Of a DNA stretch of 64,000 nucleotides, positions 1 through 64,000 are shown piece by piece. The position numbers and the translations under genes were made by a program. The DNA comes from Escherichia phage vB_EcoM-pEB20. The stretch is taken from the sequence record OP114733; one strand, given 5' to 3'. The notes under the pieces are model-generated. The model was given only the letters and a program-made list of their open reading frames with translations, had not been told where the DNA came from and did not search any database. Within the stretch, counting starts at the first letter, position 1. The number at the start of each line of letters is the position of its first letter.

Positions 1-1
1 G

Positions 2-238
2 TTAGGATTTATAGGGAACACTGGTGGATTCACAGACCAATGGCAGGACTTACGATATACTCAAGCCTTTGCATCCATTGCATCATTTTGTACTATAGTC
101 TATTTTTACTACGATTTTATAAACCATAACAAGAAAAATAAAAAGGTTTACGCTTCTCAAATGATTAGTTATAATGAACTCCTAGCTAGACGTGAAAATG
201 AAACAATCGAAAACTTTATTAAGGAATGTAGAAAATGA
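2..238 (+). CDS. 5'-truncated hydrophobic protein; C-terminus ENFIKECRK shared with ORF 2387..2692 (paralog)
   Basis: Open frame from window edge to TGA 236-238; ATGA overlap with next start; C-terminal motif match to 2387..2692. Confidence 0.4.
   Translation, partial: LGFIGNTGGFTDQWQDLRYTQAFASIASFCTIVYFYYDFINHNKKNKKVYASQMISYNELLARRENETIENFIKECRK
146..175 (+). promoter_or_regulatory. sigma70-type early promoter (GTTTAC -35, TATAAT -10) embedded in 3' end of upstream CDS
   Basis: GTTTAC at 146-151, 17-18 nt spacer, TATAAT about 170-175, upstream of ATG 235. Confidence 0.45.
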
Positions 239-540
239 GTAAGATTATTGAAATTAAAGTACCAGAGTTTAATGATGCCAAATCCGCTTCAGATGCAATT
301 TATAAACTTCTGAATCAAGCTGAACGTATCGAAGAAGAAGCAACAAAGATCGCAGACCAATATGCCGTATCATTTTCTGTAGGTGATTATGGTAGCGGTC
401 GTACTTATTATCCTAAGGGTGAAATCGTATCCCAGTGGATGAAAGATGAAATTGAAAATAATGGTGGCGATGTTAAGCGTGAAGGTAATGGTTACGTTAT
501 TACTGAAGGTGCTTGGGTTTCGTCTTCTGCGTTGTGCTAA
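235..540 (+). CDS. small acidic protein, member 1 of tandem paralog trio with conserved C-terminal GxWVxSSxxC
   Basis: ORF track; ends ...GAWVSSSALC; two paralogs immediately downstream. Confidence 0.6.
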   Translation: MSKIIEIKVPEFNDAKSASDAIYKLLNQAERIEEEATKIADQYAVSFSVGDYGSGRTYYPKGEIVSQWMKDEIENNGGDVKREGNGYVITEGAWVSSSALC

Positions 541-549
541 GGAATCATT

Positions 550-822
550 ATGTCTAAAGAACAAACCGAACTGGCTGAAGCTGTAGCAAAAATCTATGCA
601 GCTATTGAGGCTGCCAAAGAAATTGCTGATAAACAAAACACAACATTCGACTTGTACCCAGCTTATGGTATGGGTGGAACCTATCATTCACCCGGACATC
701 TTAAAGCCGATCTTGAACGTTGTACAAAAAACGGCTATGCTGAATGGGCTGACGTTTACCAATACGACTACAACCTGAGCCTTGAAGATGGCGGTTGGGT
801 TGCATCTTCTCACACTTGCTAA
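550..822 (+). CDS. paralog 2 of GxWVxSSxxC family
   Basis: ORF track; ends ...GGWVASSHTC. Confidence 0.6.
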   Translation: MSKEQTELAEAVAKIYAAIEAAKEIADKQNTTFDLYPAYGMGGTYHSPGHLKADLERCTKNGYAEWADVYQYDYNLSLEDGGWVASSHTC

Positions 823-831
823 GGAAACAAT

Positions 832-1029
832 ATGTCTCGTGAATTAGATTGTGCTGTACGTACGGCAGTAGCTGCTCTGGAAAACCTGTTCCAAATTGCA
901 ACAGAAGAACGCGAAGAAGTTACATTATGGATTGAAGATAACGCAGGTCTGAATCTCCAGGACGCGATCTCATTATCCCACAATAGTATCACTGTTCAAG
1001 GCTGGGTATCATCTAGTTATTCTTGCTAA
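832..1029 (+). CDS. paralog 3 of GxWVxSSxxC family
   Basis: ORF track; ends ...QGWVSSSYSC. Confidence 0.6.
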   Translation: MSRELDCAVRTAVAALENLFQIATEEREEVTLWIEDNAGLNLQDAISLSHNSITVQGWVSSSYSC

Positions 1030-1033
1030 AACA

Positions 1034-1063
1034 GTTTACAACAAGATAGGGCTATGTTATAGT
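1034..1063 (+). promoter_or_regulatory. early promoter inside imperfect inverted repeat (PeSL-like cassette)
   Basis: GTTTAC 1034-1039; -10 TATAGT near 1058; arms GATAGG/CCTATC flank the -10. Confidence 0.5.
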
Positions 1064-1091
1064 AGTCCTATCAAAACAAATGGAGTCCACA

Positions 1092-1331
1092 ATGATTTAT
1101 TACGAAAGTATCGGAACCAAAGTGGTTGGTAAAACCATTACTCGTGAAAAGTTTGCAAAGATATTCGATATGCGTTATAAAAAATCTGAACACAAAGGCA
1201 TCCGATTCGAAGATGCGCACTGTACAATTTGCCCTTATAATGAAGACATAAACGGTACAATCGTTCCATTGGTAGAGGCTTCACATGATGACCTCTGGGA
1301 TGAATATGATATCGCATGTCGTGAAATTTAA
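1092..1331 (+). CDS. hypothetical protein
   Basis: ORF 1080..1331; second in-frame ATG (M5) follows GGAG RBS in right arm of cassette. Confidence 0.5.
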   Translation: MIYYESIGTKVVGKTITREKFAKIFDMRYKKSEHKGIRFEDAHCTICPYNEDINGTIVPLVEASHDDLWDEYDIACREI

Positions 1332-1359
1332 GTTAATGAATTAATCCGAGGAAAATATT

Positions 1360-2316
1360 ATGATGTTGGTTATTGGTTCTCGTGCACTTCACTATCACGG
1401 TCTTATTGATTCTAGCGCTATTAAAAATAGTGATTGGGACTTTATTGCGGACCAATGTTCTTGGAATGCATTCAAAAATCAAATGATGGGTGTATATGTT
1501 CACCAAGATAACCCTGATGTCCAAGTTTTCAAATGCTTCCATAATGGACGCGAAACTCATTTTGAAGCATATATTGTTCCGGCAATCACTAATGTCCGTG
1601 AATTAGTCGGTGAACTCACTCCTGAAGATTTCACGTCTTCTTATGACCTTTTAAAATACGCCAAGAAAAATTTGACTAAAGACCGTTTGAACGGGTTTTA
1701 CTGGGCAACTCCTGAGATATGTCTTGCAATTAAGATGTCTCATCGTTTCAAGAAAAATAATCCATTCTTTTTAAAGACTATGAACCATATTCAGTATCTT
1801 CGTGGTAAAGGTGTTACACTGGACGATGAACTTACTGAAATTATGCTGAAACGCCAGAAAGAAACCTTGAATTATGCTCACCCAGTTCTTGACACTTCTA
1901 AAAGTGCGTTCTTTAAAGATGACATCTATACATATGACCATGATACTATTCATGAAGCCATTGCACTAACAGACCGTCCAGCGTATACATTTTACATGAA
2001 AGATGGTTCTGAAGTCATGACCTCACGCGAGAAGTTCGAATCATTACCAGAAATGGTCAAATTGGCTGGTGTATACGAAGAATCATGTGTACTAGCGTTA
2101 GAACGTTCTCAGATTCCTAATAACTTTGAAATCCATCCACGTGATAGTTTTATGATGGCTCTTGAAAAGGTCTGTACTTCAATCACATCAGGTTGGTTCC
2201 GTGAATACGCCTGGGAAAACCACAGCAAAGTAGTAAGTATGTACCAAAGCTTAGGACATGACGATTACGTCAAACGTTTCAAACAAAATTTCCATATGGT
2301 AAAACCTTTCAAATAA
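1360..2316 (+). CDS. nucleotidyltransferase-fold protein (GS-x13-DxD motif near N-terminus)
   Basis: IGSRALHYHGLIDSSAIKNSDWDF resembles Pol-beta superfamily hG[GS]x9-13Dh[DE]h motif. Confidence 0.55.
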   Translation: MMLVIGSRALHYHGLIDSSAIKNSDWDFIADQCSWNAFKNQMMGVYVHQDNPDVQVFKCFHNGRETHFEAYIVPAITNVRELVGELTPEDFTSSYDLLKYAKKNLTKDRLNGFYWATPEICLAIKMSHRFKKNNPFFLKTMNHIQYLRGKGVTLDDELTEIMLKRQKETLNYAHPVLDTSKSAFFKDDIYTYDHDTIHEAIALTDRPAYTFYMKDGSEVMTSREKFESLPEMVKLAGVYEESCVLALERSQIPNNFEIHPRDSFMMALEKVCTSITSGWFREYAWENHSKVVSMYQSLGHDDYVKRFKQNFHMVKPFK

Positions 2317-2328
2317 TTTCGCAAAACT

Positions 2329-2366
2329 GTTTACATCTTGATAGGACTATGTTATAGTAGTCCTAT
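2329..2366 (+). promoter_or_regulatory. early promoter in perfect 9-bp inverted repeat (PeSL-like)
   Basis: GTTTAC 2329-2334; arms ATAGGACTA 2341-2349 and TAGTCCTAT 2358-2366 flank -10. Confidence 0.55.
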
Positions 2367-2386
2367 TAAAACATGAGGAGAATATT

Positions 2387-2692
2387 ATGAAATTAGGCGA
2401 AACCAACCGAATTGGTCTTTTAACAATATTTGTATCACTTTTTTACGCAGCTCTTTCTGTTGCAGTATTACAAAAGGCTTACAGTATGGATGGTGTTCCT
2501 GGTTTTGTATTCTTATCGCCGTTTTTGCTATTCGTTGGAGCATTGTTATTATATGCCACGACTAGTTTCGACCATAATGTCTGGGTCAATTATAAATGTA
2601 AATTGTCTGAAGAAGAACACGCAGAAGCTCGTAAAAAAGCTATTGAATCTACCAATCTAGAAAATTTCATTAAAGAATGTCGAGGAAAATAA
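2387..2692 (+). CDS. small membrane protein (2 predicted TM helices)
   Basis: ORF track; hydrophobic N-terminal half; C-terminus ENFIKECRGK. Confidence 0.6.
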   Translation: MKLGETNRIGLLTIFVSLFYAALSVAVLQKAYSMDGVPGFVFLSPFLLFVGALLLYATTSFDHNVWVNYKCKLSEEEHAEARKKAIESTNLENFIKECRGK

Positions 2693-2693
2693 T

Positions 2694-3380
2694 ATGAATA
2701 GTTCTAAAGTGTTTAATAGTCAAGCTCGTGCAGTAGGTGGTTTTGCTCATGCGATTAAAAATGACCAGATTAAAAACGAGCCTATGTTCTTTAACTGCGA
2801 TTTGAATTTTGCTTTTGATAATGGCGGCCCAATTACTCGTAGCTTTATCCAAAATCTTCCTGACGATTGGAAAGACTCGGATGTAGTATTTGATTCACGA
2901 GTCCACATGTTGATGCCTGGTTGGTATCCTGCTATCCCAGGTTATCACCATGACGATGTACCACGCCCGGATATTCCGGTTGGTCAACATTTTATTACTG
3001 CAGGACAACCTGACTATGACAACCCTCGTTACCATTCTGAACATATTCTTGGTCTTGTTAACGCTGATGTGTGTCCTACTCATTTTGCAACAGGAACTGC
3101 AGAGTTCAGTCAGATTCCTGATGGCGAACTTATCTATCGCCAGTGGCACAAAGAAGTCCTCGAAAAAATTGAAAAAGGTGAACTAGAGAAATGGGAAGCT
3201 CCAGACCGTACTCTTCTTCAGTTTGATTGGCAAACATGGCACACTGGCTCTCATGCAATTAGTAATGGATGGCGTTGGTTCGGACGTGTATCTCGTAATA
3301 CAGACCGAGTTAAAAAGATTACCAATGAAATTCGTGTCAATGCTCAAGTTTATCTGGAATTCCCTATGGAAGGCTGGTAA
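2694..3380 (+). CDS. hypothetical protein, His-rich (possible metal-dependent enzyme)
   Basis: ORF track; motifs YHHDD, HFATG, WHTGSH. Confidence 0.55.
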   Translation: MNSSKVFNSQARAVGGFAHAIKNDQIKNEPMFFNCDLNFAFDNGGPITRSFIQNLPDDWKDSDVVFDSRVHMLMPGWYPAIPGYHHDDVPRPDIPVGQHFITAGQPDYDNPRYHSEHILGLVNADVCPTHFATGTAEFSQIPDGELIYRQWHKEVLEKIEKGELEKWEAPDRTLLQFDWQTWHTGSHAISNGWRWFGRVSRNTDRVKKITNEIRVNAQVYLEFPMEGW

Positions 3381-3871
3381 TGATTAACAAAACATATTGG
3401 TCTAATATTGACGACGGCAATGAAGGTATTTCGTACTATTCAGTGGATTGGACAGGATGTCCATCCTACTTAGTGAAACATATTTGCCAAGAATTTAAAA
3501 TCGACCAGCCAGCAGGTATTATTGTGAACAGATACATTAATGGATATCAACCTATCGATGAAGTAATACGAACAACTCAAGCTGAGCTTGAAAAGTTTTT
3601 CAATAAGTGCCAATGGATAACAGGATGGATTATATTTGTACCGTCGGTATGGTTTTTTAGTACTAAGGTGAGTTCTTTCGGTTTTGTTGATATTACTGCT
3701 ATCTTATTAGCATCTAGTATCATAAGTGTTGTTGGTGGCATCATTGGCGGCGGTGCCGCCGCTATCATTATTAATCTTATTAAAAGTAGTTTACAAGAAC
3801 GTAAAGACAAGATAAAAGCCAAGAATAATGAAGTTGAACGTTTTATTACCGAATGCAGGAATTTGAGATGA
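3380..3871 (+). CDS. membrane protein with Gly-rich TM segment
   Basis: ORF track; IISVVGGIIGGGAAAIIINLI hydrophobic stretch. Confidence 0.55.
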   Translation: MINKTYWSNIDDGNEGISYYSVDWTGCPSYLVKHICQEFKIDQPAGIIVNRYINGYQPIDEVIRTTQAELEKFFNKCQWITGWIIFVPSVWFFSTKVSSFGFVDITAILLASSIISVVGGIIGGGAAAIIINLIKSSLQERKDKIKAKNNEVERFITECRNLR

Positions 3872-4104
3872 GTATAGCAATTTACATTAAATCAGAATCA
3901 TGTGATAGTTATCTGTACACATACGATAAAGATGTGTCAGAAGAAAAAATCAAAGACGACCTTAATATGGACCTTGATATGTTCTGTCCTATTGCAGATT
4001 ACAAACTTGCGGTCTCTAATAGTGAAAGTCCATCTAAAGAAACGCGCATTGAAGAATTTATGTCCGAATTAATGGCCAAATCATGGGACCGAGATGATGA
4101 GTAA
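3868..4104 (+). CDS. hypothetical acidic protein
   Basis: ORF 3853..4104; M6 start gives ATGA overlap with upstream stop. Confidence 0.5.
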   Translation: MSIAIYIKSESCDSYLYTYDKDVSEEKIKDDLNMDLDMFCPIADYKLAVSNSESPSKETRIEEFMSELMAKSWDRDDE

Positions 4105-4552
4105 GAAAAATAAAGTGAAAGAACTATCAGCCGGTATTATTTTCCTTACCGAAGATAAAGAATTATTCATGGGGCGTGTAACTGGTTCTCGTCCTAAAGG
4201 TTCTTTAGCTCATCGGTGGGATATTCCTAAAGGACGTGTCGAGCCCGGTGAATCTCCTATTGAAGCCGCTATTCGCGAATGCGAAGAAGAAACTGGGTTT
4301 ACACAATATGACCCTGCCTTCCTGAAAGACCTAGGTGAACATCATTACTCAGACAATAAGAATATTCATCTGTTCCTATATACCATCCCTGTAGAGCACG
4401 AGCAATTCAGAAACAGTGTTTGTAATTCCTATCATACATTCCCAGACGGACGACAGATTCCTGAATTTGATGCATTCGCTTTAATTAAACCTTCTCAATG
4501 GGAATATGTAATGGGCAAATCATTATATAGGGTGCTCACTACCCTCCTATAA
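4094..4552 (+). CDS. nudE: Nudix hydrolase (T4 e.1/NudE-like)
   Basis: Nudix box GRVEPGESPIEAAIRECEEETG; sits immediately upstream of lysozyme as in T4. Confidence 0.85.
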   Translation: MMSKKNKVKELSAGIIFLTEDKELFMGRVTGSRPKGSLAHRWDIPKGRVEPGESPIEAAIRECEEETGFTQYDPAFLKDLGEHHYSDNKNIHLFLYTIPVEHEQFRNSVCNSYHTFPDGRQIPEFDAFALIKPSQWEYVMGKSLYRVLTTLL

Positions 4553-4553
4553 G

Positions 4554-4562
4554 TAATAAATA
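4554..4562 (+). promoter_or_regulatory. candidate late promoter (TAATAAATA, one mismatch to T4 late TATAAATA)
   Basis: Sequence at 4554-4562 just upstream of hairpin and e start codon. Confidence 0.4.
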
Positions 4563-4584
4563 CCTCCTATAAACATGGGAGGTA
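4561..4584 (+). promoter_or_regulatory. RBS-sequestering hairpin of lysozyme gene
   Basis: TACCTCC 4561-4567 pairs with GGAGGTA 4578-4584, which contains the SD GGGAGG. Confidence 0.55.
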
Positions 4585-4586
4585 TT

Positions 4587-5075
4587 ATGAATATATTTGA
4601 AATGCTTCGTAATGACGAAGGTCTTAGACTGACTTTATACAAAGACACTGAAGGCTTTTGGACGATTGGCATCGGCCATTTAGTAACAAAGAACCCGTCT
4701 TTAGCCGTAGCTAAAGCTGAACTTGACAGAATGATCGGTCGTAAATGCAACGGTACAATTACCCTTGATGAGGCTGAAAAGCTATTTAATGAAGACGTTG
4801 ATAAAGCCGTCCGCGGAATCTTGGGTAATGCTAAACTTAAACCGGTATATGATTCTTTAGATGCGGTTCGTCGATGCGCATTGGTTAATATGGTCTTCCA
4901 AATGGGTGTATCAGGCGTCGCCGGTTTTACTAATTCTCTTCGTATGCTTCAACAGAAACGTTGGGATGAAGCGGCAGTAAATCTAGCCCAATCTAAATGG
5001 TATCGTCAGACACCTAATCGTGCGAAACGCGTAATCTCAACATTTAAAACAGGAACTTGGAAAGCGTATATATGA
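4587..5075 (+). CDS. e: endolysin, T4 lysozyme (gp e)
   Basis: [31 protein letters not shown] nearly identical to T4 lysozyme as recalled; 162 aa. Confidence 0.95.
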
Positions 5076-5353
5076 AAACATATAGTGAATTTTTATCAGA
5101 ATCTATTCTTAACGAAGCTACTGACACATTTGCAACTAAGCTAGGTGCAGCTTTGGTTGAAGCTGAAAGTCTATTAGCACGTATTTCTGAACTTGCTAGT
5201 AAGATAGATACTCGCAAATTTGAACGTACCAGCGATATCGCTAAGCTTGAAGCCTTGTTACGTATGTGCGATAAACCGGAAGAAATCGCTAAGAACGGCT
5301 CGCTAATGAAACAACGTCTTGAAAAATATATTTCAGGCGCTTCGGAAAAATAG
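5072..5353 (+). CDS. internal-protein-like with capsid targeting sequence [10 protein letters not shown]
   Basis: N-terminal CTS-like decapeptide typical of T4 IPI/IPII/IPIII; ATGA overlap with e. Confidence 0.6.
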
Positions 5354-5411
5354 TGTTTACTTCCTCCAAGGACTTTGATACTATACATTCATCAACTACT
5401 TGGAGGAAATT

Positions 5412-5825
5412 ATGACCCGTATCAATTTAACACTTGTTTCTGAACTGTCCGACCAACATCTTATGGCTGAGTATCGTGAATTACCACGCGTATTTGGTGC
5501 AGTCCGTAAACATGTTCAAAACGGTAAACGTGTAAAGGATTTTAAAATCTCTCCAACATTTATCTTAGGCACAGGTCACGTAACATTCTTTTACGACAAA
5601 CTCGAATTTTTACGTTTACGACAAATCGAGCTAATCGCTGAATGCTTGAAACGTGGTTTCAAAATCAAGGACACGACTGTCCAGGATATTTCCGACATCC
5701 CTGCCGAATTTCGTAATAATTATGTCCCGTCCGAAGCGTCCATTGCGATAAGTCAAGCACGCTTAGATGAAAAAATTGCTCAACGTCCGACTTGGTACAA
5801 ATACTATGGTAAATCAATTTACTAA
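5412..5825 (+). CDS. denV: endonuclease V, pyrimidine-dimer DNA glycosylase
   Basis: [24 protein letters not shown].. near-identical to T4 EndoV as recalled. Confidence 0.9.
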
Positions 5826-5832
5826 GGAAAAA

Positions 5833-6093
5833 ATGAAAATGTATCAAGAATTTATCACTGAAGCAGATGCCAAAGGTCCTAAATTTAAAGTTAAAGCTTT
5901 CATTGGTGATGCGGAAGACTTTGGCTCATTAAAACGTAATGGGTATTCTTTCTTAGGTGGCAATGGTAAAGAAATCAACACCTATGCAAAACGTAGTGAA
6001 ATTGCTTATGTTGTAGCAAGCCCTAAAGTAGATGTTGACGATATTGGATACGATTTTAACAACTTCGGAATTATTTCTGGCGGTAAAGATTAA
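5833..6093 (+). CDS. internal-protein-like with CTS MKMYQEFITE
   Basis: Start taken at M23 of ORF 5767 (after denV stop, AAGGAAA RBS). Confidence 0.6.
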   Translation: MKMYQEFITEADAKGPKFKVKAFIGDAEDFGSLKRNGYSFLGGNGKEINTYAKRSEIAYVVASPKVDVDDIGYDFNNFGIISGGKD

Positions 6094-6157
6094 ATTGTTT
6101 ACGCTTAAGTATTAATATGGTATAATTACTCTATCAAAACAAACAAGGAAACAAAAA

Positions 6158-6472
6158 ATGAAAACGTATAAAGAATTTATTGCAGAATCCGCCAACCAAC
6201 GCGTTGAAGGTGGTTATATTTGGATTGAACAAGTTGAGCCACCGAGCCGCACTTCTACAGGTAAATGGAAAATTACTGTTGACGGTCCTGGCGGTAAACG
6301 TAGGACTCTTAAAGAAATTAACGGGTACTATGAAGAAGCTCTTTCGGATGCAGGAACTTACATGATGCAAATCATGATTAAAAACCCTGAAAACCGTTTT
6401 GCAGCTAAAGTCTTCCGCCGTATTGGTAATAAACTTTATGATGCATACTCTAAAAACTTCCCTAAAGAATAA
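6158..6472 (+). CDS. internal-protein-like with CTS MKTYKEFIAE
   Basis: ORF track; CTS-like N-terminus. Confidence 0.65.
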   Translation: MKTYKEFIAESANQRVEGGYIWIEQVEPPSRTSTGKWKITVDGPGGKRRTLKEINGYYEEALSDAGTYMMQIMIKNPENRFAAKVFRRIGNKLYDAYSKNFPKE

Positions 6473-6497
6473 CATAAATTAAAACAATAGGAACAAA

Positions 6498-6827
6498 ATG
6501 AAAACATATCAGGAGTTTATCACTGAAGTTACATTATCTGCGGAACAGAAAGCTGCTATCGAAGAAGGTAAAAATCCCAAAGTAACATATAAAGTAAATA
6601 GTAAAGGCGTTTTTGATGGCTTGGTTCAAGACCCTGAATTGAAAAAAGCTCTTTCTAAAACTAATGCGTACTTTGCTCCTAAATTTAACACAGCCGGTGT
6701 ACTTATTGGATTGGATGTATTCAACTCTAAAGGTGTTCTATCTAATGCCTTTGGTTATGCCGCTAACAAAATTACCAAAGCCGCATGGGAATCCAATACC
6801 AAACAAGCTCAAAAGCCTAGAGTATAA
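6498..6827 (+). CDS. internal-protein-like with CTS MKTYQEFITE
   Basis: ORF track; CTS-like N-terminus. Confidence 0.65.
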   Translation: MKTYQEFITEVTLSAEQKAAIEEGKNPKVTYKVNSKGVFDGLVQDPELKKALSKTNAYFAPKFNTAGVLIGLDVFNSKGVLSNAFGYAANKITKAAWESNTKQAQKPRV

Positions 6828-6999
6828 TTCTTGCCTAATAAATGGAAACGCAACCTCTCCTCATGAACGTCGAGTCCTCTGAGTGATGTACCTTTTCCAA
6901 CCTGTAATAAGGTCGAGCGCAATGCGGTAATGGGTTTACATAGCGAGTCGAAGGACCTAACATGTGCCACGGAATGGCCCAAACCTTAAGAGAAATAAT

Positions 7000-7539
7000 A
7001 TGAGAACATTTTTAACTGGACCTTATCTATCCCTGATGAATGCTTTTACACACCATTCTGATGCTAGAGTAGAAGAAATTTGTAAGAACGGTTATGTCCC
7101 GCCATTTGAAGACGTACTCAAGCAGTACTGCACACTTCGTTTAGACGGCGGCCGACAATCAGGTAAATCAATTGCTGTGACTAACTTTGCTGCTAATTGG
7201 CTGTATGATGGTGGAACAGTTATTGTTCTTTCTAATACTTCAGCTTATGCTAAAATTTCTGCTGGCAACATTAAAAAAGAATTTTCTCGTTATTCTAGCG
7301 ATGATATTCGATTCCGTTTATTTACTGATTCTGTTCGTAGTTTTATTGGCAATGAAGGTTCTAAATTCCGTGGATTAACGCTTTCTCGTATTCTGTATAT
7401 AATTGACGAGCCTATTAAAGCTCCTGATATGGATAAGATTTACAATGTACATATTAAAACAGTCCAACACTGTTGCAAAAGCAAATATTGCATCGGCGGT
7501 AATGCTCGTCCTCAATTTTTTGTGATTGGAATGCAATGA
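7000..7539 (+). CDS. hypothetical protein with Walker-A-like GGRQSGKS
   Basis: Start at M13 of ORF 6964 after AGAGAAATAAT; P-loop-like motif. Confidence 0.5.
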   Translation: MRTFLTGPYLSLMNAFTHHSDARVEEICKNGYVPPFEDVLKQYCTLRLDGGRQSGKSIAVTNFAANWLYDGGTVIVLSNTSAYAKISAGNIKKEFSRYSSDDIRFRLFTDSVRSFIGNEGSKFRGLTLSRILYIIDEPIKAPDMDKIYNVHIKTVQHCCKSKYCIGGNARPQFFVIGMQ

Positions 7540-7844
7540 TGACAACTATTGAAGTTTTTGAGTATTGTTATAACAGCCCAGTATGCAATAAAAGGGCTCT
7601 TGTAGAAAATTACGAGATTTACCATTTTAAACCTAAACGATACCGTTTGACTAAAGGTCCGTTCGCAGGGCAGCAGGTTCTTTGTACTGCTCCTAATGCA
7701 CGGTTGATGACTAGTATTCCGCATTTCAAAATGGAATTTATTGACGGGCCATTTAAGGGATTAATCACTCAAAGTTTAATGGCGTTTAATTCCGACCCAT
7801 TTTTGATTAAAGAAAAAACTTGGATAAATTTATTTTCTAATTGA
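7536..7844 (+). CDS. hypothetical protein
   Basis: ORF track; overlaps upstream stop. Confidence 0.5.
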   Translation: MMTTIEVFEYCYNSPVCNKRALVENYEIYHFKPKRYRLTKGPFAGQQVLCTAPNARLMTSIPHFKMEFIDGPFKGLITQSLMAFNSDPFLIKEKTWINLFSN

Positions 7845-7850
7845 GGTTAT

Positions 7851-8213
7851 ATGAAAGCATATCAAATTCTTGAAGGTACACATAAAGGCACTATTTATTT
7901 TGAAGATGGTACTCAAGCCCGGATTATTGTCTCTAAAACTTTTAAAGAAGACGCTATTGTAGACCCAGAAATTTTCTACGGTTTGCATGCCCGTGAAATT
8001 GAAATTGAACATCAACCTAAAGTTAAAATTGAAGGTGGTCAACATCTGAATGTTAACGTTCTGCGTCGTGAAACTCTAGAAGATGCAGTTAAGCATCCGG
8101 AAAAATATCCGCAGCTGACCATCCGTGTATCCGGTTATGCAGTTCGCTTTAACTCTCTGACTCCGGAACAGCAGCGCGACGTTATCGCTCGCACCTTTAC
8201 TGAGAGTCTATAA
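7851..8213 (+). CDS. autonomous glycyl-radical cofactor (GrcA/YfiD-like; T4 Y06I-type)
   Basis: C-terminal [29 protein letters not shown] glycyl radical motif, near identical to E. coli GrcA as recalled. Confidence 0.85.
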
Positions 8214-8437
8214 TGGCTAAATTGATTATAGAAGGGTCTGAAGATGTTTTAAAATGTTTTGCCGCCTGGTTTAGTTGCTCAGGCGAGCAATCATTCACTG
8301 AAGCATTTAGAACGGGTGATATTACTGGAAAATATCCGACAACCGATATCACTGTACGTGGATATGGTATTAATGAGCCTATCCAATTGGTCGAATATGA
8401 CCTTGCCACCGATGAGGAAATTCCTTATGTCGATTGA
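8213..8437 (+). CDS. hypothetical protein
   Basis: ORF track. Confidence 0.5.
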   Translation: MAKLIIEGSEDVLKCFAAWFSCSGEQSFTEAFRTGDITGKYPTTDITVRGYGINEPIQLVEYDLATDEEIPYVD

Positions 8438-8693
8438 AGACATCAAAGGCTACAAGCCGCATACCGATGATAAAATCGGTAAAGTGAACGCTATTAAAGA
8501 TGCAGAAGTCCGTCTTGGATTGTTGTTTGATGCTCTGATTGAAGAAGCATATATCTTGAAAGAAAATGAAACAGAGCAACAAACCAAAGAAGATATGGAT
8601 GCAGTGCAGGCTCTTAAGTATGCTAAGCAACATCTAAAAGAAGCCAGCATGTGGGCGTGTCGTGCAGTATTTCGACCTGAGGAAAAATACTAA
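8427..8693 (+). CDS. hypothetical protein
   Basis: Start at M57 of ORF 8259, GAGGAAA RBS 6 nt upstream. Confidence 0.5.
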   Translation: MSIEDIKGYKPHTDDKIGKVNAIKDAEVRLGLLFDALIEEAYILKENETEQQTKEDMDAVQALKYAKQHLKEASMWACRAVFRPEEKY

Positions 8694-8908
8694 TGGCTTC
8701 TACTATTACTGGGTTATTGGACTTTCAAGAAAAGGTCAACAAAATTTGTAGTGAATACTTAAAGTATCTTGAAGAAGACCTTGAAGATTGTAAGGAAGAA
8801 GGCGAAGAAGACTATGCTGACCAGCGTCGACGCCAAATCGAAGAGATGAGGCATTTCGCCAATATAGTATCTAAAGAATCTTGGGCTTTAACTCCATTTT
8901 ATCAATAA
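8693..8908 (+). CDS. hypothetical acidic protein
   Basis: ORF track. Confidence 0.5.
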   Translation: MASTITGLLDFQEKVNKICSEYLKYLEEDLEDCKEEGEEDYADQRRRQIEEMRHFANIVSKESWALTPFYQ

Positions 8909-8912
8909 AGTA

Positions 8913-8960
8913 GTTTACTTCTCCTCTAGTTGTGTTACTATAGACCTGTCAACTAGAGGA
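8913..8960 (+). promoter_or_regulatory. early promoter within 11-bp perfect inverted repeat (PeSL-like); right arm carries SD
   Basis: GTTTAC 8913-8918; arms TCCTCTAGTTG 8922-8932 and CAACTAGAGGA 8950-8960. Confidence 0.6.
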
Positions 8961-8969
8961 GAAATCAAA

Positions 8970-9428
8970 ATGACTATCAATTCAGACGTTTTTATCCGCC
9001 GTAATAAACTCCGTCGAATCTTTGAAACGGAGTTCCGCAAAATAAATGCCGGTATAAAAGATGCTGCAAAGTCTCTTGGACTACCAGGCTTTCATATCAA
9101 GTATTCTCAACATCTCTTAGATCGTGCCATCCAGAGAGAAATAGATGAGAATTACGTTTTTGAATTATTTCATAAAGTAAAAAATCACGTTAAAGAAGTT
9201 GCAGAATTTTTGTCAATGCCGGCACGTCCAGATGTTGATGAAGATTTTGTCGAAGGTGTCGAGTATCGTCCAGGCCGTTTAGAAATAACTGACGGAAATC
9301 TTTGGTTAGGACTTACAGTTTGTCGCGAAAATCCGGCATTCAAAATGAAGACTCTTCAATGCAGAATGGCTATTATTAACAGTAAACGACTACCAGGAAA
9401 AGCTTCTAAAGCAGTGATTAAAATCTAG
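8970..9428 (+). CDS. regB: RegB endoribonuclease (cleaves GGAG in early mRNAs)
   Basis: MTINSDVFIRRNKLRR..YSQHLLDRAIQREIDE..RLPGKASKAVIK resembles T4 RegB as recalled; 152 aa; synteny. Confidence 0.7.
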   Translation: MTINSDVFIRRNKLRRIFETEFRKINAGIKDAAKSLGLPGFHIKYSQHLLDRAIQREIDENYVFELFHKVKNHVKEVAEFLSMPARPDVDEDFVEGVEYRPGRLEITDGNLWLGLTVCRENPAFKMKTLQCRMAIINSKRLPGKASKAVIKI

Positions 9429-9436
9429 AGGTAAAC

Positions 9437-9979
9437 ATGAGAAAAGCACTACTCGCTGGTCTATTTGCTCTTTCATTATCAGCACATAGCTCCGAGCATA
9501 CTTTTAGTAATGTCCAACTCGATAACTTGAATTATGCTTATCAGTTTGGGGAACAGTTTTCTAAGGACGGAAAATTTAAAACGCATGAAAATATGCATAA
9601 GAAAGGACTTGGATACATAATGGCCGCAATACTATGGCAGGAATCATCCGCCGGTATTAATCTTAAAGATAAGAAAGGTCACCATGCGTATGGAATGTTC
9701 CAAAATTATCTACCAACAATGAGGGCAAGAATTAACCAGCTTGGTTATAATATGACTGATGCCCAAATTAAGAAAATGCTATCTAAGCGGTCTAATTCAG
9801 CCAGATGGGCTTATATCGAATTTTCTTATTGGTTAAATATACATAACGGGGATATAAGAAAAGCTATATCCTCATATAATGCGGGATGGAAGACAAGTGC
9901 TGGAAGTAAATATGCTTCTGAAGTCCTAGAAAAGGCTAATTACCTTAAATCAAATAAACTACTGGAAATAAAAGAATGA
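9437..9979 (+). CDS. secreted lytic-transglycosylase-like protein (SLT motif ES...AYGMFQ) with signal peptide
   Basis: N-terminal signal peptide MRKALLAGLFALSLSAHS; QESSAG..AYGMFQ matches SLT catalytic pattern. Confidence 0.6.
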   Translation: MRKALLAGLFALSLSAHSSEHTFSNVQLDNLNYAYQFGEQFSKDGKFKTHENMHKKGLGYIMAAILWQESSAGINLKDKKGHHAYGMFQNYLPTMRARINQLGYNMTDAQIKKMLSKRSNSARWAYIEFSYWLNIHNGDIRKAISSYNAGWKTSAGSKYASEVLEKANYLKSNKLLEIKE

Positions 9980-10323
9980 CCAAAATGTTGGCTTTAATAG
10001 TTGGCTTGGTTTCATTTAACGCTCTTGCTAATACTACATATACTGATGTAACGGAGTATACAAACAGAACGGCGTCTGATTATTGCGGTAAAAGTCAAGA
10101 GTGTAAAGTAGATTTTTCACAAAAATTGTTATATGCGTATAAAGACGGAGAAAAAGATGGGGCGTCTAGTAGGTTCAAGGCGTCTACCTTAATTAAAAGA
10201 TACTATAAAAAATGGCAAATATTAGAATGCTCGGTGGCGGAACCTAAAGATAAGGCAGCATGCAATTCTATGGTGGACCGTCTAGTTGACTCTTATAATA
10301 GAGGACTTGCAGCAAGTGATTAA
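9976..10323 (+). CDS. small secreted protein (signal peptide, 4 Cys)
   Basis: MTKMLALIVGLVSFNALA signal peptide; 115 aa. Confidence 0.55.
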   Translation: MTKMLALIVGLVSFNALANTTYTDVTEYTNRTASDYCGKSQECKVDFSQKLLYAYKDGEKDGASSRFKASTLIKRYYKKWQILECSVAEPKDKAACNSMVDRLVDSYNRGLAASD

Positions 10324-10783
10324 AAACTATATCAAGGGCGATATTGTCGCCCTGTTTTCTAAAGGTAATAATATTGCTCACGGGTGTAATTGTTTTCATA
10401 CAATGGGCGCCGGTGTAGCAGGCCAATTAGCAAAGGCTTATCCAAAAATTTTAGAAGCCGATAAACTTCAAACCGAATTCGGAGACGAGTCTAAACTCGG
10501 GACTTATTCGGTTTATGAAAAATATTTTAAGACCCATAAAGCTTATTGCTTTAATCTTTATACACAGTTTGAGCCGGGACCTAATTTTGAGTACTCTGCT
10601 TTAATGAATTGTATAATAGAATTAAATGAATTCGGAAAGAATAAGATAACAAAGCCTGTAATTTATATGCCAAGAATTGGTGCAGGTATTGGTGGTGGAA
10701 ACTGGGATGTCATCGAAGAGATTTTAGATACGTATTCCACTAAACTAGAAATTGTGATTGTTGATTGGGAACCGTTATTATGA
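10286..10783 (+). CDS. macro-domain protein (ADP-ribose binding/processing, Macro_2-like)
   Basis: AHGCNCFHTMGAGVAGQLAKAYP and PRIGAGIGGGNW motifs; start is non-ATG (TTG 10286 or GTG 10316). Confidence 0.65.
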   Translation: MTLIIEDLQQVIKNYIKGDIVALFSKGNNIAHGCNCFHTMGAGVAGQLAKAYPKILEADKLQTEFGDESKLGTYSVYEKYFKTHKAYCFNLYTQFEPGPNFEYSALMNCIIELNEFGKNKITKPVIYMPRIGAGIGGGNWDVIEEILDTYSTKLEIVIVDWEPLL

Positions 10784-10992
10784 ATATACATTATCCACAT
10801 CCATATGATCCAAAGAATAAGGCAGTAATTATTCGTCAATGGGAACGCATTTGTCGTACTAAATGTCCAATTAATAGTCCACATGATGTAGATAAAGACT
10901 ACATCGGAACATTCGTTGAATATACCTTTATTGATAAGAAAGGCCGTAAACAACATGTAGAAGAATATTGCTTAAAGGTGACATGGCTATGA
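10780..10992 (+). CDS. hypothetical protein
   Basis: M6 of ORF 10765; ATGA overlap. Confidence 0.45.
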   Translation: MNIHYPHPYDPKNKAVIIRQWERICRTKCPINSPHDVDKDYIGTFVEYTFIDKKGRKQHVEEYCLKVTWL

Positions 10993-11195
10993 GTCAAACA
11001 AAAATTCTTACAGGTGCTAAATGCGAAAAATGCGAATGGCCTGTAGTTTTTGCTTTATGCAATGACGAAATGGCTTGTGATTTTGATTATTGGTGTTACT
11101 GTTCGAACAAAGGTTGTAGCAATCATAAAGGTGAAGGGTTTTACTCAGGATTTTACCCTTACCCAGATTTCGTTAAAGAAGGTGAACCTAAATGA
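10989..11195 (+). CDS. Cys-rich small protein (putative zinc binding)
   Basis: CEKCEW..CNDEMACDFDYWCYCSNKGC; ATGA overlap. Confidence 0.5.
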   Translation: MSQTKILTGAKCEKCEWPVVFALCNDEMACDFDYWCYCSNKGCSNHKGEGFYSGFYPYPDFVKEGEPK

Positions 11196-11374
11196 AATTG
11201 ACTAAAGAAGAGAAAGCTAAACTGTTCGAACTTATCCATGACCTATTGGATGAGCAAGCAGCCACCAATGCGTACGATGAATATGCTCCTTTAACAGATG
11301 AAGAATATAATGCATTGATGGAATCATTTGACAGGAAAGAACAAGAACTCATTGACTACGTGAATTCACTATAA
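11192..11374 (+). CDS. hypothetical acidic protein
   Basis: ORF track. Confidence 0.5.
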   Translation: MKLTKEEKAKLFELIHDLLDEQAATNAYDEYAPLTDEEYNALMESFDRKEQELIDYVNSL

Positions 11375-11383
11375 AGGACTCTT

Positions 11384-11965
11384 ATGGCTAGTTTAATTTT
11401 TACCTATGCCGCTATGAACGCTGGTAAGTCTGCTTCATTACTTACTGCCGCACATAACTATAAAGAACGTGGCATGGGTGTATTAGTTCTTAAACCGGCT
11501 ATTGATACTCGCGATTCAAAAGGTGAAATAGTCTCTCGTATTGGTATTCGTCAGGATGCCAATATAATTACAAAAGACATGGATATCTTTGAATTCTATA
11601 AATGGGCTGCAGCACAAAAGGATATTCACTGTGTATTTGTTGACGAAGCTCAGTTCTTAACTACTGAAAAGGTGTATCAACTTAGTCGTATTGTTGACGT
11701 ATACAATGTGCCGGTAATGGCATATGGACTACGAACAGATTTTAAAGGTAATCTATTTGAAGGTTCTCAAGCATTAATGGCTATTGCCGATAAGCTTGTT
11801 GAACTTAAAGGTGTCTGTCATTGTGGTAAAAAGGCCACAATGGTAGCTAGAGTCACGGAAGACGGACTTCCAATTACAGATGGCAGTCAAATTGAAATTG
11901 GTGATACAGATAGATACGTGTCATTATGCCGGAAGCATTGGAACGATTTGACAGGGTTGTTATAA
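11384..11965 (+). CDS. tk: thymidine kinase
   Basis: MASLIFTYAAMNAGKSASLL P-loop; 193 aa as T4 Tk. Confidence 0.9.
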   Translation: MASLIFTYAAMNAGKSASLLTAAHNYKERGMGVLVLKPAIDTRDSKGEIVSRIGIRQDANIITKDMDIFEFYKWAAAQKDIHCVFVDEAQFLTTEKVYQLSRIVDVYNVPVMAYGLRTDFKGNLFEGSQALMAIADKLVELKGVCHCGKKATMVARVTEDGLPITDGSQIEIGDTDRYVSLCRKHWNDLTGLL

Positions 11966-11992
11966 ATACTAATATCTAACCAAGAGGTATAT

Positions 11993-12205
11993 ATGCAGCA
12001 ATTAAACGAAAGACAACTTCGTAATCTTACTGTAACCCAATTGGATGAAATCCGAAGAGAATTAGGACATTCTATTTCTCATTTAAACGAGGATATCCGT
12101 CAAACTGGTTCTAAAGCTGATTATACACGCAAGCGCAAGCTGGAAAAATACCTCACAGATGTTAAGGCCGTCCAAAGGCGAAAAATAAATACTGGCCAAA
12201 ATTAA
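11993..12205 (+). CDS. hypothetical basic protein
   Basis: ORF track. Confidence 0.5.
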
Positions 12206-12217
12206 CAGGAGGCCTAT

Positions 12218-12520
12218 ATGGCCTTAAGAGCGATAGCTGTCATGGCGATGCTGGGGTTTTTTGCAGCAACAACTCCTATCGTTGGTACTGCATATATCGA
12301 CCCATATTTTGATAACTTTATGGAATCAGGGATTAAAAACGTATATACTTTGTTTGAAATTCAAAATGTCGAGAATTCTGAAAAATTCTATAAGTATATG
12401 GCAAAGCATTACAAAAATAGCCCCTGTGATGATGCATTTGAATGTCATGAACAAGGCATAAAAACTGCCAGACAATTTGCTGAGTTCATGAAAATAAAAT
12501 TAGAGCCTACATCTATCTAA
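12218..12520 (+). CDS. rI: lysis-inhibition protein RI (antiholin)
   Basis: MALRAIAVMAMLGFF..DPYFDNFMESGIKNVY resembles T4 RI as recalled; signal-anchor; adjacent to tk. Confidence 0.75.
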   Translation: MALRAIAVMAMLGFFAATTPIVGTAYIDPYFDNFMESGIKNVYTLFEIQNVENSEKFYKYMAKHYKNSPCDDAFECHEQGIKTARQFAEFMKIKLEPTSI

Positions 12521-12526
12521 TTTACT

Positions 12527-12555
12527 AGCCCCTTCCTTATGGTTGGGGCTTTTTG
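12527..12555 (+). terminator. rho-independent terminator after rI
   Basis: AGCCCCTTCC/GGTTGGGGCT stem followed by TTTTT. Confidence 0.6.
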
Positions 12556-12565
12556 GCATCTATCA

Positions 12566-12616
12566 GTTTACTTCTCCTCAGGTTGTGTTATAGTAGTCCT
12601 TACTTACTAGAGGAGA
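12566..12616 (+). promoter_or_regulatory. early promoter in inverted repeat (PeSL-like)
   Basis: GTTTAC 12566-12571; arms TCTCCTC/GAGGAGA. Confidence 0.5.
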
Positions 12617-12621
12617 ACGTT

Positions 12622-12801
12622 ATGACACGTAAAGAAAAGATTTCTAAGTTAATGTTTTTGATTGAAGAGTACGCTAATGCGGTATCTGATTGGGAAAATG
12701 CCCATGGTTGCGAAGATGGAGACATCGACATTAACAGAGCTATGAAAAAGATGGCCGAAGCCCACACCGAATTGCAAATGTATGTTAACGAGATTATGTG
12801 A
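12622..12801 (+). CDS. hypothetical protein
   Basis: M24 of ORF 12553 (upstream part of ORF lies in promoter). Confidence 0.5.
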   Translation: MTRKEKISKLMFLIEEYANAVSDWENAHGCEDGDIDINRAMKKMAEAHTELQMYVNEIM

Positions 12802-12808
12802 GGATATT

Positions 12809-13015
12809 ATGCTTTACGATTATACTGGAAAATCTGAAGACGGTGTACTTGAACTTTTACCTGAAAGCGCTGAAGATGATGATATGGTGGTGATGTTTTG
12901 TAAAAATGGTCCTGGGGATAAGGGATGGATTTATCTTCGCCAAGAAAATGACCTAATTGTTTTGGACCCTAAACAAGTTGAAGAACTTTATCAACATTTA
13001 AAACATAATCGGTAG
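12809..13015 (+). CDS. hypothetical acidic protein
   Basis: M10 of ORF 12782. Confidence 0.5.
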   Translation: MLYDYTGKSEDGVLELLPESAEDDDMVVMFCKNGPGDKGWIYLRQENDLIVLDPKQVEELYQHLKHNR

Positions 13016-13052
13016 TTTACATGCTAATAGGACTATGATATAGTAGTCCTAT
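13015..13052 (+). promoter_or_regulatory. early promoter in inverted repeat (PeSL-like)
   Basis: GTTTAC 13015-13020; AGGACTA/TAGTCCT arms. Confidence 0.5.
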
Positions 13053-13072
13053 CAAATCAATTGGAGAACAAA

Positions 13073-13183
13073 ATGAAACTTTTGCTTATCGCTTATGTTG
13101 TAGTACAATACAATTATCCGATGTTTACTTATAACATGGTAAACGGCATAGTGAATCTTATTGAAACGAGTATGGTAAAATGA
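13073..13183 (+). CDS. possible 36-aa hydrophobic peptide (below ORF-track cutoff)
   Basis: ATG after GGAGAAC RBS of cassette; MKLLLIAYVVVQYNYPMF... Confidence 0.3.
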   Translation: MKLLLIAYVVVQYNYPMFTYNMVNGIVNLIETSMVK

Positions 13184-13295
13184 CCCGTGAACAAGCTAAT
13201 AAATTGATGGACCTTATTTAATTTTTATAGAAATCAGGTTGATGCTCGTCAGAATGATTTGGTGAATTTTGTTGAAACTTTAATTGGTGAATAAT

Positions 13296-13826
13296 ATGAA
13301 AACTGTAATTGAAACGACTGAGTTGTTTGGTGATTTATGTATCGAAAAACGTGGTTATGCGTACGTTCTGACGCAAGAAGATGATGTTGTTACTATTCTT
13401 CCTATGGAACTAGACAAGATTTTGAAACTCAATCCACCCGGCCATGCATCTGTAATTAACATTGATGAAGACCTTCAAGTTCGTTTTTATCACAGTCTTT
13501 ATAGTGGGGTTAATATCGAAACAGAAGATGAATGCCTTTCTATCAATAATTGGAAAACATTCGTCACTAAGGTGAAAGAATTCATAGAATCTGAAACAGC
13601 CAAAAAGGCCAAACTTCAATGGGCTAAATGCCGTAATGCTTTTATTACAAATCAGGACCGCCCTGACTATACAACAGTCCTAGGCGTTAATCCTTCTTAT
13701 GAAGACGGTGATGTCGTAGTTATTCGCCAAATTGATGACCTTCGTCAGCATATCATTACATTAGACAAAGATGAAGCAGTTGCTCTTAAAGCTTATCTCG
13801 ATTCTATTATCCCGACTTTGAAATAA
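13296..13826 (+). CDS. hypothetical protein
   Basis: M5 of ORF 13284. Confidence 0.55.
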   Translation: MKTVIETTELFGDLCIEKRGYAYVLTQEDDVVTILPMELDKILKLNPPGHASVINIDEDLQVRFYHSLYSGVNIETEDECLSINNWKTFVTKVKEFIESETAKKAKLQWAKCRNAFITNQDRPDYTTVLGVNPSYEDGDVVVIRQIDDLRQHIITLDKDEAVALKAYLDSIIPTLK

Positions 13827-13835
13827 GGAATTATT

Positions 13836-14309
13836 ATGATTATCAATGAAAACTCTTGGCATTTTAAAATTTATGCCGCGTTCAATAGTACATGGAATCG
13901 CCCGAAAACGTTGTGTGCTTATTTTTGGAAAACGTTAATCCCAGTATTGGCTGTTTCAATTATTGGATTTGCGATTTTAGCAGCAGTCACAATCATTGGC
14001 CATGAAATTTTAACTAAATTCTTTGTTTTTAGCAGTCTATGGACATTAGTTCCAGCCTCAATTGGTGTAGGCATTTTATTGGTAGCAGTCATGGCTTTTA
14101 TTTCTACCGGGTTGGTAATTGGTCCGTCTTGGTTGTTAGACAAATATAACGACAGAAAATATTATAAAGAAATTGAGCTCATTGCACAAAACCAAGAACG
14201 AATTAAAAATGGACTTGAGCCTATTGAACGTAAGAAATCATTAATAGGCGAATACCTTAAAGCTCGTAAAGAAAAAGTCTGTCCTACTCTTGAATATAAG
14301 GCTAAATGA
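13836..14309 (+). CDS. membrane protein (3-4 TM helices)
   Basis: ORF track; long hydrophobic segments. Confidence 0.55.
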   Translation: MIINENSWHFKIYAAFNSTWNRPKTLCAYFWKTLIPVLAVSIIGFAILAAVTIIGHEILTKFFVFSSLWTLVPASIGVGILLVAVMAFISTGLVIGPSWLLDKYNDRKYYKEIELIAQNQERIKNGLEPIERKKSLIGEYLKARKEKVCPTLEYKAK

Positions 14310-15295
14310 TGAAAACAATTATGAAAGGCTACTTTGGTAGCCACCTTTATGGAACGTCTACCCCAGAATCTGACGTTGATTTTAAAGAAATTTATGTCCC
14401 TCATGCTCGTGATATCTTGACCGGTAACGTTAAAGAACATATGAGCAAGAACACGAATAACACATCTTCTAAGAACACAAAAGACGACGTGGACCATGAG
14501 TTATATAGTCTCAAATATTTCTTTAAACTAGCTGCGGATGGTGAAACTGTCGCATTAGATATGCTTCACACTCCACCAAGTCTAGTAGTTAAATCTGATT
14601 TGCCTGATGTATGGAAGTATATTCAAGATAACAGGTCTCGTTTCTATACCACTAACATGAAATCTTATTTAGGGTATGTCCGTAAGCAAGCTTCTAAATA
14701 TGGTGTCAAGGGTTCTCGACTGGCTGTTCTTCGTCAAGCCCTTAAACGTTCTAATGAATGGGGACAATACTTTGATAACGGTGCAGTAATTCGTTTATCA
14801 CATATGAAGAATGTTCTGCCTGTAGGTGAATTTGCTTCATGGGTTGAAATCGAAAACGAGAAAACAGGTAAGCAAACATTCTATAATCTGTTAGACCGTA
14901 AATTCCAAGACACGTTAACCAATAAAGAGTTCAATGCCATCCTGGTTAAACTGGAAGAGAACTATGGTGAACGTGCTCGTAAGGCAGAAGCTAACGAAGG
15001 TATTGACTGGAAAGCATTGAGTCATGCATGTCGTGGTGGACTTCAATTATTGGAAATTTACAAAACCGGCGACCTGGTTTACCCACTTCAGGATGCTCCA
15101 TTTATTCTCGATGTTAAGCTTGGTAAACATACGTTTAAAACTGTACAAGAATTCCTAGAAGATATCGTTGACCAAGTTGAACATGCGTCAGAACAAGCTG
15201 CCAAGAATGGTATGCAACAAAAAGTAGATATGAGTTTCTGGGATGATTTCCTTGAGCAGGTCTATCTCGAAAATCATAATTCTTACTATAAATAA
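14306..15295 (+). CDS. nucleotidyltransferase-fold protein (YFGSHLYGTSTPESDVDF)
   Basis: Classic GS...DxD minimal NTase motif near N-terminus. Confidence 0.6.
   Translation: MMKTIMKGYFGSHLYGTSTPESDVDFKEIYVPHARDILTGNVKEHMSKNTNNTSSKNTKDDVDHELYSLKYFFKLAADGETVALDMLHTPPSLVVKSDLPDVWKYIQDNRSRFYTTNMKSYLGYVRKQASKYGVKGSRLAVLRQALKRSNEWGQYFDNGAVIRLSHMKNVLPVGEFASWVEIENEKTGKQTFYNLLDRKFQDTLTNKEFNAILVKLEENYGERARKAEANEGIDWKALSHACRGGLQLLEIYKTGDLVYPLQDAPFILDVKLGKHTFKTVQEFLEDIVDQVEHASEQAAKNGMQQKVDMSFWDDFLEQVYLENHNSYYK
15287..15294 (+). promoter_or_regulatory. candidate late promoter TATAAATA
   Basis: Exact TATAAATA 33 nt upstream of ATG 15327. Confidence 0.4.
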
Positions 15296-15326
15296 ATAGA
15301 TAAATAACCATTAACTTGAGGTAAAT

Positions 15327-15608
15327 ATGAAAAAATTAGTAATTGGTTTATTCGCAGTAATGATGGCATTCTCTGTTGGTGCTACCACGGGTTCAGCCAG
15401 CGGTAGTGCAGGAACTGGTGGTAACCAGTCTTCTGGGCCTTCCAACGGTTCGGTAAATGCATCACATTCTCAGGGTATTGAGAATATCAAATCAAGCTAT
15501 ATTAATAGCACGGCCGGACAAGCAACTGAAGCATGGTCAAAGGGTCGAGTAGTTACACGCTCCGTATTCTGTGATATGCCTAATTATGTTGCTAAGTGCG
15601 ATAAGTAA
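15327..15608 (+). CDS. secreted Gly/Ser-rich small protein with signal peptide
   Basis: MKKLVIGLFAVMMAFSVGA signal peptide; GSASGSAGTGG low complexity. Confidence 0.55.
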   Translation: MKKLVIGLFAVMMAFSVGATTGSASGSAGTGGNQSSGPSNGSVNASHSQGIENIKSSYINSTAGQATEAWSKGRVVTRSVFCDMPNYVAKCDK

Positions 15609-15612
15609 ATGT

Positions 15613-15633
15613 GGGGACCTTCGGGTCCCTTTA
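15613..15633 (+). terminator. stem-loop terminator with UUCG tetraloop
   Basis: GGGACC-TTCG-GGTCCC then T-rich. Confidence 0.5.
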
Positions 15634-15726
15634 GGGGGTTAAAATATTTTTAAAAAGTGGTGTACATGCTTTTAGGATATGTTATTATAGACCTATCGAA
15701 ACGAAATGAGTAAATTGGAGAATAAA

Positions 15727-16707
15727 ATGTTCAACGTTCAAATCAAAAAAGGTATCTATCGTAATAACGAAATCTCTGGTTCTTATGTTGCCACAAAGAC
15801 CTGGTTCCCGGCAAAGCTTAATCCTGAATGTTCCCACTTAGGTGATGGTAAAATTTTCGTTATGATTGATGGTTCTGAACGTGGAGTATGGGTCTTCAAA
15901 TCAGACATCGTAATGGAAGGAGTTGAGACGTCACCGGTTGCAGTTGTTGAAAGCACTGAAGATATGAAAACTCGTATCAACAAACGCTTTAAAGTAATGA
16001 ACATGATGACGAATGGTATTATCGATGGCAAAATTCGTTCACTCATTATTTCAGGTGCAGCCGGTATCGGTAAGACGTATTCTCTGGATAAAGCACTTAA
16101 TAGTGCTAATGATAACGGTTTCATCAAATACAAAAGCATTAATGGTAAAATCTCTGGTATTGGCCTTTACGAACAACTTTGGCTCAACCGTGATGCAGAC
16201 AGCGTTCTCTTAATCGACGACGTTGATGTATTCTCAGATATGGATATCTTGAACCTTCTTAAAGCAGCATTAGATACCGGTGATAAACGCAAAGTTTGTT
16301 GGAGCACTGCGTCATCTTATCTTGATGATAAGGGTATTGATAAAGAATTTGAGTTTGAAGGTACTATCGTTTTCATTACAAACGTTGATATTGATAAAGA
16401 GTTAGAACGCGGTTCGAAACTTGCTCCGCACCTTCAAGCTTTAGTATCTCGTTCAGTGTATCTCGACCTTGGAGTACACTCTAATGAAGAGATTATGGTT
16501 CGAGTTGAAGATGTAATATTATCTACTGACATGATGCAGAAACGTGGCTTGACTGATGCTGAAACGTACAAAGCATTGTCCTGGATGAAGGCTAACGTAT
16601 CTCGTCTTCGCAATGTATCATTACGTACGGCTCTTTATGTAGCAGATTTTATTTCAACTGATAAAGATGGTTGGGAGGAAATCTCTGAAGTAACTTTACT
16701 GAAATAA
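15727..16707 (+). CDS. AAA+/P-loop ATPase (Walker A GAAGIGKT, Walker B LLIDDVD)
   Basis: M8 of ORF 15706 after GGAGAAT RBS; Walker motifs. Confidence 0.6.
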   Translation: MFNVQIKKGIYRNNEISGSYVATKTWFPAKLNPECSHLGDGKIFVMIDGSERGVWVFKSDIVMEGVETSPVAVVESTEDMKTRINKRFKVMNMMTNGIIDGKIRSLIISGAAGIGKTYSLDKALNSANDNGFIKYKSINGKISGIGLYEQLWLNRDADSVLLIDDVDVFSDMDILNLLKAALDTGDKRKVCWSTASSYLDDKGIDKEFEFEGTIVFITNVDIDKELERGSKLAPHLQALVSRSVYLDLGVHSNEEIMVRVEDVILSTDMMQKRGLTDAETYKALSWMKANVSRLRNVSLRTALYVADFISTDKDGWEEISEVTLLK

Positions 16708-16845
16708 GCTTATAGGAAGTTCTGAGGTAACAAAAGCCATAAAGATGAATAATCATATGGCTTACCTCAAAGAAGGACACCAGGAACCTACTGAGGGCAT
16801 AGAAATATTTAAAAATAATGATGTACAAATCAAAGAGGATATGTT

Positions 16846-17133
16846 ATGGATTTTATGCAAAAAATTAAAGCCGCAGTCGAACTGTATGCTCATCGTATGG
16901 TTAGTTCTACAATGCAATATAGCGAGGAGGTTCGCCAGGACTCTTCCTTGAAAGGAAAAACTAAAGCCTTAATTACCTTAGATCGTTTGCAAAAGAATGC
17001 CATAGAGATGCTCCAGTACGACAAGGGTGTATATAAGAAAGAACAGGAAGAGAAACTTAAATCTGAAAAATTACAAAAAATCCCGAAGTCTGTTTGGTTC
17101 AGTGGAAAAAATACCGAAAAAAGTTTCTTTTAG
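16846..17133 (+). CDS. hypothetical protein
   Basis: ORF track; AAAGAGGA RBS 6 nt upstream. Confidence 0.5.
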   Translation: MDFMQKIKAAVELYAHRMVSSTMQYSEEVRQDSSLKGKTKALITLDRLQKNAIEMLQYDKGVYKKEQEEKLKSEKLQKIPKSVWFSGKNTEKSFF

Positions 17134-17135
17134 TT

Positions 17136-17170
17136 GTTTACAAGGTCTATGGTTATGTTATTATAGACCT
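17136..17170 (+). promoter_or_regulatory. early promoter in inverted repeat (PeSL-like)
   Basis: GTTTAC 17136-17141; AGGTCTAT/ATAGACCT arms. Confidence 0.5.
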
Positions 17171-17191
17171 ATCAACTACTGGAGGTAAAAC

Positions 17192-17719
17192 ATGAACGCT
17201 AAAGATATTTTCAACCTGGTAAATTATAACGACGGTAAATTTAAATCTGAAGCACAAAGCAAGTTCTTTAATGACGTTGCTTATGGTAACGAGATTACCG
17301 TGGACGGAGGTCAGATTTTCAAATCTCGCTGGAATTGGATTGTTATCATCGATTCAGTTGGAATTGTGGAAGTCTACAAAAACACTAACAAAAAACGTAC
17401 ATTATTCTGGTCTCGTGAAACTAACGAGCAGTACAAAAAGGATAAAGCATCTCGTTTATCCAAAGTAACCCAGGAAGATATCGAGTTTATCAAGAAAGAT
17501 ATCGAGATGTACGAAAATTTAATCGCTGAAGACCAGGCAGTACTCGATAAGTTTGATGAAATTAAAGCTTCTCGTGAAATCCCTGACTTCATGAAAGAAT
17601 CAGTAAACGAACGATACGCTCTCACTTCAGAACGTATTGCAAACTATACAAAACAGAAAGCAGAACGTATTAGTACTCTTCGGAAATTTGAAGAACGTTT
17701 AAAGACGGTTCACGCATAA
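17192..17719 (+). CDS. hypothetical protein
   Basis: ORF track. Confidence 0.55.
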   Translation: MNAKDIFNLVNYNDGKFKSEAQSKFFNDVAYGNEITVDGGQIFKSRWNWIVIIDSVGIVEVYKNTNKKRTLFWSRETNEQYKKDKASRLSKVTQEDIEFIKKDIEMYENLIAEDQAVLDKFDEIKASREIPDFMKESVNERYALTSERIANYTKQKAERISTLRKFEERLKTVHA

Positions 17720-17781
17720 ACGCTTTACCCAAGGACGGGTTATAATGGTTCTGAGTTCCAATTCAATCTGAGGAAATAGTT

Positions 17782-18777
17782 ATGAGCATTACATCTGATG
17801 CGGTAAAACATGAAATTAACGGTTTATGTGCTTCACAGATTAAAGTGTGGTTTAAAGACCATAATGATCGCAGAGCACTTAATTATGAACAAATTGCTAT
17901 CCAAGTTCATCAATTACTGGTTAGTAAATTTGATTTTCATATGCCGTCTGAAATCTATACTAATCTGCCGCGAGCACTTATTAAAGCGTGTAAAGGTTAT
18001 GGAAAATCAATGGCTGATGGAATCTTCAGCGCGCTGAATAAACTTAACGTTCTGTCGATGATTAACTCTAACAACATCCTTCGTAATCTAGGACGTACTG
18101 ATTTGTTCGGTCGTGAACAGGGTAAAATGCCTTTGAAATGGATTGTTGCTCATCTTAACGAGAACCAAACACGTTTTATGGCCGTAACAGCACGCTTACA
18201 AATGGGCCTAGATCGTCAGATGAACTTTAAAACTCATCCACGTTATTCAGGTTCAACTGACTTTTATAAATGTGAGCTTCAAAAGGTTGCAGGTAAAACT
18301 GTCTTAGTAGTTCGTGTAACGTTTGAAGGACGACGTCAAGGATATTTTGACATAATCGGCTCCGGGCTTAAACATTGTGGATTTATCGACGAAGTTGATA
18401 TCAAGCGAGACGGCATTGGATACCGTATTGGATATGTTTGTACTCTTAAAGAAGAGATTTCAGGACCAGCACCAGGACTAAAAGACGTTAGATATAAAGA
18501 CGAGCTCATTGAAGAAATAAAAGAAGTTGAATATGATATCAACCAAGAAGATGCTCTTAAAGACCTTATTGACGAACTAAACCAAGACTTTATTCCGGTT
18601 CAGAAATTTGAATCAAAACATGCTGAGCAAATCAAATACTTTGAAGCTTTGATTAACGAACTTAATGTAACTATTCAACAGACCGACGATGAAATCTCAC
18701 GATTAGCAGGCTTAAATGGTAAAAATAAAACAGAACGAGCTAATCTTATTCAAGTAGTAAAACTTCTTAAGGAATGA
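17782..18777 (+). CDS. hypothetical protein with C-terminal coiled coil
   Basis: ORF track; own promoter. Confidence 0.55.
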   Translation: MSITSDAVKHEINGLCASQIKVWFKDHNDRRALNYEQIAIQVHQLLVSKFDFHMPSEIYTNLPRALIKACKGYGKSMADGIFSALNKLNVLSMINSNNILRNLGRTDLFGREQGKMPLKWIVAHLNENQTRFMAVTARLQMGLDRQMNFKTHPRYSGSTDFYKCELQKVAGKTVLVVRVTFEGRRQGYFDIIGSGLKHCGFIDEVDIKRDGIGYRIGYVCTLKEEISGPAPGLKDVRYKDELIEEIKEVEYDINQEDALKDLIDELNQDFIPVQKFESKHAEQIKYFEALINELNVTIQQTDDEISRLAGLNGKNKTERANLIQVVKLLKE

Positions 18778-18832
18778 TGTACAACCAAGGAAGGTTGGAG
18801 TATAATAAATTTTTCAACATGAGGAATATAAA

Positions 18833-19768
18833 ATGGCTTCTATTACACGTAGAGAACTTATCAAAGAATTTACCTCGAACGCATATACCCCAGGACCTAA
18901 TCCTATCCGTATGCCTGTAAAGACTCCTGAAGAGATTGAGGAAATCTGTTCATATTATGGGATTAATTCTCGTAAGTTTACTCAATTTGAATGCGTTACT
19001 AACACACCCGTTAAAGAGTTCATTAAAAATGGTGAGTTCAGCCGTTTATTAGCCAAACAGAAACTTCGTAATTTTTGTATCGGCGGTTACGGACAATATT
19101 TCGCTAAGCAGTTCCGGAATAACCTTAACAATCTGATGGCCATTGCTTCTCGTATTCGTCCTCAAGCAATTAACATGAAACATTTGAAATATACTTACGA
19201 TAAGTTGGAAATCATGGTTATCAGTGAGAATGAGTTCACTCTCACGTATAAACCTAAGAATGATAACGTTGCTCGTGTATTCCACCAAGCGTTGGAAGTG
19301 TTAGGTGATAATATTCACCAGATTAAAGCAATTTATTCTCGTGAGCTTAATATTATCAACCCTATCAAGAATAAGGGCCATATCGCTATCCAGGCTCGTG
19401 TATCTATTGGTAAAAAGGTTCCTGCGCCATGGTGGCACAAAGACTCTGAATACTATCAAAATCTTAAAAAGGAAAATGCAACGTTCGAAGCGTCAATTAC
19501 TGCAACACCAATTGGCCATGCTGAAGTTCTAGGTGCATATTCTACTGCTCCATCTATACACATTTCACCGTCGACTAAACTGGAAATCTCTAACGGTCTT
19601 CTTCCTGCCGAAGATTACCATTATAATCAAATCAAGGCCACTGTAGACCAACTATCCGTTGAACTTGACAAAGCACAAGCTAAGCTTCGTGATGCTCAAC
19701 AAGTAGTTACCAAGCTCCAGTTGCAGTACTCTAAACTTTTTAACGCAATGAATGCGTTAAAATCATAA
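18833..19768 (+). CDS. hypothetical protein with C-terminal coiled coil
   Basis: ORF track; own promoter. Confidence 0.55.
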   Translation: MASITRRELIKEFTSNAYTPGPNPIRMPVKTPEEIEEICSYYGINSRKFTQFECVTNTPVKEFIKNGEFSRLLAKQKLRNFCIGGYGQYFAKQFRNNLNNLMAIASRIRPQAINMKHLKYTYDKLEIMVISENEFTLTYKPKNDNVARVFHQALEVLGDNIHQIKAIYSRELNIINPIKNKGHIAIQARVSIGKKVPAPWWHKDSEYYQNLKKENATFEASITATPIGHAEVLGAYSTAPSIHISPSTKLEISNGLLPAEDYHYNQIKATVDQLSVELDKAQAKLRDAQQVVTKLQLQYSKLFNAMNALKS

Positions 19769-19772
19769 ATCA

Positions 19773-19802
19773 GTTTACAACCAAGGATGGTTGGAGTATA
19801 AT
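19773..19802 (+). promoter_or_regulatory. early promoter with spacer hairpin CAACCA-AGGA-TGGTTG
   Basis: GTTTAC 19773-19778; 6-bp stem in spacer; TATAAT 19797-19802. Confidence 0.55.
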
Positions 19803-19830
19803 GAATTTATCTTAACGAGAGGAAAATATT

Positions 19831-20781
19831 ATGACACGTTCACATTACATTGAATACTTTGCAGGTCTTATCGCTAACGTTCATGCCCAACGTGCTTCTG
19901 GTGCACTAGGATTTGATGTTCCACACCGAGATGTAGTAAGTGGTATTCTTCGCGATTTTGGTACATACACAGGCCAAGAAAATCATATCTGTAAAGATAC
20001 TCAGAATGCGTATTCTCATTCATTAGGGACGCTGCTTCAATGGTTCAAACGTTCTCGTTTATTATCTTCTACTGTAGCTCGCGATAACATTAAAAACTTT
20101 ATGAAACCGAGCTTTATTAAATCTGTGACATCTAAAACTGATTTGGTTGAATTCACTATTGTTAATGATGTTAAAAAGACTCATTTGGCTGATTGGTTAT
20201 CTACCATTCCTGAAACTAAATTTGCTGATAAATTTGCTTGTGAATTCAATAAACAAGTGAATATGCTTTTTAAACATTCTCGTAAATTATTCACTGGCGG
20301 TGATGGCCGTACAAATAAAGTTCATGTTAAAGATTGGGTTACTGCAGTATTCAAACCAACTGGTAATGGTAACGCATCATTATCAATTGATATCCAGGTT
20401 CCTTATTACTACTCACGTAATCTCGGTACCATGAAAGCCGAAGAAATTAATAAGCACAACAAAACTATTCGTTCGTTGTCTTATAAACTTATTACATTGT
20501 TAGAGACTATGGATGTTGTTGAAACGTTCGACGAATCCGAAGATAACGGTTCAATGTTATATAGTTCTCGTACCCGAATTAAGTTGAAGAACCCTAACGA
20601 GTATAAACTTAAGACTATTAAAGAACCTAAAGTAGAAAAGGTTGATATCATGGCTGAAGAACGTGAATATCTCAAATCTCGTCTGAAAGAAGTCGAAGCC
20701 CAGATTGCAGAACAAACTAAATCGTTAAAAGCTCTGAATGCGAAAGCGGATGGTTTACGAAATGCCATTGAGGTGTTATAA
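19831..20781 (+). CDS. hypothetical protein with C-terminal coiled coil
   Basis: ORF track. Confidence 0.55.
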   Translation: MTRSHYIEYFAGLIANVHAQRASGALGFDVPHRDVVSGILRDFGTYTGQENHICKDTQNAYSHSLGTLLQWFKRSRLLSSTVARDNIKNFMKPSFIKSVTSKTDLVEFTIVNDVKKTHLADWLSTIPETKFADKFACEFNKQVNMLFKHSRKLFTGGDGRTNKVHVKDWVTAVFKPTGNGNASLSIDIQVPYYYSRNLGTMKAEEINKHNKTIRSLSYKLITLLETMDVVETFDESEDNGSMLYSSRTRIKLKNPNEYKLKTIKEPKVEKVDIMAEEREYLKSRLKEVEAQIAEQTKSLKALNAKADGLRNAIEVL

Positions 20782-21086
20782 TGAGCCTACGTCTTTTAGA
20801 GGATATTGATATGAGCACTAATCATGACTTGGTTAAGTTTATTGACGATAGTTCAAAGATTGAATTTGTTCAGCGAGATAAAATCCACGGTGAAGAAGAG
20901 TTCGTTCCTCCGGCATGGAACGAAATAATGAAAATGGTTGAACGACGTGAAAATGCTGCCAAATCGGCAGCAAAACATCCATGCCCGGAATGTGGAACTA
21001 TCCAAGTCCAACTGGTTAACTGGACCACTGATAACTTGAAATTGAAATGCCGTAAATGCTTCCACAAATTTGAGAGAACATTATAA
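20781..21086 (+). CDS. zinc-ribbon protein
   Basis: CPECG...CRKC pair. Confidence 0.5.
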   Translation: MSLRLLEDIDMSTNHDLVKFIDDSSKIEFVQRDKIHGEEEFVPPAWNEIMKMVERRENAAKSAAKHPCPECGTIQVQLVNWTTDNLKLKCRKCFHKFERTL

Positions 21087-21499
21087 TGAGATATAGCCTT
21101 CGTTGTTTTATCGCAGCTTTAGTTTTTGCTATTATTCCATTCATTTGGAACAGCCAGAATACTTACATGGAAACTAAAGTAATTCCTGTGGAGGTAGTGG
21201 AATTAATCTCAGGCCAATCTACAGGAAAATATTCTAAATTAGAATTTATTGCAGTCTATAAAGATGAGCAAGGACGAGTTTTTGACAGGCGTGTATCACC
21301 GTCGTTTTATACGCTTCTGAATAAAGGTGATACGATAGCTATAGAAATTCGTGAGATGGATATCAAACAAACTACTAAAGATAACTTGATTTGGTTCTTT
21401 GGTACGGTGTTGTTGGTTTCTATCTGTATCACAGGTTTTATTACATGTATTGTATTTGGCATTGCATATTTAATCGATGAAAGGAAAAATAATGTTTAA
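21086..21499 (+). CDS. membrane protein (N- and C-terminal TM helices)
   Basis: ORF track. Confidence 0.5.
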   Translation: MRYSLRCFIAALVFAIIPFIWNSQNTYMETKVIPVEVVELISGQSTGKYSKLEFIAVYKDEQGRVFDRRVSPSFYTLLNKGDTIAIEIREMDIKQTTKDNLIWFFGTVLLVSICITGFITCIVFGIAYLIDERKNNV

Positions 21500-21755
21500 A
21501 GTGTACGGGTATGACTCTACTATTCATAAATGCATTTATTGTGATAATGCGAAACGATTGCTGACTGTTAAGAAACAGCCGTTCGAATTCATTAACGTGA
21601 TGCCAGAAAAAGGTGTTTTTGATGATGAGAAAATTGCTGAGCTTCTGGTTAAGCTTGGACGTGAATCACAAGTCGGATTGACTATGCCTCAAGTGTTTGC
21701 TCCTGACGGAAGTCACATTGGTGGATTTGATCAACTGCGAGAATATTTTAAATGA
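21492..21755 (+). CDS. nrdC: phage thioredoxin/glutaredoxin NrdC
   Basis: MFKVYGYDSTIHKCIYCDNAKRLL...GGFDQLREYFK resembles T4 NrdC as recalled. Confidence 0.9.
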   Translation: MFKVYGYDSTIHKCIYCDNAKRLLTVKKQPFEFINVMPEKGVFDDEKIAELLVKLGRESQVGLTMPQVFAPDGSHIGGFDQLREYFK

Positions 21756-21967
21756 TGCTTGAAGGAACTGATTATATCCATGACTACCGCGGAAGCGCGG
21801 TATATGTAGGTGATGAAGTTGCAGTTTATTATGGGTATGGAACTTTGATGACAGCCAAGGTTATTCAAATTAAAAATAATCGTGCTAAACTCGAAGTTTA
21901 TTATTCTAATGGCGAAAAGTCTATTTCTAAATGGAAATACGGCGATTGCATGGTCAAACTGGGGTAA
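21752..21967 (+). CDS. hypothetical protein
   Basis: ORF track; ATGA overlap. Confidence 0.5.
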   Translation: MMLEGTDYIHDYRGSAVYVGDEVAVYYGYGTLMTAKVIQIKNNRAKLEVYYSNGEKSISKWKYGDCMVKLG

Positions 21968-21969
21968 AT

Positions 21970-22140
21970 ATGATTTACGATATTAGTGCAGCAAGAGCTC
22001 CATCAATGGTTACTATTCCTGTTGAAGAATTAGATCGTCTTCAGAAAATTGAAGAGCTTCTTTGGGAAATTGAATCTGATTTGCCATCTGGGCTAGAATC
22101 CTGGATTGATTATGAAGAACTTAATAAGCTCCGCGGTTAA
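21970..22140 (+). CDS. hypothetical protein
   Basis: M14 of ORF 21931. Confidence 0.45.
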   Translation: MIYDISAARAPSMVTIPVEELDRLQKIEELLWEIESDLPSGLESWIDYEELNKLRG

Positions 22141-22268
22141 ACCATGGTATTCGGCTCGATGGGAGACGGTCGAGCCAGACGTCGAAACAGTTTACAACGA
22201 CGAAGAAACGTGTTATGATGAACCTTCAATAAATGAATTAATTGATATGGAAATGGGAAGAGATTATT

Positions 22269-22439
22269 ATGCAAGTTAAATTATTGTACCGTTTATTAAA
22301 AAATGGCAAGCATGATTGGTATTTGCTTATTAAAACCGATCCGAATTTTTTCTCTGGACAACCATTTACAGTTCGTCCTACTAAACGTCAGCTTCGCAAA
22401 GCTAAACGTTCTCATCGTAACTTTTATAGAGAATATTGA
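22269..22439 (+). CDS. small basic protein
   Basis: M10 of ORF 22242 after GGGAAGAG. Confidence 0.45.
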   Translation: MQVKLLYRLLKNGKHDWYLLIKTDPNFFSGQPFTVRPTKRQLRKAKRSHRNFYREY

Positions 22440-22440
22440 T

Positions 22441-22866
22441 ATGAATATTTCTGAAACTCGCGGTAAATGGTTCAAGATTGTTAAAGAAGATGAAGAACTA
22501 CAAGTCAAGTTTCCTGAATTAAAGAAAGGAACAATCATCAAGGTAATTGGTACTACGACCGAAGATGGTTATGGCGACCATGGCATTATTGAAGTGATGT
22601 TGAACACTGGTGAGAAACTTTGCATCTATGACCGTGATACTTCTCTTTGGTGCTTCTGGGAATCACATTCAATAGATGAACTCGAAGAAATTGATTCGGC
22701 TGATATTGCGGATGTGCTAGGTAGTAAACTTGGCGAATTCGAAGGTGAACGTATTTCTTATGCATTAGCTAAATTAGCCGGACAAGAAAATAACGACGGC
22801 TATGAAGGTAACCTGATGCAAGCAGCCGCAGAATACATTGAATATTTAGAAAGACGTTTAAGTTAA
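22441..22866 (+). CDS. hypothetical acidic protein
   Basis: M47 of ORF 22303. Confidence 0.5.
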   Translation: MNISETRGKWFKIVKEDEELQVKFPELKKGTIIKVIGTTTEDGYGDHGIIEVMLNTGEKLCIYDRDTSLWCFWESHSIDELEEIDSADIADVLGSKLGEFEGERISYALAKLAGQENNDGYEGNLMQAAAEYIEYLERRLS

Positions 22867-22872
22867 TAAATA
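22864..22872 (+). promoter_or_regulatory. candidate late promoter TAATAAATA upstream of gene 49
   Basis: Same motif as upstream of e. Confidence 0.4.
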
Positions 22873-22896
22873 CCCTTATCTATTTAAGGTAAGGGT
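22872..22896 (+). promoter_or_regulatory. RBS-sequestering hairpin of gene 49
   Basis: ACCCTTA 22872-22878 pairs with TAAGGGT 22890-22896, which contains the SD. Confidence 0.5.
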
Positions 22897-22901
22897 TTAT
22901 C

Positions 22902-23375
22902 ATGTTATTATCAGGCGCAAAATATAAAGAAGAAAAACAAAAATTTTATGATGCACAGAACGGTAAGTGTCCTATTTGCCACCGTGAATTAGACCCTGAT
23001 GTTCAAGGTAACCATCTTGACCACGACCACGAATTAAACGGGCCAAAAGCAGGTAGAGTTCGTGGGTTACTCTGTTCTCTGTGCAACGCAGCAGAAGGTC
23101 AAATGAAGCATAAGTTCAACCGTTCCGGTCTTAAAGGTCGTGATGTCAACTACCTAGAATGGCTTGAAGCTCTTCTTGCTTATTTGAAACAAGATTATTC
23201 TGATAATAATATCCATCCTAATTTTGTTCCAGACAAAACTAAAGAGTTCTCAAGACTAGGTAAAGAGGAAATGATGGCCGAGATGCTTCAAAGAGGATTT
23301 GAATATAATGAATCTGATACTAAAACACAATTAATAGCTTCATTCAAAAAGCAGCTTAGAAAGAGTTTAAAATGA
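22902..23375 (+). CDS. 49: endonuclease VII (Holliday junction resolvase)
   Basis: MLLSGAKYKEEKQKFYDAQNGKCPICHRELDPDVQGNHLDHDHE... resembles T4 gp49 as recalled; 157 aa. Confidence 0.9.
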   Translation: MLLSGAKYKEEKQKFYDAQNGKCPICHRELDPDVQGNHLDHDHELNGPKAGRVRGLLCSLCNAAEGQMKHKFNRSGLKGRDVNYLEWLEALLAYLKQDYSDNNIHPNFVPDKTKEFSRLGKEEMMAEMLQRGFEYNESDTKTQLIASFKKQLRKSLK

Positions 23376-25189
23376 AAATTGAAAAAGAAATTGAAGGATT
23401 AATTCATAAAACTAATAAAGATCTTTTGAACGAGAACGCTAATAAAGATTCTCGTGTTTTTCCAACTCAACGGGACCTTATGGCTGGTATTGTGTCTAAG
23501 CACATTGCCAAAAATATGGTCCCGTCTTTTATTATGAATGCGCATGAAAGCGGAATCATTCACATGCATGATATTGATTATTCTCCTGCTCTTCCGTTTA
23601 CCAATTGCTGTTTAGTCGATTTAAAGGGGATGCTTGAGAATGGATTTAAATTAGGCAATGCTCAAATTGAAACGCCTAAATCTATTGGTGTTGCTACTGC
23701 AATTATGGCACAAATTACTGCACAAGTTGCTTCACACCAGTATGGCGGAACTACATTTGCGAATGTCGATAAAGTTCTTTCTCCTTATGTTAAACGCACA
23801 TACGCTAAACATGTTGAAGATGCAGAAAAATGGCAAATCGCTGATGCGTTGAATTATGCTCAATCCAAAACAGAAAAAGATGTCTATGACGCGTTCCAAG
23901 CTTATGAATATGAAGTAAATACTCTCTTTAGTTCAAACGGACAAACGCCTTTTGTAACAATTACATTTGGTATGGGAACTGACTGGACTGAACGAATGAT
24001 TCAGAAGGCAATTCTTAAAAACCGCATTAAAGGTCTTGGTCGTGATGGAATAACTCCTATTTTTCCTAAACTTGTTATGTTTGTTGAAGAAGGTGTTAAT
24101 CTTTATAAAGATGATCCAAACTATGATATTAAACAACTTGCGTTAGAATGTGCAAGCAAAAGAATGTATCCTGACATTATTTCGGTTAAGAATAATAAAG
24201 CTATTACCGGTTCTTCAGTTCCAGTTTCTCCAATGGGTTGCCGTAGTTTCTTGAGCGTATGGAAAGATTCGACTGGTAATGAAATTCTTGATGGACGTAA
24301 TAATCTTGGTGTTGTAACACTGAATCTTCCTCGTATCGCATTAGATTCTTATATTGGAACACAGTTCAATGAACAGAAATTTATCGAATTGTTTAATGAA
24401 CGAATGGATCTGTGTTTTGAAGCTTTGATGTGTAGAATTAGTTCCTTAAAAGGAGTTAAAGCGACTGTTGCTCCTATTCTTTACCAAGAAGGTGCATTCG
24501 GGGTTCGTCTTAAACCTGATGACGATATAATTGAGTTATTTAAAAACGGTAGAAGTTCAGTGTCTTTGGGATACATTGGTATTCACGAATTGAATATTCT
24601 TGTCGGTCGTGATATTGGACAAGAAATTTTAACTAAAATGAATGCTCATCTTAAACAGTGGACTGAAAGAACTGGTTTTGCTTTTAGTTTATATTCTACT
24701 CCTGCTGAAAACCTTTGTTATCGCTTCTGTAAACTCGATACAGAAAAATATGGAAGTGTAAAGGATGTTACCGATAAAGGCTGGTACACTAATAGTTTCC
24801 ATGTTTCAGTAGAAGAAAATATTACTCCGTTTGAAAAGATTTCTCGTGAAGCGCCATATCATTTCATTGCGACAGGTGGTCACATTTCTTATGTTGAACT
24901 TCCAGATATGAAAAACAATTTAAAGGGACTTGAGGCTGTCTGGGATTATGCTGCACAACATTTAGATTATTTTGGTGTTAATATGCCAGTGGATAAATGT
25001 TTTACATGCGGAAGTACTCATGAAATGACTCCCACTGAAAACGGATTTGTTTGTTCAGTTTGTGGAGAAACTGATCCTAAAAAGATGAACACAATAAGAA
25101 GAACATGTGGTTATTTGGGAAATCCGAACGAACGCGGATTTAATCTCGGTAAAAATAAAGAAATCATGCATAGGGTTAAACACCAATGA
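23372..25189 (+). CDS. nrdD: anaerobic ribonucleoside-triphosphate reductase
   Basis: 605 aa; C-terminal glycyl radical site RTCGYLG; Cys cluster CFTCG...CSVCG; uninterrupted ORF. Confidence 0.9.
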   Translation: MKIEKEIEGLIHKTNKDLLNENANKDSRVFPTQRDLMAGIVSKHIAKNMVPSFIMNAHESGIIHMHDIDYSPALPFTNCCLVDLKGMLENGFKLGNAQIETPKSIGVATAIMAQITAQVASHQYGGTTFANVDKVLSPYVKRTYAKHVEDAEKWQIADALNYAQSKTEKDVYDAFQAYEYEVNTLFSSNGQTPFVTITFGMGTDWTERMIQKAILKNRIKGLGRDGITPIFPKLVMFVEEGVNLYKDDPNYDIKQLALECASKRMYPDIISVKNNKAITGSSVPVSPMGCRSFLSVWKDSTGNEILDGRNNLGVVTLNLPRIALDSYIGTQFNEQKFIELFNERMDLCFEALMCRISSLKGVKATVAPILYQEGAFGVRLKPDDDIIELFKNGRSSVSLGYIGIHELNILVGRDIGQEILTKMNAHLKQWTERTGFAFSLYSTPAENLCYRFCKLDTEKYGSVKDVTDKGWYTNSFHVSVEENITPFEKISREAPYHFIATGGHISYVELPDMKNNLKGLEAVWDYAAQHLDYFGVNMPVDKCFTCGSTHEMTPTENGFVCSVCGETDPKKMNTIRRTCGYLGNPNERGFNLGKNKEIMHRVKHQ

Positions 25190-25656
25190 ATTATGATAGA
25201 TTTTATCCTTGCGATTTTGTGAATGGCCCTGGCTGCAGGGTCGTTCTTTTCGTTACAGGTTGTTTGCATAAATGCGAAGGGTGTTATAATAAATCAACAT
25301 GGAATGCTAGAAATGGTATTCCATTCACTGGAGAGACACTAGAACAATTGATTGAATGTTTGAATAATGATTATATAGAAGGATTAACTATAACCGGAGG
25401 AGACCCTCTCTATCCTGATAATCGAGATGTTATTCATTGCATTGTTCAAACAGTAAAACATCTTTATCCCAATAAAAGCATTTGGTTGTGGACAGGATAT
25501 AAGTTTGAAGATATTAAACAACTAGAAATGCTTAAATATGTTGATGTTATTATTGATGGGAAGTATGAGAAAAATCTTCCGACTAAAAAGCTGTGGCGAG
25601 GATCAGATAATCAGCGACTTTGGTCAAATACCGATGGGGTGTGGAAACATGATTAA
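25186..25656 (+). CDS. nrdG: anaerobic RNR activating enzyme (radical SAM)
   Basis: GCLHKCEGC CxxxCxxC motif; follows nrdD. Confidence 0.85.
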   Translation: MNYDRFYPCDFVNGPGCRVVLFVTGCLHKCEGCYNKSTWNARNGIPFTGETLEQLIECLNNDYIEGLTITGGDPLYPDNRDVIHCIVQTVKHLYPNKSIWLWTGYKFEDIKQLEMLKYVDVIIDGKYEKNLPTKKLWRGSDNQRLWSNTDGVWKHD

Positions 25657-25766
25657 ATTGAATTACATTATGGATACTATAAATGATATGATTTTTCGTT
25701 TTGGTCCAGAATTTTATTCGCAATATAGTTTAGTGCTTATCAATGCTTAGTTAATTAAGGGCAAAT

Positions 25767-25982
25767 ATGTATAAATTTCGTAAAGGTTTAGCTGATTTTC
25801 TTACAACTGTAACGTTCTTTTTGTTTATGGCAGTTGGAGCTATTTTTCTTATTCCTTTTACTGTTGTATTTTTCGTGATTAGTTTAATTTCTCCGGAAAA
25901 GGGTTTATCCTCCAGCGAATTCAATGAACGTTTGGACAAAATTACTAATAAACTGAATTCTGTTCTTGATAAAAAGGCTTAA
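25767..25982 (+). CDS. small membrane protein
   Basis: ORF track; hydrophobic core. Confidence 0.5.
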   Translation: MYKFRKGLADFLTTVTFFLFMAVGAIFLIPFTVVFFVISLISPEKGLSSSEFNERLDKITNKLNSVLDKKA

Positions 25983-25984
25983 TT

Positions 25985-26302
25985 ATGATTAGTTTTGAGC
26001 GGTATGTAGTAGAGAGTTGGAATGGTTTTGATATGTTCGGTAATGACTATTATTTCTATGAATGTAGTCTGAACCCAAGCTTCTGGGCTGGACGTGAACA
26101 AGACCTCGAAGAAATCAACGCTCGTGCCGATTTGTTAGGTGAACTGCCTACGGTTTATTTTACCTTTGATGAATCCGGCTTCGTTATCCAGGTTTATTTT
26201 CCTGAAGAAAACTCTGGTGAGGATTCTGTTAATCCTCCTTATTGGGCTTACCAAGGAATTATTTCTCGTGGAACAAAACTCGAACTTAAAGAACAAGATT
26301 GA
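25985..26302 (+). CDS. hypothetical protein
   Basis: ORF track. Confidence 0.5.
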   Translation: MISFERYVVESWNGFDMFGNDYYFYECSLNPSFWAGREQDLEEINARADLLGELPTVYFTFDESGFVIQVYFPEENSGEDSVNPPYWAYQGIISRGTKLELKEQD

Positions 26303-26591
26303 AATTTATGGCATCCCTGAAGAAGTTGGACGTTGTCCAGGATGTTATACTGTTACAAAACTTTTAAAGGAGCTCAATGCTCCTTATACATTTTATAAAG
26401 TCCTCACTAATAATGGTAAGATTGAATATGACCGTCCTTTAATCGTATCTCTTGCTAAACGTGCAGGATTCACTTCACTTAATATTCGTTATCCTGTCAT
26501 ATTTTTAAATGATAAGAAACAAAAGAATATTGCAGAGTTTAAAAAGTCCTTGATTTCATTAGGATATGACTCTGATATCATAGAAGATTGA
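26298..26591 (+). CDS. glutaredoxin-like protein (CPGC active site); no in-frame ATG start
   Basis: IEIYGIPEEVGRCPGCYTVTKLL redoxin fold pattern; start uncertain (ATT 26298 or frameshift from upstream ORF). Confidence 0.4.
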   Translation: MEIYGIPEEVGRCPGCYTVTKLLKELNAPYTFYKVLTNNGKIEYDRPLIVSLAKRAGFTSLNIRYPVIFLNDKKQKNIAEFKKSLISLGYDSDIIED

Positions 26592-26616
26592 CCAGGTGCC
26601 GCCTGGTCTTCTTTAT
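26590..26616 (+). terminator. rho-independent terminator
   Basis: GACCAGG-TGCCG-CCTGGTC then T-rich. Confidence 0.55.
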
Positions 26617-26757
26617 CTCATTTCTAATATAATCCATTGGAATCTTCACTTCACTATCTCCTTGTGCCCCTCTCAAATCAAAAATATTTCATAAAACCAG
26701 TTTACATCCTCGATAGATATGTTAAGATTAACACCATCTACTATAGAGGAAAATAAA

Positions 26758-27006
26758 ATGATTAGTTTAGATTCAAAGAAAGTTGTTCTAACCCTTAAAG
26801 TTAATGACGAGCGTCTGGTATTCGTTACCATTTCCGATTTGCATGTTGAAATTGCTAATGGCGTTCGTACTTATCAAGCAAATAAAACTCATTGGGATTA
26901 TATCCCAATGTTGACGCTTACTCAGCGTTTAGAATCAATCGGTCTTAAAGACCTTTCAGTAAGTGAAGTGAATTTTATCAAACGCGTTGTATCAATCAAC
27001 CTCTGA
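26758..27006 (+). CDS. hypothetical protein
   Basis: M14 of ORF 26719 after AGAGGAAAATAAA. Confidence 0.5.
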   Translation: MISLDSKKVVLTLKVNDERLVFVTISDLHVEIANGVRTYQANKTHWDYIPMLTLTQRLESIGLKDLSVSEVNFIKRVVSINL

Positions 27007-27013
27007 GGTACTT

Positions 27014-27307
27014 ATGGGTAAAACATATCGTCGTAAAGATTTGAAAGTTCGCGATTACGACTATTTTGGTAAGCGTAAAGCTCCTGACGGTGTTAGCCAC
27101 AAAGACATGGTTGAAAACATTTTCCGCTCAGATAAATGGAAACGTATGAAAGGCGTTGATTCTGAAGTCAAGAACGAAATGAATCGACAACTCCGCAAAG
27201 AAGTTCGTAAGTTGAAAAAAGATGTTTACAGTAAAGAAGATTATGATTATAATACTTCTCATACTGAAGCCAAACGTAAAGCTAACGAATGTTATCGTTA
27301 CAGTTGA
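27014..27307 (+). CDS. hypothetical basic protein
   Basis: M10 of ORF 26987. Confidence 0.5.
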   Translation: MGKTYRRKDLKVRDYDYFGKRKAPDGVSHKDMVENIFRSDKWKRMKGVDSEVKNEMNRQLRKEVRKLKKDVYSKEDYDYNTSHTEAKRKANECYRYS

Positions 27308-27314
27308 GGAAATT

Positions 27315-27449
27315 ATGAATATCAAACGAATGCTTTTTAAGCAGGGATTATATACTTTAAATGTTAATCCAAAGGGTGATACAACTAAATGGTCTGTAAA
27401 TGACTGGATTAAGTTCATCGATGAAAATGGGGCCTGGAACACAAAATGA
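27315..27449 (+). CDS. hypothetical small protein
   Basis: M32 of ORF 27222. Confidence 0.4.
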   Translation: MNIKRMLFKQGLYTLNVNPKGDTTKWSVNDWIKFIDENGAWNTK

Positions 27450-27646
27450 ATCCTGAATCTATGTTATCGCAAAAGCTTCGTGAAGAACGTGCCGAATTCT
27501 TTGCCAATATGAAACTCAACGGCGTTGAGGATGAAGACTTCTTACGCTGGTTCTGGATTTACAAATACAAAGAATGCCAACATGCCGTGCTATTGACTTG
27601 CGCAGTTATGTACGAAGGCTGGAAAGGCGCTAAAAAGTTCGGTTAA
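27446..27646 (+). CDS. hypothetical protein
   Basis: ORF track. Confidence 0.5.
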   Translation: MNPESMLSQKLREERAEFFANMKLNGVEDEDFLRWFWIYKYKECQHAVLLTCAVMYEGWKGAKKFG

Positions 27647-27709
27647 TAATGTACAACGATAGGAAGATAATAACATGACTTCCTATCGTCTTAAAATGAG
27701 GAAAATATC

Positions 27710-27949
27710 ATGGCCCAAGAATTAGATTTTATCAAATTCAAAAAACACCTCGACGTTAAAATTGGGGATTCAATTGTTAGGATTGAGTATGACATTTTAA
27801 CAGATGCTATTACTGTTAGTTGTGATGGAAATAGTTTCAGCTTCGATACAACCGAAAACAAATACCCAATCTATAAAGGCATCTTTGATATGGGTGTTGA
27901 TATTACTCCACGTGATACAAATTACTTACTTTTCATGCTTAAAAAATAA
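27710..27949 (+). CDS. hypothetical protein
   Basis: ORF track. Confidence 0.5.
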   Translation: MAQELDFIKFKKHLDVKIGDSIVRIEYDILTDAITVSCDGNSFSFDTTENKYPIYKGIFDMGVDITPRDTNYLLFMLKK

Positions 27950-28015
27950 TATACAAACTCTTGAGAGATGAGTATAATGCTCTCGTTGGATAATAAAATA
28001 ACCGAGGAAAATAAT

Positions 28016-28348
28016 ATGTCTACTAAAATCAAAAACGTAGTTAATTCTTTCGCTTTCGATAAAGTTGTTGCTCTTCTGGAATCCGGCAATATTGTTACTC
28101 CTCAAGTTCTTGACGCGTGGGAATTCCGTCTTTATGAAATCATGCAAAAACACGACCAGAAAATTGGACGTAATTCTATTCGTGAAATTCTAGTACAATA
28201 TATTCTTTCTGAATTTGGCGTTGCTGCATTTGGTGTTGAATCTAAAGCTTATCAGAAACATGAAATCTCTGAAAAGACTATCCGTCGTATGAAAAATCAA
28301 CGTAAGAAAAAATTCGTTGACCTGAAAATTGTTAAGGCGGCAAAATGA
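28016..28348 (+). CDS. hypothetical protein
   Basis: M17 of ORF 27968. Confidence 0.5.
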   Translation: MSTKIKNVVNSFAFDKVVALLESGNIVTPQVLDAWEFRLYEIMQKHDQKIGRNSIREILVQYILSEFGVAAFGVESKAYQKHEISEKTIRRMKNQRKKKFVDLKIVKAAK

Positions 28349-28572
28349 GCGTATTAACAGAAACTTTGATTAATGACCTGCGTCTAGCTGGTTACGAAGT
28401 TGGTACAAATAGCCTAGGTCTTCCTCAGATTGAAGGTCCTGGATTTATTCTAGAATATGAATTCAAACAATGGTGGTTATATGCTACGGTTGATGATGCG
28501 ATGAATATTGATTTCGTCGACCAATTTGATTCGCTGGATGCTGCTCTTGAAGCAGCAAAGGAACTAGAATGA
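28345..28572 (+). CDS. hypothetical acidic protein
   Basis: ORF track. Confidence 0.5.
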   Translation: MSVLTETLINDLRLAGYEVGTNSLGLPQIEGPGFILEYEFKQWWLYATVDDAMNIDFVDQFDSLDAALEAAKELE

Positions 28573-28838
28573 AATTAACTCGAATCAGTATAACTGAAGA
28601 AAAGCTGGGCGAATTTTATGTTGACGAATACATGAAAGTTACGTATTTTCCATTCGTTAAAGGTGTTGGTTTTTGGGAAACTCATGTATCTCAATTAAAC
28701 GAAGGCGACTATAACGAAACACATGAGAACTTTTTAGATTTTCTTTATAATGCCGGTCTTACTGAGCTTTATATCGATATCCATGAGTTCAAACGTTTAA
28801 TGGAAAAAGTGTTTCAGGCTTATTGTTTGCTCCGATAG
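28569..28838 (+). CDS. hypothetical protein
   Basis: ORF track. Confidence 0.5.
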   Translation: MKLTRISITEEKLGEFYVDEYMKVTYFPFVKGVGFWETHVSQLNEGDYNETHENFLDFLYNAGLTELYIDIHEFKRLMEKVFQAYCLLR

Positions 28839-28910
28839 TATCTCGTGCTTTAAGATAGGTCTCTAAATATTATGATATAATAGACCTATGAATTGAGCCA
28901 AGAGGTACTT

Positions 28911-29468
28911 ATGACTGAACAAAAACCTAAAAATAACTATGTGAATAATAAAGAGCTTCTCGCCGCTATAATCGAGTGGAAAAAGGAGCTCTTAAATAAT
29001 AAAGACCCAAACAAAATTATTCGTCAGAATGATACCATCGGTTTAGCAATTATGCTTATCGCCGAAGGCCTGTCCAAACGTTTCAACTTTTCAGGATATA
29101 CCCAGTCTTGGAAGCAGGAGATGATTGCAGATGGGATTGAAGCCTCTATTAAGGGACTTCATAATTTCGACGAAACTAAGTACAATAACCCACATGCATA
29201 CATAACTCGAGCTTGTTTTAATGCTTTTGTCCAACGTATCAAAAAAGAACGTAAGGAAGTTGCAAAGAAATACAGTTACTTCGTTCATAATGTCTACGAC
29301 AGTCATGACGATGATATGGTAGCGTTGGTAGATGAAACGTTTATTCAAGACATCTACGATAAAATGACGCATTATGAAGAATCCGCTTATAAAGCTCCTG
29401 GGGCTGAAAAGAAGGAAGTTGTTAGCGATTCGCCTAGTTTGGATTTTTTATATGAGGATGACAATTGA
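28911..29468 (+). CDS. 55: late-transcription sigma factor gp55
   Basis: [50 protein letters not shown] resembles T4 gp55 as recalled; 185 aa. Confidence 0.9.
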
Positions 29469-29667
29469 CATCTCTAACTACTTAGAAGAACCTTTTGACG
29501 AAGCAATCCCTTATTTGGTAAAACTGTTGGGTCGGGAATTTAAAATTAATTTTGACATCGACCCTTTGAACCCACATGACGTGTCATTTTCGATAAATGG
29601 GACTCCGGTTGAGTATGAGTTCTGTATTGAAGAGGATGGACGTTTTTATTTTAATTTAATGAGATAA
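29452..29667 (+). CDS. hypothetical protein
   Basis: M27 of ORF 29374. Confidence 0.45.
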
Positions 29668-29668
29668 T

Positions 29669-29992
29669 ATGACTACCGAGATTATTGAAAATAAAGAAGC
29701 AGAAGATGCAGTAGCTAAAATGCTACAAGAAATCCAAAAGAAAAATGAAGCTGAAGCACGTAAAAAATCCGAAAAGATTCTTAAAAAGAATCGTTTTGAA
29801 CTAAACCGTCTTTATGCTCATGCTCAAGAAGCAGCAATTCAAAACAACTTCGAAGCTTACGAATATGCTATTAAGAAATCTCGGGATATTCTACGACAAC
29901 CATATAATGACAAGTTAATTAAAATCCAGTGGGTTACTACTCGTCAGGCTATTGAGGACATCATTAATGGCGCTAGTTCAAACAAAGTTTAA
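29669..29992 (+). CDS. hypothetical protein
   Basis: ORF track. Confidence 0.5.
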   Translation: MTTEIIENKEAEDAVAKMLQEIQKKNEAEARKKSEKILKKNRFELNRLYAHAQEAAIQNNFEAYEYAIKKSRDILRQPYNDKLIKIQWVTTRQAIEDIINGASSNKV

Positions 29993-30173
29993 ACGTCTGA
30001 AGCTGAACGCAGGGTTCACCCTTAAATTGGGAGGTCCTCTTTGTGTTAAAATTTCTGAAAAGGAATATCACGATGGTTCTATTACAGAAATTTGTCCGCC
30101 TATTGTAAAGGCAGACCCAAAACAACTTGTGTGGGTTGATTCATTTCAAGTTAAGAAATGGTGGAAACGATGA
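29967..30173 (+). CDS. hypothetical protein
   Basis: M6 of ORF 29952. Confidence 0.45.
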   Translation: MALVQTKFKRLKLNAGFTLKLGGPLCVKISEKEYHDGSITEICPPIVKADPKQLVWVDSFQVKKWWKR

Positions 30174-30212
30174 GAGAAATTGATTTAGGCATTTTCTGAG
30201 AGGTGCTTATGC

Positions 30213-30386
30213 ATGACGAACATCCCGACTTCTGAAAATTTCGATAAAATCCGTAAAGGCAAAGCAGAAAGAATGAGACGTTTTAAAGAGTCTTATGATA
30301 AAGCTAAAGCCGAAGGAACTATTACGTACAAGCCCATTCGATTTAAAAGTTCAAATGAGCCTCTGTACGGTGTACTATGTGGATAG
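30213..30386 (+). CDS. 57-aa basic protein at the position of T4 alpha-gt (below ORF-track cutoff)
   Basis: ATG after GAGAGGTG RBS; followed immediately by terminator. Confidence 0.4.
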   Translation: MTNIPTSENFDKIRKGKAERMRRFKESYDKAKAEGTITYKPIRFKSSNEPLYGVLCG

Positions 30387-30409
30387 GAACTCTTCGGAGT
30401 TCCTTTTTT
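30386..30409 (+). terminator. rho-independent terminator (UUCG tetraloop)
   Basis: GGAACTC-TTCG-GAGTTCC-TTTTTT. Confidence 0.7.
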
Positions 30410-30432
30410 GCTTTATAAACGGATGATAGAAT
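30409..30432 (+). promoter_or_regulatory. candidate MotA-type middle promoter for gene 47
   Basis: TGCTTTA box 30409-30415, about 11 nt, then TAGAAT. Confidence 0.3.
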
Positions 30433-30455
30433 GAATTAACTAATGAGGAAATAAT

Positions 30456-31475
30456 ATGAAAATTTTGCACTTAGGCGACTTCCATATCGGAGTCAAACAA
30501 GACGACCCATGGGTTCAAGATATTCAACGTGATGGTATTCGTCAAGCAATTGAATACTCTAAGAAACACGGGATTAAAACTTGGATTCAGTACGGTGATT
30601 GGTTTGACGTCCGTAAAGCAATAACACATCGTACAATGGAATTCAATCGTGAAATCGTTGATATGATTTCTAAAGCAGACATTCACGTTCATGTCACGAT
30701 AGGAAACCATGACATGGCGTTTAAGAATACAATAACACCTAACACTGTTTCTGAATTGTTAACTCAATTTGAAAACTTTACTATTTACGAGCATCCGACT
30801 ACTGTAGATTTTGATGGATGTCTGATTGATATCGTTCCATGGATGTGTGAAGAAAATACAGGTGAAATCTTAGAGCACATCAAGACTTCTTCTGCCGCAT
30901 ATTGTGTTGGTCACTGGGAATTAAATGGCTTCTATTTCTATAAAGGAATGAAGTCTCATGGGCTTGAACCTGATTTCTTAAAGACCTATAAACAAGTCTG
31001 GTCCGGCCACTTCCACACAATCTCTGAAGCTGCTAACGTCAAATATATTGGGACACCATGGACCCTTACTGCAGGCGATGAGAACGACCCACGCGGATTC
31101 TGGGTATTTGACACTGATGTTGAACATATGGAATTTATTCCTAATGAAACAACATGGCATCGACGAATCACTTATCCGTTTAAAGGCAAAATTAATTATT
31201 CTGATTATACTAATCTAGCCGTACGTGTTATAGTATCAGAAATTGATTCAGAGTTGACTAAGTTTGAATCTGAACTTGAAAAAGTAGTTCACTCTCTTCG
31301 TATGGTTTCTAAAGTTGATAACAGTGTTGAATCTGATGATGACCAGGAAATCGAGATTAAATCACTTCAAGATATCATTAAAGAATATATTGACGCGATT
31401 CCAGATATCTCAGACGAAGACAGAGAAGCGCTGGTCAAATATTCCAACGAACTTTATATTGAGGCAACACAATGA
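30456..31475 (+). CDS. 47: recombination nuclease subunit gp47 (Mre11-like)
   Basis: HLGDFH and GNHD phosphoesterase motifs; 339 aa; synteny with 46. Confidence 0.9.
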   Translation: MKILHLGDFHIGVKQDDPWVQDIQRDGIRQAIEYSKKHGIKTWIQYGDWFDVRKAITHRTMEFNREIVDMISKADIHVHVTIGNHDMAFKNTITPNTVSELLTQFENFTIYEHPTTVDFDGCLIDIVPWMCEENTGEILEHIKTSSAAYCVGHWELNGFYFYKGMKSHGLEPDFLKTYKQVWSGHFHTISEAANVKYIGTPWTLTAGDENDPRGFWVFDTDVEHMEFIPNETTWHRRITYPFKGKINYSDYTNLAVRVIVSEIDSELTKFESELEKVVHSLRMVSKVDNSVESDDDQEIEIKSLQDIIKEYIDAIPDISDEDREALVKYSNELYIEATQ

Positions 31476-31729
31476 CTTTAGATGAATTTAACAATGCTGG
31501 GCTCGGGCTTGAAGTTGAAATGGACGTTAAAGATGATGATGGATTCGAGAACACTATCAAGTATTGGATTGAACCATTACGTGTTGAAGGCAATGAAGTT
31601 AAAGCAGTTCATGTTTGTACCGACTGGGCTATTGAATTTAGCTTTAATATAATGGACAATGATACTCCTGGCTCTATTCTTAAAATGGCTGAAGCGTGTA
31701 TCGAGGATGCGTATAATGACGAAGACTGA
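31472..31729 (+). CDS. hypothetical acidic protein
   Basis: ORF track. Confidence 0.5.
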   Translation: MTLDEFNNAGLGLEVEMDVKDDDGFENTIKYWIEPLRVEGNEVKAVHVCTDWAIEFSFNIMDNDTPGSILKMAEACIEDAYNDED

Positions 31730-31955
31730 TTATGAAATCCATCGTCATGAATTTAGTATTGGTGACGGTTATATTGGTATTGTTGAATGGACTGAGAATT
31801 ACGAGGAATCAACTCCTCGTTTCTTTGGAACAATGTATGTTACCTGTGAGTATGCACCAGGTGTTGTTATGTATGCAGAACTAGATGAGTATTTTGCTGA
31901 TAGAGATGACATGTTAAAATATGTAGAGGACTTCATTCGAAGAGAATACATATGA
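31716..31955 (+). CDS. hypothetical protein
   Basis: M20 of ORF 31659 after GAGGA RBS. Confidence 0.45.
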   Translation: MTKTDYEIHRHEFSIGDGYIGIVEWTENYEESTPRFFGTMYVTCEYAPGVVMYAELDEYFADRDDMLKYVEDFIRREYI

Positions 31956-33640
31956 AATCATTTAAATTAAATCGTGTTCGTTATCAAAACATCATGTCGG
32001 TAGGTGGGAATCCTATTGATATCCAATTAGATAAAGTCCAAAAGACATTAATCACTGGTAAAAATGGCGGTGGTAAATCTACGATGTTAGAAGCCATTAC
32101 TTTCGGACTTTTCGGTAAACCATTTCGTGATGTTAAGAAAGGACAAATCATTAATAGCACGAACAAGAAAGAGCTCTTAGTTGAGCTTTGGATGGAATTC
32201 GATGATAAAAAATACTTCATTAAACGTGGCCAAAAGCCCAATATTTTCGAAATCTCCGTTGACGGTGTTCGTCTTGATGAATCTGCCAGCAGTCGTGACT
32301 TCCAAGAAGAATTTGAACGTAGCATCGGAATGTCATACGCGTCTTTTAAACAAATCGTTGTGCTTGGGACGGCAGGGTATACCCCTTTCATGGCTCTTAG
32401 CACCCCTGCTCGTAGAAAACTTGTCGAAGACCTTTTAGAAGTAGGCACACTCGCTGAAATGGATAAAATCAATAAGTCTCAAGTTCGAGAACTTAATTCC
32501 CAGGGACAAGTTCTCGATGCCAAGAAAGATGGTGTTATCCAACAAATTAAGATTTATAATGAGAATATCGAACGTCAAAAGAAATTATCTGGTGATAATG
32601 TAGCGCGTCTACAGAATATGTATGACGACCTAGCCAAAGAAGCTCGTTCATTAAAAGCAGAAATCGAAGAAGCTAATGAGCGACTACTTAATATCGTTCT
32701 TGATGAAGACCCTACTGAGGCATTCAACAAGATAGGACAAGAAGCATTCTTGATTAAATCTAAAATCGACTCATATAACAAAGTTATTAAGATGTATCAT
32801 GATGGCGGTACATGTCCTACTTGTGCATCACAGTTGCACCAGGGTGATCCTATTGTCTCTAAGATTACCGATAAGCTTCATGAATGTAATCACTCATTCG
32901 AGCAACTTACCTGTCACAGAGATAATCTGAGTGTCCTAGTGGACGAATATAGAGCTAATGTTAAGACTAAACAGGACCTTGCATCTGATATTCGTACCAA
33001 GAAACAAGCAATGATTGCCACTATTGATAAAGCTAAGAAAGTTAAAGCTGCAATAGAACAAGCCTCAGCAGAATTTATCGACCATGCCGATGAGATAGCT
33101 TTGCTTCAAAAAGAACTTGATAAAATCATTAAAACAAAATCGGATATCGTTCTTGAAAAATACCATCGTGGTATTATCACAGATATGTTAAAAGATTCTG
33201 GTATTAAAGGTGCTATCATTAAAAAATATGTGCCTCTGTTTAATAAGCAGATTAACCATTATCTTAAAATCATGGAAGCTGATTACGTGTTTTCTATTGA
33301 TGAAGAATTCAATGAATCTATAAAATCACGTGGTCGTGAAGAGTTCAGTTATGCTTCATTTAGTCAAGGTGAAAAAGCACGTATCGATATTGCACTGTTG
33401 TTTACATGGCGAGATATTGCTGAAAAGGTCTCTGGTGTTAGAATCAATACATTAATTATGGACGAAGTCATGGATTCCGCGACTGATTCTGAAGGTATTA
33501 AAGCTATTTCAACAATTCTTAACTCTCTAACCGATGCAAACGTGTTTATAATTAGTCACAGAGACCATGACCCACAAGCTTATGGACAACATCTTCAAAT
33601 GAGCAAAGTTGGACGATTTACTGTAATGACTGTTTCATAA
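31952..33640 (+). CDS. 46: recombination ATPase gp46 (Rad50/SbcC-like)
   Basis: Walker A GKNGGGKST, central coiled coil with CPTC zinc hook, C-terminal Walker B LIMDE; 562 aa. Confidence 0.9.
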   Translation: MKSFKLNRVRYQNIMSVGGNPIDIQLDKVQKTLITGKNGGGKSTMLEAITFGLFGKPFRDVKKGQIINSTNKKELLVELWMEFDDKKYFIKRGQKPNIFEISVDGVRLDESASSRDFQEEFERSIGMSYASFKQIVVLGTAGYTPFMALSTPARRKLVEDLLEVGTLAEMDKINKSQVRELNSQGQVLDAKKDGVIQQIKIYNENIERQKKLSGDNVARLQNMYDDLAKEARSLKAEIEEANERLLNIVLDEDPTEAFNKIGQEAFLIKSKIDSYNKVIKMYHDGGTCPTCASQLHQGDPIVSKITDKLHECNHSFEQLTCHRDNLSVLVDEYRANVKTKQDLASDIRTKKQAMIATIDKAKKVKAAIEQASAEFIDHADEIALLQKELDKIIKTKSDIVLEKYHRGIITDMLKDSGIKGAIIKKYVPLFNKQINHYLKIMEADYVFSIDEEFNESIKSRGREEFSYASFSQGEKARIDIALLFTWRDIAEKVSGVRINTLIMDEVMDSATDSEGIKAISTILNSLTDANVFIISHRDHDPQAYGQHLQMSKVGRFTVMTVS

Positions 33641-33694
33641 ACGCTTTAACACGATGTGGTTATAATGACCACATCAAATTAAATGGAGAACAAC

Positions 33695-33883
33695 ATGGAG
33701 TATTCAACCGGACAACATCTTCTTGTTGTCCCTGAAATTAAAAAATATGTTTTGACCAATACGTTTTCAGGTGAAGAACATATTGTTACTGAACAAATGC
33801 TCAAATCTGCTTTTAAAGATGAGTATAATAAAATAATGTCTAATCGCAATTCCGCATGGACAGTTACCGACTTCTACGAATAA
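33695..33883 (+). CDS. hypothetical protein (T4 45.2 position)
   Basis: M5 of ORF 33683. Confidence 0.5.
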   Translation: MEYSTGQHLLVVPEIKKYVLTNTFSGEEHIVTEQMLKSAFKDEYNKIMSNRNSAWTVTDFYE

Positions 33884-33895
33884 GAGAGAAATAAT

Positions 33896-34312
33896 ATGTT
33901 TACTACTGCTAAAGGTTTCACTGCTGCTGATCTGAAAGTTACTTCTATCCGTACTGACGCTAACCCACATAACCATAATCGTGTTCGTAAAGCATGGGTC
34001 CTGCATTGTGATGACGCAAGTGCTAAAAAGCTTCAATCTCTTCCACAAGAAACTCGTTTCATGATTTATGGCTTTATTGATAACGATGTGTCTGATATGT
34101 GGATTCATTTGATGCGTAAGCACTATAAAGATTCTATCGAAGCAGGTGCTAAAATCGTTCTTGATAAAGACGGTTCTGAACGCCTTGAAGATTTTTACTG
34201 TGTTGATGCCGACGAACAACTAATTGCAGCTGGCGAAATTGTTGCTTCTAAAATTCCAGAATATATTGAATCACTGCCTGAAGCTATTAAAAAGCAGATG
34301 GTTGCTGCATAA
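33896..34312 (+). CDS. rpbA: RNA polymerase binding protein RpbA-like
   Basis: Position between 46 and 45 as in T4; size; weak sequence recall. Confidence 0.55.
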   Translation: MFTTAKGFTAADLKVTSIRTDANPHNHNRVRKAWVLHCDDASAKKLQSLPQETRFMIYGFIDNDVSDMWIHLMRKHYKDSIEAGAKIVLDKDGSERLEDFYCVDADEQLIAAGEIVASKIPEYIESLPEAIKKQMVAA

Positions 34313-34354
34313 TAAATTTGTTATAAACTTTGAATTGTCTTGAAAGGAAATAAA

Positions 34355-35041
34355 ATGAAACTGTCTAAAGATACTATCGCTATTCTGAAAAACTTCGCTT
34401 CTATTAACTCTGGCATCCTGCTGAGTCAAGGTAAATTTATTATGACTCGTGCAGTTAATGGCACCACTTACGCAGAAGCAAATATCTCTGATGAAATTGA
34501 TTTTGACGTAGCACTTTATGATTTGAATAGCTTCTTAAGCATTTTGAGTCTAGTGTCTGATGATGCTGAAATTTCAATGCACACCGATGGCAATATTAAA
34601 ATTGCAGATACACGTTCTACTGTTTATTGGCCTGCCGCAGACAAGAGCACTATCGTGTTCCCGAATAAGCCAATTCAGTTCCCAGTAGCTTCCGTTATTA
34701 CTGAAATTAAAGCTGAAGACCTCCAACAATTGCTCCGAGTTTCACGTGGACTGCAGATTGATACAATTGCTATTACAAATAAAGATGGTAAAATTGTTAT
34801 CAATGGCTATAATAAAGTTGAAGATTCTGGACTAACTCGTCCTAAGTATTCTTTGACTCTTACCGATTATGATGGTTCTAACAACTTTAACTTCGTAATC
34901 AATATGGCTAATATGAAAATCCAGCCAGGTAACTATAAAGTAATGTTGTGGGGAGCTGGTGATAAAGTTGCAGCCAAGTTTGAAAGCTCTCAAGTAAGTT
35001 ATGTTATTGCGATGGAAGCCGATTCTACTCACGACTTCTAA
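34355..35041 (+). CDS. 45: sliding clamp gp45
   Basis: 228 aa from M6 of ORF 34340; MKLSKDTIAILKNFASINSGILL as T4/RB69 gp45. Confidence 0.9.
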   Translation: MKLSKDTIAILKNFASINSGILLSQGKFIMTRAVNGTTYAEANISDEIDFDVALYDLNSFLSILSLVSDDAEISMHTDGNIKIADTRSTVYWPAADKSTIVFPNKPIQFPVASVITEIKAEDLQQLLRVSRGLQIDTIAITNKDGKIVINGYNKVEDSGLTRPKYSLTLTDYDGSNNFNFVINMANMKIQPGNYKVMLWGAGDKVAAKFESSQVSYVIAMEADSTHDF

Positions 35042-35116
35042 GTCAAAGCTTTACGTTTATTGTGATACGATTATGGAGGAGAAATCCTCCAGTTTAATGA
35101 TAATGAGGAAAATTAC

Positions 35117-36079
35117 ATGATTACTATCAATTCCAAAGAACACATTCTAGAACAGAAATATCGTCCTTCTTCCATTGACGAATGTATTCTGCCTGCGTAT
35201 GACCATGAAACATTCAAGTCTTTAGTATCTAAAGGAAAACTTCCTCATATTATTTTACACTCTCCATCTCCTGGTACCGGTAAAACAACCGTGGCAAAAG
35301 CATTATGTAACGATATCAACGCTGAAATGATGTTCGTCAACGGTTCTGATTGTAAAATTGATTTTGTACGTGGTCCGTTAACTGCATTCGCTCGTTCAGT
35401 CTCAATGGAAGGCAAGCCGAAAGTTATCGTTATCGATGAATTTGACCGTAGTGGCCTTGCTGAATCACAACGGCACCTTCGTACGTTTATGGAAGAATTC
35501 TCTAGTAACTGTTCTATTATTATTACTGCCAACAACATCGATGGAATTATCGAACCGTTACGTAGTCGTTGTCGAGTTATCGAATTCGGACGTCCAACCG
35601 AAGAAGATAAAATCTCAATGATGAAGAAAATGATTCATCGCATGGTTGAAATCTGTAAGAACGAAAATATCGAAATCGCTGATATGAAAGTTGTTGCAGC
35701 TCTGGTTAAAAAGAACTTCCCAGACTTTCGTCGTACAATTGGCCAATTAGACCAGTACTCGTCTAAAGGTGTTCTTGATGCGGGTATTTTGTCGATTGTA
35801 ACCAATGATCGTGGCACGGTAGATGATGTCATAGAAGCAATGAAAAATAAAGATATCAAACAGCTTCGTGCATTAGCTCCAAAATATGCCGCTGATTATT
35901 CATGGTTCATCGATAAATTAGTTTCTGAGTGTTATGACAAAGTTGCACCGGGTAAAAGTATTATTTCGCTTTACGAAATTGCAGGCGAAAATAATAAGTT
36001 TCATGGGCTAGCTAGTAATATTGAATTACATGTTATGTATATGCTTCTTCAATTGACTTGTGAATTGACTTGGAAATAA
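35117..36079 (+). CDS. 44: clamp loader large subunit gp44 (AAA+)
   Basis: Walker [11 protein letters not shown]; 320 aa; synteny. Confidence 0.9.
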
Positions 36080-36080
36080 T

Positions 36081-36644
36081 ATGAACTTATTTGATGATGA
36101 CGTCCAACTTAACGAGCACCAAATCGCATGGAAGTCTAATGACGCTGATGCGATTCAAAAATGTGCTGATATGTTTAAAGAAAAACCTGAGAATGAATTC
36201 TTTAAAATCATTAATGCTATTAATGAAAAGAAATCTATGTCAATTGCTCAGGTTGACTACTCAAAATTTATGGTTGAGAACTCATTATCCCAGTTCCCGG
36301 AATGTATGCCTGCAGTTTACATGATGAACTTGGTCGGCTCTGAATTAAGCGATGAAGCACACTTCAACTACATGATGGCCGCCATTCCGCGTGGTCGTCG
36401 ATTCTCTAAATGGGCTAAACTAGTTGAAGACACTTCAGAGTTACTAGTTATCAAACTGTTGATGAAACATTACATAATCAACATGAATGATGCCACCGAG
36501 TATAAGCGGCTCCTTGAAAAAAATAACAAGTTGCCAATAGTCCTTAAAGAACTGAAGGCCATGGTCACTGATGAGTTTCTCAAAGAAGTTACAAAAAATG
36601 TGAAAGAACAAAAACAATTTAAAAAATTAGCATTGGAATGGTAA
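36081..36644 (+). CDS. 62: clamp loader small subunit gp62
   Basis: 187 aa; between 44 and regA. Confidence 0.85.
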
Positions 36645-36646
36645 AA

Positions 36647-37015
36647 ATGATTGAAATTAAATTGAAGAACCCTGAAGATTTTCTGAAAGTCAAAGAGACT
36701 TTGACCCGTATGGGCATCGCTAATAACAAGGATAAAGTCCTTTATCAGTCCTGTCATATCCTCCAAAAGCAAGGTAAATATTACATCGTCCACTTTAAAG
36801 AAATGCTGCGAATGGACGGACGTCAGGTTGATATTGATGGTGAAGACTATCAGCGACGTGATTCGATTGCTCAGTTGCTTGAAGACTGGGGATTGATTGT
36901 TATTGAAGACTCTGCTCGTGAAGATCTGTTTGGCCTGACTAATAACTTCCGTGTTATCTCTTTTAAACAGAAAGATGACTGGACTTTGAAAGCAAAATAT
37001 ACAATTGGTAATTAA
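36647..37015 (+). CDS. regA: translational repressor RegA
   Basis: MIEIKLKNPEDFLKVKETLTRMGIANNKDKVLYQSCHILQK resembles T4 RegA as recalled. Confidence 0.9.
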   Translation: MIEIKLKNPEDFLKVKETLTRMGIANNKDKVLYQSCHILQKQGKYYIVHFKEMLRMDGRQVDIDGEDYQRRDSIAQLLEDWGLIVIEDSAREDLFGLTNNFRVISFKQKDDWTLKAKYTIGN

Positions 37016-37018
37016 AGC

Positions 37019-37038
37019 AATGGGACTTCGGTCCCATT
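37019..37038 (+). promoter_or_regulatory. 8-bp stem / UUCG-loop hairpin between regA and gene 43 (terminator or part of gp43 operator)
   Basis: AATGGGAC-TTCG-GTCCCATT, no U-run; 59 nt upstream of gp43 ATG. Confidence 0.4.
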
Positions 37039-37096
37039 TGGAGTATAATAAGTTCATCAACAAACAAAAGACAATAACTCGTCTAAAGGAAATTAA

Positions 37097-39808
37097 ATGA
37101 AAGAATTTTACTTAACGGTTGAACAGATTGGTGATTCAATTTTTGAACGTTACATCGATTCTAATGGCCGTGAACGTACTCGTGAAGTAGAATATAAACC
37201 ATCACTGTTTGCTCATTGTCCAGAAAGTCAGGCTACAAAATATTTCGATATCTACGGTAAGCCGTGTACTCGTAAGTTGTTCGCTAATATGCGTGATGCC
37301 TCCCAATGGATTAAACGCATGGAAGATATCGGACTTGAAGCACTTGGCATGGACGATTTCAAATTGGCGTATTTGTCTGACACTTATAACTATGAAATCA
37401 AATACGACCATACAAAAATTCGTGTGGCTAACTTCGACATCGAAGTAACATCTCCGGACGGGTTCCCTGAGCCGTCACAAGCAAAACATCCGATTGATGC
37501 TATCACCCATTATGACTCAATTGACGACAGGTTCTACGTATTTGATCTATTGAATTCTCCATATGGTAATGTAGAAGAATGGTCTATTGAAATCGCTGCT
37601 AAGCTTCAAGAACAAGGTGGTGATGAAGTTCCATCTGAAATTATCGATAAAATCATTTATATGCCGTTCGATAGCGAAAAAGAATTGTTGATGGAATATC
37701 TCAACTTCTGGCAACAGAAAACTCCTGTCATTTTGACTGGATGGAACGTTGAGTCATTTGATATTCCATATGTGTATAACCGAATCAAGAATATTTTTGG
37801 CGAATCTACTGCGAAACGTTTATCACCACATCGTAAAACTCGTGTTAAAGTTATCGAAAACATGTATGGTTCTCGTGAAATCATTACATTGTTCGGTATC
37901 TCTGTTCTTGATTACATTGACCTTTACAAAAAATTCTCTTTTACCAATCAACCGTCGTATTCTCTGGATTACATTTCAGAATTTGAATTGAACGTTGGTA
38001 AACTGAAATATGACGGCCCTATTTCTAAGCTTCGTGAAAGCAATCACCAACGATATATTTCTTATAACATTATCGACGTGTATCGTGTATTGCAAATTGA
38101 TGCTAAGCGTCAGTTCATCAACTTGAGCTTGGACATGGGTTATTATGCTAAGATACAGATTCAATCTGTGTTCAGCCCAATTAAAACATGGGATGCCATT
38201 ATTTTTAATAGCCTTAAAGAGCAGAACAAGGTGATTCCACAAGGTCGTTCTCACCCGGTTCAACCTTATCCTGGCGCTTTTGTTAAGGAACCTATTCCAA
38301 ATCGATACAAATATGTAATGAGTTTCGACCTTACATCTCTGTATCCAAGTATTATTCGCCAAGTGAATATTAGCCCGGAAACAATAGCAGGAACGTTTAA
38401 AGTAGCTCCACTGCATGATTATATTAACGCTGTTGCTGAACGTCCTTCAGATGTGTACAGTTGTTCTCCTAACGGCATGATGTATTATAAAGACCGTGAT
38501 GGTGTAGTTCCAACTGAAATCACTAAGGTCTTTAATCAACGTAAAGAACATAAAGGTTACATGCTTGCAGCTCAACGTAATGGTGAAATAATTAAAGAGG
38601 CATTGCATAATCCTAATCTTTCTGTTGACGAACCATTAGATGTTGATTATCGTTTCGACTTCAGCGATGAGATTAAAGAAAAGATTAAAAAGTTGTCTGC
38701 TAAATCTCTTAATGAAATGTTGTTTAGAGCTCAACGTACTGAAGTTGCAGGTATGACTGCACAAATTAACCGTAAATTGCTCATCAACTCACTTTATGGT
38801 GCACTTGGAAACGTTTGGTTCCGTTATTATGATTTGCGTAATGCTACTGCAATCACAACATTCGGGCAAATGGCTTTACAGTGGATTGAACGTAAAGTTA
38901 ATGAATATCTGAATGAGGTTTGTGGTACAGAAGGCGAAGCTTTCGTTCTATATGGTGATACAGACTCCATTTACGTATCTGCAGATAAAATTATTGATAA
39001 GGTTGGTGAATCTAAATTCCGTGATACCAACCATTGGGTAGACTTCTTAGATAAGTTCGCTCGTGAACGTATGGAACCAGCTATTGATAGAGGTTTCCGT
39101 GAAATGTGTGAATACATGAACAATAAACAACACTTAATGTTCATGGACCGAGAAGCTATCGCTGGGCCTCCGCTCGGTTCTAAAGGTATTGGTGGATTCT
39201 GGACTGGTAAGAAACGTTATGCATTAAACGTGTGGGATATGGAAGGTACTCGTTACGCTGAGCCTAAACTCAAAATCATGGGTCTCGAAACACAGAAATC
39301 TTCGACTCCTAAAGCAGTACAGAAAGCTCTTAAGGAATGTATTCGTCGTATGCTTCAAGAAGGTGAAGAATCATTACAAGAATATTTTAAAGAGTTTGAA
39401 AAAGAATTCCGTCAATTGAATTATATTAGCATCGCGTCGGTATCTTCTGCGAATAACATTGCTAAATATGACGTCGGTGGATTCCCTGGCCCCAAATGTC
39501 CGTTCCATATTCGTGGAATTCTGACATATAACCGGGCTATCAAAGGTAATATTGATGCTCCACAAGTTGTAGAAGGTGAAAAAGTATATGTTCTGCCTTT
39601 ACGTGAAGGAAACCCATTCGGTGATAAATGTATCGCATGGCCTTCTGGTACTGAAATCACAGATTTAATTAAAGACGACGTACTTCATTGGATGGACTAC
39701 ACTGTTCTCCTTGAGAAGACATTTATTAAACCACTTGAAGGATTCACATCAGCAGCGAAACTCGATTACGAGAAGAAAGCATCTCTGTTCGATATGTTCG
39801 ATTTTTGA
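37097..39808 (+). CDS. 43: DNA polymerase gp43 (family B)
   Basis: 903 aa; exo motifs FDIEV and YGDTDS; matches RB69 gp43 as recalled. Confidence 0.97.
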   Translation: MKEFYLTVEQIGDSIFERYIDSNGRERTREVEYKPSLFAHCPESQATKYFDIYGKPCTRKLFANMRDASQWIKRMEDIGLEALGMDDFKLAYLSDTYNYEIKYDHTKIRVANFDIEVTSPDGFPEPSQAKHPIDAITHYDSIDDRFYVFDLLNSPYGNVEEWSIEIAAKLQEQGGDEVPSEIIDKIIYMPFDSEKELLMEYLNFWQQKTPVILTGWNVESFDIPYVYNRIKNIFGESTAKRLSPHRKTRVKVIENMYGSREIITLFGISVLDYIDLYKKFSFTNQPSYSLDYISEFELNVGKLKYDGPISKLRESNHQRYISYNIIDVYRVLQIDAKRQFINLSLDMGYYAKIQIQSVFSPIKTWDAIIFNSLKEQNKVIPQGRSHPVQPYPGAFVKEPIPNRYKYVMSFDLTSLYPSIIRQVNISPETIAGTFKVAPLHDYINAVAERPSDVYSCSPNGMMYYKDRDGVVPTEITKVFNQRKEHKGYMLAAQRNGEIIKEALHNPNLSVDEPLDVDYRFDFSDEIKEKIKKLSAKSLNEMLFRAQRTEVAGMTAQINRKLLINSLYGALGNVWFRYYDLRNATAITTFGQMALQWIERKVNEYLNEVCGTEGEAFVLYGDTDSIYVSADKIIDKVGESKFRDTNHWVDFLDKFARERMEPAIDRGFREMCEYMNNKQHLMFMDREAIAGPPLGSKGIGGFWTGKKRYALNVWDMEGTRYAEPKLKIMGLETQKSSTPKAVQKALKECIRRMLQEGEESLQEYFKEFEKEFRQLNYISIASVSSANNIAKYDVGGFPGPKCPFHIRGILTYNRAIKGNIDAPQVVEGEKVYVLPLREGNPFGDKCIAWPSGTEITDLIKDDVLHWMDYTVLLEKTFIKPLEGFTSAAKLDYEKKASLFDMFDF

Positions 39809-39848
39809 TATAATGTCATGGACGGTAAACTAATTAAATGAGAGAAAT

Positions 39849-40484
39849 ATGAAAACTACTCCTATTACTATCGCTATTGACGCAATTATAAAACAAGCTT
39901 CTTCTTTGGCCGCTATGGCCAAAGTAATTAGTCAAAACCCTGCTCGTTATAATGCTATTCTAGAAACTCTTCGACGCCCTGGACTTAGTAATTATGAAAG
40001 CCGGGTAATTATTACAGGTGTTGGTAAGAATGCTAATATCGCAACTAAAGCTTCCGAGACTTTTGCTTCACTCGGTATCCCGAGTATGTACTTGAACACT
40101 GGGCATTATTCTCACGGTGATGCAGGATTCATTGCGCCTAATGATGTGTTGATTCATATTAGTCGTTCTGGTAAAACTGAAGAAATGATAGGCGTGGCTA
40201 AGCATCTTAAAATGATTCGTCCGAATGTCAAACAGATTCTGTTGCATTGTAACCCAGACATTCCACAAGAAAATGAAGCCCTTTTTGATTACTCTTTCTG
40301 TACAGGCATCGCGGTAGAGGTTGATGAGAATTCTCTGGCTCCGACTATGTCCACTACATTGTTGTTAGCGCTTATCGATACGTTTGCTATCAACCTTTCG
40401 TCTGAGCGTGGATTTACCTCTAATGACTTCCTTAAGTTCCATCCAGGCGGTGCACTAGGTGCCATGTTACGAGGCGAACAATGA
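39849..40484 (+). CDS. SIS-domain sugar-phosphate isomerase (KdsD/GutQ-like arabinose-5-phosphate isomerase core, no CBS domains)
   Basis: VIITGVGKNANIATK, HGDAGF, LAPTMSTT, FHPGGALGAML match KdsD SIS domain pattern. Confidence 0.7.
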   Translation: MKTTPITIAIDAIIKQASSLAAMAKVISQNPARYNAILETLRRPGLSNYESRVIITGVGKNANIATKASETFASLGIPSMYLNTGHYSHGDAGFIAPNDVLIHISRSGKTEEMIGVAKHLKMIRPNVKQILLHCNPDIPQENEALFDYSFCTGIAVEVDENSLAPTMSTTLLLALIDTFAINLSSERGFTSNDFLKFHPGGALGAMLRGEQ

Positions 40485-40624
40485 AAGCAATAACAATAGG
40501 ACTTTTACTATTGATGCTTGTCATGACTATCTACTGGAGCTTAACGGCTCCAGTAATGATTCCAACACTTGTAATTGGATGGATTATGATTGGACTACAA
40601 GCAAAGTATGAATGCTTTAACTAG
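40481..40624 (+). CDS. 47-aa two-TM membrane peptide (below ORF-track cutoff)
   Basis: ATGA overlap with SIS gene stop. Confidence 0.35.
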   Translation: MKAITIGLLLLMLVMTIYWSLTAPVMIPTLVIGWIMIGLQAKYECFN

Positions 40625-40665
40625 AATAGTGTACAATACTCCTACTTACCAATGAGGACTTCAAC

Positions 40666-42351
40666 ATGAAAAAAGCTGTTATTCTTGGTGCTGGACTGGC
40701 AACTCGTTTGTATCCAATAACGCACCATATTCCTAAGGTGCTTGTTAACTATAAACAAGACACTATTCTAAGCAATTTGTATACAATTTATTCTGACCTT
40801 GGCGCAGATGAAATTATTGTAGTAGTTCATTCAAAATTTGCTGAAACTGTTCGAGCTTATTGTGAGCAAGAAGGGTTCAATGTGACTATTCGTACAGTTG
40901 ATGAAGCGTATGGTTCTGCTTATGCTCTTGCTAAATTACACAAAGATTTAGACGGCCATAATGTAATTGTTAACTGGTGTGATATTATTCCTGATTTTGG
41001 TTCATGGTCTTGGAATGTTAACGCAATCTATGTTAAGGGTGACGAATGTCGATATAATTTCGACGGTGAAAATATCACTAACGTAGGTTCAACAGGTGGT
41101 AATGTTGTAGGAATTTATCAGTTCAAAGACTGGGAATTCTATATGGGTTCTACTGATGAGGAAATTCATGAATACTGCAAAGGACGTGATTTCGTAGAAT
41201 TCCTTTACGGCAGCGCATTCAATAAATCAGAGCTTATGAATCTAATTGATTTAGGTGATATGCCTAAACTTGAAAAAGCTCATGAAGTTCGTGAACTTAA
41301 TCGTAGTTTTAATGCAGTTGAAATTGGTGAAGAAACTGTAACTAAATTCGCATTAACCGAACAGGGTCGAGCTCTTCAGAAAGATGAGATTTCATGGTAT
41401 CTTAAAGTGAAATCAGATTCAGTTCCTCAGTTAGTTTCGGTAAATGAAAATAATTTTGAAATGGAACGTATTAAAGGTAAGCCGGCATTTGAATATATTA
41501 AATCCAAATCAAGTCTTGCTCGTCCACAAATTGTTGATGCAATTTTAGATGCACTGAAATTCAGCACAGACACTTATTTTGTAAGTCCTGAAACTGTTCG
41601 TCGTGATTTCACTAAAGAGTTCTATACGAAAGTTATTGATCGTTGTGAAAGCATTCAACCATTGATTGATTCATTTGGTAAAATCACACATGTGAACTAC
41701 ACTAAGATTGGACGTCTGAAGCCAATGCTGAAACAAGCTTTAGAACACCTTATTCGTTATCATAACCGTTCTCAGGGACAGTACTCTGTTATTCATGGTG
41801 ACCCGAACTTCAGTAATACTATGATTACTGATAACGGCGAAGTCAAGTTTATAGACCCTCGTGGATATTTTGGCGAAACCAAGATTTATGGGCCAAAATT
41901 GTATGATGAAGCTAAAGTGCTTTATGCTGTTTCAGGATATGATGAATTCAATGCTAATCCGACCTGGGGACAGTTTACTATTGATGAAACAACTTGTAAT
42001 GTGACTATTAACATCAATCCATTAGTTTACAAATATGGAAAGATGAGTTCGTTTAACGAGTATCATCATTTGGCTGTAGCAATTATCTGGATTGCATTAG
42101 GTGGTTATTTCAAGAATAATCCACTTAAAGCGGTAGCCGCATATTATAAAGGTATGGAACTTCTGACTAAGCAATTACGTAACATGGGCCGTGTACTTCA
42201 GGACGGCTCTATTAGTTATGACGTAGCAGAACCTGTAACGGCTACTCTGATTACAAAAAATCCTGGTAAATGGGTACTAACTGATAAAGAAACCGGTGTT
42301 TCCTATCGTCCAATCGGTGGCGATATCACTCATCAATGGGAACGAATTTAA
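40666..42351 (+). CDS. bifunctional sugar-1-phosphate nucleotidyltransferase (N) / sugar kinase of APH-ChoK fold (C)
   Basis: N-terminal GAGLATRLYPIT (RmlA-like); C-terminal HGDPNFSN...IDPRG (Brenner motif plus metal-binding Asp). Confidence 0.7.
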   Translation: MKKAVILGAGLATRLYPITHHIPKVLVNYKQDTILSNLYTIYSDLGADEIIVVVHSKFAETVRAYCEQEGFNVTIRTVDEAYGSAYALAKLHKDLDGHNVIVNWCDIIPDFGSWSWNVNAIYVKGDECRYNFDGENITNVGSTGGNVVGIYQFKDWEFYMGSTDEEIHEYCKGRDFVEFLYGSAFNKSELMNLIDLGDMPKLEKAHEVRELNRSFNAVEIGEETVTKFALTEQGRALQKDEISWYLKVKSDSVPQLVSVNENNFEMERIKGKPAFEYIKSKSSLARPQIVDAILDALKFSTDTYFVSPETVRRDFTKEFYTKVIDRCESIQPLIDSFGKITHVNYTKIGRLKPMLKQALEHLIRYHNRSQGQYSVIHGDPNFSNTMITDNGEVKFIDPRGYFGETKIYGPKLYDEAKVLYAVSGYDEFNANPTWGQFTIDETTCNVTININPLVYKYGKMSSFNEYHHLAVAIIWIALGGYFKNNPLKAVAAYYKGMELLTKQLRNMGRVLQDGSISYDVAEPVTATLITKNPGKWVLTDKETGVSYRPIGGDITHQWERI

Positions 42352-42716
42352 TGCAACTATGCTTCGATGTCGATGATTGTATAACCGAATGGAATAACAA
42401 TCGTGATTACGCTAATTTTAAACCGGACCTAGAAATGGTGGCAGCCATTAATGCCTTGTATGACGCAGGGCATACCATCACGCTTTACACTGCTCGTGGT
42501 ATGAAGTCTGTAGGTCCTGGACGTATTGCTGTAGATATCCTACCAGGTCTGTTACAGAACTTAGCTAACATTGGTTTGAAGTATCATAATTTGCTAACAC
42601 ATAAACCAGTATATGATTGGATTATCGACGACAAAGCTATGCGTCCTGACGAATTCAAAGCTCTTATGAATAAAGGCGAATTCGAAACATTTAAATCATA
42701 TAAACCAAATCTATAA
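42351..42716 (+). CDS. small HAD-superfamily phosphatase
   Basis: N-terminal FDVDDCIT (DxD motif I), ITLYTARG, WIIDDKAM; TAATG coupling to upstream gene. Confidence 0.6.
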   Translation: MQLCFDVDDCITEWNNNRDYANFKPDLEMVAAINALYDAGHTITLYTARGMKSVGPGRIAVDILPGLLQNLANIGLKYHNLLTHKPVYDWIIDDKAMRPDEFKALMNKGEFETFKSYKPNL

Positions 42717-42762
42717 TAATTTAAGTAAGACCTGCAAAAACCGTCGCATCAATTAACGCGAG

Positions 42763-43932
42763 ATGCAAAAAATGAATACTTTTAAAATTGGAACGAATTT
42801 CGATTTAGCTCTTCTTGATAAAATCGTAGAGCTCAATAAAACTTATCCTAATAGCTTGATAAATGAAGTATACGGCTCTACAAGAGAAATGGCTTTTGTA
42901 GCAGCCAGACCTGATTTTAGGCTTCCTGACGTTGACAAAAAGATGTTAGAAGACTACGTTAAACGTTGTAACGAATTAGGTATTTGCTTTAACTATACAC
43001 TCAACACGATAAATCCTGGTTCAAAAAGAGAACTAGTTGAGTGGAAGAAGAAAGCTATTCAGGATTATGTTCAGTATCTTTGGTCAATAGGCGTATGGCG
43101 TATTACTATCGCTAACCCTGTTGTTATGGAAATTGTTCGTGAAGTCAATAAAGACATTGAGATTGAAGTTTCAACAATTCTACATGTCGATGCTGTAACT
43201 CAAATCAAATACTTGCATGACCAGTATAATATCAAAAAGGTCTGCTGTGGAATTCATAAGAACCGTTCAGTTTCTTTCCTGAAGCGTGCAGCAGAGTTTT
43301 GCAATAAGAACAATATAATATTTGAAGTTCTTGTAAATGAGTTCTGTTCTAATGCTGGTAAAGGGTATACAACACATTGTAGCTATCGTGACTCTTGCTA
43401 TATTTTCCATAGTACTGATGTTACAGCTGATGATGCTAAATCCTTAAACGGATATCCTATGCAGCACTGTATTAAAGCTCGTGATACAGACCCATTTAAC
43501 TGGTTGAGAACTCGTTTTGTTCGTCCTCAAGATTTGAAACTTTATAATGATATTGGTATCACTCAATTTAAAGTTTCAGGACGTACAGGTAGCACAGACT
43601 ACATTTTGAAAGTTCTTGAAGCATACGCTTCTGAAAAGTTTGAAGGTAATTTGTTAGAACTGTGGAAGCCTTTAGAGACTATTTTCACTCTTGAAAACGA
43701 AACTGAGTTTTCACATACGGTAAATATTGAAACCTCTTTGTTAGACGGCTTTTTAGAAAAAAGGTGGTTCAGACATCCAGATTTCGATTGTGCTAATGAA
43801 ATCTGCGGGACGACGTGTACATATTGTGAAAGATATTATAAACGTCAGTTATCTAAAAATGGGTTATCAGAAAACTCTATATCTATTATTGATATAACTA
43901 ACTCTGATGACGCTTTGAGGTACCCGGAATGA
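42763..43932 (+). CDS. Cys-rich enzyme of unknown function (C-terminal CX4CX3CX2C); candidate Fe-S protein or transferase
   Basis: ORF track; CANEICGTTCTYC near C-terminus. Confidence 0.55.
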   Translation: MQKMNTFKIGTNFDLALLDKIVELNKTYPNSLINEVYGSTREMAFVAARPDFRLPDVDKKMLEDYVKRCNELGICFNYTLNTINPGSKRELVEWKKKAIQDYVQYLWSIGVWRITIANPVVMEIVREVNKDIEIEVSTILHVDAVTQIKYLHDQYNIKKVCCGIHKNRSVSFLKRAAEFCNKNNIIFEVLVNEFCSNAGKGYTTHCSYRDSCYIFHSTDVTADDAKSLNGYPMQHCIKARDTDPFNWLRTRFVRPQDLKLYNDIGITQFKVSGRTGSTDYILKVLEAYASEKFEGNLLELWKPLETIFTLENETEFSHTVNIETSLLDGFLEKRWFRHPDFDCANEICGTTCTYCERYYKRQLSKNGLSENSISIIDITNSDDALRYPE

Positions 43933-44168
43933 TTTCTAGAAAAACTTTTAACCACCAACTTAATGAAGAGATTTTGACTATAAAACTGAACACTAACGAA
44001 CAAATTCTTAAAAAGGCCCTGATGGGCCTGTTTGAAACTAAAGCGGCTAAAGTGATTAAAGAACCTGTTCAATTGGAATACTACGCTGATGCATTTCTTC
44101 ATAGTGTTCTTGGAAGTATCGATGCTGAAGCTTTACGTTATATCAACATTGTCAAGAAATTCAAATAA
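43929..44168 (+). CDS. hypothetical protein
   Basis: ORF track. Confidence 0.5.
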   Translation: MISRKTFNHQLNEEILTIKLNTNEQILKKALMGLFETKAAKVIKEPVQLEYYADAFLHSVLGSIDAEALRYINIVKKFK

Positions 44169-44210
44169 GCTTTACGAATTGAGTATATAATAAATTGTAT
44201 TGAGGTAAAC

Positions 44211-44927
44211 ATGGGAAAACATAACACAATGAAATATATCAAAGCCGCAGATTTTCAAACCGCATTTAAAGCAGTCAATCGTGAAATTTTAGAAAACCCG
44301 GAATTCGTAACTGATTCTCGTATTGGACGTTGTAATGAAATTGGGTCTATGACAGTAGTTGTTGACACTCCATCATCATTCAAAATGACCGACCCACGTA
44401 TTAACCGCATCTCTTATGAATATGCCGAAGACTTCTGGAAGTTTATGATTTCTGGTGGTACCAACGCAGAAGAAGCGTTTAAGGCATATCCTAATGTCGC
44501 TAAATTTATTTCTAAACCAAAATCAGATGTTTTGCCGGCGAACTTCAACACTTTCTATGGTCCTCGCATTGCGGCCCAATTACCAGCTCTTCTAAAAGAA
44601 CTTAAAGAGAAGCCTAACTCTCGAAGAGTTGTGTTCCAAATTCTAGAAAGTTCTGATCAGGCTTTGCTTGATTCAGACGAAACGCTTGAATATCCATGTA
44701 CTGACTCAGTGACTTATTATATTCGTGATGGTAAGCTTTATACCCACTGTCATATGCGTTCTCAGAACTGTGCTGTTGTTATGCAGTTGGATTTTTATCT
44801 CCAAGGAAAATTACTTCATTATATCGCTAACGAATGCGGTGTAGAAGTTGGTGATTATACTCATACCATGGTAAGTGCCCATGTGTTTGAACGTGATTTT
44901 GATTATGTTAAAGGATTCCTTGACTAA
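44211..44927 (+). CDS. 42: thymidylate-synthase-fold pyrimidine hydroxymethylase (gp42-like dCMP hydroxymethylase)
   Basis: NSRR..PCTDSVTYYIRDGKL..HMRSQN pattern parallels T4 gp42 active-site region as recalled; position between 43 and uvsX. Confidence 0.6.
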   Translation: MGKHNTMKYIKAADFQTAFKAVNREILENPEFVTDSRIGRCNEIGSMTVVVDTPSSFKMTDPRINRISYEYAEDFWKFMISGGTNAEEAFKAYPNVAKFISKPKSDVLPANFNTFYGPRIAAQLPALLKELKEKPNSRRVVFQILESSDQALLDSDETLEYPCTDSVTYYIRDGKLYTHCHMRSQNCAVVMQLDFYLQGKLLHYIANECGVEVGDYTHTMVSAHVFERDFDYVKGFLD

Positions 44928-45826
44928 TGGCTATTTTCCGCGTACCTATCTTGAGTATGCGGTCTTATGAAACTGGACAGTATGCTATCCTTAAGGATGG
45001 CAACTTCCAACTTCATTTGCACCGTGCTAATCCGGGTGATGTGATTACATATCCACGTAATGCATCTGATATTAAAGAATGCGAACGTCTTTTCCCAGAA
45101 TTTAAGTTTGTTCCGTTATGGTATAAAGATAACGCATATAATACTCGTAAATATTTCTGGTCTGAAAATGAATTTGTAGTTGATTCGTTGATTGCTTATT
45201 ATGATTGTGATTTTCTCATCACGGATATCACTGGATATGATGGTGCTTTTGACGTAGAATTCAATTTCAATATCACTGCAGACCCTAATAAACCACGTTT
45301 TTATATTGACGAATTCTTAAAAACTGATATGTTGTCGGTTAATCGTTCACTTCAAACTACTGTGTTGAATGAACGTCAAAAAGAAGTGCTGGTTAACGCA
45401 GGTGCAGATGGTAATAAGATTATCGTAACGCAGAAAGTTATACGTCCTTCCATCATGCAGCGTCTTGTAGGTGATTTGGCTCCTATTCATCTAGATGGTA
45501 TTTTTCATCCATTTCGAATTAGTGACCCGTGCTATCGTTTTGAACAAGTGGTTGAATGTGCAATTCAATTAGGCCAACCGCTTTATATAACCGATCCAAA
45601 TAATAGCTTCGACAGAAATAAGTATCCTGAAGAAGCACTGATTCGAATTTTTAAACCAACTAAAACTGAGTACTATCAAATTCTTAAAGGACGTCCGAAG
45701 ATTCAATATTTCGAAAATCCTGAAGAAGTATTCCATCCAGGTCTTGGTGAGTTCATCTACTTTAACGCTTTAATTTCTTCGCCGTATAATATACCTAAAT
45801 ATGAAGATGTCGTAATCGAGGAATAA
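44927..45826 (+). CDS. hypothetical 299-aa protein at beta-gt position; candidate DNA glycosyltransferase
   Basis: ORF track; no motif recognised; synteny only. Confidence 0.5.
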   Translation: MAIFRVPILSMRSYETGQYAILKDGNFQLHLHRANPGDVITYPRNASDIKECERLFPEFKFVPLWYKDNAYNTRKYFWSENEFVVDSLIAYYDCDFLITDITGYDGAFDVEFNFNITADPNKPRFYIDEFLKTDMLSVNRSLQTTVLNERQKEVLVNAGADGNKIIVTQKVIRPSIMQRLVGDLAPIHLDGIFHPFRISDPCYRFEQVVECAIQLGQPLYITDPNNSFDRNKYPEEALIRIFKPTKTEYYQILKGRPKIQYFENPEEVFHPGLGEFIYFNALISSPYNIPKYEDVVIEE

Positions 45827-45827
45827 A

Positions 45828-46376
45828 ATGGCTAAAATTATTTTAGTAGATGGCCCGGATAATGCTGGTAAAACAACTTTCATTAATGACATAATGGAAA
45901 TTAGTGAAAGATATGTAAAGATTGATTTCCCTAAACGAACAGTTGATGGGCGTTTCGATGTTAAGTCTCGAAATGAAGTTGGCTGTTTCGAAACGATGTT
46001 GAATTATTTAGACCCTACTAAGATTTATCTGTTAGACCGTGGATATATTAGTAACTGGGTTTATGGACGTATTCGACAAGATGCGGACTCGATTCTTGAC
46101 GTTTATGAACAGGACTATGTTCGTCTTTGCCAAAACCATGATGTGTTCACAATTATTTTAACACGTAACGAAATGACTGAAAGTTTTGAAGACGACCTTA
46201 TTACTTTGTCTTCACTCAGTTTCAATACAGTCATTTCACATTTTGAAGAGTTTGCAATTCATAACAAAATCCAAACGTATCAATTACTTAATCATGATGG
46301 TGCTAACAAAGTTATAGGATTTAATGCAAGCGAACGTAATTATTTGATTACAGAAATTATCAAATGGGCTCGTTAA
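45828..46376 (+). CDS. P-loop (deoxy)nucleotide/nucleoside kinase-like
   Basis: Walker A GPDNAGKTT; LLDRGYISNWVYG resembles dNK/TMPK DR motif. Confidence 0.6.
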   Translation: MAKIILVDGPDNAGKTTFINDIMEISERYVKIDFPKRTVDGRFDVKSRNEVGCFETMLNYLDPTKIYLLDRGYISNWVYGRIRQDADSILDVYEQDYVRLCQNHDVFTIILTRNEMTESFEDDLITLSSLSFNTVISHFEEFAIHNKIQTYQLLNHDGANKVIGFNASERNYLITEIIKWAR

Positions 46377-46474
46377 GAGCCATTTAAAGTTTTAAATGCT
46401 GTATAACCCTTAGTATATAATCATCTTATCTTTTAAACATGAGTAAAATATAATGATGCCTATGGAAAAATACA

Positions 46475-47647
46475 ATGTCTGATTTAAAATCTCGTCTGAT
46501 TAAAGCTTCTACTTCTAAAATGACTGCGGACTTGACTAAGTCTAAGCTGTTTAATAATCGCGATGAAGTCCCTACTCGTATTCCGATGTTGAATATTGCA
46601 TTAGGCGGTGCACTGAATGCCGGGTTGCAATCAGGCTTAACTATTTTTGCTGCTCCTTCTAAACACTTTAAAACGTTGTTTGGACTGACCATGGTTGCAG
46701 CGTATATGAAGAAATATAAAGATGCAATCTGTTTGTTTTATGACTCAGAATTCGGTGCTTCAGAATCTTATTTTCGTTCAATGGGTGTTGATTTAGACCG
46801 TGTAGTTCATACTCCTATTCAATCTGTCGAACAACTTAAAGTTGATATGACTAATCAGCTAGATGCAATCGAACGTGGCGAGAAAGTTATTATCTTTATT
46901 GACTCAATCGGTAACACTGCATCTAAGAAAGAAACCGAAGATGCTTTGAACGAGAAAGTTGTAGGCGATATGTCTCGTGCTAAGGCACTTAAATCTTTAT
47001 TTCGTATCGTAACGCCTTATCTGACTATTAAAGATATTCCGTGCGTTGCAATTAACCACACTGCTATGGAAATTGGTGGATTATATCCTAAAGAGATTAT
47101 GGGTGGTGGTACAGGTATTCTTTATTCAGCCAACACCGTATTCTTTATCTCTAAACGTCAGGTTAAAGAAGGTACAGAATTGACCGGTTATGACTTCACG
47201 TTGAAAGCAGAAAAATCTCGTACAGTTAAAGAGAAATCTACTTTCCCAATCACGGTTAATTTTGATGGCGGTATTGACCCATTCAGTGGCTTGTTAGAAA
47301 TGGCAACTGAAATTGGTTTTGTAGTTAAGCCTAAAGCCGGTTGGTATGCTCGTGAATTCCTTGACGAAGAAACAGGTGAAATGATTCGTGAAGAGAAATC
47401 GTGGCGTGCTAAAGCTACTGATTGTGTAGAATTCTGGGGACCTTTGTTTAAACATAAGCCTTTCCGTGACGCAATTGAAATGAAATATAAGCTAGGCGCT
47501 ATCTCGTCTATTAAAGAAGTTGATGACGCTGTTAACGACCTTATTAATTGCAAAGCAACAACTAAAGTTCCGGTTAAAGCTTCTGATGCTCCATCTGCAG
47601 CAGATATTGAAAACGACCTGGACGAAATGGAAAATTTTGATGAATAA
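46475..47647 (+). CDS. uvsX: recombinase UvsX (RecA-like)
   Basis: MSDLKSRLIKASTSKMTA...; 390 aa; resembles T4 UvsX as recalled. Confidence 0.95.
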   Translation: MSDLKSRLIKASTSKMTADLTKSKLFNNRDEVPTRIPMLNIALGGALNAGLQSGLTIFAAPSKHFKTLFGLTMVAAYMKKYKDAICLFYDSEFGASESYFRSMGVDLDRVVHTPIQSVEQLKVDMTNQLDAIERGEKVIIFIDSIGNTASKKETEDALNEKVVGDMSRAKALKSLFRIVTPYLTIKDIPCVAINHTAMEIGGLYPKEIMGGGTGILYSANTVFFISKRQVKEGTELTGYDFTLKAEKSRTVKEKSTFPITVNFDGGIDPFSGLLEMATEIGFVVKPKAGWYAREFLDEETGEMIREEKSWRAKATDCVEFWGPLFKHKPFRDAIEMKYKLGAISSIKEVDDAVNDLINCKATTKVPVKASDAPSAADIENDLDEMENFDE

Positions 47648-47981
47648 TCTCGATGATTTAAATCTAGAAATCGTTGATGAATCCCCTTCTTCGGAAGGGG
47701 AAGACATTCGCAAAGAACGAGTGTTTAATGAATCTCTTAAAATTGTCCGTTCAGCAATGGAAAATGTCATTCAAGAGATTCTGATTACACTTGAAGACGG
47801 TTCCCATCATATAGTCTATATTACAAAACTAGACTGGGTTGATGGTAAAATCGTAATGGACTTTGCAGTTCTTGACCAGGACAGAAAAGCAGAACTTGCA
47901 CCACACGTTGAAAAATGTGTTACAATGCAAGTACAACAAGCTTTTAATGAACGGACCAAGAAAAAATTTAAATTCTTTTAA
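47640..47981 (+). CDS. gp40-like protein (by synteny)
   Basis: M41 of ORF 47520; 113 aa between uvsX and 41. Confidence 0.5.
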   Translation: MNNLDDLNLEIVDESPSSEGEDIRKERVFNESLKIVRSAMENVIQEILITLEDGSHHIVYITKLDWVDGKIVMDFAVLDQDRKAELAPHVEKCVTMQVQQAFNERTKKKFKFF

Positions 47982-47990
47982 GGAGTTATC

Positions 47991-49433
47991 GTGGTAGAAA
48001 TTATTTTGTCTCATCTAGTATATGACCAGGCTTATTTTTCTAAGGTCTGGCCTTATATGGATTCTGAGTATTTTGAGCGTGGACCGGCAAAAAATGTCTT
48101 TAAAATTATAAAGAGCCACGTTAACGAATATAATGCAATGCCATCTATCAATGCGTTAAAGGTGGCTTTAGATAACAGTTCTTTAACTGAAGCCGAATAT
48201 AAAGGAACTTCAGACCTAATTGAAAAATTGGCTGATACTCCTGAAGACCACGAATGGTTGGTTAAAGAAACCGAGAAATATGTCCAGCAAAAAGCGATGT
48301 ATAATGCTACGTCCAAAATCATTGAGATTCAGTCTAATGCTGAACTACCTCCAGAACAACGTAACAAGAAAATGCCTGACGTAGGAGCTATTCCTGATAT
48401 TATGCGTCAAGCACTTTCAATTTCGTTCGATAGTTATGTTGGACATGACTGGATGGAAGACTACGAAGCACGCTGGCTTTCTTATCTAAATAAAGCACGT
48501 AAGGTCCCGTTCAAATTAAACATTTTGAATAAAATCACTAAAGGTGGTGCTGAAACCGGTACACTGAATGTTTTAATGGCCGGTGTTAACGTTGGTAAAT
48601 CTTTAGGCCTTTGTTCACTTGCTGCAGATTATCTTCAAACAGGTCATAACGTTCTTTATATTTCTATGGAAATGGCTGAAGAAGTTTGTGCTAAGCGTAT
48701 CGATGCAAACATGCTTGACGTATCACTTGATGATATTGATGATGGTAACGTATCTTATGCTGAATATAAAGCCAAGATGGAAAAATGGCGTTCAAAATCC
48801 ACATTAGGACGTTTAGTAGTTAAACAGTATCCTACTGGTGGAGCTAATGCTAATACATTTCGTGCATTGCTTAATGAGTTAAAACTTAAGAAGAACTTTG
48901 TACCATCTGTAATCATGGTTGATTACTTAGGTATTTGTGGGTCTTGTCGTATCAGAGTTTACACTGAAAATAGCTACACATTAGTTAAAGCTATCGCAGA
49001 AGAACTTCGTGCATTAGCAGTAGAATCTGAAACAGTTCTATGGACTGCAGCTCAAGTAGGACGTGCAGCATGGGATGCTTCAGACATGAACATGAGTGAT
49101 ATCGCAGAATCAGCAGGTTTACCAGCAACGGCAGATTTCATGTTGGCCGTAATTGAAACCGAAGAACTTGCACAAGCTGAACAACAACTTATCAAACAAA
49201 TCAAATCACGATATGGCGATAAGAATAAGTGGAATAAATTCCTGATGGGTGTACGTAAAGGCAACCAGAAATGGGTTGAGATTGAGCAAGAAGGCATGAA
49301 CACACCTAACACAGTAAATGAAAACGCAGGTGCTCAGATGCGTCAGGCAGAGGTGAATCGTACGGAACGCGTAGGTAAAGCCAAAGCAACACGTGCTGAC
49401 CTAGATAGCTTAGCCAATGAGTTAAAATTTTAA
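47991..49433 (+). CDS. 41: replicative DNA helicase gp41 (DnaB-like)
   Basis: Walker A GVNVGKS; 480 aa; start in ORF track is GTG after AAGGAG. Confidence 0.9.
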   Translation: MVEIILSHLVYDQAYFSKVWPYMDSEYFERGPAKNVFKIIKSHVNEYNAMPSINALKVALDNSSLTEAEYKGTSDLIEKLADTPEDHEWLVKETEKYVQQKAMYNATSKIIEIQSNAELPPEQRNKKMPDVGAIPDIMRQALSISFDSYVGHDWMEDYEARWLSYLNKARKVPFKLNILNKITKGGAETGTLNVLMAGVNVGKSLGLCSLAADYLQTGHNVLYISMEMAEEVCAKRIDANMLDVSLDDIDDGNVSYAEYKAKMEKWRSKSTLGRLVVKQYPTGGANANTFRALLNELKLKKNFVPSVIMVDYLGICGSCRIRVYTENSYTLVKAIAEELRALAVESETVLWTAAQVGRAAWDASDMNMSDIAESAGLPATADFMLAVIETEELAQAEQQLIKQIKSRYGDKNKWNKFLMGVRKGNQKWVEIEQEGMNTPNTVNENAGAQMRQAEVNRTERVGKAKATRADLDSLANELKF

Positions 49434-49436
49434 TAA

Positions 49437-49458
49437 AAAGGAGACTTCGGTCTCCTTT
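49437..49458 (+). terminator. rho-independent terminator (UUCG tetraloop)
   Basis: AAAGGAGAC-TTCG-GTCTCCTTT. Confidence 0.6.
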
Positions 49459-49521
49459 CGGGGTTTACATCTTCCTCTAGGCATGATATGATGAACTTAC
49501 ACCAACCAAGAGGAAAACATT

Positions 49522-49896
49522 ATGAATATGTCTCAAGCAATTTTTACTGCAATCACCGAAAACACAACTGTTGAAGTAGTTTCTCCGCTGGCAACCTACG
49601 TTATTCTTGCTCCTAAAACTATTGTATCTCGTATGGAAAACATGGGCAAACGTATCGTACAAATTGTTGGAGCCGGAAATCAAAAACTTGATTATCTGCG
49701 AACCATCAAAGCTTATGAACATTTCCAACTCGAAAAAGGTTCTCCTATCCAGGTAGAACTCGTAAATGGTGATATCGTTCGAGCAATGTTCCATCATTTC
49801 TATGCATTGAATGACCCATCTAAAGCAGTTCGTTTAATTGCATACGACGCAAACCAAAACGAAATCAACGCGGATATATCTAAATTACGTTTTTAA
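49522..49896 (+). CDS. hypothetical protein
   Basis: ORF track. Confidence 0.55.
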   Translation: MNMSQAIFTAITENTTVEVVSPLATYVILAPKTIVSRMENMGKRIVQIVGAGNQKLDYLRTIKAYEHFQLEKGSPIQVELVNGDIVRAMFHHFYALNDPSKAVRLIAYDANQNEINADISKLRF

Positions 49897-49945
49897 GTTT
49901 ACTTCTCCAGTAGTTGTGTTATTATAGACCTATCAACTACTGGAG
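49897..49945 (+). promoter_or_regulatory. early promoter in 12-bp perfect inverted repeat (PeSL-like)
   Basis: GTTTAC 49897-49902; arms CTCCAGTAGTTG 49905-49916 and CAACTACTGGAG 49934-49945. Confidence 0.6.
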
Positions 49946-49951
49946 AACAAA

Positions 49952-50269
49952 ATGAAAACCATCGATTGTAAAGCAGAATTTAAGATTTTTTATCACGGTT
50001 CAAGTAGTTCAGCTAACATCGAAAACATGCTTTGTCCTCCTGAAGAAACAGGAGTTCTGTCTGAAACTGGACGTAAGAAAAACTTGGATCGTGTATTCTT
50101 TACTGAAGATATCGGTTTAGCAAAGATTTATGCAGGACGAGCAGCCCGCTCTTATGGAGGTGAACCACGTCTCTATCGAGTAATTTCTCCGGTAGATGTA
50201 GTTCAAATGAATGATACTAAAGGCGCTACAGTTTATCACGCTGAATGGGCCTTCTGTGAGGAAATATGA
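49952..50269 (+). CDS. hypothetical protein
   Basis: ORF track. Confidence 0.55.
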   Translation: MKTIDCKAEFKIFYHGSSSSANIENMLCPPEETGVLSETGRKKNLDRVFFTEDIGLAKIYAGRAARSYGGEPRLYRVISPVDVVQMNDTKGATVYHAEWAFCEEI

Positions 50270-50454
50270 GCAAATTAACTAAAGTTACTTTTATCGGTTG
50301 GTTTAAAAGCGGTGAGATGTTCACTAAAGATATCATGTTATCAGGTGATCGCGAAGAAATCGAGTGGGTTGCGGTACAACTTGCTGAAGTGAACAAAGCA
50401 TTAGTTAAAGCATTTGTTAATGACGAGAAAGTTTTCGAAGCAGATTTTCGATAA
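50266..50454 (+). CDS. dmd: Dmd antitoxin (inhibitor of RnlA/LsoA toxins)
   Basis: VTFIGWFKSGEMFTKDI..AEVNKALVKAF resembles T4 Dmd as recalled; about 60 aa. Confidence 0.8.
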   Translation: MSKLTKVTFIGWFKSGEMFTKDIMLSGDREEIEWVAVQLAEVNKALVKAFVNDEKVFEADFR

Positions 50455-50525
50455 TTTTAAAATAACTGTTTACAAGCCCCACATACTGTGTTACTATCTT
50501 TCTATCAACTACAGAGGAAATTGAA

Positions 50526-50894
50526 ATGAAAAAATTAATCGCTTTAGCAATGGTATTTGGATTAACCGGATGTGGTGCCCATGGCTTTATCCCTAATAAC
50601 GTTGGCCAACTGATTTACAATCCGAATGTTAAACAGTACGACCACCCTAAAGTTGAAGTGGAAGACCCGGTTACTGTAGGTAATCGAATGATTCAAGCTG
50701 ATGCCCATGCTCAACGTTATCGTGACTCTGATACTGTAGCATTGTCAAAAGAACAACGCGTTAAAGAACATTGCTTACAGGCTACTGAAATCGCATTCAT
50801 TCGCTATGTTGAAACAACTGGTAAAGAGCCTACCCAGAAACAAATCGCGAATAACTACGTACAGTGTATTGAACGTTTAAACAAATTTAATTAA
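50526..50894 (+). CDS. predicted lipoprotein
   Basis: Signal peptide with lipobox LTGC. Confidence 0.55.
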   Translation: MKKLIALAMVFGLTGCGAHGFIPNNVGQLIYNPNVKQYDHPKVEVEDPVTVGNRMIQADAHAQRYRDSDTVALSKEQRVKEHCLQATEIAFIRYVETTGKEPTQKQIANNYVQCIERLNKFN

Positions 50895-50955
50895 TTGGTT
50901 TACACCAAAGTTAAAATAAGATACTATAAACATAACAAATCAAGAGGAAATTAAC

Positions 50956-51204
50956 ATGGAATTATTCGTAGCTAGTTCAGTAGCAGTTTTAATCGCAGGT
51001 ATTGGTTCAATCATCATTTACATGTTGCCTTGGGTAATCGCACTTATTCGTGGTACAAAAAGCACAACAGCAATCTTCTTTGTATCTTTACTCTTTAACT
51101 GGACGATGATTGGTTGGATTGGAACTTTAATTTGGTCTATCGTTGCCGAAAAGAAATCTGCTCAGCAGCCTCAACAAGTAATTATTATTCGCGAAAAAGA
51201 ATAA
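50956..51204 (+). CDS. superinfection-immunity-family small membrane protein
   Basis: MLPWVIALIRGTKSTTAIFFVSLLFNWTMIGWIGTLIWSIV resembles Imm_superinfect family pattern. Confidence 0.55.
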   Translation: MELFVASSVAVLIAGIGSIIIYMLPWVIALIRGTKSTTAIFFVSLLFNWTMIGWIGTLIWSIVAEKKSAQQPQQVIIIREKE

Positions 51205-51208
51205 ACTT

Positions 51209-51243
51209 GTTTACATTATAGATGGACTATAGTATAGTAGTCC
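51209..51243 (+). promoter_or_regulatory. early promoter in inverted repeat (PeSL-like)
   Basis: GTTTAC 51209-51214; GGACTA/TAGTCC arms. Confidence 0.5.
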
Positions 51244-51267
51244 TATCAAATCAACTAAGGAGTTAAA

Positions 51268-51561
51268 ATGAAAAAGTTATCATTGGCAGCAATCTTACTT
51301 GCAGTATCATGTGCACCAGCTCCAGTTACGGCAGGTTATGATAAAGACCTCTGTGAGTGGTCAATGACTGCAAATCAAGAAGATGTTGAACAACAAATCT
51401 TCTCTGATATCATGAACATCACTAAAAGAGACCGTCCTAATATGGTTAATAAAGTTGTTGAACAACTTAAGTCTGGCGGTATCATGCAGTACAACTATGT
51501 TTTGTATTGTGACCCTAATTTCGATAACAAAGATATCGTAACCGAAATCACAGGTGAATAA
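51268..51561 (+). CDS. sp: spackle periplasmic protein (inhibitor of gp5 lysozyme)
   Basis: Signal peptide; GYDKDLCEWSMTA and MQYNYVLYCD resemble T4 Sp as recalled; 97 aa. Confidence 0.8.
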   Translation: MKKLSLAAILLAVSCAPAPVTAGYDKDLCEWSMTANQEDVEQQIFSDIMNITKRDRPNMVNKVVEQLKSGGIMQYNYVLYCDPNFDNKDIVTEITGE

Positions 51562-51562
51562 T

Positions 51563-52213
51563 ATGATTTATTATATGCACAAAAACGCGCCATTTAAATA
51601 TGGTAAATTTCCTAATGCACAATGTTATAATATAACGCCGAATGAAAATAATAATGGATACCATATTGGTGTAATTTTTGTAATTGTTAAAGATAATGAA
51701 ATCGTTGCCTGGGCAGATTTTAAAGGTACAACATATGATGTTAATCCGGTGCCTTTCACATATTACAATATAATGGATTTGGCATATGATTATAATTGGT
51801 TTAATCATGACACGTTGGCTCATATTGAAGGTGTAGGATTTGACATCTCTTATTCTAGCTATTCATTATGTCCTATGAGCCGAGCTCACGGTAAAGATGC
51901 ATCATATCTTTCAATTCGGAAACGTGTAAACTTCAAACGTAGTACAGAGTATGTTGGTGGACTCTTTGTTAAAGATAATAAAATAACCCGTATTAGTTAT
52001 CCTTTAAGTGTAGGTCAAAAAGATGTTGATGTTGATTTGGACTTAACTGAAAATAACATTAATCGCATTGCTTCTGTATATTTTGATATCGATGAAAAAA
52101 TTGTAGTGTGTGGATACGAATTACCACCTGAAGAAAAGGCTGAAGCAATTGAAGTCGAATTAGAAATTTCTGTTGATGACCAAATATTTAATGCATTTAT
52201 GAATCGAGGTTAA
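51563..52213 (+). CDS. hypothetical protein
   Basis: M4 of ORF 51554. Confidence 0.5.
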   Translation: MIYYMHKNAPFKYGKFPNAQCYNITPNENNNGYHIGVIFVIVKDNEIVAWADFKGTTYDVNPVPFTYYNIMDLAYDYNWFNHDTLAHIEGVGFDISYSSYSLCPMSRAHGKDASYLSIRKRVNFKRSTEYVGGLFVKDNKITRISYPLSVGQKDVDVDLDLTENNINRIASVYFDIDEKIVVCGYELPPEEKAEAIEVELEISVDDQIFNAFMNRG

Positions 52214-52214
52214 A

Positions 52215-52412
52215 ATGACTACTGCAATTTGCACTGGTTCTAAAATTAGTGTTTTTACAAGTTTTGAAGATTATGAAGTTGTTTCAAAACACCAATGCCA
52301 TATTAGCGTAAAAGCTAATGATGGTGTAATTTGGAATATTCCACAGTATGAAGGCACTACATATGAAGTCACAGATATAAATGGTGATAAAGCGATCTTT
52401 GTGATTGATTAA
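52215..52412 (+). CDS. hypothetical protein
   Basis: ORF track. Confidence 0.5.
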   Translation: MTTAICTGSKISVFTSFEDYEVVSKHQCHISVKANDGVIWNIPQYEGTTYEVTDINGDKAIFVID

Positions 52413-52431
52413 ATATACTCAGGAGGTACCT

Positions 52432-52899
52432 ATGGGTATTATTAACACTGCAATAGATTCTGTTTATGCATATAAGTTTATTCGACTAATGCAAAAACCT
52501 TTTACTGAATGGAAAGCATACGAAGCCAAAATCATCGATGAACGTGGAAGTGTTCTTAAACGTCCTTCCACTCCTGAAGAGAAAGCGGCTTATACACCTT
52601 TTCATGCTTCAGTTCGTTCAATGAAGCGAATGATGAGCACTGTTCCAGGTCTTAATGGAATGGCCTCAATGATGTCTGCTTGGAGTGCTGTAGCTTCACG
52701 CTATAACATTACGGAAGAACAACAGAAAGAAATATTTAAAGAACTCCCTTTATTTGAGGATATGGTTGCTGGCGATTCAGGTGGCAGCCCTCAAGCTATT
52801 GCATCAGGAACAACTACAGGTGCAGTCGTAAATAAAGGTCCAGAACAAATTCCTTCCAAGAAAAGAAAGCGAATTAAAGTAAATATTAACAAGTTGTGA
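52432..52899 (+). CDS. hypothetical protein
   Basis: M10 of ORF 52405 after CAGGAGG RBS. Confidence 0.5.
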   Translation: MGIINTAIDSVYAYKFIRLMQKPFTEWKAYEAKIIDERGSVLKRPSTPEEKAAYTPFHASVRSMKRMMSTVPGLNGMASMMSAWSAVASRYNITEEQQKEIFKELPLFEDMVAGDSGGSPQAIASGTTTGAVVNKGPEQIPSKKRKRIKVNINKL

Positions 52900-52938
52900 T
52901 ATGATGGCCTTATTAATTTAAGGCCTCTGGAGAATACT

Positions 52939-53961
52939 ATGGCTGAATGGATAGATAATGAATTTGCTTATCGTGCGTTTTCTCACCTACCTCGTTTTAG
53001 ACAAATCAATAATTCAAGCACATTTAAATTAACGTTTCGTTGTCCAGTTTGTGGCGACTCTCAGACAGATGCAATGAAAGCCCGCGGATGGTATTATGGC
53101 GGTACTCCTGGTAATGTACATTGCTATAACTGCCAATACCACAATACAATTTCCGGATACTTAAAAGAGTATGATGAAGAGCTTTATCGCGAATATCTAA
53201 TGGAAGTTCGTAAAGAAAAGGCTAGAATGGAACCAAAGATTGAAAAGGTTCCTGAACATAAACCAGAACCGGAGAAAAAGACTATAAATTCTTTGCCGTC
53301 TTGTTCTCGTCTAGACAAGTTGCCTGAAGAGCATCCTATTGTGAAATATGTTAAGTCTCGGTGTATTCCTAAAGAATCGTGGAACAGATTATGGTTCACA
53401 TTGGAATGGCCTAAATTGGTCAACAAGATTCAACCTGGCACATATAAGAAAGAGATTCCCGAACCACGTTTAGTTATTCCTATTTTTAATAAAGATGGGA
53501 AGGCCGAGTCATTCCAAGGACGTGCACTTCGTAAAGATGCTCCTCAGAAATATATCACTATTAAAGCGTTTGAGTCTGCAACAAAAATTTATGGTGTTGA
53601 ACGTGTTAAGGAAGGAGACGTCTGGGTAATGGAAGGCCCTATTGATAGTTTATTCATACCAAACGCAATCGCTATTACAGGCGGCTCAATAGATTTAGAT
53701 GTGGTACCATTTAAAGAACGTCGGGTATGGGTAATGGATAATGAACCTAGGCATCCAGATACTATAGCTCGCATGAAGCGATTAGTTGATGCAGGCGAAC
53801 GTGTCATGTTCTGGGACCGAGCTCCGTGGAGTTCAAAGGATGTGAATGATATGGTAATGAAAGAAAATGCAACACCACAAGAAATTTTAGAATATATGAA
53901 ACAGAATATTTCAAGTGGGTTGCATGCTAAAATGAGATTATCTCGTTATTCGAAGATTTAA
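52939..53961 (+). CDS. 61: DNA primase gp61
   Basis: Zinc ribbon CPVCGDS...CYNC, Toprim-like core; 340 aa; synteny. Confidence 0.9.
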   Translation: MAEWIDNEFAYRAFSHLPRFRQINNSSTFKLTFRCPVCGDSQTDAMKARGWYYGGTPGNVHCYNCQYHNTISGYLKEYDEELYREYLMEVRKEKARMEPKIEKVPEHKPEPEKKTINSLPSCSRLDKLPEEHPIVKYVKSRCIPKESWNRLWFTLEWPKLVNKIQPGTYKKEIPEPRLVIPIFNKDGKAESFQGRALRKDAPQKYITIKAFESATKIYGVERVKEGDVWVMEGPIDSLFIPNAIAITGGSIDLDVVPFKERRVWVMDNEPRHPDTIARMKRLVDAGERVMFWDRAPWSSKDVNDMVMKENATPQEILEYMKQNISSGLHAKMRLSRYSKI

Positions 53962-54155
53962 ACCAGTCCTACAATAGCAAAGGCCAAATCAACTACAGTA
54001 TCCAATGGAACAGAAGGAACTATAATACCATGGGCAACTAACAATGGTGCAATCCCGAAGTTCCATGAAATAATGCCACCTACAACTATTGCAGCGATAG
54101 CAGTTTTCTTTTTATTGCCTTTAATAGCGTTGATTAACGATGGAAGTTTAAACAT
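53958..54155 (-). CDS. small membrane protein on minus strand (convergent with primase); probable late gene
   Basis: Only minus-strand ORF lying in a + strand gap; AAGGAG RBS 7 nt upstream on minus strand; TAATAAATA-like motif upstream. Confidence 0.6.
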   Translation of the reverse strand: MFKLPSLINAIKGNKKKTAIAAIVVGGIISWNFGIAPLLVAHGIIVPSVPLDTVVDLAFAIVGLV

Positions 54156-54245
54156 AATAATCTCCTTAGTTACCTATTATTTATTACGCTTTATAAAATT
54201 AATGTTAGAATTAAACTCTCTTATACTGAATTGAAAGGAAAAATA

Positions 54246-54767
54246 ATGGCGCACTTTAACGAATGTTCACAACTTATTTCTGGTGTTGATAAAGCAGAAG
54301 AAGCTTATTTTAATGCTCTGATTCACGAAGATAAAGACCCACTGCAGGTAATGCTTGATATGCAGAAATCTTTACAGGTTCGTCTGGCAAATGACAAGCC
54401 TGAACATAACAAACATCCTGATGAATTGGCTACTGCTGGTGATGTTGTTGATTGGCTGCGTAATCAGAAAGATTATATTGATGACGAATTCCGTGAACTA
54501 CTGACTTCACTTGGTGGTATGTCCAATGGTGAAAAAGCCGCTAGCTCTGTGTGGAAGCCATGGAAAGCACAACATGCCGAATATCGTAATCGTCGTATCG
54601 ATGAACTGTCTCCTGAAGACCAGCTTGAAATTAAATTTGAGATGATTGATATCCTCCACTTTGTTCTGAATATGTTCCAAGGTCTGGGTCTTTCTGCTGA
54701 AGAAATCTTTAAACTTTACTACTTGAAAAACCAACACAACTTTGAACGCCAGAATAATGGTTACTGA
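54246..54767 (+). CDS. 56: dCTP pyrophosphatase (dCTPase/dUTPase) gp56
   Basis: MAHFNEC...DPLQVMLDMQ...LEIKFE..DILHFVLNMF resembles T4 gp56 as recalled. Confidence 0.9.
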   Translation: MAHFNECSQLISGVDKAEEAYFNALIHEDKDPLQVMLDMQKSLQVRLANDKPEHNKHPDELATAGDVVDWLRNQKDYIDDEFRELLTSLGGMSNGEKAASSVWKPWKAQHAEYRNRRIDELSPEDQLEIKFEMIDILHFVLNMFQGLGLSAEEIFKLYYLKNQHNFERQNNGY

Positions 54768-54773
54768 TTAAGT

Positions 54774-54781
54774 TATAAATA
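54774..54781 (+). promoter_or_regulatory. late promoter TATAAATA upstream of soc
   Basis: Exact TATAAATA 32 nt upstream of soc ATG. Confidence 0.6.
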
Positions 54782-54812
54782 CACCTGTAATTAAACAACA
54801 AAGGAGTTAATT

Positions 54813-55049
54813 ATGGGTGGTTATGTAAACATCAAAACCTTTACGCATCCTGCGGGTGAAGGTAAAGAAGTTAAAGGTATGGAAGTTTCTGTACCGTTTG
54901 AGATTTATTCAAACGAACATCGGATTGCAGATTCTCATTACCAAATCTTTCCATCAGAAAAGGCAGCTTATTCTACTGTAGTTTCTGATGCAGCTGACTG
55001 GAAAACTAAGAACGCTGCAATGTTTACCCCTACACCAGTAAGTGGTTAA
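54813..55049 (+). CDS. soc: small outer capsid protein Soc
   Basis: GYVNIKTF and HYQIFPSEKAAYSTV resemble T4 Soc as recalled; 78 aa. Confidence 0.85.
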   Translation: MGGYVNIKTFTHPAGEGKEVKGMEVSVPFEIYSNEHRIADSHYQIFPSEKAAYSTVVSDAADWKTKNAAMFTPTPVSG

Positions 55050-55056
55050 ATAATTT

Positions 55057-55086
55057 AAGGAATCCTTCGGGATTCCTTTTTTTTTT
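55057..55086 (+). terminator. rho-independent terminator (UUCG tetraloop, long U-run)
   Basis: AAGGAATCC-TTCG-GGATTCCTT then run of T. Confidence 0.8.
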
Positions 55087-55153
55087 GTTTCTACAGTTTA
55101 CAACCACTAAAAACTGTGTTAAGATATTCTTACTTACTCAAGAGGAGAACAAT

Positions 55154-55381
55154 ATGTTAAATCGTTGGATTAAACCTAATAACACATTAGGTGCTTTGAT
55201 TGCTCAAGAAGTTTCGTTGAAATACGGTCTTGGATATTACGATGATGTAGTCGTACACTCATTCATGATGGATGTTGAAGACGTCAAATTTAATGCCGAA
55301 ATCCGCTGGGATGATGGTGGTGTTCGTTTTGTTCGAGGAACAATTAATGCTTACGATACTGAAGAAGTTGTTTGCTGTTAA
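55154..55381 (+). CDS. hypothetical protein
   Basis: M24 of ORF 55085 after AGAGGAGAAC. Confidence 0.5.
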   Translation: MLNRWIKPNNTLGALIAQEVSLKYGLGYYDDVVVHSFMMDVEDVKFNAEIRWDDGGVRFVRGTINAYDTEEVVCC

Positions 55382-55394
55382 ACCAGGCGAAGGT

Positions 55395-55595
55395 ATGATG
55401 CCTATTCCTGATACACACGAAAAAAGTTGGGAATATATCGGTGACGGAATGATGGAAGAAGTTGTTCGTCCAAAAACAAAACAGGTTAATGCTTCAAGCT
55501 CTTCAAGTTATAATCATTCATACGTATCGTCTTGGCCTGGTGATTCCGGGTCAAGTTATTCTGATTGTGGTTCAAGCTCAGGGAGCTGCGAATGA
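55395..55595 (+). CDS. hypothetical Ser-rich protein
   Basis: M42 of ORF 55272. Confidence 0.45.
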   Translation: MMPIPDTHEKSWEYIGDGMMEEVVRPKTKQVNASSSSSYNHSYVSSWPGDSGSSYSDCGSSSGSCE

Positions 55596-55771
55596 ACAAG
55601 ATAGTTAAATGGTTTAAAAGCTGGGACGATGGTGTCGGTCCAGAAGATTGGCTGGATGTTCTTGAAGAGAATATGGCTAAAGAATTCCAGAAACATGAAG
55701 AAAAGCTCGTCGAAGATGAAGGCGAACGTATTGTAAAACTTTATATGGGTGAACCATCGAGGAAATTATAA
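55592..55771 (+). CDS. hypothetical protein
   Basis: M10 of ORF 55565. Confidence 0.45.
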   Translation: MNKIVKWFKSWDDGVGPEDWLDVLEENMAKEFQKHEEKLVEDEGERIVKLYMGEPSRKL

Positions 55772-56235
55772 TGGATGCTATGCTATTTAAAATGTATTTG
55801 CTTGAAGCCAAGTCATTTAAACATATACCAGTGGAAGATAAGACTCCACTAGAAATAGCTATTCTCATTAACAAAAGTCTAAATAATCCGCAATATATCG
55901 TAGAAGAATTCTGCAAATTGCAGATTCCTAAAGGTTACAAAATTCGTGTAGAGCGAGTTGGAGCTATTACTCGTTCTAAAAATTCTCCGTTTAGTCTTGA
56001 AGAAGGCATAAAGGACTTAGGTTACGAATCTACGGAAAATGCCGTTTATGTGAATCCTGAAAAGCGTTTAGACTTGTTTGAAAAGCGAGACCATAAGTAT
56101 TTTGCCAAAAAATACTTTATTACATCATTAGCAGATTTAATCCATTTGCAACGAGCTATTTGGAAATTTTTTAAGACAAAAGGTGTAGCGCTAGAAACAT
56201 TCTCCGAGCAGCCTAGTTTTTATTTAGGTGAATAA
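55771..56235 (+). CDS. hypothetical protein
   Basis: ORF track. Confidence 0.5.
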   Translation: MDAMLFKMYLLEAKSFKHIPVEDKTPLEIAILINKSLNNPQYIVEEFCKLQIPKGYKIRVERVGAITRSKNSPFSLEEGIKDLGYESTENAVYVNPEKRLDLFEKRDHKYFAKKYFITSLADLIHLQRAIWKFFKTKGVALETFSEQPSFYLGE

Positions 56236-56236
56236 T

Positions 56237-56416
56237 ATGGACCTTATGAGTATGTTTGACGAGCCTGAAGTTGAGGCTCCTAAAGTGCATCGTAGTGAAC
56301 TTGTTGATGAACTAGATAGTATTATACAACGACACGGCTTTAGTTTACCTGTTGAAGTCCTGAAAGACCTCGCCTCTTATTATGACGACCCTCCACCATG
56401 GAGTCCTTGGAAATGA
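56237..56416 (+). CDS. hypothetical acidic protein
   Basis: M4 of ORF 56228. Confidence 0.45.
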   Translation: MDLMSMFDEPEVEAPKVHRSELVDELDSIIQRHGFSLPVEVLKDLASYYDDPPPWSPWK

Positions 56417-56577
56417 AAGAGAAATTGAAAGAGAAATTCTTACTAGAAATCAAGGAAAAAGACTTTGAGACATGGTATCGAATGGTGAAAGGGTTGACAT
56501 TGCTTTTTAAAGCATCTTTATTCATGTTAGAACAACCTGGTCCTGATGGACCTTTAGTAGGAAAGCTTAAAAAGTAG
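56413..56577 (+). CDS. 54-aa ORF (below cutoff) with tandem 12-nt repeat at 5' end
   Basis: ATGA overlap with upstream stop; stop codon overlaps next -35. Confidence 0.35.
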   Translation: MKEKLKEKFLLEIKEKDFETWYRMVKGLTLLFKASLFMLEQPGPDGPLVGKLKK

Positions 56578-56632
56578 TTTACATTCCCTCCTCTCGTGTT
56601 ATGATAGGCTTATCTTTAAATGGAGGTCTATC

Positions 56633-57214
56633 ATGACATGTCAATCTGAACTTCAAGAACGTGAATACCTAACAAATCTGATTGATAGCAAATTCACCCG
56701 CCAAGAACAAAACATTCTCTGGGCTTGCACCGATTCTAAGGAAGACCCGGATTTCCACTATGAATTAGACCATCTTGTTCGTAAGCATATGACTTCTACA
56801 GTACCAGTAGAACTCTACCGTGGTGTAACTCCAGAAGAAGTAGAACGTCTTTCACTTCTTTCTGTTGGATGCCATTGGTCTCCTGGACGAGTAACATCGT
56901 TCACAACTGATTTCAGTACAGCTCGTCAATTCTCCGGGAGATGGGAATACCAGACGTACACTATTCTTAGTCTCAGGAATGCTCCATTCATTTTTGATTA
57001 CTACCAAAACATGGTTAACATTGTACTCGCCGGAAAGAACCCTAAGCATGTTATGGAAGAAACGCGTGTTGATGTCCTAGATATGATTGAATCTGAACAA
57101 GAGTACATGGTCTCAGGTATCTCTAGATTTGAGATTGTGGAAATTGAAGACTTAGAATATGACCCTTTATCTCGATTATACAAAATCATTCATTTGAAAA
57201 TGTTGAATTTTTAG
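56633..57214 (+). CDS. mono-ADP-ribosyltransferase, ModA/ModB family (first paralog)
   Basis: R-S-E triad: LYRGV, FTTDFST, SEQEYMVSG; about 193 aa. Confidence 0.7.
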   Translation: MTCQSELQEREYLTNLIDSKFTRQEQNILWACTDSKEDPDFHYELDHLVRKHMTSTVPVELYRGVTPEEVERLSLLSVGCHWSPGRVTSFTTDFSTARQFSGRWEYQTYTILSLRNAPFIFDYYQNMVNIVLAGKNPKHVMEETRVDVLDMIESEQEYMVSGISRFEIVEIEDLEYDPLSRLYKIIHLKMLNF

Positions 57215-57271
57215 TGTACAAACTCTTCCGATGATGATACTATACCTTTATCAACCACAGGAGAAACCTAA

Positions 57272-57880
57272 ATGTTTATGCCGTATAACGAGTGTGAAAT
57301 TGAAGAAATGGTTCGTCGTGCTCAAAACCCCGAATATCAAGATGTATTGCAGTACGAAATTGATAGTCAATTCAGCGACATTGAACAAAGTGTACTGTGG
57401 CAGTGTATGGAAAACAAGCCAGACTGTATTCAACAGGAGTTAAGTTCAATCGTTCGTAGAAATTGGACGTCTTCTGTTCCTGAGACAATGTATCGTGGAA
57501 TCTCTAAGAAAACTATGGCCGCACTCGATGATAAAGGCGTTGGTAGTATTATTAAATTTGACAGAGTAATGAGCTTCAGCCCAGTGTTCGGTGTAGCACG
57601 TAACTTTGCTTCGTATAATTTTTACGGAACATTTAATATGTTCTGCATCAAAGATGCACCATTTGCTTTCAACTTCCGTGAACATATGCTTAACATGATT
57701 CTGGCTGCGCCATCTTGTGAGTTCAATGGAGCTTTCCCTGAAGCGACAAGACGGTCTAATGCTAGACTTATATCCGACGAATGTGAATTTATGCTCCCTA
57801 TAGGGACTACACTGCGTGTAGATTCTATTATTCAAGATGGACATTATACAATCTGGAATCTGTCTATTGTCAGTTACTGA
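57272..57880 (+). CDS. mono-ADP-ribosyltransferase, ModA/ModB family (second paralog)
   Basis: MYRGI, SFSPVFG, DECEFMLP; about 202 aa. Confidence 0.7.
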   Translation: MFMPYNECEIEEMVRRAQNPEYQDVLQYEIDSQFSDIEQSVLWQCMENKPDCIQQELSSIVRRNWTSSVPETMYRGISKKTMAALDDKGVGSIIKFDRVMSFSPVFGVARNFASYNFYGTFNMFCIKDAPFAFNFREHMLNMILAAPSCEFNGAFPEATRRSNARLISDECEFMLPIGTTLRVDSIIQDGHYTIWNLSIVSY

Positions 57881-58033
57881 CTGAATTGGAATAACCGGAT
57901 GGAACTCAGAACCATTATAACACATAAAAAATTAAAGCATTTTACGAAAAAAGAGTGTACACTACCTGAGGGCATGATATTATAAGCTTATCAGCTAAAT
58001 GGCCTTAACGTCCGTAAGACAGAGGAAAATATT

Positions 58034-58780
58034 ATGTTATCAAATAATAAAATTAACAAAATCAATCGTCGTCTTGACCACACCAGAGCTTCTGCGAAGA
58101 GACGCTCTAAGGATTTTAACTTAGACTTTAATTACCTTAAAAACATTCTTGATCAAAAGGTCTGCGCTTACTCAGGTGAATCTTTTAATAACTCTGTTGA
58201 AGGTGAGAAATTATCCTTAGAACGTTTTAATAATGATATAGGCTACATTAAAGGTAATGTTATCCCAGTTAAGAAAAAATATAACACGGCTCGTTCTGAT
58301 TTAACACTAGAAGAACTTATTGAGAAACGTGACGCTGTTGCAAGACGTATTGCTAATCCTTCTGCCCGTAAAGTAGATAAACTTAATCTCGACGAGAAGA
58401 AATGGGCCCAAATTAAAAATGTTTATGGTACTATTTTAAAAATCCGAGCAAAACGTGAAAATCGTGTTAAGCATATGGCGAACATGATGAAAAATCAACC
58501 TTTATCTAACGAATCTAAACTTAGAATTGTTGCTTTGAAAGCACGCATTAATGGCTCACATCAAGCAGAAGGCCATGAACTTACTAAACTCAACGTTCTT
58601 CTTAAAGGCTCTGACTGGAAAACTAAAACTAAATTAACTGACGCTGAATCGCTTTTCGATACATATGATAAAGTTATCCAAGGTCTGCAACGTTTTGAAA
58701 AGATTGGTTTCATCGGTAAATTAAAATTGAAACGTGGCTTACCACTTAGCGCATCATTATTCCAACTGATTAAAGGTTAA
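58034..58780 (+). CDS. Srd-like protein (by synteny between mod genes and dda)
   Basis: 248 aa basic protein; position matches T4 srd. Confidence 0.45.
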   Translation: MLSNNKINKINRRLDHTRASAKRRSKDFNLDFNYLKNILDQKVCAYSGESFNNSVEGEKLSLERFNNDIGYIKGNVIPVKKKYNTARSDLTLEELIEKRDAVARRIANPSARKVDKLNLDEKKWAQIKNVYGTILKIRAKRENRVKHMANMMKNQPLSNESKLRIVALKARINGSHQAEGHELTKLNVLLKGSDWKTKTKLTDAESLFDTYDKVIQGLQRFEKIGFIGKLKLKRGLPLSASLFQLIKG

Positions 58781-58782
58781 TT

Positions 58783-59094
58783 ATGGTTTATGTATATGCA
58801 ATAGTTTATCGAGATATGGAAGGATTTACTGTCCCGGTTCCACTTGATGAGCATCGTCCTGCGGTATTTTTTAGAAAGGATATTGCAGATAAAGTTTTCG
58901 ATACTTTGAAAACACAATATAAAACAGATTTAAAAATGGGAGTTCTAAGAATGGTCGAAACTCCGCGTAAGTTCTGGTTTAATAAGCTTGAAATGAAACA
59001 CGTTAAACTAGATGCGGAGACGCAAAGATTGTATCAACGAATTCTGGACACAGGCCGTATTGTTAGTATTCCAATTGCAGGGACTTTACGATGA
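58783..59094 (+). CDS. hypothetical protein
   Basis: ORF track. Confidence 0.5.
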   Translation: MVYVYAIVYRDMEGFTVPVPLDEHRPAVFFRKDIADKVFDTLKTQYKTDLKMGVLRMVETPRKFWFNKLEMKHVKLDAETQRLYQRILDTGRIVSIPIAGTLR

Positions 59095-60404
59095 CATTTG
59101 ATGATTTGACTGAAGGCCAGAAAAACGCCTTCAACGTTGTTATGAACGCTATTAAAGAAAAGAAACATCATGTAACTATTAACGGTCCCGCTGGTACAGG
59201 TAAAACAACCCTTACTAGATTCATCGTTGAAGCTCTTATTTCTGCCGGAGAATCAGGTATTATTTTAGCAGCACCAACACATGCTGCTAAAAAGGTTCTA
59301 AGCAAACTTGCGGGTCAAGAAGCATCGACTATTCATAGTATTCTTAAAATCAACCCGATAACGTATGAAGAAAACGTATTGTTTGAACAGAAAAAGGTTC
59401 CCGACTTAGCCTTGTGTCGTGTACTGTTATTTGATGAAGCGTCAATGTGCGACCGTTCTCTGTTTAAAATAATGTTAGCTAGTATCCCTAAATGGTGTAC
59501 AGTAATTGGAATCGGCGACCGATGCCAGATTCGTCCGGTAGACCCAGGCGAATCAACTGCGTATCTAAGTCCTTTCTTCACTCACAAAGACTTTGTGCAA
59601 TGCAACCTTACAGAAGTTAAACGTAGCAATGCACCAATTATTGATGTTGCGACTGATATTCGTAATGGCAAATGGATTTACGATAAAGTAGTTGATGGGC
59701 ACGGTGTTCATGGATATACAGACCTTAAATCGTATATGATGAACTATTTTAACGTTGTTAAAACTCCTGAAGACCTTTTCGAAAATCGAATGATGGCATT
59801 CACAAATAAGTCGGTGGACAAGTTAAATTCAATTATTCGCCGAAAACTTCTTGAAACAGAAAAACCATTTATTAAAGACGAAGTCATTGTTCTACAAGAG
59901 CCATTTACTAAGACATATAAGCTAGATGGTAAAAATATGACCGAAATGCTTTTCAATAATGGGCAATTCGTTCGTATTCGAGATGCTGTAGAAACGTCTA
60001 CATTCGTTAAAGCACGTGGTGTTTCGGGCGAATATATGATACGATACTGGAATCTTACAGTAGAAACATATGGGGATGATGAAGAATACATCCGCGAAGA
60101 TATAAAGGTTATTTCTTCTGAAGAAGAGCTTTATAAATTCAATTTGTTTTTGGCTAAGACCGCAGAAACATACAAATTCTGGAATAAAGGTGGTAAAGCT
60201 CCATGGAGTGAATTCTGGGATGCTAAACGTATGTTCACTAAGGTGAAGGCACTACCAGTATCAACCTTCCATAAGGCCCAGGGTATGTCTGTTGACACGG
60301 CCTTTGTTTATACACCGTGTATCCATTATGCCGATTCAGAATTAGCTAAACAGTTATTGTATGTCGGCACAACTCGTGGTCGTTTTGACGTCCATTTTAT
60401 TTGA
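59091..60404 (+). CDS. dda: Dda SF1B DNA helicase
   Basis: Walker A GPAGTGKTT; 437 aa; synteny. Confidence 0.85.
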   Translation: MTFDDLTEGQKNAFNVVMNAIKEKKHHVTINGPAGTGKTTLTRFIVEALISAGESGIILAAPTHAAKKVLSKLAGQEASTIHSILKINPITYEENVLFEQKKVPDLALCRVLLFDEASMCDRSLFKIMLASIPKWCTVIGIGDRCQIRPVDPGESTAYLSPFFTHKDFVQCNLTEVKRSNAPIIDVATDIRNGKWIYDKVVDGHGVHGYTDLKSYMMNYFNVVKTPEDLFENRMMAFTNKSVDKLNSIIRRKLLETEKPFIKDEVIVLQEPFTKTYKLDGKNMTEMLFNNGQFVRIRDAVETSTFVKARGVSGEYMIRYWNLTVETYGDDEEYIREDIKVISSEEELYKFNLFLAKTAETYKFWNKGGKAPWSEFWDAKRMFTKVKALPVSTFHKAQGMSVDTAFVYTPCIHYADSELAKQLLYVGTTRGRFDVHFI

Positions 60405-60413
60405 GAGAAAATT

Positions 60414-61091
60414 ATGAGCACTGATGTTATTATAGATTTTGAAACATTCGGCAATACATCAAAAGCGGCTGTTATTGACCTTGCGGTTATTGCATATAAT
60501 TCCGACCCTGAAGTTGTTGAATCATTTGAAGAACTTGTTCAACGAGGTAAGCGAATTAAATTTAATTTAGCTTCTCAGAAAGGGAAGCGAGTTTTCGCTA
60601 AATCCACTATGAAATGGTGGAAAGAACAATCAGCAGAAGCACGTAAAAACCTGGCTCCGTCTGAAGACGATGTCACTACGCTTGAAGGCATTAAAATCTT
60701 TTTAGATTATTGTCGAGCTAATAAAGTTGACCAATGGAAATCACAGATGTGGTGCCGTGGTATGAGCTTTGACTTCCCGATCTTGGTCGATTTGATTCGT
60801 GACCTCTATCGTGATGAAGGTGTTCTTGAACCAGATATTGATACTGATAAATTAGAACCTGTTAAATTCTGGGCTCAACGTGATATTCGTACGGCAATCG
60901 AAGCTTACTCGTTGACACGAGGATTAAGTATGTGTCCATTACCGATGGGTACGCTAAAAGGATTCGTTGCCCATGATAGTATTCATGATTGTGCTAAAGA
61001 TATTTTGATGTTAAAATATGCTCAGCGTTATGCGCTTGGCCTTGAAGATGTCCCTGAGAATCCTGACCCGTTAAGTGTAAAACAGCGATAA
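60414..61091 (+). CDS. dexA: exonuclease A (DEDD-type)
   Basis: IIDFETFG..AVIDLAVIAY..CRGMSFDFPILVDLIRD resembles T4 DexA as recalled. Confidence 0.85.
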   Translation: MSTDVIIDFETFGNTSKAAVIDLAVIAYNSDPEVVESFEELVQRGKRIKFNLASQKGKRVFAKSTMKWWKEQSAEARKNLAPSEDDVTTLEGIKIFLDYCRANKVDQWKSQMWCRGMSFDFPILVDLIRDLYRDEGVLEPDIDTDKLEPVKFWAQRDIRTAIEAYSLTRGLSMCPLPMGTLKGFVAHDSIHDCAKDILMLKYAQRYALGLEDVPENPDPLSVKQR

Positions 61092-61096
61092 AAACA

Positions 61097-61126
61097 GTTT
61101 ACAACCAAGGATGGTTGGAGTATAAT
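61097..61126 (+). promoter_or_regulatory. early promoter with spacer hairpin CAACCA-AGGA-TGGTTG
   Basis: GTTTAC 61097-61102; stem 61102-61107/61112-61117; TATAAT 61121-61126. Confidence 0.55.
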
Positions 61127-61157
61127 TTTTCTATCTTAACCAAACAGGAAAAACATT

Positions 61158-61652
61158 ATGAATATCAATACCATGGCCACTTACATCCTGAAAGACGAAA
61201 AACAAATCAACTGGTACAGTGCTTCAGTGCGAGCTTATGAAAAGTTTTGTGAAATTTTAGGTGCCACTCAAGGTAATAGTTTCACTATTGTTAACTTCAT
61301 CAAACAAGCTGAAGGCCCTTGGTTATTCTTAGAAATTAAAAATTCATACGGTACAATTTCTACTACCGCCCTTCCAAGCACCGACTTTGAACTGTTGATT
61401 GAAGAAGTAGAACCCGTTAAAGACCTCTGTATTGATATGGATATCGCTTGTATGTACGGTACTCTGATTAAGCCTATTGAGCCTACTGATTTGTTGTGTA
61501 AAGCTGTTTCAATTCGACGTCCGTTCGCAGGTCCAGTGAGTGGATGGGTAACTGATCAGTGGATTGAAGATGGTGTTGAACTTCTGAACGTTGTTCACGC
61601 AGGTGATTTTAGTGTAGTTCCACGTAGTGCTGTAGTTAATATCCTTAATTAA
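61158..61652 (+). CDS. paralog family B member 1 (C-terminal DQW[IV]EDG motif)
   Basis: C-terminus ...GWVTDQWIEDGVELLNVVHAGDFSVV. Confidence 0.55.
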   Translation: MNINTMATYILKDEKQINWYSASVRAYEKFCEILGATQGNSFTIVNFIKQAEGPWLFLEIKNSYGTISTTALPSTDFELLIEEVEPVKDLCIDMDIACMYGTLIKPIEPTDLLCKAVSIRRPFAGPVSGWVTDQWIEDGVELLNVVHAGDFSVVPRSAVVNILN

Positions 61653-61712
61653 TGTTGTACATCCAAGGATGGATGGAGTATAATGAATTCAACTTAAACA
61701 AAGAGAGAAATT

Positions 61713-62177
61713 ATGATTACTATTGGTGAAATTAAACGTGTATCGACAGTGTCTCGTTCTAAAGCTGCAGGAAAGCTGGTTGAAGTAGTAGGACTTCGTA
61801 CTAATGGCATGGGCCGTATTAAAGAAGTTAAAGTTCGAATCATTCCTAGTTCTGGAAAAACTGAAACTCAGTTCGCCTATGTAAGTCCTAAATTCTTGGA
61901 AACTCCTGTGAGCGCTCATTTTGCTTCAAGCGATATCGTTGAGCCTACTACACAGTTCAAATGGGCCTTGTGTAAAGGTGTTGAATTCCAGACTGATAAA
62001 GAATTTGACTTCATCGATGAATACGGTTATCCAAGCAAAACTGATACTATGTGTGGCTTCATTAGTGACCAATGGGTAGAAGATGGTAAAAAGCTATACA
62101 ATATTGTATTCTTAGGTGACTTCCGAGTTGTTGAAGAATCTGAAATCACTCGCTATGTGTCTCCTCGTAAAGCTTAA
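61713..62177 (+). CDS. paralog family B member 2
   Basis: ...GFISDQWVEDGKKLYNIVFLGDFRVV; homologous over full length to next ORF. Confidence 0.6.
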   Translation: MITIGEIKRVSTVSRSKAAGKLVEVVGLRTNGMGRIKEVKVRIIPSSGKTETQFAYVSPKFLETPVSAHFASSDIVEPTTQFKWALCKGVEFQTDKEFDFIDEYGYPSKTDTMCGFISDQWVEDGKKLYNIVFLGDFRVVEESEITRYVSPRKA

Positions 62178-62186
62178 GGAATTATT

Positions 62187-62606
62187 ATGAATATTGCAAA
62201 TCTCTCTATTGGTGATTATGTACATGTATCGGATGCTTCTCGCTCTAAAGTTGCTGGGAAGTTGGTTGAAGTTCTTTCTGTGAGTGATCCGGTTTTTGGA
62301 CGTAACGAAGTTAAAGTTCGTGACGCCGATGGTAACATTGGTTACGTTAAAAGCCAGTTCATTGAGCCAGAAGAACGTACGTTCAAATGGAAACTGTGCA
62401 GGTCTGTTTTAGTTGTAAAAGACCATGAATTTACTATTGCTGCTGCAACTGACGGGTCTCCATGGACAACGAATCAAGTTGCTGGTTTTATTTCGGACCA
62501 ATGGGTAGAAGATGGTGTTAAGCTTTATAACATCGTTTTCGCTGGACAGTTCATGGTAGTTCCTGAGTTCCAAATCAAAAAATATTGTCCAGCATCTTTT
62601 GCATAA
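62187..62606 (+). CDS. paralog family B member 3
   Basis: ...GFISDQWVEDGVKLYNIVFAGQFMVV. Confidence 0.6.
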   Translation: MNIANLSIGDYVHVSDASRSKVAGKLVEVLSVSDPVFGRNEVKVRDADGNIGYVKSQFIEPEERTFKWKLCRSVLVVKDHEFTIAAATDGSPWTTNQVAGFISDQWVEDGVKLYNIVFAGQFMVVPEFQIKKYCPASFA

Positions 62607-62610
62607 AGTT

Positions 62611-62660
62611 GTTTACTTCTCCTCTGGTTTTGATATTATAACCGTATCAACCAGAGGAGA
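62611..62660 (+). promoter_or_regulatory. early promoter in 12-bp perfect inverted repeat (PeSL-like)
   Basis: GTTTAC 62611-62616; arms TCTCCTCTGGTT and AACCAGAGGAGA. Confidence 0.6.
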
Positions 62661-62665
62661 ATAAT

Positions 62666-63190
62666 ATGTTAGTTTACCGCGTAGAACGTAGTTTTTGTAC
62701 TCAACGTGAATCATTACCCGGAATTGCTATCGAAGACGGTAAAGCCGTCAGAATTTGGGAAACCTCTTGGAATAAAGAACCTCGCTCGCCATACGGTTGG
62801 TCGGGCACCGACAACTCTGAAGAAACATGGGAGTTCCTTGATAAGCATGGAATACTCTCAGGTAACTTCTACCATCACGGCGACAACTATAATGTCCCTA
62901 ATCGTCCTACAGTAAATGAAGACAAACTCCTTGAACAAAATATCTTAAGATACTATAGAATTGAGCACACATTTGAATTGAACGAAGATTGGGCTCAAGG
63001 GTTCTATTTTGGATTTGAAAGTGTTGATGCGGTTTATGCATGGTTTGACGACCAGGTGGATGTTGAACTCTTGAAAGCTAAAGGATACTATATCGCGGTC
63101 TATGAAGCACCTGATTTCATCCTCGGAAGTTGTCAATTAATGTTTAGACGTTCATTGGCAGAACAAGTTGATTTTATTTTGCTAAAATGA
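62666..63190 (+). CDS. hypothetical protein
   Basis: ORF track. Confidence 0.55.
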   Translation: MLVYRVERSFCTQRESLPGIAIEDGKAVRIWETSWNKEPRSPYGWSGTDNSEETWEFLDKHGILSGNFYHHGDNYNVPNRPTVNEDKLLEQNILRYYRIEHTFELNEDWAQGFYFGFESVDAVYAWFDDQVDVELLKAKGYYIAVYEAPDFILGSCQLMFRRSLAEQVDFILLK

Positions 63191-63247
63191 TGTACAATAA
63201 CTATAGTCTATGATACTATAAACCTATCAAAACAAGAGGAGAATATT

Positions 63248-63475
63248 ATGAAACGTCAAATCATTAAAAACGTAACTACTGATTCAAACATCGATGAGTT
63301 TGAAGATGTTCTGTTTAATCCTGATTTAGTTGTTGTACAGAAAAGCTGGACTGAATTTTTATGCTACACTGAAGTGGTTTACGTTTACGAAAAACTCGGT
63401 GACGAAATGCCTATCTATGGCATCTTCCGTGAAATCACTGAAAACGGTACAACTTATTGGAAGGAAACTTACTAA
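63248..63475 (+). CDS. hypothetical acidic protein
   Basis: ORF track. Confidence 0.5.
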
Positions 63476-63888
63476 TGGCTAATAAATTCCGCGTTAACTC
63501 ATGGTACCAATTTAAAGATAAACGTGCCCAAGAAGAGTTTATTAAAGACCACACCGATAATGGGATTTATGCACGACGTCTTGGCATGGAACCATTTAAA
63601 GTATTAGATGTTGACCATCTTGGTCGTCCTACTAAAATTGTGACATCTACTGGCATGGTTGGATACGCAACAGGCGGTGATATCCTTGATGAAAACTTTA
63701 TCTGGCTCTCCACGAATGAAGCAGAGTTCTTTGTCGAAGTTGGAAATCCGTATCAAGCGTCCGAAGAGCAAGATTCTGGTGAACTTGACGAATTGTCTGA
63801 ATTTCCGGTGATGACGATTACTATCGAAAATAACGACCAGGCGTGGTCTTTGTATAAAATGTTGAAAGCTCACTTTAAGGAACAATAA
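63475..63888 (+). CDS. hypothetical protein
   Basis: M7 of ORF 63457; TAATG coupling. Confidence 0.5.
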
Positions 63889-64000
63889 TGCCGTTATACG
63901 ACTATAAATGCCAATCTGAAGATTGTGGTCATGAATATGAAAAAATTAAAAGAATTTCTGAACGAGAAAACGATGTTTGCCCTGAATGTCATCGTCTGTC
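63888..64000 (+). CDS. 3'-truncated zinc-ribbon protein (CxxC...CxxC)
   Basis: ATG after AAGGAAC; [18 protein letters not shown]...VCPECHRL; runs off window. Confidence 0.45.
   Translation, partial: MPLYDYKCQSEDCGHEYEKIKRISERENDVCPECHRL

Follow-up and report, generated by a model that had tools for sequence, protein, structure and literature searches.

The helicase–primase island of Escherichia phage vB_EcoM-pEB20: an RB69-type anti-defence and exclusion cluster without tifA and with a predicted minimal ADP-ribosyltransferase fold

Results

Gene content of the gene 41–61 interval

In Escherichia phage vB_EcoM-pEB20 (OP114733), nine + strand ORFs fill positions 49522-52899 of the window (the whole 64,000-nucleotide stretch of DNA analysed here). 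The interval that holds them, 49434-52938, is flanked by two core genes on the same strand: on the left the gp41 replicative helicase (47991..49433; 86% identical to T4 gp41 over 480 aa and annotated as gene 41 in RB69), and on the right the gp61 primase (52939..53961; 74% identical to T4 gp61, with matches in 2386 phage records). Over its whole length the island DNA is 98-99% identical to 152 RB69-group phage records (Mosigvirus, RB69 included), and being near-identical in that many records it is not a chance pattern. An earlier note on this DNA had named four members (a Dmd antitoxin, an LTGC lipoprotein, a superinfection-immunity protein and spackle), and all four are borne out by Pfam matches and identity to T4 proteins, with PDB matches for Dmd and spackle. 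Its further count of four unknowns needs revision: beyond the named genes there are five ORFs (49522-49896, 49952-50269, 51563-52213, 52215-52412 and 52432-52899), and one of these, 51563-52213, is the known protein gp61.2/AdfA. We prefer the starts ATG 51563 and ATG 52432 over the mechanical GTG 51554 and TTG 52405 because they agree with the annotation of phage AV109 (98.8% identical) and with where the profile matches begin. PHROG profile matches add to the Pfam and PDB matches that identify Dmd, Imm, Sp and AdfA. The activities that we assign to island members come from papers on T4 and RB69.

Anti-toxin genes and the missing tifA

The dmd gene (50266..50454, + strand, 62 aa) encodes an antitoxin-like protein which inhibits the RnlA/LsoA toxins (PMC9391042). 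It matches Pfam PF17587 at 72.8 bits (cutoff 27), is 56% identical to T4 Dmd, and finds the structures PDB 5i8j (E=1e-35) and 5hy3_B. Further downstream, adfA (gene 61.2; 51563..52213, + strand, 216 aa) encodes an anti-DarT factor that matches Pfam PF23813 at 399 bits (E=4.6e-120, cutoff 27). It differs from RB69 AdfA by a single substitution, S147G. At residue 164 (RB69 numbering) pEB20 carries Arg, where T4 has His at the aligned position; pEB20 AdfA is the RB69-type R164 allele and His164 of the DarT1-neutralising allele is not present. AdfA is published as a DarT binder. His164 is needed to bind the DarT1 that was tested, and R164 AdfA reportedly does not bind it (PMC11257639); by analogy, the Arg164 allele of pEB20 would not bind that DarT1 either.

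Next to dmd, at 50455..50468 (+ strand), lies the site where RB69 carries tifA (gene 61.4), the gene of a ToxN inhibitor (PMC9391042). Pairwise alignment with RB69 reveals a gap of roughly 206 bp that takes out the tifA ORF except for its final ~10 nt, TTTAAAATA; neither T4 nor RB69 TifA has a tblastn match anywhere in the 64-kb window. The tifA gene beside dmd that belongs to the ‘anti-TA island’ (PMC9391042) is therefore absent here. RB69-type tifA occurs in 69 records, compared with about 155 records that are 95-99% identical to the island. If tifA was deleted in the pEB20 lineage, as the alignment suggests, the phage should therefore be more toxIN-sensitive than RB69. Both the identity of AdfA and the loss of TifA had been overlooked in the earlier note.

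Envelope and superinfection-exclusion genes

Three consecutive genes encode proteins of the cell envelope. The imm.1 homologue (50526..50894, + strand, 122 aa; Pfam DUF5481 at 37 bits, 32% identical to T4 Imm.1 and annotated as imm.1 in RB69) is a predicted lipoprotein, with the N-terminus MKKLIALAMVFGLTGC, in which the lipobox L13-T14-G15-C16 can be read straight off the sequence; T4 Imm.1 also bears a lipobox, LAGC. The imm gene (50956..51204, + strand, 82 aa), the sole imm copy within the window, encodes an inner-membrane superinfection immunity protein which matches Imm_superinfect at 57.2 bits (cutoff 27.9), matches T4 Imm along its entire length (65% identity, residues 1-82), and has two hydrophobic stretches in its translation as judged by eye. 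The sp (spackle) gene (51268..51561, + strand, 97 aa), annotated as a periplasmic superinfection-exclusion protein, has a full-length T4_Spackle match of 145 bits, is 66% identical to T4 Sp, and matches PDB 6x6o and 7cn6; the mature Spackle chain of 7cn6 begins to align at residue 23, as would be expected with a signal peptide of 22 residues. In T-even phages, Imm in the inner membrane and Spackle in the periplasm exclude superinfecting T-even phages; Imm blocks the entry of their DNA, and Spackle reportedly inhibits the gp5 tail lysozyme of the incoming phage. By analogy with T4, Imm and Spackle would shut out superinfecting T-even phages here too, and the lipoprotein Imm.1 probably travels with Imm as a two-gene unit.

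ORF040c, ORF041c, ORF033c and gp61.1

ORF040c (49952..50269, + strand, 105 aa) is predicted to adopt a minimal ADP-ribosyltransferase (ART) fold of Arr/KptA type. Its stop and the start of dmd share the four bases ATGA, an overlap that would suit coupled translation. AlphaFold2 models the protein with confidence, and the model contains the ART core fold; Foldseek matches are weak (E-values 0.02-0.04), and there is no sequence match in PDB. A profile built on ORF040c collects 222 relatives, many of them embedded in giant polyvalent proteins, where the ORF040c-like stretch exceeds the cutoff of Pfam Arr-ms and adjoins ART-PolyVal, NUDIX, portal and Acb1-like domains. ORF040c itself has no match to Arr-ms (PF12120, threshold 25 bits) at E<=10, and of 25 close homologues 3 match, only at E>=0.026, whereas the remote relatives score 27-29 bits; we therefore place the family as a sister group of Arr-ms and not as a member. 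The NAD-pocket residues H15, G16 and Y60 and the loop residues E38/R41/K43/N44 are invariant from T4-like phages through the distant polyvalent proteins. Of the NAD+-binding and catalytic H-Y-[E/D/Q] signature, H15 and Y60 are present, and the third catalytic residue is uncertain: the invariance of E103 is confined to the T4-like subfamily and does not extend to the wider family. Among the T4-like phage records searched, 609 carry ORF040c; it did not turn up in the T4 and T2 regions used for comparison, a possible reason why it is unstudied.

ORF041c (49522..49896, + strand, 124 aa; PHROG 10668) is 100% identical to RB69ORF041c and is a near-orphan, with relatives in only 2 clusters among 5.8 billion proteins. 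Its presence varies among Mosigvirus genomes. ORF033c (52215..52412, + strand, 65 aa; PHROG 3249) is 100% identical to RB69ORF033c and has homologues at the same position, at 68-69% identity, in Dhakavirus and Gaprivervirus.

The long gp61.1 (52432..52899, + strand, 155 aa) consists of a helical N-terminal domain and a disordered tail (AlphaFold2 pLDDT 67.8, with the tail under 50) and has 112 homologue clusters. It adjoins gene 61 in 12 of 12 genomes compared and is the only island member present in all of them, and is therefore probably outside the accessory set: a conserved neighbour of the primase gene. Its tail carries a motif homologous to the cleavage-site/N-arm region of gp23 (T4 gp23 residues 54-102; BLASTP E=1e-4, hhalign 95.4%, E=1.6e-8). 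On this sequence evidence gp61.1 may be an early-expressed mimic of the protease-site/N-arm region of the major capsid protein, a weaker reading than the one we give for ORF040c; if true, the prohead protease may cut gp61.1, or gp61.1 may engage a gp23-recognising host factor.

Promoter cassettes and stem-loops

Five early-promoter-like cassettes, called as consensus matches only, lie on the + strand within 1.75 kb, compared with 18 in the other 62 kb of that strand and 2 on the - strand. Immediately behind the stop of gene 41, a terminator-like stem-loop, GGAGAC-UUCG-GUCUCC with a U-rich tail (49437..49458, + strand), folds at -12.8 kcal/mol (z=-3.1; none of 200 shuffles folds as well), and phage LF82-16 has the same element upstream of a promoter. 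Cassette 1 (49464..49492; TTTACA-N17-TATGAT, 10/12 consensus positions plus a TG extension) follows it, upstream of ORF041c, and aligns with the other four. Cassette 2 (49898..49947; TTTACT-N16-TATTAT) sits within a 14-bp hairpin (-21.5 kcal/mol, z=-4.8), and the Shine-Dalgarno GGAG of ORF040c lies in the 3' arm of that hairpin. A metagenomic relative (L015) has an equivalent hairpin whose arms differ in sequence, and among the relatives compared there is no hairpin of this type where ORF041c is absent. The promoter scan and cassette alignment place cassette 3 (50469..50497) upstream of imm.1 and cassette 4 (50899..50927) upstream of imm, both TTTACA-N17-TACTAT and neither with a significant stem-loop in RNA folding; cassette 5 (51210..51238; TTTACA-N17-TATAGT), upstream of sp, has a weak hairpin (z=-1.9). 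The consensus TTTACW-N17-TAYWAT of the PeSL cassettes is matched exactly by 3 of the 5, and the other two each deviate from it at one position of the -10 hexamer. In LF82-16, which lacks ORF041c, the junction left by the loss joins cassettes 1 and 2 in a chimera and falls inside a cassette, which fits PeSL-type modular shuffling.

Discussion

We consider it very probable that the island is the hyperplastic gene 41–61 interval of T4-like phages in its RB69-type (Mosigvirus) form, a set of small early genes that protect the infection, and we hold this of the explanation as a whole, including the cassettes, the loss of tifA and the ART fold of ORF040c. All its genes share the strand of the replication genes and would form a string of small early genes, with the first half split into one- or two-gene units, each headed by a predicted sigma-70-type early promoter cassette, some with a stem-loop. 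PeSL-type recombination at these cassettes would gain and lose genes, as in the ORF041c polymorphism and possibly in the relocation of imm.1 and imm. This is an already known cluster of RB69-like T4-type phages that, by analogy, would block toxin-antitoxin defences and exclude rival phages; Srikant et al. 2022 (PMC9391042), who describe Dmd, TifA and AdfA, proposed the region as an ‘anti-TA island’, and the small early genes between 41 and 61 are present here as nine ORFs. What is fresh is that this phage is missing the TifA inhibitor and that one of the ‘unknowns’ looks like a tiny ADP-ribosyltransferase. In the literature searched, the predicted minimal Arr/KptA-like ART fold of ORF040c and the predicted homology of the gp61.1 motif to the major capsid protein are both unreported.

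ORF040c, as a predicted ART, would most likely use NAD+ to modify a target involved in host defence or takeover. The more specific proposal, that it is an active minimal ADP-ribosyltransferase which covalently neutralises a host defence or toxin, is one we hold tentatively, as possible but somewhat doubtful; if true, ORF040c would be an enzymatic member of the anti-TA island. The conserved basic loop and surface (R41, K43, R63, R66, R76) would also suit binding of phosphates or nucleic acid, and phage KptA homologues in tRNA repair have been described (PMC9503650), so ORF040c could instead be a KptA/Tpt1-type enzyme acting on nucleic-acid phosphates (RNA repair or 5'-phospho-ADP-ribosyl capping) and not a protein-modifying counter-defence. 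We think this unlikely: the 105 aa of ORF040c span only the NAD+-binding lobe of Tpt1 (177-187 residues in solved chains), and sequence profiles put its relatives with Arr-ms and not with KptA. The part of Tpt1 that is missing is what we take to be the RNA-binding lobe. Nor do we favour a catalytically inert protein that would act as a decoy or sponge by binding NAD+/ADP-ribose, or would block a host ART such as DarT or CmdT by structural mimicry. Across the wider family the canonical third catalytic acid is not a conserved feature, and the island already encodes a non-enzymatic DarT binder in AdfA, but the invariance of the H15, G16, Y60 and E38/R41/K43/N44 positions fits retained catalysis better than a decoy, and inertness seems decidedly improbable.

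The remaining alternatives concern the uncharacterised members more broadly. These members, ORF041c and ORF033c in particular, could be neutral passengers that serve neither defence nor exclusion: Pfam and PHROG profile searches find no domain in either, and ORF041c is almost without relatives and dispensable in LF82-16. Against this, about 150 genomes retain ORF041c at 98-100% identity, and a second lineage still has it at 52% identity, in an unchanged gene neighbourhood and followed by a hairpin that covaries, which argues for selection; we regard neutrality as quite unlikely. The earlier note had seen candidates for superinfection exclusion in this set, and ORFs 041c, 040c, 033c and 61.1 do share one early gene cluster with imm.1, imm and sp. 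They make poor candidates, however, as their translations have no signal peptide, lipobox or obvious hydrophobic span by eye, ORF040c is predicted to be a soluble ART fold and overlaps the gene of Dmd, a cytoplasmic mimic of an antitoxin, gp61.1 is predicted to combine helices with disorder, and the other ORF that had been counted as unknown is AdfA. That these four are further envelope or exclusion factors is thus very improbable. The broader claim holds up well: the helicase–primase interval is an accessory, variable cluster that mixes envelope and exclusion functions (Imm.1, Imm, Sp) with anti-defence (Dmd).

Turning to known systems, the preferred reading of ORF040c as a predicted ART invites comparison with two small ADP-ribosyltransferases. 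AcrIF11, an anti-CRISPR ADP-ribosyltransferase (PDB 6kyf; PMC11383003), has no detectable sequence similarity to ORF040c, and we found no link between ORF040c and CRISPR. Arr, the rifampin ADP-ribosyltransferase (PF12120; PDB 9iaf), is likewise a small single-domain ART (140 residues in the solved chain), and remote ORF040c relatives pass the Arr-ms cutoff on the same stretch; Arr presumably also begins with a similar Y-H-G-[ST]. ORF040c differs in falling under that threshold, in its length of 105 aa, in its place in lytic phages overlapping dmd, and in that nothing points to a rifamycin substrate.

The promoter cassettes resemble PeSLs, the mobile regulatory cassettes of T4-type phages (Arbiol et al. 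2010, PMC2839356; PMC4122927), in that the motif heads single-gene modules in a hyperplastic region, the ORF041c indel junction lies in a cassette, and stem-loops adjoin cassettes 1 and 2. They differ in that the promoter of cassette 2 lies inside its stem-loop and not after it, and in that the tifA indel, in the alignment with RB69, is not bounded by two cassettes. With three of the five cassettes (3, 4 and the weak 5) lacking a convincing stem-loop, the PeSL label therefore applies only in part.

RB69 itself (RB69p031-p041; NC_004928) has the same gene order, and its ORF041c, ORF040c, dmd, imm.1, imm, sp, 61.2/adfA and ORF033c proteins are 95-100% identical to those of pEB20. It differs in carrying 61.4/tifA between dmd and imm.1, in the AdfA substitution, and in that its 155-aa gp61.1 is annotated as two ORFs (032c and 61.1) because of a frameshift. 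The T4 ‘anti-TA island’, dmd-tifA-sp-adfA-61.1 (PMC9391042), has the same position between 41 and 61 and the same transcription direction, and has dmd, sp, adfA and the C-terminal motif of 61.1 in common with pEB20 (56-75% identity). T4 differs in having tifA, in the AdfA His that aligns with R164 of RB69, in lacking ORF041c, ORF040c and ORF033c in the 18-kb region compared, and in that its imm.1 and imm stay between genes 43 and 42; these two genes lie in the 41–61 interval only in Mosigvirus in our 12-genome tblastn table. Judged from that table and the T4 and T2 layouts, the island has the variable content that the earlier note expected and is not wholly conserved with T4: the T4 interval holds only dmd, 61.4, sp, 61.2 and 61.1, and pEB20, minus 61.4/tifA, adds ORF041c, ORF040c, ORF033c, a long 61.1 and the relocated imm.1 and imm.

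Gene content and phage group

Between the genes for the gp41 helicase (47991-49433) and the gp61 primase (52939-53961) we find nine ORFs, all on the + strand, which make up an island at 49434-52938. Over its full length, the 3.6-kb stretch shows 98-99% identity to RB69, to AV109 and to a further 150 records, almost all from RB69-group phages (genus Mosigvirus) of Escherichia or Shigella. We therefore assign the window to an RB69-type T4-like phage and transfer the RB69 annotation to it, naming ORF041c, ORF040c and ORF033c after their RB69 homologues.

The earlier note had listed Dmd, a lipoprotein, a superinfection-immunity protein, spackle and four unknowns, and matches in Pfam, PDB, T4 and RB69 bear out all four names. 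The dmd gene (50266-50454; Pfam Dmd, 72.8 bits) matches PDB 5i8j (E=1e-35) and T4 Dmd (5hy3_B). The lipoprotein is imm.1 (50526-50894), with the N-terminus MKKLIALAMVFGLTGC, a Pfam DUF5481 match and 32% identity to T4 Imm.1, which carries the lipobox LAGC. Next comes imm (50956-51204; Pfam Imm_superinfect, 57 bits), which shares 65% identity with T4 Imm over its whole length and is also called imm in the RB69 annotation. The sp gene (51268-51561; Pfam T4_Spackle, 145 bits) matches the solved Spackle chains, in which the mature protein begins at residue 23. The count of unknowns has to be corrected: there are five further ORFs, and one of them is known, namely gp61.2 or AdfA, the anti-DarT factor (51563-52213; Pfam PF23813, E=4.6e-120), for which we find no solved structural relative. 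An NCBIfam search of all nine proteins returned no meaningful match.

Variation of the 41-61 interval

We compare the interval between genes 41 and 61 by tblastn across 12 genomes from 11 genera, drawn from annotated phage records because a single-protein locus search with gp61 returned only two near-identical contigs. The T4 interval (41-dmd-61.4-sp-61.2-61.1-61) spans about 1.65 kb, against 3.5 kb in the window, and in the T4 record the order from dmd through 61.1 to 61 agrees with ours. T4 imm.1 and imm are located between genes 43 and 42; among the 12 genomes only Mosigvirus has them in the 41-61 interval, and the same holds for ORF041c. The other members are shared more widely: dmd occurs in Mosig-, Tequatro-, Dhaka- and Gaprivervirus, sp in these four plus Jiaodavirus, ORF033c in Mosig-, Dhaka- and Gaprivervirus, and ORF040c in the last three and one Acinetobacter Lazarusvirus (not in T4 or T2). 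We find adfA in Mosigvirus and T4; at its position T2 has no more than a divergent 118-aa ORF, 29% identical to AdfA residues 73-216. In Krisch-, Slopek-, Karam- and Pseudotevenvirus the interval is filled by unrelated small ORFs. Variable content was thus rightly anticipated: the members are clearly not all conserved with T4. Within Mosigvirus itself two genes are polymorphic for presence, tifA and ORF041c, the latter being absent in phage LF82-16.

A set of 5.8 billion sequences contains just two protein clusters of ORF041c. A divergent homologue (52% identity) occurs with the same neighbours in a metagenomic contig, in the order ORF041c-like, 105-aa ORF, Dmd, Spackle, followed further on by a 155-aa ORF and a 313-aa ORF at the expected primase position. 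For ORF033c the sole family match is an unnamed PHROG. By position both are candidate counter-defence genes, the most that we can propose for either.

The neighbouring region from the DNA polymerase gene (gp43) to uvsX (39849-46376) holds a cluster unlike the imm.1-imm-42-beta-gt arrangement of T4. It encodes a SIS-domain protein, a 561-aa nucleotidyltransferase, a Peptidase-U32-family protein, a divergent thymidylate-synthase-family protein (25% identity to T4 gp42) and four ORFs without domains. We read it as probably the DNA hypermodification cluster of RB69 (PMC6024577, PMC13326640). We also considered a second imm copy at the T4 location, between genes 43 and 42; there is none, the interval being occupied by the different cluster, a possible reason for the placement of imm.1 and imm elsewhere.

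Two observations concern the primase end. A 65-aa hydrophobic ORF on the - strand (53958-54155) overlaps the end of gene 61; it is the positional counterpart of RB69ORF029w, is also annotated in T2, UP19 and AV109, and matches no Pfam family. In the Mosigvirus vB_Eco_F27, an extra ~340 bp (4046-4349 of that locus) is annotated just before gene 61, comprising a 180-bp ORF labelled "DNA primase" and a 147-bp ORF; either the 5' end of the primase gene seems to have been partly duplicated or the assembly is at fault.

Absence of tifA and the AdfA allele

In T4, gene 61.4 has been renamed tifA, an inhibitor of ToxN, and it sits together with dmd (anti-RnlA) and the nearby adfA (Srikant et al., 2022; PMC9391042). 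The window has no tifA: relative to RB69, a gap of ~206 bp takes out only this ORF, of which the last ~10 nt remain. RB69-type tifA occurs in 69 records, compared with about 155 records that are 95-99% identical to the island. The Dhakavirus UP19 has two TifA-like ORFs in one 41-61 interval (5316-5606 and 6413-6616 of its locus), one downstream of dmd and the other upstream of the ORF033c homologue, at 37% identity to T4 TifA; the pair looks like a duplicated ToxN-inhibitor family.

The AdfA of RB69 has Arg164, shared with its close relatives Bas46 and Bas47, and does not associate with DarT1, whereas the R164H variant does (Johannesman et al.; PMC11257639). Our AdfA differs from that of RB69 solely by S147G and keeps Arg164; T4 AdfA has His at the aligned position. 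Gene 30.3 (adfN), frameshifted in RB69, maps outside the window. From these genotypes we predict a phage that is more sensitive to toxIN than RB69, that gains no AdfA protection against the tested DarTG1 and that, with intact dmd, imm and sp, resists RnlAB/LsoAB and excludes rival T-even phages. Calls of this kind on an RB69-type phage are useful for phage therapy and host-range prediction.

Promoter-like cassettes between the genes

Each of the first five intergenic gaps contains an early-promoter-like element, TTTAC(A/T)-N16/17-TAnnAT, at 49464, 49898, 50469, 50899 and 51210 (cassettes 1 to 5, heading ORF041c, ORF040c, imm.1, imm and sp), followed by a similar leader, CTATCAAC...GAGGAAATT...ATG. 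A looser form of the pattern has 23 sites on the + strand and two on the - strand over 64 kb, and five of the 23 fall within 1.75 kb of the island, where the background rate would give about 0.5 (Poisson estimate, p ~2e-4). In the second half of the island (sp-adfA-ORF033c-61.1-61) the genes are closely packed, and the gaps between them have no such cassettes.

Folding places a hairpin with a UUCG loop and a U-rich tail directly after gene 41 (z=-3.1); a terminator scan did not report it and returned only one unrelated site, inside ORF040c. Cassette 2 folds into a 14-bp hairpin (-21.5 kcal/mol, z=-4.8) that encloses the -10 hexamer and whose 3' arm includes the ORF040c Shine-Dalgarno sequence GGAG. 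Cassettes 3 and 4 gave no significant structure on folding and cassette 5 only a weak one. The Shine-Dalgarno-sequestering hairpin is present only where ORF041c lies upstream, in the window and the metagenomic contig, with different arm sequences in the two. The cassette 2 hairpin would then shield ORF040c from read-through transcripts, and ORF040c would be translated from transcripts initiated at cassette 2.

In LF82-16 the single spacer between gene 41 and ORF040c is a chimera of our cassettes 1 and 2: its left part (stem-loop and -35) is that of cassette 1 and its right part (-10 and leader) that of cassette 2. It follows that the ORF041c module was gained or lost by exchange inside the promoter cassette. 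The region is a clean natural example of gene cassettes being swapped at promoter modules.

ORF040c, a predicted ADP-ribosyltransferase fold

ORF040c (49952-50269, 105 aa), whose stop overlaps the dmd start (ATGA), is unusually conserved, with homologues at 60-90% identity in Enterobacter, Pantoea, Serratia, Proteus, Acinetobacter and Vibrio phages. It occurs in 609 phage records, mostly at 64-100% identity, from Escherichia, Klebsiella, Aeromonas and Acinetobacter phages, and a few already label it "putative ADP-ribosyl transferase". Across 25 homologues H15, G16, Y60 and E103 are invariant, as is a basic loop (E38, G40, R41, K43, N44); E103 is not conserved across the wider family. The AlphaFold2 model is confident (pLDDT 83.6, pTM 0.76), and its top Foldseek ranks are KptA/Tpt1, Arr, pertussis-like toxins, ParT and PARPs, at weak E-values of 0.02-0.04; the match to Arr has a TM of 0.62 and probability 1.0. 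PDB searches with the single sequence and with a profile gave no matches, and ORF040c itself falls below the Pfam Arr-ms threshold, as do the Arr-ms matches of its close homologues.

The ORF040c profile finds 222 relatives among 1.84 billion representative proteins. Many are domains of ~95 residues within very large proteins, where the ORF040c-like stretch scores above the Arr-ms cutoff and adjoins ART-PolyVal, NUDIX, GNAT or Toprim domains. We conclude that ORF040c is a predicted minimal ADP-ribosyltransferase (ART)-fold protein of an Arr-like sister group, and that it is probably active. A literature search found no paper on it. One metagenomic relative of 954 aa combines a lambda-type portal (94-410), an ORF040c-like ART domain (692-784) and a 2'-5' RNA ligase/Acb1-like 2H domain (833-930), which suggests a head-packaged, injected multi-enzyme counter-defence protein.

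gp61.1 and its capsid-protein motif

The gp61.1 motif is present in all 12 genomes, always adjoining gene 61, so that gp61.1 (52432-52899) fits better as a conserved primase-gene neighbour than as an accessory member. Its 155-aa form, seen in five of the 12, is widespread across metagenomic contigs as well as records of T4-like phages (112 clusters); the 54-aa gp61.1 of T4 matches only its tail, and a frameshift splits RB69 gp61.1 into two annotated ORFs. The conserved tail, LFE-D-MVAGDSGG...IASGTTTGAVVNKGP, shares homology with residues 54-102 of T4 gp23, LTEAEIGGDHGYNATNIAAGQTSGAVTQIGP (gene 23 locus, 5946-7508; BLASTP E=1e-4; hhalign 95.4%, E=1.6e-8), which explains why some records carry a misplaced "major capsid protein" label. 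These gp23 residues cover the site at Glu65 where the prohead protease cleaves, together with the N-arm of the mature protein, and the N-terminus of the short T4 gp61.1, MKTFKEFIKE, resembles the capsid-targeting sequence of T4 internal proteins. Possibly, gp61.1 is a head-associated or protease-processed peptide. Its model, of moderate quality (pLDDT 67.8), shows helices in the N-terminal domain and disorder in the tail, and Foldseek found nothing with it (best E=3.5). As a decoy against capsid sensors like CmdTAC, gp61.1 fares poorly, since binding of the CmdC chaperone would trigger and not block that system; a decoy against capsid-sensing systems is a weak possibility. Our literature search found no paper on gp61.1, and the CmdTAC paper and a preprint on the TAC mechanism are silent on 61.1.

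Comparison with known systems

Both this type of region and the phage group are already known. The reading of it as an accessory anti-defence island was right in kind and is partly supported, and the observation behind it is confirmed; it is not new, because Srikant et al. already proposed that the region "may be an anti-TA island" whose remaining genes are "attractive anti-toxin candidates" (PMC9391042). What we add are genotype calls (no tifA, AdfA R164, imm.1-imm moved beside sp) and two candidate leads, ORF040c and gp61.1.

ORF040c is the lead that could add something new: if active, it would place an enzymatic inhibitor in an island that has so far been noted for stoichiometric binders. 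Phage ADP-ribosyltransferases directed against defence have precedents, one being T4 Alt, which modifies the MazF toxin. A second is AcrIF11 (PMC11383003). The ORF040c relatives in large multidomain proteins show the "polyvalent protein" architecture that has been linked to phage-host conflict (PMC9503650). The promoter motif of the island, in turn, matches the promoter half of the PeSL cassettes of T4-type phages, TTTACW-N17-TAYWAT (PMC4122927; also PMC2839356).

Follow-up and report, generated by a model that had tools for sequence, protein, structure and literature searches.

Genetic organization of the locus

The window that we analyzed (the whole stretch of DNA, 64 kb in length) is a segment of a Mosigvirus, RB69-like T-even genome. 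Between gene 61 and gene 56, which both lie on the early strand, the window contains a single open reading frame (ORF) on the minus strand (Table 1); soc comes after gene 56. The ~1.4 kb around the ORF are 97.7% identical to the Escherichia phages AV116, NHEP36 and G2469. An earlier note on this DNA had described a hydrophobic 65-aa ORF on the minus strand that converges with the primase gene, is preceded by an AAGGAG ribosome binding site and a sequence motif on its own strand, shares 2 nt of its stop with the primase stop and is the lone minus-strand gene of the region. This description is accurate in every detail, since the ORF, its ribosome binding site, the stop overlap, the strong hydrophobicity (GRAVY 1.24) and the lone position were found as claimed, and the upstream motif is likewise present. 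The TAA of gene 61 (53959-53961, plus strand) and the TAA of the ORF (complement of 53958-53960) have 2 nt in common, and hence 4 nt belong to both coding sequences. A crude six-frame survey of the 64 kb showed no other credible ORF on the minus strand; those that do occur there in gaps of the plus-strand coding mostly use TTG or GTG starts and resemble low-complexity translations.

The ORF is located wholly antisense inside the early 61-to-56 transcription unit, and no intrinsic terminator was found 3' of it in the window. On its promoter side, a spacer of 81 nt separates it from gene 56. This spacer holds the 9-mer 5'-TAATAAATA-3' (54186..54178, minus strand), which contains the late-type element of the ORF, and back-to-back with this element stands the candidate middle promoter of gene 56. 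For RB69 a middle promoter of gene 56 (Pm:16038) has been predicted (Nolan 2006 supplement, PMC1524935). Because the late element abuts the MotA-box-like site, the spacer can be read as a compact divergent promoter region. If the predicted promoters are used, the locus would illustrate clearly how one late gene can lie antisense within an early operon, with its late promoter back-to-back with a middle promoter. The Shine-Dalgarno sequence of the ORF has its counterpart in the homologs, where AGGAGG or AAGGAG is found at the equivalent place.

Table 1. Features of the 61-56 intergenic locus and their positions in the window
Feature	Position	Strand	Basis
65-aa CDS, stop codon included, ATG start (MFKLPSLINAIKGNKKKTAIAAIVVGGIISWNFGIAPLLVAHGIIVPSVPLDTVVDLAFAIVGLV)	53958..54155	-	ortholog of RB69ORF029w and of the T4 ORF NC_000866 17738..17938
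Codons 18-41, predicted transmembrane helix	54033..54104	-	AF2, invariant columns, RB69ORF029w TM 21-41
Codons 42-65, predicted periplasmic tail: H-G-x3-P loop (invariant G43, P47) and short C-terminal helix 51-62	53961..54032	-	AF2, alignment
Shine-Dalgarno AAGGAG, 6 nt 5' of ATG (54155)	54162..54167	-	sequence
Putative T4-type late promoter element AATAAATA (A(-13) variant of TATAAATA), 22 nt before ATG	54178..54185	-	sequence, conservation, literature
Tail-to-tail overlap of ORF stop and gene 61 stop, 4 nt, TTTAAA context	53958..53961	.	sequence
Gene 61 DNA primase (gp61), 340 aa, convergent early-strand neighbour	52939..53961	+	homology
Gene 56 dCTPase/dUTPase, early-strand neighbour on promoter side	54237..54767	+	homology
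Predicted divergent middle promoter of gene 56: MotA-box-like CGCTTTA, 12 nt, then TAGAAT	54186..54211	+	sequence and RB69 prediction Pm:16038

A conserved Tevenvirinae gene under purifying selection

The encoded protein matches the PHROG family phrog_2024 over its full length (E=1.4e-27, with residues 1-65 aligned to all 65 profile positions). It shares 97% identity with RB69ORF029w and is 100% identical to the G2469 protein QBO62721.1, and the synteny is identical. With tblastn, the subfamily of the window protein was found in 692 phage records, with identities above 93% in Mosigvirus and of about 55% in T4, T2 and other Tequatrovirus. A second subfamily, which we call B-type, came to light in a profile search. 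It is present in 122 phage records and is carried by Klebsiella T4-like phages (Marfa, pzk-kv8), by JS98-type phages and as a second copy by Gaprivervirus, where it lies in tandem 8 nt downstream of the first copy. An exhaustive profile search of 1.84 billion representative proteins returned only 15 proteins at E<=1e-3, all of 33-70 aa, and the full-length members among them all carry the family core motif; the profile matches reach down to about 25% identity with equal length and motif. When 27 diverse sequences were aligned, W31, N32, P37, G43 and P47 were invariant. The family can be described by the motif W-N-x4-P-x5-G-x3-P together with a length of about 57-70 aa, and the window protein has both.

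We calculated dN/dS by the pairwise Nei-Gojobori method within clades, only where dS was large enough to inform, and obtained values of 0.06-0.35 in four clades. The ORF is a genuine, conserved Tevenvirinae gene under purifying selection. The phrog_2024 match, the homologs, the invariant residues and the dN/dS values exclude both a chance ORF and a purely non-coding role. The ORF does not represent a new kind of element, because it is already in the databases as a hypothetical protein. What the analysis adds to this entry are the conserved late promoter element, the convergence with primase, the predicted topology together with the motif, the paralogs in Gaprivervirus and the annotation gap in T4.

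Disrupted copies of the gene circulate as well. The T4-derived record T4_ev240 has a deletion of 1 nt that frameshifts the ORF, three database members (P0085, P0102 and P0106) are truncated or frameshifted, and CJ20 has lost the B paralog, which another Gaprivervirus carries with a disrupted start. This pattern suggests that the gene is non-essential, where some of the broken copies could be assembly errors.

Synteny and the missing annotation in T4

In T4, RB69, Gaprivervirus, the Klebsiella phages and five metagenomic T4-like contigs the gene always lies opposite the early genes and tail-to-tail with gene 61, and the metagenomic contigs keep this arrangement at a protein identity of only about 25-30%. 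The 4-nt overlap with the gene 61 stop is kept in most lineages sampled, namely in T4, Mosigvirus, the B copy of Gaprivervirus and the Klebsiella phages. The other flank varies: Mosigvirus has gene 56 immediately there, T4 has dam, and the remaining phages have between one and three additional ORFs. Homologs are also found in phages without a convergent primase gene. Two homologs from outside the T4-like phages (P0113 and P0117) are placed after tail-tip/host-specificity genes at the ends of prophage-like elements, beside recombinase or host genes, and no lysis cassette was found among their neighbours.

The T4 homolog is a 66-aa ORF at NC_000866.4 17738..17938 and falls into an unannotated gap of 309 nt between dam and 61. 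The members in the T4, JS98, JS10, SP18 and PEi20 records are all unannotated, and in a collection of 15 billion proteins the exact T4 sequence occurs only in read-archive (Logan) assemblies, without an NCBI accession. The integrated T4 transcriptome and proteome study limited its quantification to the features that NC_000866.4 annotates (PMC9697503) and could therefore not detect the gene. No paper on the gene came up in literature searches that covered RB69ORF029w, phrog_2024, unannotated small ORFs of T4 and the reannotation of T4. Adding the ORF would be a concrete annotation fix for T4, which is among the best-studied phages.

A late promoter element upstream of the gene

In every T4-like lineage examined, NATAAATA is found 12-22 nt before the ATG; its flanking sequence is unconserved and the heptamer ATAAATA is invariant in all of them. 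The element reads AATAAATA in Mosigvirus (21-22 nt to the ATG) and in Tequatrovirus other than T4 (22 nt), GATAAATA in T4 itself (21 nt) and CATAAATA in Gaprivervirus (16 nt). The Klebsiella phages Marfa and pzk-kv8 have the perfect consensus TATAAATA at 19 nt, and the five metagenomic lineages have G/CATAAATA at 12-19 nt. Among 50 late sites of T4, 32 are perfect, 9 have A at -13 and most of the others show one deviation (Geiduschek and Kassavetis, PMC2988020), and RB69-type phages conserve T(-13) poorly (Nolan et al., PMC1524935). In cryo-EM structures gp55 places the bases -12, -9 and -8 into pockets (PMC7892883), and these three positions all fall within the invariant heptamer.

The heptamer is three-fold depleted in the window, where 10 copies were found and 29.5 +/- 5.9 were expected, and only two of its sites are on the minus strand. 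The second of these, at 7892, lies inside a plus-strand gene and has neither a downstream ORF nor a ribosome binding site; we have taken it as a chance occurrence. The known late gene soc has TATAAATA at 54774. Upstream of the ORF, no sigma-70-like promoter was found on its strand. The late-promoter list of Nolan 2006 has no entry near RB69 16030.

The conserved upstream heptamer corresponds to the gp55 late-promoter element, and late expression of the gene is for this reason a well supported prediction, with gp55-dependent transcription that would start near 54172 and give a leader of ~17 nt. Weak activity of the promoter is conceivable, because its first position is A, G or C rather than the consensus T in most copies from T4, Mosigvirus and Gaprivervirus.

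Predicted topology of the membrane protein

An AF2 model based on the 27-sequence alignment has a mean pLDDT of 82, with helices at residues 4-13, 15-41 (pLDDT ~90) and 51-62; residues 42-50 form a loop. RB69ORF029w has been listed with one transmembrane segment at 21-41 and without a SignalP entry (Nolan 2006, PMC1524935). Membrane topology prediction had been proposed in the earlier note as a check, and it returned one confident transmembrane helix in all 14 family members examined. Each of the 14 also has an N-terminal flank with 2-8 K/R, usually with a KK/KR cluster that abuts the helix, and their C-terminal tails hold only 0-2 K/R and 1-2 acidic residues. In the window protein, the last 24 residues contain no K/R and two D and are otherwise hydrophobic. 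From this K/R distribution, the positive-inside rule predicts an N-in, C-out orientation. The ORF very probably encodes a real single-pass protein of the inner membrane that is driven by a late promoter.

Among the invariant residues, a Trp-Asn pair (W31-N32, encoded at 54060-54065) sits in the middle of the helix, a Pro (P37) near its predicted periplasmic end and the Gly-x3-Pro just outside. Polar Asn residues inside transmembrane helices are well known to drive the association of such helices. Since the invariant polar Asn sits within the helix, we propose that the helix may associate with itself or with a partner.

Searches for a known function

The earlier note had regarded the product as a likely late-expressed membrane protein of holin, antiholin or exclusion type. 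Late expression and membrane location are supported by the sequence data, while the specific functions found no support in the tests that we made. There was no meaningful match in Pfam and NCBIfam at E<=10 or in PADLOC at E<=1. A PDB profile search and Foldseek against the PDB gave no match, and BFVD gave only family members. No similarity to RI, Imm or Sp was detected, and the families Imm_superinfect and T4_Spackle did not match the ORF; they match other ORFs of the window. Comparing the distribution with that of RI does not discriminate, because both are similarly broad and spread across enterobacterial T4-like phages.

A possible accessory of late envelope processes

The explanation that we consider best is that of a late T-even membrane accessory, and we put it forward tentatively, at somewhat less than an even chance. 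RNA polymerase with gp55 would transcribe the gene late from the NATAAATA element, which precedes the ATG by about 22 nt, and translation would start from the strong Shine-Dalgarno sequence. The basic amphipathic N-terminus (residues 1-17) would face the cytoplasm, the helix at about 18-41 would span the inner membrane once, and the tail of about 24 residues, which ends in a short helix, would be periplasmic or lie at the membrane interface. W31-N32, P37, G43 and P47 might serve helix-helix association with the protein itself or with a partner membrane protein. The product may then act as a late, non-essential accessory of envelope or lysis-timing processes, and would not itself form the hole. 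For this last step, which draws on timing, size, architecture and membrane location, possible is the strongest word that we would use, and we hold it weakly. The protein is a candidate for remaining gaps in the late membrane biology of T-even phages, which concern lysis timing, lysis inhibition and envelope events.

Several points speak against a role of this kind. The gene is not adjacent to any lysis gene, and the sites of the non-T4 homologs fit an exclusion or tail-related role at least equally well. T4 lysis and lysis inhibition are genetically explained by t, e, rI, rIII and pseT.2/3 without the ORF.

Instead, the protein could be a superinfection-exclusion or defence-type protein of the inner membrane that blocks DNA entry or counters a membrane-acting host defence. 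P0113 and P0117 are found in the accessory region after tail/host-specificity genes at prophage ends, the usual site of morons and exclusion genes, and the T-even neighbourhood encodes on the other strand an Imm_superinfect-family protein, Spackle, AdfA and Dmd. However, the gene has a late-type promoter element and is antisense to the early unit, and its sequence does not point to the early expression that would be expected of an exclusion protein: it is on the opposite strand and has the late-type element in place of a sigma-70-like promoter. In T4, Imm and Sp already act in the first minutes of an infection, and the known T4 exclusion proteins are early, not late. The lack of a PADLOC or Pfam match, including Imm_superinfect, also argues against this explanation, and we regard it as unlikely.

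Quite unlikely, in our view, is a late partnership with holin T through an Asn-zipper-type transmembrane helix, or the action of a Hok-like depolarizer that is silenced early by antisense read-through from the primase operon. If true, the ORF would be an unrecognised component of T-even lysis control that was overlooked for decades, because the T4 reference annotation lacks it.

A hole-former of the holin or pinholin kind, or again a Hok-like membrane depolarizer, would build up late and make the inner membrane permeable, and antisense transcription that runs on from the primase operon might keep it off at first. It would fit the small size, the late-type promoter and the single transmembrane helix, which is predicted to be N-in/C-out like that reported for T4 holin T. 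The ORF is moreover fully antisense within the early 61-to-56 unit, one UniRef entry (A0A482MZV5) labels a homolog 'Holin', and one distant member has a sub-threshold match to GTA_holin_3TM (E=0.1), the best holin-family match of any member. The label is a single automatic name among hundreds of 'hypothetical protein', however, and no holin family was matched at threshold. As expected of a holin, there is at least one transmembrane helix in a small protein with a late promoter element, but a charged hydrophilic C-terminal domain, a family match and adjoining endolysin or spanin genes are absent. The last of these points is a weak criterion because the lysis genes of T4 are dispersed. A charged C-terminus is typical of holins, where it forms a cytoplasmic tail, whereas the C-terminus here is hydrophobic and uncharged. 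Mutants of T4 t do not lyse, and therefore a second autonomous holin is not expected. Taken with its evidence on both sides, a hole-former or depolarizer appears improbable.

We judge it similarly improbable that the product is a virion-associated or infection-initiation protein that is made late, packaged and inserted into the inner membrane of the recipient during DNA delivery. The late-type promoter fits such a protein, and the non-T4 homologs directly follow tail-tip/host-specificity genes and have as neighbour a gene that weakly matches 'minor tail protein' (phrog_1924, E=6.8e-8). Searches with the T4 reference proteome do not contain the sequence, so that mass spectrometry of virions would have missed the protein. 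Yet nothing places it in particles, the gene is far from the structural gene clusters, and it appears dispensable, as frameshifted copies circulate.

The transmembrane segment might also be a long signal peptide that is cleaved after a conserved [A/S/T]-x-G (A41-H42-G43) and releases a hydrophobic periplasmic peptide of about 22 residues. Most members have small residues at -3 and -1, G43 is invariant, a Pro stands at -7 and the n-region is basic. A hydrophobic stretch of about 24 residues with an invariant W-N would be atypical for a signal peptide, though, P0112 has F at -3, and the RB69ORF029w entry without SignalP annotation (Nolan 2006, PMC1524935) points in the same direction; we consider cleavage very improbable. 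Hardly credible, finally, is a late antisense unit that down-regulates the primase mRNA and in which the ORF is incidental, as the convergent overlap with gene 61 and the missing terminator after the ORF in the window might suggest, because the amino acids are under strong purifying selection, residues are invariant, length and ribosome binding site are conserved, the protein has tandem paralogs and homologs exist without a convergent primase gene.

Comparison with known systems

The late membrane accessory that we propose can be set beside several known proteins. With RB69ORF029w and phrog_2024 it is simply the same family, and nothing differs. The T4 holin T occurs in the same phages, is late and has a single transmembrane helix with N-in/C-out orientation. 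However, T is much larger (218 aa) and has a large periplasmic domain that binds RI, whereas only about 24 residues would be periplasmic here, and there is no sequence or profile similarity between the two. The small class II holins and pinholins such as S21 68 are of similar length (65-70 aa), hydrophobic and late, but pinholins have a pair of transmembrane helices and a C-terminus that is charged and cytoplasmic, in contrast to the one helix and the N-terminal charges of the protein described here.

T4 Imm with the Imm_superinfect family, and Spackle, are small proteins of the envelope that these phages also encode; in the window, sp and a gene of the Imm_superinfect family are located 2-3 kb from the ORF. 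They differ from the protein described here in their early strand and expression, and share no sequence similarity with it. The antiholin RI of T4 is a small regulator tethered to the membrane, and its distribution in enterobacterial T4-like phages is coarsely similar, but it combines a SAR N-terminal segment with a globular periplasmic domain of about 70 aa and has no similarity to the ORF product. The Hok-type toxins of type I systems are single-pass hydrophobic proteins of about 50-65 aa, and their gene is overlapped by antisense transcription as well. They share no similarity with the protein, and the antisense RNA at the T-even locus would be the early-operon mRNA and not a dedicated sRNA.

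Genomic surroundings of the small gene

On its promoter side, the minus-strand gene faces gene 56 (dCTPase), and the intervening sequence carries a stretch that, judged by its motifs, looks like a middle promoter of gene 56. Arranged back-to-back with the minus-strand gene's late element, this candidate agrees with the RB69 prediction Pm:16038 (Nolan 2006). Further downstream, soc is preceded by a perfect late-promoter-type sequence and followed by a hairpin (Table). Across the whole window ATAAATA is three-fold depleted, with 10 occurrences against 29.5 expected. Three of the copies are clustered at 15288-15306(+), two of them overlapping and the third 1 nt beyond, and this cluster adjoins TATAAATA at 15287. 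The early-strand neighbours of the small gene include dmd, spackle, the anti-DarT factor AdfA (T4 61.2), a membrane protein of the Imm_superinfect family and a DUF5481 protein whose N-terminus is lipoprotein-like (MKKLIALAMVFGLTGC).

Features in the window and in comparison loci from other genomes
Feature	Location	Strand	Details
Middle-promoter-like site of gene 56	window 54186-54211	+	MotA-box-like CGCTTTA, 12 nt, TAGAAT
TATAAATA, upstream of soc	window 54774-54781	+	perfect; 31 nt before soc ATG
Hairpin after soc	window 55057-55078		9 bp with T-run; palindromic, hairpin on either strand
Early-strand neighbour genes	window 50266-52213	+	
GC-rich hairpins at small gene/gene 61 junction	L021 4205-4224; L028 5193-5215		
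Gaprivervirus tandem paralogs	L004 2501-2698 and 2707-2907		spacing 8 nt

Homologs and paralogs

T4 itself encodes a homologous ORF of 66 aa (NC_000866.4 17738..17938, + strand; L002 2739-2939), which lies without annotation inside the 309-nt dam-61 interval of the reference genome. The records of JS98, JS10, SP18 and PEi20 likewise hold no feature at the homologous position. The names given to some family members appear wrong: 'DNA packaging ATPase' is used in UPEC01, SAKp28 and MY02, and 'Holin' for UniRef A0A482MZV5. In the T4-derived record LR597657 (T4_ev240; L029 2900-3110) loss of a single nucleotide from an A-rich run (AAGAAAC to AAAAAC) shifts the reading frame of the ORF, and either the gene is dispensable or this loss is a homopolymer sequencing error.

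Gaprivervirus phages (L004, L005, L016) harbor two tandem copies, one of the A-type and one of the B-type, which have diverged to about 20% identity. CJ20 has lost the B copy, and in one viral contig the start of that copy is disrupted. Two metagenomic T4-like lineages (L021, L028) show no 4-nt stop overlap with the primase gene 61 and instead have a GC-rich hairpin (GGGG...CCCC), positioned between the gene ends or overlapping them.

Members of the family were also found beyond T4-like phages (L023 4001-4210, L025 4001-4213). Both lack the ATAAATA element. Each follows genes for the tail tip and host specificity where a prophage-like element ends, and one has a serine recombinase beside it, the other host genes. 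Near these members lie accessory genes of the T4 type, namely endonuclease VII, a SegE-like GIY-YIG fragment and a T4-type lysozyme.

Follow-up and report, generated by a model that had tools for sequence, protein, structure and literature searches.

Four sites in the genome of an RB69-type phage are probably sigma-70-type early promoters built as compact composite cassettes of the PeSL type, which serve as joints of modular gene shuffling. PeSLs, the promoter-early stem-loop cassettes of T4-type phages, are known from phi1/RB49 (Arbiol et al. 2010, PMC2839356) and from PST/T4 and nt-1/KVP40 (Comeau et al. 2014, PMC4122927). These two papers attribute promoter and attenuator activity to them and describe modular shuffling through recombination between neighbouring copies, which was demonstrated experimentally. 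Promoters that carry a stem-loop in the spacer are therefore not new in themselves; they are already a published class (PMC2839356). The cassettes considered here run from the stop codon of the upstream gene through T[T/G]TACA, a hairpin of 5-6 bp closed by AGGA, GAG and TATAAT into a leader of 26-31 nt with a Shine-Dalgarno sequence and the start codon. Host RNA polymerase would use them to start early transcription of the downstream non-essential gene. As head-to-tail repeats of about 30 bp lying a few hundred bp apart, they let recombination or replication slippage remove (or, in reverse, insert) exactly the intervening gene, and a single promoter, chimeric and intact, is left after the exchange, as the comparison of related genomes shows. 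The most likely role of the hairpin itself, a candidate role, would lie on read-through RNA from the upstream gene, either in processing or in protection of the 3' end.

We analyzed a stretch of 64,000 nucleotides from Escherichia phage vB_EcoM-pEB20 (record OP114733), referred to below as the window. With a nucleotide identity of about 97% to the Mosigvirus phages MM02, APCEc01 and moha, the window is by its sequence a member of the RB69 group of T4-like phages. The genes around the four sites can be named after their relatives. Three large proteins, which the first-pass annotation had described as coiled-coil proteins, are nrdC.6-, nrdC.5- and nrdC.3-like following the RB69 annotation. The array of paralogs sharing the DQWVEDG motif consists of a motB.1-like gene, motB and a further MotB-like gene, all three of which match the Pfam family motB. 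Coordinates of the cassettes and the relevant genes are collected in the table.

Table. Promoter cassettes, their collapsed relative and neighbouring or related genes in the window.
Feature	Position	Strand	Elements	Context
Copy 1	18778..18806	+	-35 TGTACA 18778-18783; CAACCA 18782-18787; AGGA 18788-18791; AGGTTG 18792-18797; GAG 18798-18800; TATAAT 18801-18806	Upstream of nrdC.5-like gene; RB69 orthologue Pe:52042
Copy 2	19774..19802	+	-35 TTTACA 19774-19779; CAACCA 19778-19783; AGGA 19784-19787; TGGTTG 19788-19793; GAG; TATAAT 19797-19802	Upstream of nrdC.3-like gene; RB69 orthologue Pe:51019
Copy 3	61098..61126	+	-35 TTTACA 61098-61103; CAACCA 61102-61107; AGGA 61108-61111; TGGTTG 61112-61117; GAG; TATAAT 61121-61126	Site named in the first-pass annotation; upstream of motB.1-like gene; RB69 orthologue Pe:8947
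Copy 4	61656..61684	+	-35 TGTACA 61656-61661; CATCCA 61660-61665; AGGA 61666-61669; TGGATG 61670-61675; GAG; TATAAT 61679-61684	Upstream of motB; RB69 orthologue Pe:8387
Collapsed fifth relative	17723..17746	+	CTTTACCCAAGGACGGGTTATAAT; stem ACCC/GGGT around AAGGAC	Upstream of nrdC.6-like gene
nrdC.6-like gene	17782	+		Third large nrdC.x gene; only the collapsed motif relative upstream
nrdC.5-like gene	18833..19768	+	311 aa, DUF7235	Enclosed by copies 1 and 2 (distance 996 bp)
nrdC.3-like gene	19831..20781	+	316 aa	Downstream of copy 2
motB.1-like gene	61158..61652	+	164 aa, MotB-type C-terminus	Enclosed by copies 3 and 4 (distance 558 bp)
motB	61713..62177	+	154 aa, Pfam PF17613	Downstream of copy 4
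Third MotB paralog	62187			Third member of the MotB array
regB endoribonuclease gene	8970..9428	+	Pfam REGB_T4, E = 6e-69	

The pattern CA[A/T]CCA-AGGA-[T/A]GG[T/A]TG-GAG-TATAAT occurs four times in the window, always on the + strand. A search with CAACCAAGGATGGTTGGAGTATAAT that tolerated up to three mismatches returned exactly these four + strand sites, at 18782 (one mismatch), 19778 (none), 61102 (none) and 61660 (two), and 100 dinucleotide-preserving shuffles of the window gave no match. A chance origin of the four-copy family is thereby ruled out, with four found and none expected from the shuffles. Copies 2 and 3 have TTTACA as the -35 element and copies 1 and 4 have TGTACA; the spacer of 17 nt and the perfect TATAAT are common to all four. 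The inverted repeat begins with the last two bases of the -35 element and takes up most of the spacer. The 6-bp hairpin that had been proposed in the spacers at 61097 and 19773 is found at both copies with zero mismatches. Of the two 5-bp stems proposed for the remaining copies, the one at 18782 holds, where CAACCA/AGGTTG has an A.A closing mismatch. At 61660 all 6 bp are present (CATCCA/TGGATG): relative to copies 2 and 3, an A to T change in one arm is compensated by T to A in the other. In RB69 the stem is perfect at the site orthologous to copy 1.

The layout around the copies is compact. The stop codon of the upstream gene ends 0-6 nt before the -35 element, so that the cassette takes up the whole intergenic gap, and the -10 element precedes the ATG by 26-31 nt of leader carrying the Shine-Dalgarno sequence and start codon. 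DNA similarity among the copies is confined to about 45 bp and ends at the cassette edges; the longest identical runs between paired copies measure 14 and 11 bp. The association with particular genes, as proposed in the first-pass annotation, is correct in part. Promoters of this kind precede two of the three large proteins, nrdC.5-like and nrdC.3-like, and the first two MotB paralogs. The nrdC.6-like gene has only the collapsed relative, and at the third paralog of the array a promoter of its own is absent. The collapsed relative is probably not a normal sigma-70 promoter, because its spacer measures merely 11 nt.

Several lines of evidence bear on the promoter status of the four copies. They match the sigma-70 consensus at 10-11 of 12 positions and belong to the top-ranked sites of both regions. 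The 20 nt upstream of the -35 element are 70-85% A+T, a modest enrichment over the 63% of the window as a whole, and A-tracts are present in copies 2 and 3. The RB69 orthologues of all four copies appear in an HMM-based list of early promoters (Nolan et al. 2006, PMC1524935), a paper that makes no mention of a spacer hairpin. In a MAFFT alignment copy 4 lines up with the early promoter that precedes motB in T4 and JS10, over the -35 element, the upstream AATTAAT context and the -10 element. For the T4 promoter, a figure legend in Durand et al. (2006, PMC1702504) refers to primer-extension stops. The top sigma-70 matches, the RB69 predictions and the orthology of copy 4 thus agree with the earlier proposal of a promoter subclass. 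We consider it well supported that the four sites are early promoters of one subclass in an RB69-group phage, their activity being judged from consensus and orthology.

Beyond the four copies, embedded inverted repeats are the rule among the early-type promoters of the window. The pair ATAGGACTA...TAGTCCTAT spans the -10 element at 2330 and 13016, and weaker versions occur at 1035, 17137 and 51210. At 12567, 49898 and 62612 the spacer could base-pair along 8-14 bp with the Shine-Dalgarno sequence that follows, and two of these three sites exceed all 300 shuffles. Since such repeats are the rule here, the four hairpin copies are one subfamily within a general PeSL-like organization of the window.

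As isolated structures the hairpins are unremarkable. RNA folding of 46-nt contexts gave energies between -6.2 and -9.4 kcal/mol (z from about -1 to -1.6), the clean 6-bp hairpin reaching -6.9 kcal/mol, and bare-DNA hairpins came to -3.5 to -5.5 kcal/mol. No thermodynamically outstanding RNA structure was found, with z only about -1 in the 46-nt context. Similarly, a single perfect 6-bp inverted repeat was equalled in 135-158 of 300 shuffles of the 80-nt promoter region. A lone inverted repeat is therefore insignificant, and the significance of the motif stems from its repetition, conservation and covariation. A conserved mini-ORF starting from an ATG that overlaps the loop and the 3' arm was also considered and discarded: frame and length differ between copies, and copy 1 is without the ATG.

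Conservation in related phages, a lack of which had been named beforehand as refuting the proposal, is extensive. The 30-mer matches about 215 phage records, 143 of them at 99% identity or more, and is exact in about 140 Mosigvirus records. Mosigvirus genomes carry 2-4 copies each, and Dhakavirus (the JS10 group) has one diverged copy. Stem variants came from scans of viral and metagenome contigs, in which the pattern left the stem free, and from orthologous sites in the GenBank records of RB69, JS10, T4 and phiD1. Around AGGA the stem reads CAACCA/TGGTTG, CATCCA/TGGATG, CTTCCA/TGGAGG (with one G.U) or CAGCCA/TGGTTG, a G.U intermediate, and at Mosigvirus nrdC.6 it reads ACCC/GGGT. T4 has AGCCA-AGGA-TGGCT upstream of nrdC.3, a site with an intact hairpin between promoter boxes reduced to TTTAAA and TATAAA, and CCACA-AGGA-TGTGG inside the spacer of the GTTTACT...TATAAT promoter of nrdC.4. 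JS10 has TACCA-AGGA-TGGTA fused to the -10 element at nrdC.6, the same site as that of the collapsed relative in Mosigvirus.

In a loop-anchored alignment of 12 distinct sequences, 88.9% of the cells were paired compared with 65.9% in shuffles (reached in 0 of 500), and both sides changed in four of the six stem pairs. The covariation score was 0.538 against 0.109, and it dropped to 0.126 or less when the partner was slid by 1-3 columns. To control for selection bias, loci were classed as T4-like through BLAST to the window and not through pairing. The five inner pairs are kept in 27 of 27 instances from T4-like contigs; in unrelated contigs, where hits arise by chance, most cluster around 2-3 pairs. 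The loop-closing pair, on the other hand, is frequently broken (A.C or A.A). Wobble pairs point to both strands: G.U pairs fall on the sense strand in two variants, and the A.C mismatches next to the loop would read as G.U in the antisense orientation. The covariation of the stem around an invariant AGGA loop in three genera argues that the hairpin itself is selected. It shows the predicted hairpin to be under selection for pairing and for loop sequence across Mosigvirus, Dhakavirus and T4. The invariant loop further suggests sequence-specific recognition in a single-stranded form. Since transcription begins downstream of the hairpin, the only RNA expected to contain it is read-through RNA of the upstream gene.

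The second property of the cassettes, their behaviour as joints, can be read from close relatives. For this we built in silico the junctions expected from recombination between tandem copies and then searched for them. A junction that joins the end of nrdC.6, the motif and the start of nrdC.3 exists as one contiguous 295-bp match in 21 phage records, with 99.3% identity in AV110 and 96.3-96.9% in p000v and others. The interior of nrdC.5 is present in 132 records and its flanks in 153, so that the 132 records and the 21 with the junction add up to the 153. The corresponding junction of the dexA end, the motif and the motB start was found in one piece in PTE-Eco05, AV114, AV116, JM17, JK42 and JK45. 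Here the motB.1-like gene is complete in 147 records and absent with a precise chimeric junction in at least six, which again accounts for 153. Metagenome contigs (L156 and L143) contain the two kinds of junction as well. In alignments the chimeric cassettes take their left flank and -35 element from the upstream copy and their leader from the downstream copy. In AV114 a copy-3-type stem joins a copy-4-type leader, so that the switch falls within TGGAGTATAAT, a run of 11 bp. The events may be deletions of the gene between two copies or, in reverse, insertions; either direction is compatible with the junctions. What matters for these indels is the repeat and not necessarily the hairpin: short direct repeats suffice, and the indels consequently speak for the repeat and not for the hairpin.

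The spacer palindrome had been read in the first-pass annotation as a possible shared regulator binding site, that is, as an operator for a dimeric phage or host protein that co-regulates these genes. An inverted repeat with a 4-bp centre in the spacer of four promoters has the appearance of such a site, and the products of two downstream genes are DNA-binding proteins of the MotB family. However, the half-sites vary with compensation across sites and genera (CAACC/GGTTG, CATCC/GGATG, CTTCC/GGAGG, AGCC/GGCT, CCACA/TGTGG, TACCA/TGGTA) while the asymmetric AGGA centre is invariant, a pattern that fits a hairpin and not a dimer operator because the arms covary around a constant asymmetric loop. 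The register of the stem relative to the -10 element also differs at T4 nrdC.4 and JS10 nrdC.6, and MotB is described as a tight but non-specific DNA binder (PMC7827196). We regard an operator as most improbable. The other earlier proposal, that promoter-gene units were duplicated, would make the copies leftovers of tandem duplications and the hairpin an inherited passenger. In its favour, copies 3 and 4 are each followed by a MotB-family paralog and a third paralog comes next, and duplication is possible for these paralogs only. For the nrdC copies it fails because the nrdC.6-, nrdC.5- and nrdC.3-like proteins have no detectable similarity (E > 0.4). With no similarity detected between the proteins and DNA similarity that stops at the edges of the cassette after about 45 bp, a recent duplication of promoter-gene blocks is rejected there. 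Moreover, one motif sits at two loci 42 kb apart, and a passenger would not give compensatory changes and an invariant loop over three genera, so that duplication as a general account is very unlikely. The function proposed for PeSL stem-loops, termination or attenuation of transcription arriving from upstream, has experimental precedent in phi1, where the effect of a PeSL stem-loop in lowering lacZ expression was close to that of a strong terminator (PMC2839356), and the hairpins here stand directly after the upstream stop codon. Yet the stem is short, at 5-6 bp of which three are G-C, and weak, at about -6 to -7 kcal/mol, the tail GAGUAUAAU has no U-tract, and an invariant loop sequence is unexpected for a terminator. 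A terminator scan of both regions flagged none of the four hairpins. On these sequence criteria, weak stem, missing U-tract and no flag in the scan, we rejected an intrinsic (rho-independent) terminator; the hairpin is unlikely to act as a classical terminator because it is weak and without a U-tract, and as an explanation of the cassettes this function seems quite doubtful.

A further reading concerns the endoribonuclease RegB and gives the cassette a dual use. The DNA would be a promoter, and on read-through RNA the hairpin with GG^AG-UAUAAU would be a candidate RegB/S1 site, whose cleavage would leave the upstream message with a 3' hairpin and separate it from the downstream cistron. The window encodes regB, and RegB cuts GGAG/U in early intergenic regions, with strong sites of the form GGAGRAYARAA (PMC3014915). 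The minimal T4 motB substrate of RegB is GGAGUAUAAAA (PMC1702504), with which the motif GGAGUAUAAU is identical at nine of the first ten positions. The T4 nrdC.3 site carries GGAGUAUAAAU (GGAG-UAUAAAU), retaining GGAG despite its degraded promoter hexamers. GGAG occurs in the spacer of only these four promoters, and in their own leaders in 0 of 4, compared with 11 of 16 other promoters. In the loop GGA is unpaired and the fourth base belongs to the loop-closing pair, an arrangement similar to the one needed for S1-free cleavage (PMC3014915). On the other side, the resemblance to a RegB site is mostly forced by the -10 consensus. The A-rich 3' context of RegB sites calls for A at positions 6, 8, 10 and 11, a pyrimidine at 7 and any base except C at 9. 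Positions 6-9 of the motif fit it, but position 10 is U, rare (3 of 26) among the well-cut sites, and position 11 is A only in copy 1. MAFFT pairs the -10 element of the motif with the -10 element of T4 motB and not with the T4 RegB site, which lies in about 17 extra nt absent from the RB69 group; a direct orthology of GGAG-TATAAT to that site finds no support in this alignment. RegB is furthermore inhibited by secondary structure and most GGAU sites are resistant (PMC3014915; PMC1702504). The T4 nrdC.4 hairpin promoter is without GGAG, and the loop-closing variants yield GGAC or GGAA, which are poor RegB substrates. The dual use is a tentative possibility, rather unlikely on this evidence. 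About as doubtful is its extended form, in which the cassette is read twice, as a DNA promoter and as an RNA RegB/S1 signal that insulates gene cassettes with the upstream message capped by a 3' hairpin, and in which the last base of the -10 element toggles between TATAAT (promoter-optimal, as in the RB69 group) and TATAAA (RegB-optimal, as at T4 nrdC.3 and RB69 motB). If true, it would explain why decayed promoter hexamers can still be accompanied by the hairpin and GGAG, and why the loop is invariant over three genera.

Taking the four sites as PeSL-type cassettes, the probable reading, extends the PeSL concept to the RB69 group and lends weight to the view of short, repeated promoter cassettes as joints for the gain and loss of accessory genes in T4-type phages. 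The 153 relatives amount to a natural experiment in which each has either a gene flanked by two cassettes or the exact one-cassette junction. For phage engineering, the cassettes mark natural and tolerated points of deletion or insertion. Selection on the embedded hairpin is an aspect that goes beyond what the published PeSL papers tested and points to a role at the RNA level, possibly RegB processing.

The comparison with known systems helps to place these elements. With the early promoters of T4 and RB69, defined by the consensus GTTTAC...TATAAT and an A-rich UP-like region, they agree in the -35 and -10 elements, the upstream A-tract and a CTATC-type initial region. Promoters of the hairpin subclass lack a TG extension and have their boxes 17 nt apart; 16-nt spacing with TGT before the -10 element is seen at several others in the window. 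In T4 stem-loops such as that of gene e, the ribosome-binding site is hidden on read-through transcripts and an internal promoter gives translatable mRNA (PMC3014915). The promoter within a hairpin, and the structural difference between promoter-initiated and read-through RNA, are shared with this type, and the sites at 12567, 49898 and 62612 fit it closely. In contrast, the stem of the four hairpin copies stays clear of the downstream Shine-Dalgarno sequence, and the known T4 cases use late promoters. With the T4 RegB/S1 sites (GGAGRAYARAA and the motB site; PMC1702504) they share GGAG followed by UAUAA, an early intergenic location and a phage that encodes regB. They differ from those sites in the U at position 10 and the usual lack of A at position 11, and they sit upstream of their own start, hence on read-through RNA only; as RegB sites they are candidates drawn from sequence.

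The closest relatives are the PeSLs. Neither of the two papers treats RB69-type Mosigvirus, the group from which the present cassettes come (PMC2839356; PMC4122927). The stems here are short, of mixed composition and closed by an invariant AGGA tetraloop, in contrast to the G-tract/C-tract stems (GGGG...CCCC) of RB49/phi1 PeSLs, and there are four copies per genome, plus one collapsed, compared with dozens in RB49. Terminator-like features that belong to the PeSL definition are absent, and its terminator half probably does not apply to these cassettes. Mini-circles excised when neighbouring copies recombine are a further trait of the PeSL class. The stem-loops of T4/PST PeSLs are placed just upstream of the promoter in PMC4122927, whereas here and at T4 nrdC.4 and nrdC.3 they lie in the spacer; in phi1/RB49 they are most often found between the -35 and -10 elements or overlapping the -10 element (PMC2839356). 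Common to both are an early promoter of sigma-70 type, whose spacer is 17 nt long and whose upstream region is A/T-rich, and a stem-loop within or overlapping it, which here extends from the last two -35 bases into the spacer. In both, the space from the stop codon of one gene to the Shine-Dalgarno sequence and start codon of the next is taken up by the cassette. Both are repeated in variable regions before genes that are non-essential or of unknown function, here the nrdC.x and motB clusters, and their copies mark the boundaries of indels between close relatives, here in 21 and 6 of 153 genomes.

Alongside the early promoters that carry a hairpin in the spacer, the window holds a second class of early promoter in which the spacer is complementary to a site further downstream. 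Its spacers (TTCTCCTC..., TTCTCCAGTAGTTG and TTCTCCTCTGGTT) are the exact complement, over 8-14 bp, of the downstream Shine-Dalgarno region (...GAGGAGAA), and at two of these promoters the pairing scored above 300 of 300 shuffles. On read-through RNA the ribosome-binding site would be hidden, and on RNA started at the promoter itself it would be exposed. A third class is defined by a 9-bp inverted repeat, ATAGGACTA...TAGTCCTAT, with the -10 box inside its span.

Promoter sites and regB-adjacent genes (window coordinates unless a locus is named)
Feature	Position	Strand	Remark
Spacer complementary to Shine-Dalgarno region	12567-12640, 49898-49970, 62612-62690	+	early promoters
Same class, weaker members	49464, 56578	+	
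Inverted repeat across -10 box	2330-2375, 13016-13060	+	third class
Same class, weaker members	1035, 17137, 51210	+	
Collapsed relative of the hairpin motif	17723-17746	+	upstream of nrdC.6-like gene
Hairpin motif, -10 = TATAAA	T4 GT7 (L118) 2239-2275		upstream of nrdC.3
Hairpin motif, -10 = TATAAA	RB69 (L002) about 3345-3375	-	motB copy
Acb2/Tad1-hairpin-domain protein	8259-8693	+	adjoins regB; Pfam PF24729, E = 1.4e-17
Macro-domain protein	10286-10783	+	adjoins regB

Variants of the spacer-hairpin motif itself were also found. In the collapsed relative only 11 nt separate TTTACC from TATAAT, and it may be a degraded promoter-early stem-loop (PeSL) cassette or an extended -10 promoter; at the equivalent site JS10 has TACCA-AGGA-TGGTA fused to TGGTATAAT. 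Where the -10 has turned into TATAAA, both sites read GAGTATAAATC, which matches the T4 late-promoter consensus TATAAATA at 7 of 8 positions and lies nearer than the TATAAT form to the optimum of the endoribonuclease RegB. From their family names, the two proteins encoded beside regB suggest anti-defence or ADP-ribose-related accessory roles.

Comparison of 61158-63190 with T4 and JS10 revealed that gene order in the motB cluster varies by genus, running dexA, motB.1-like, motB, MotB-like, motB.2-like in the window and dexA, motB.2, motB.1, motB in both others. The motB.1-like gene is a single ORF of 164 aa here versus two (132 + 29 aa) in RB69. By megablast its interior (61200-61600, +) matches 383 phage records, Tequatrovirus and Yersinia phages among them, but the match spans the whole length in only 147; several genera may therefore have a portion of this cassette gene in common.

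The second promoter class follows the same logic as T4 genes e and 49, although the cases in the window use early promoters instead. The third corresponds to the PeSL subclass 'overlapping the -10'; the motB promoters of T4 and JS10 share its layout but differ in their stems (GGGACC/GGTCCC and GAGAGCC/GGCTCTT, respectively).
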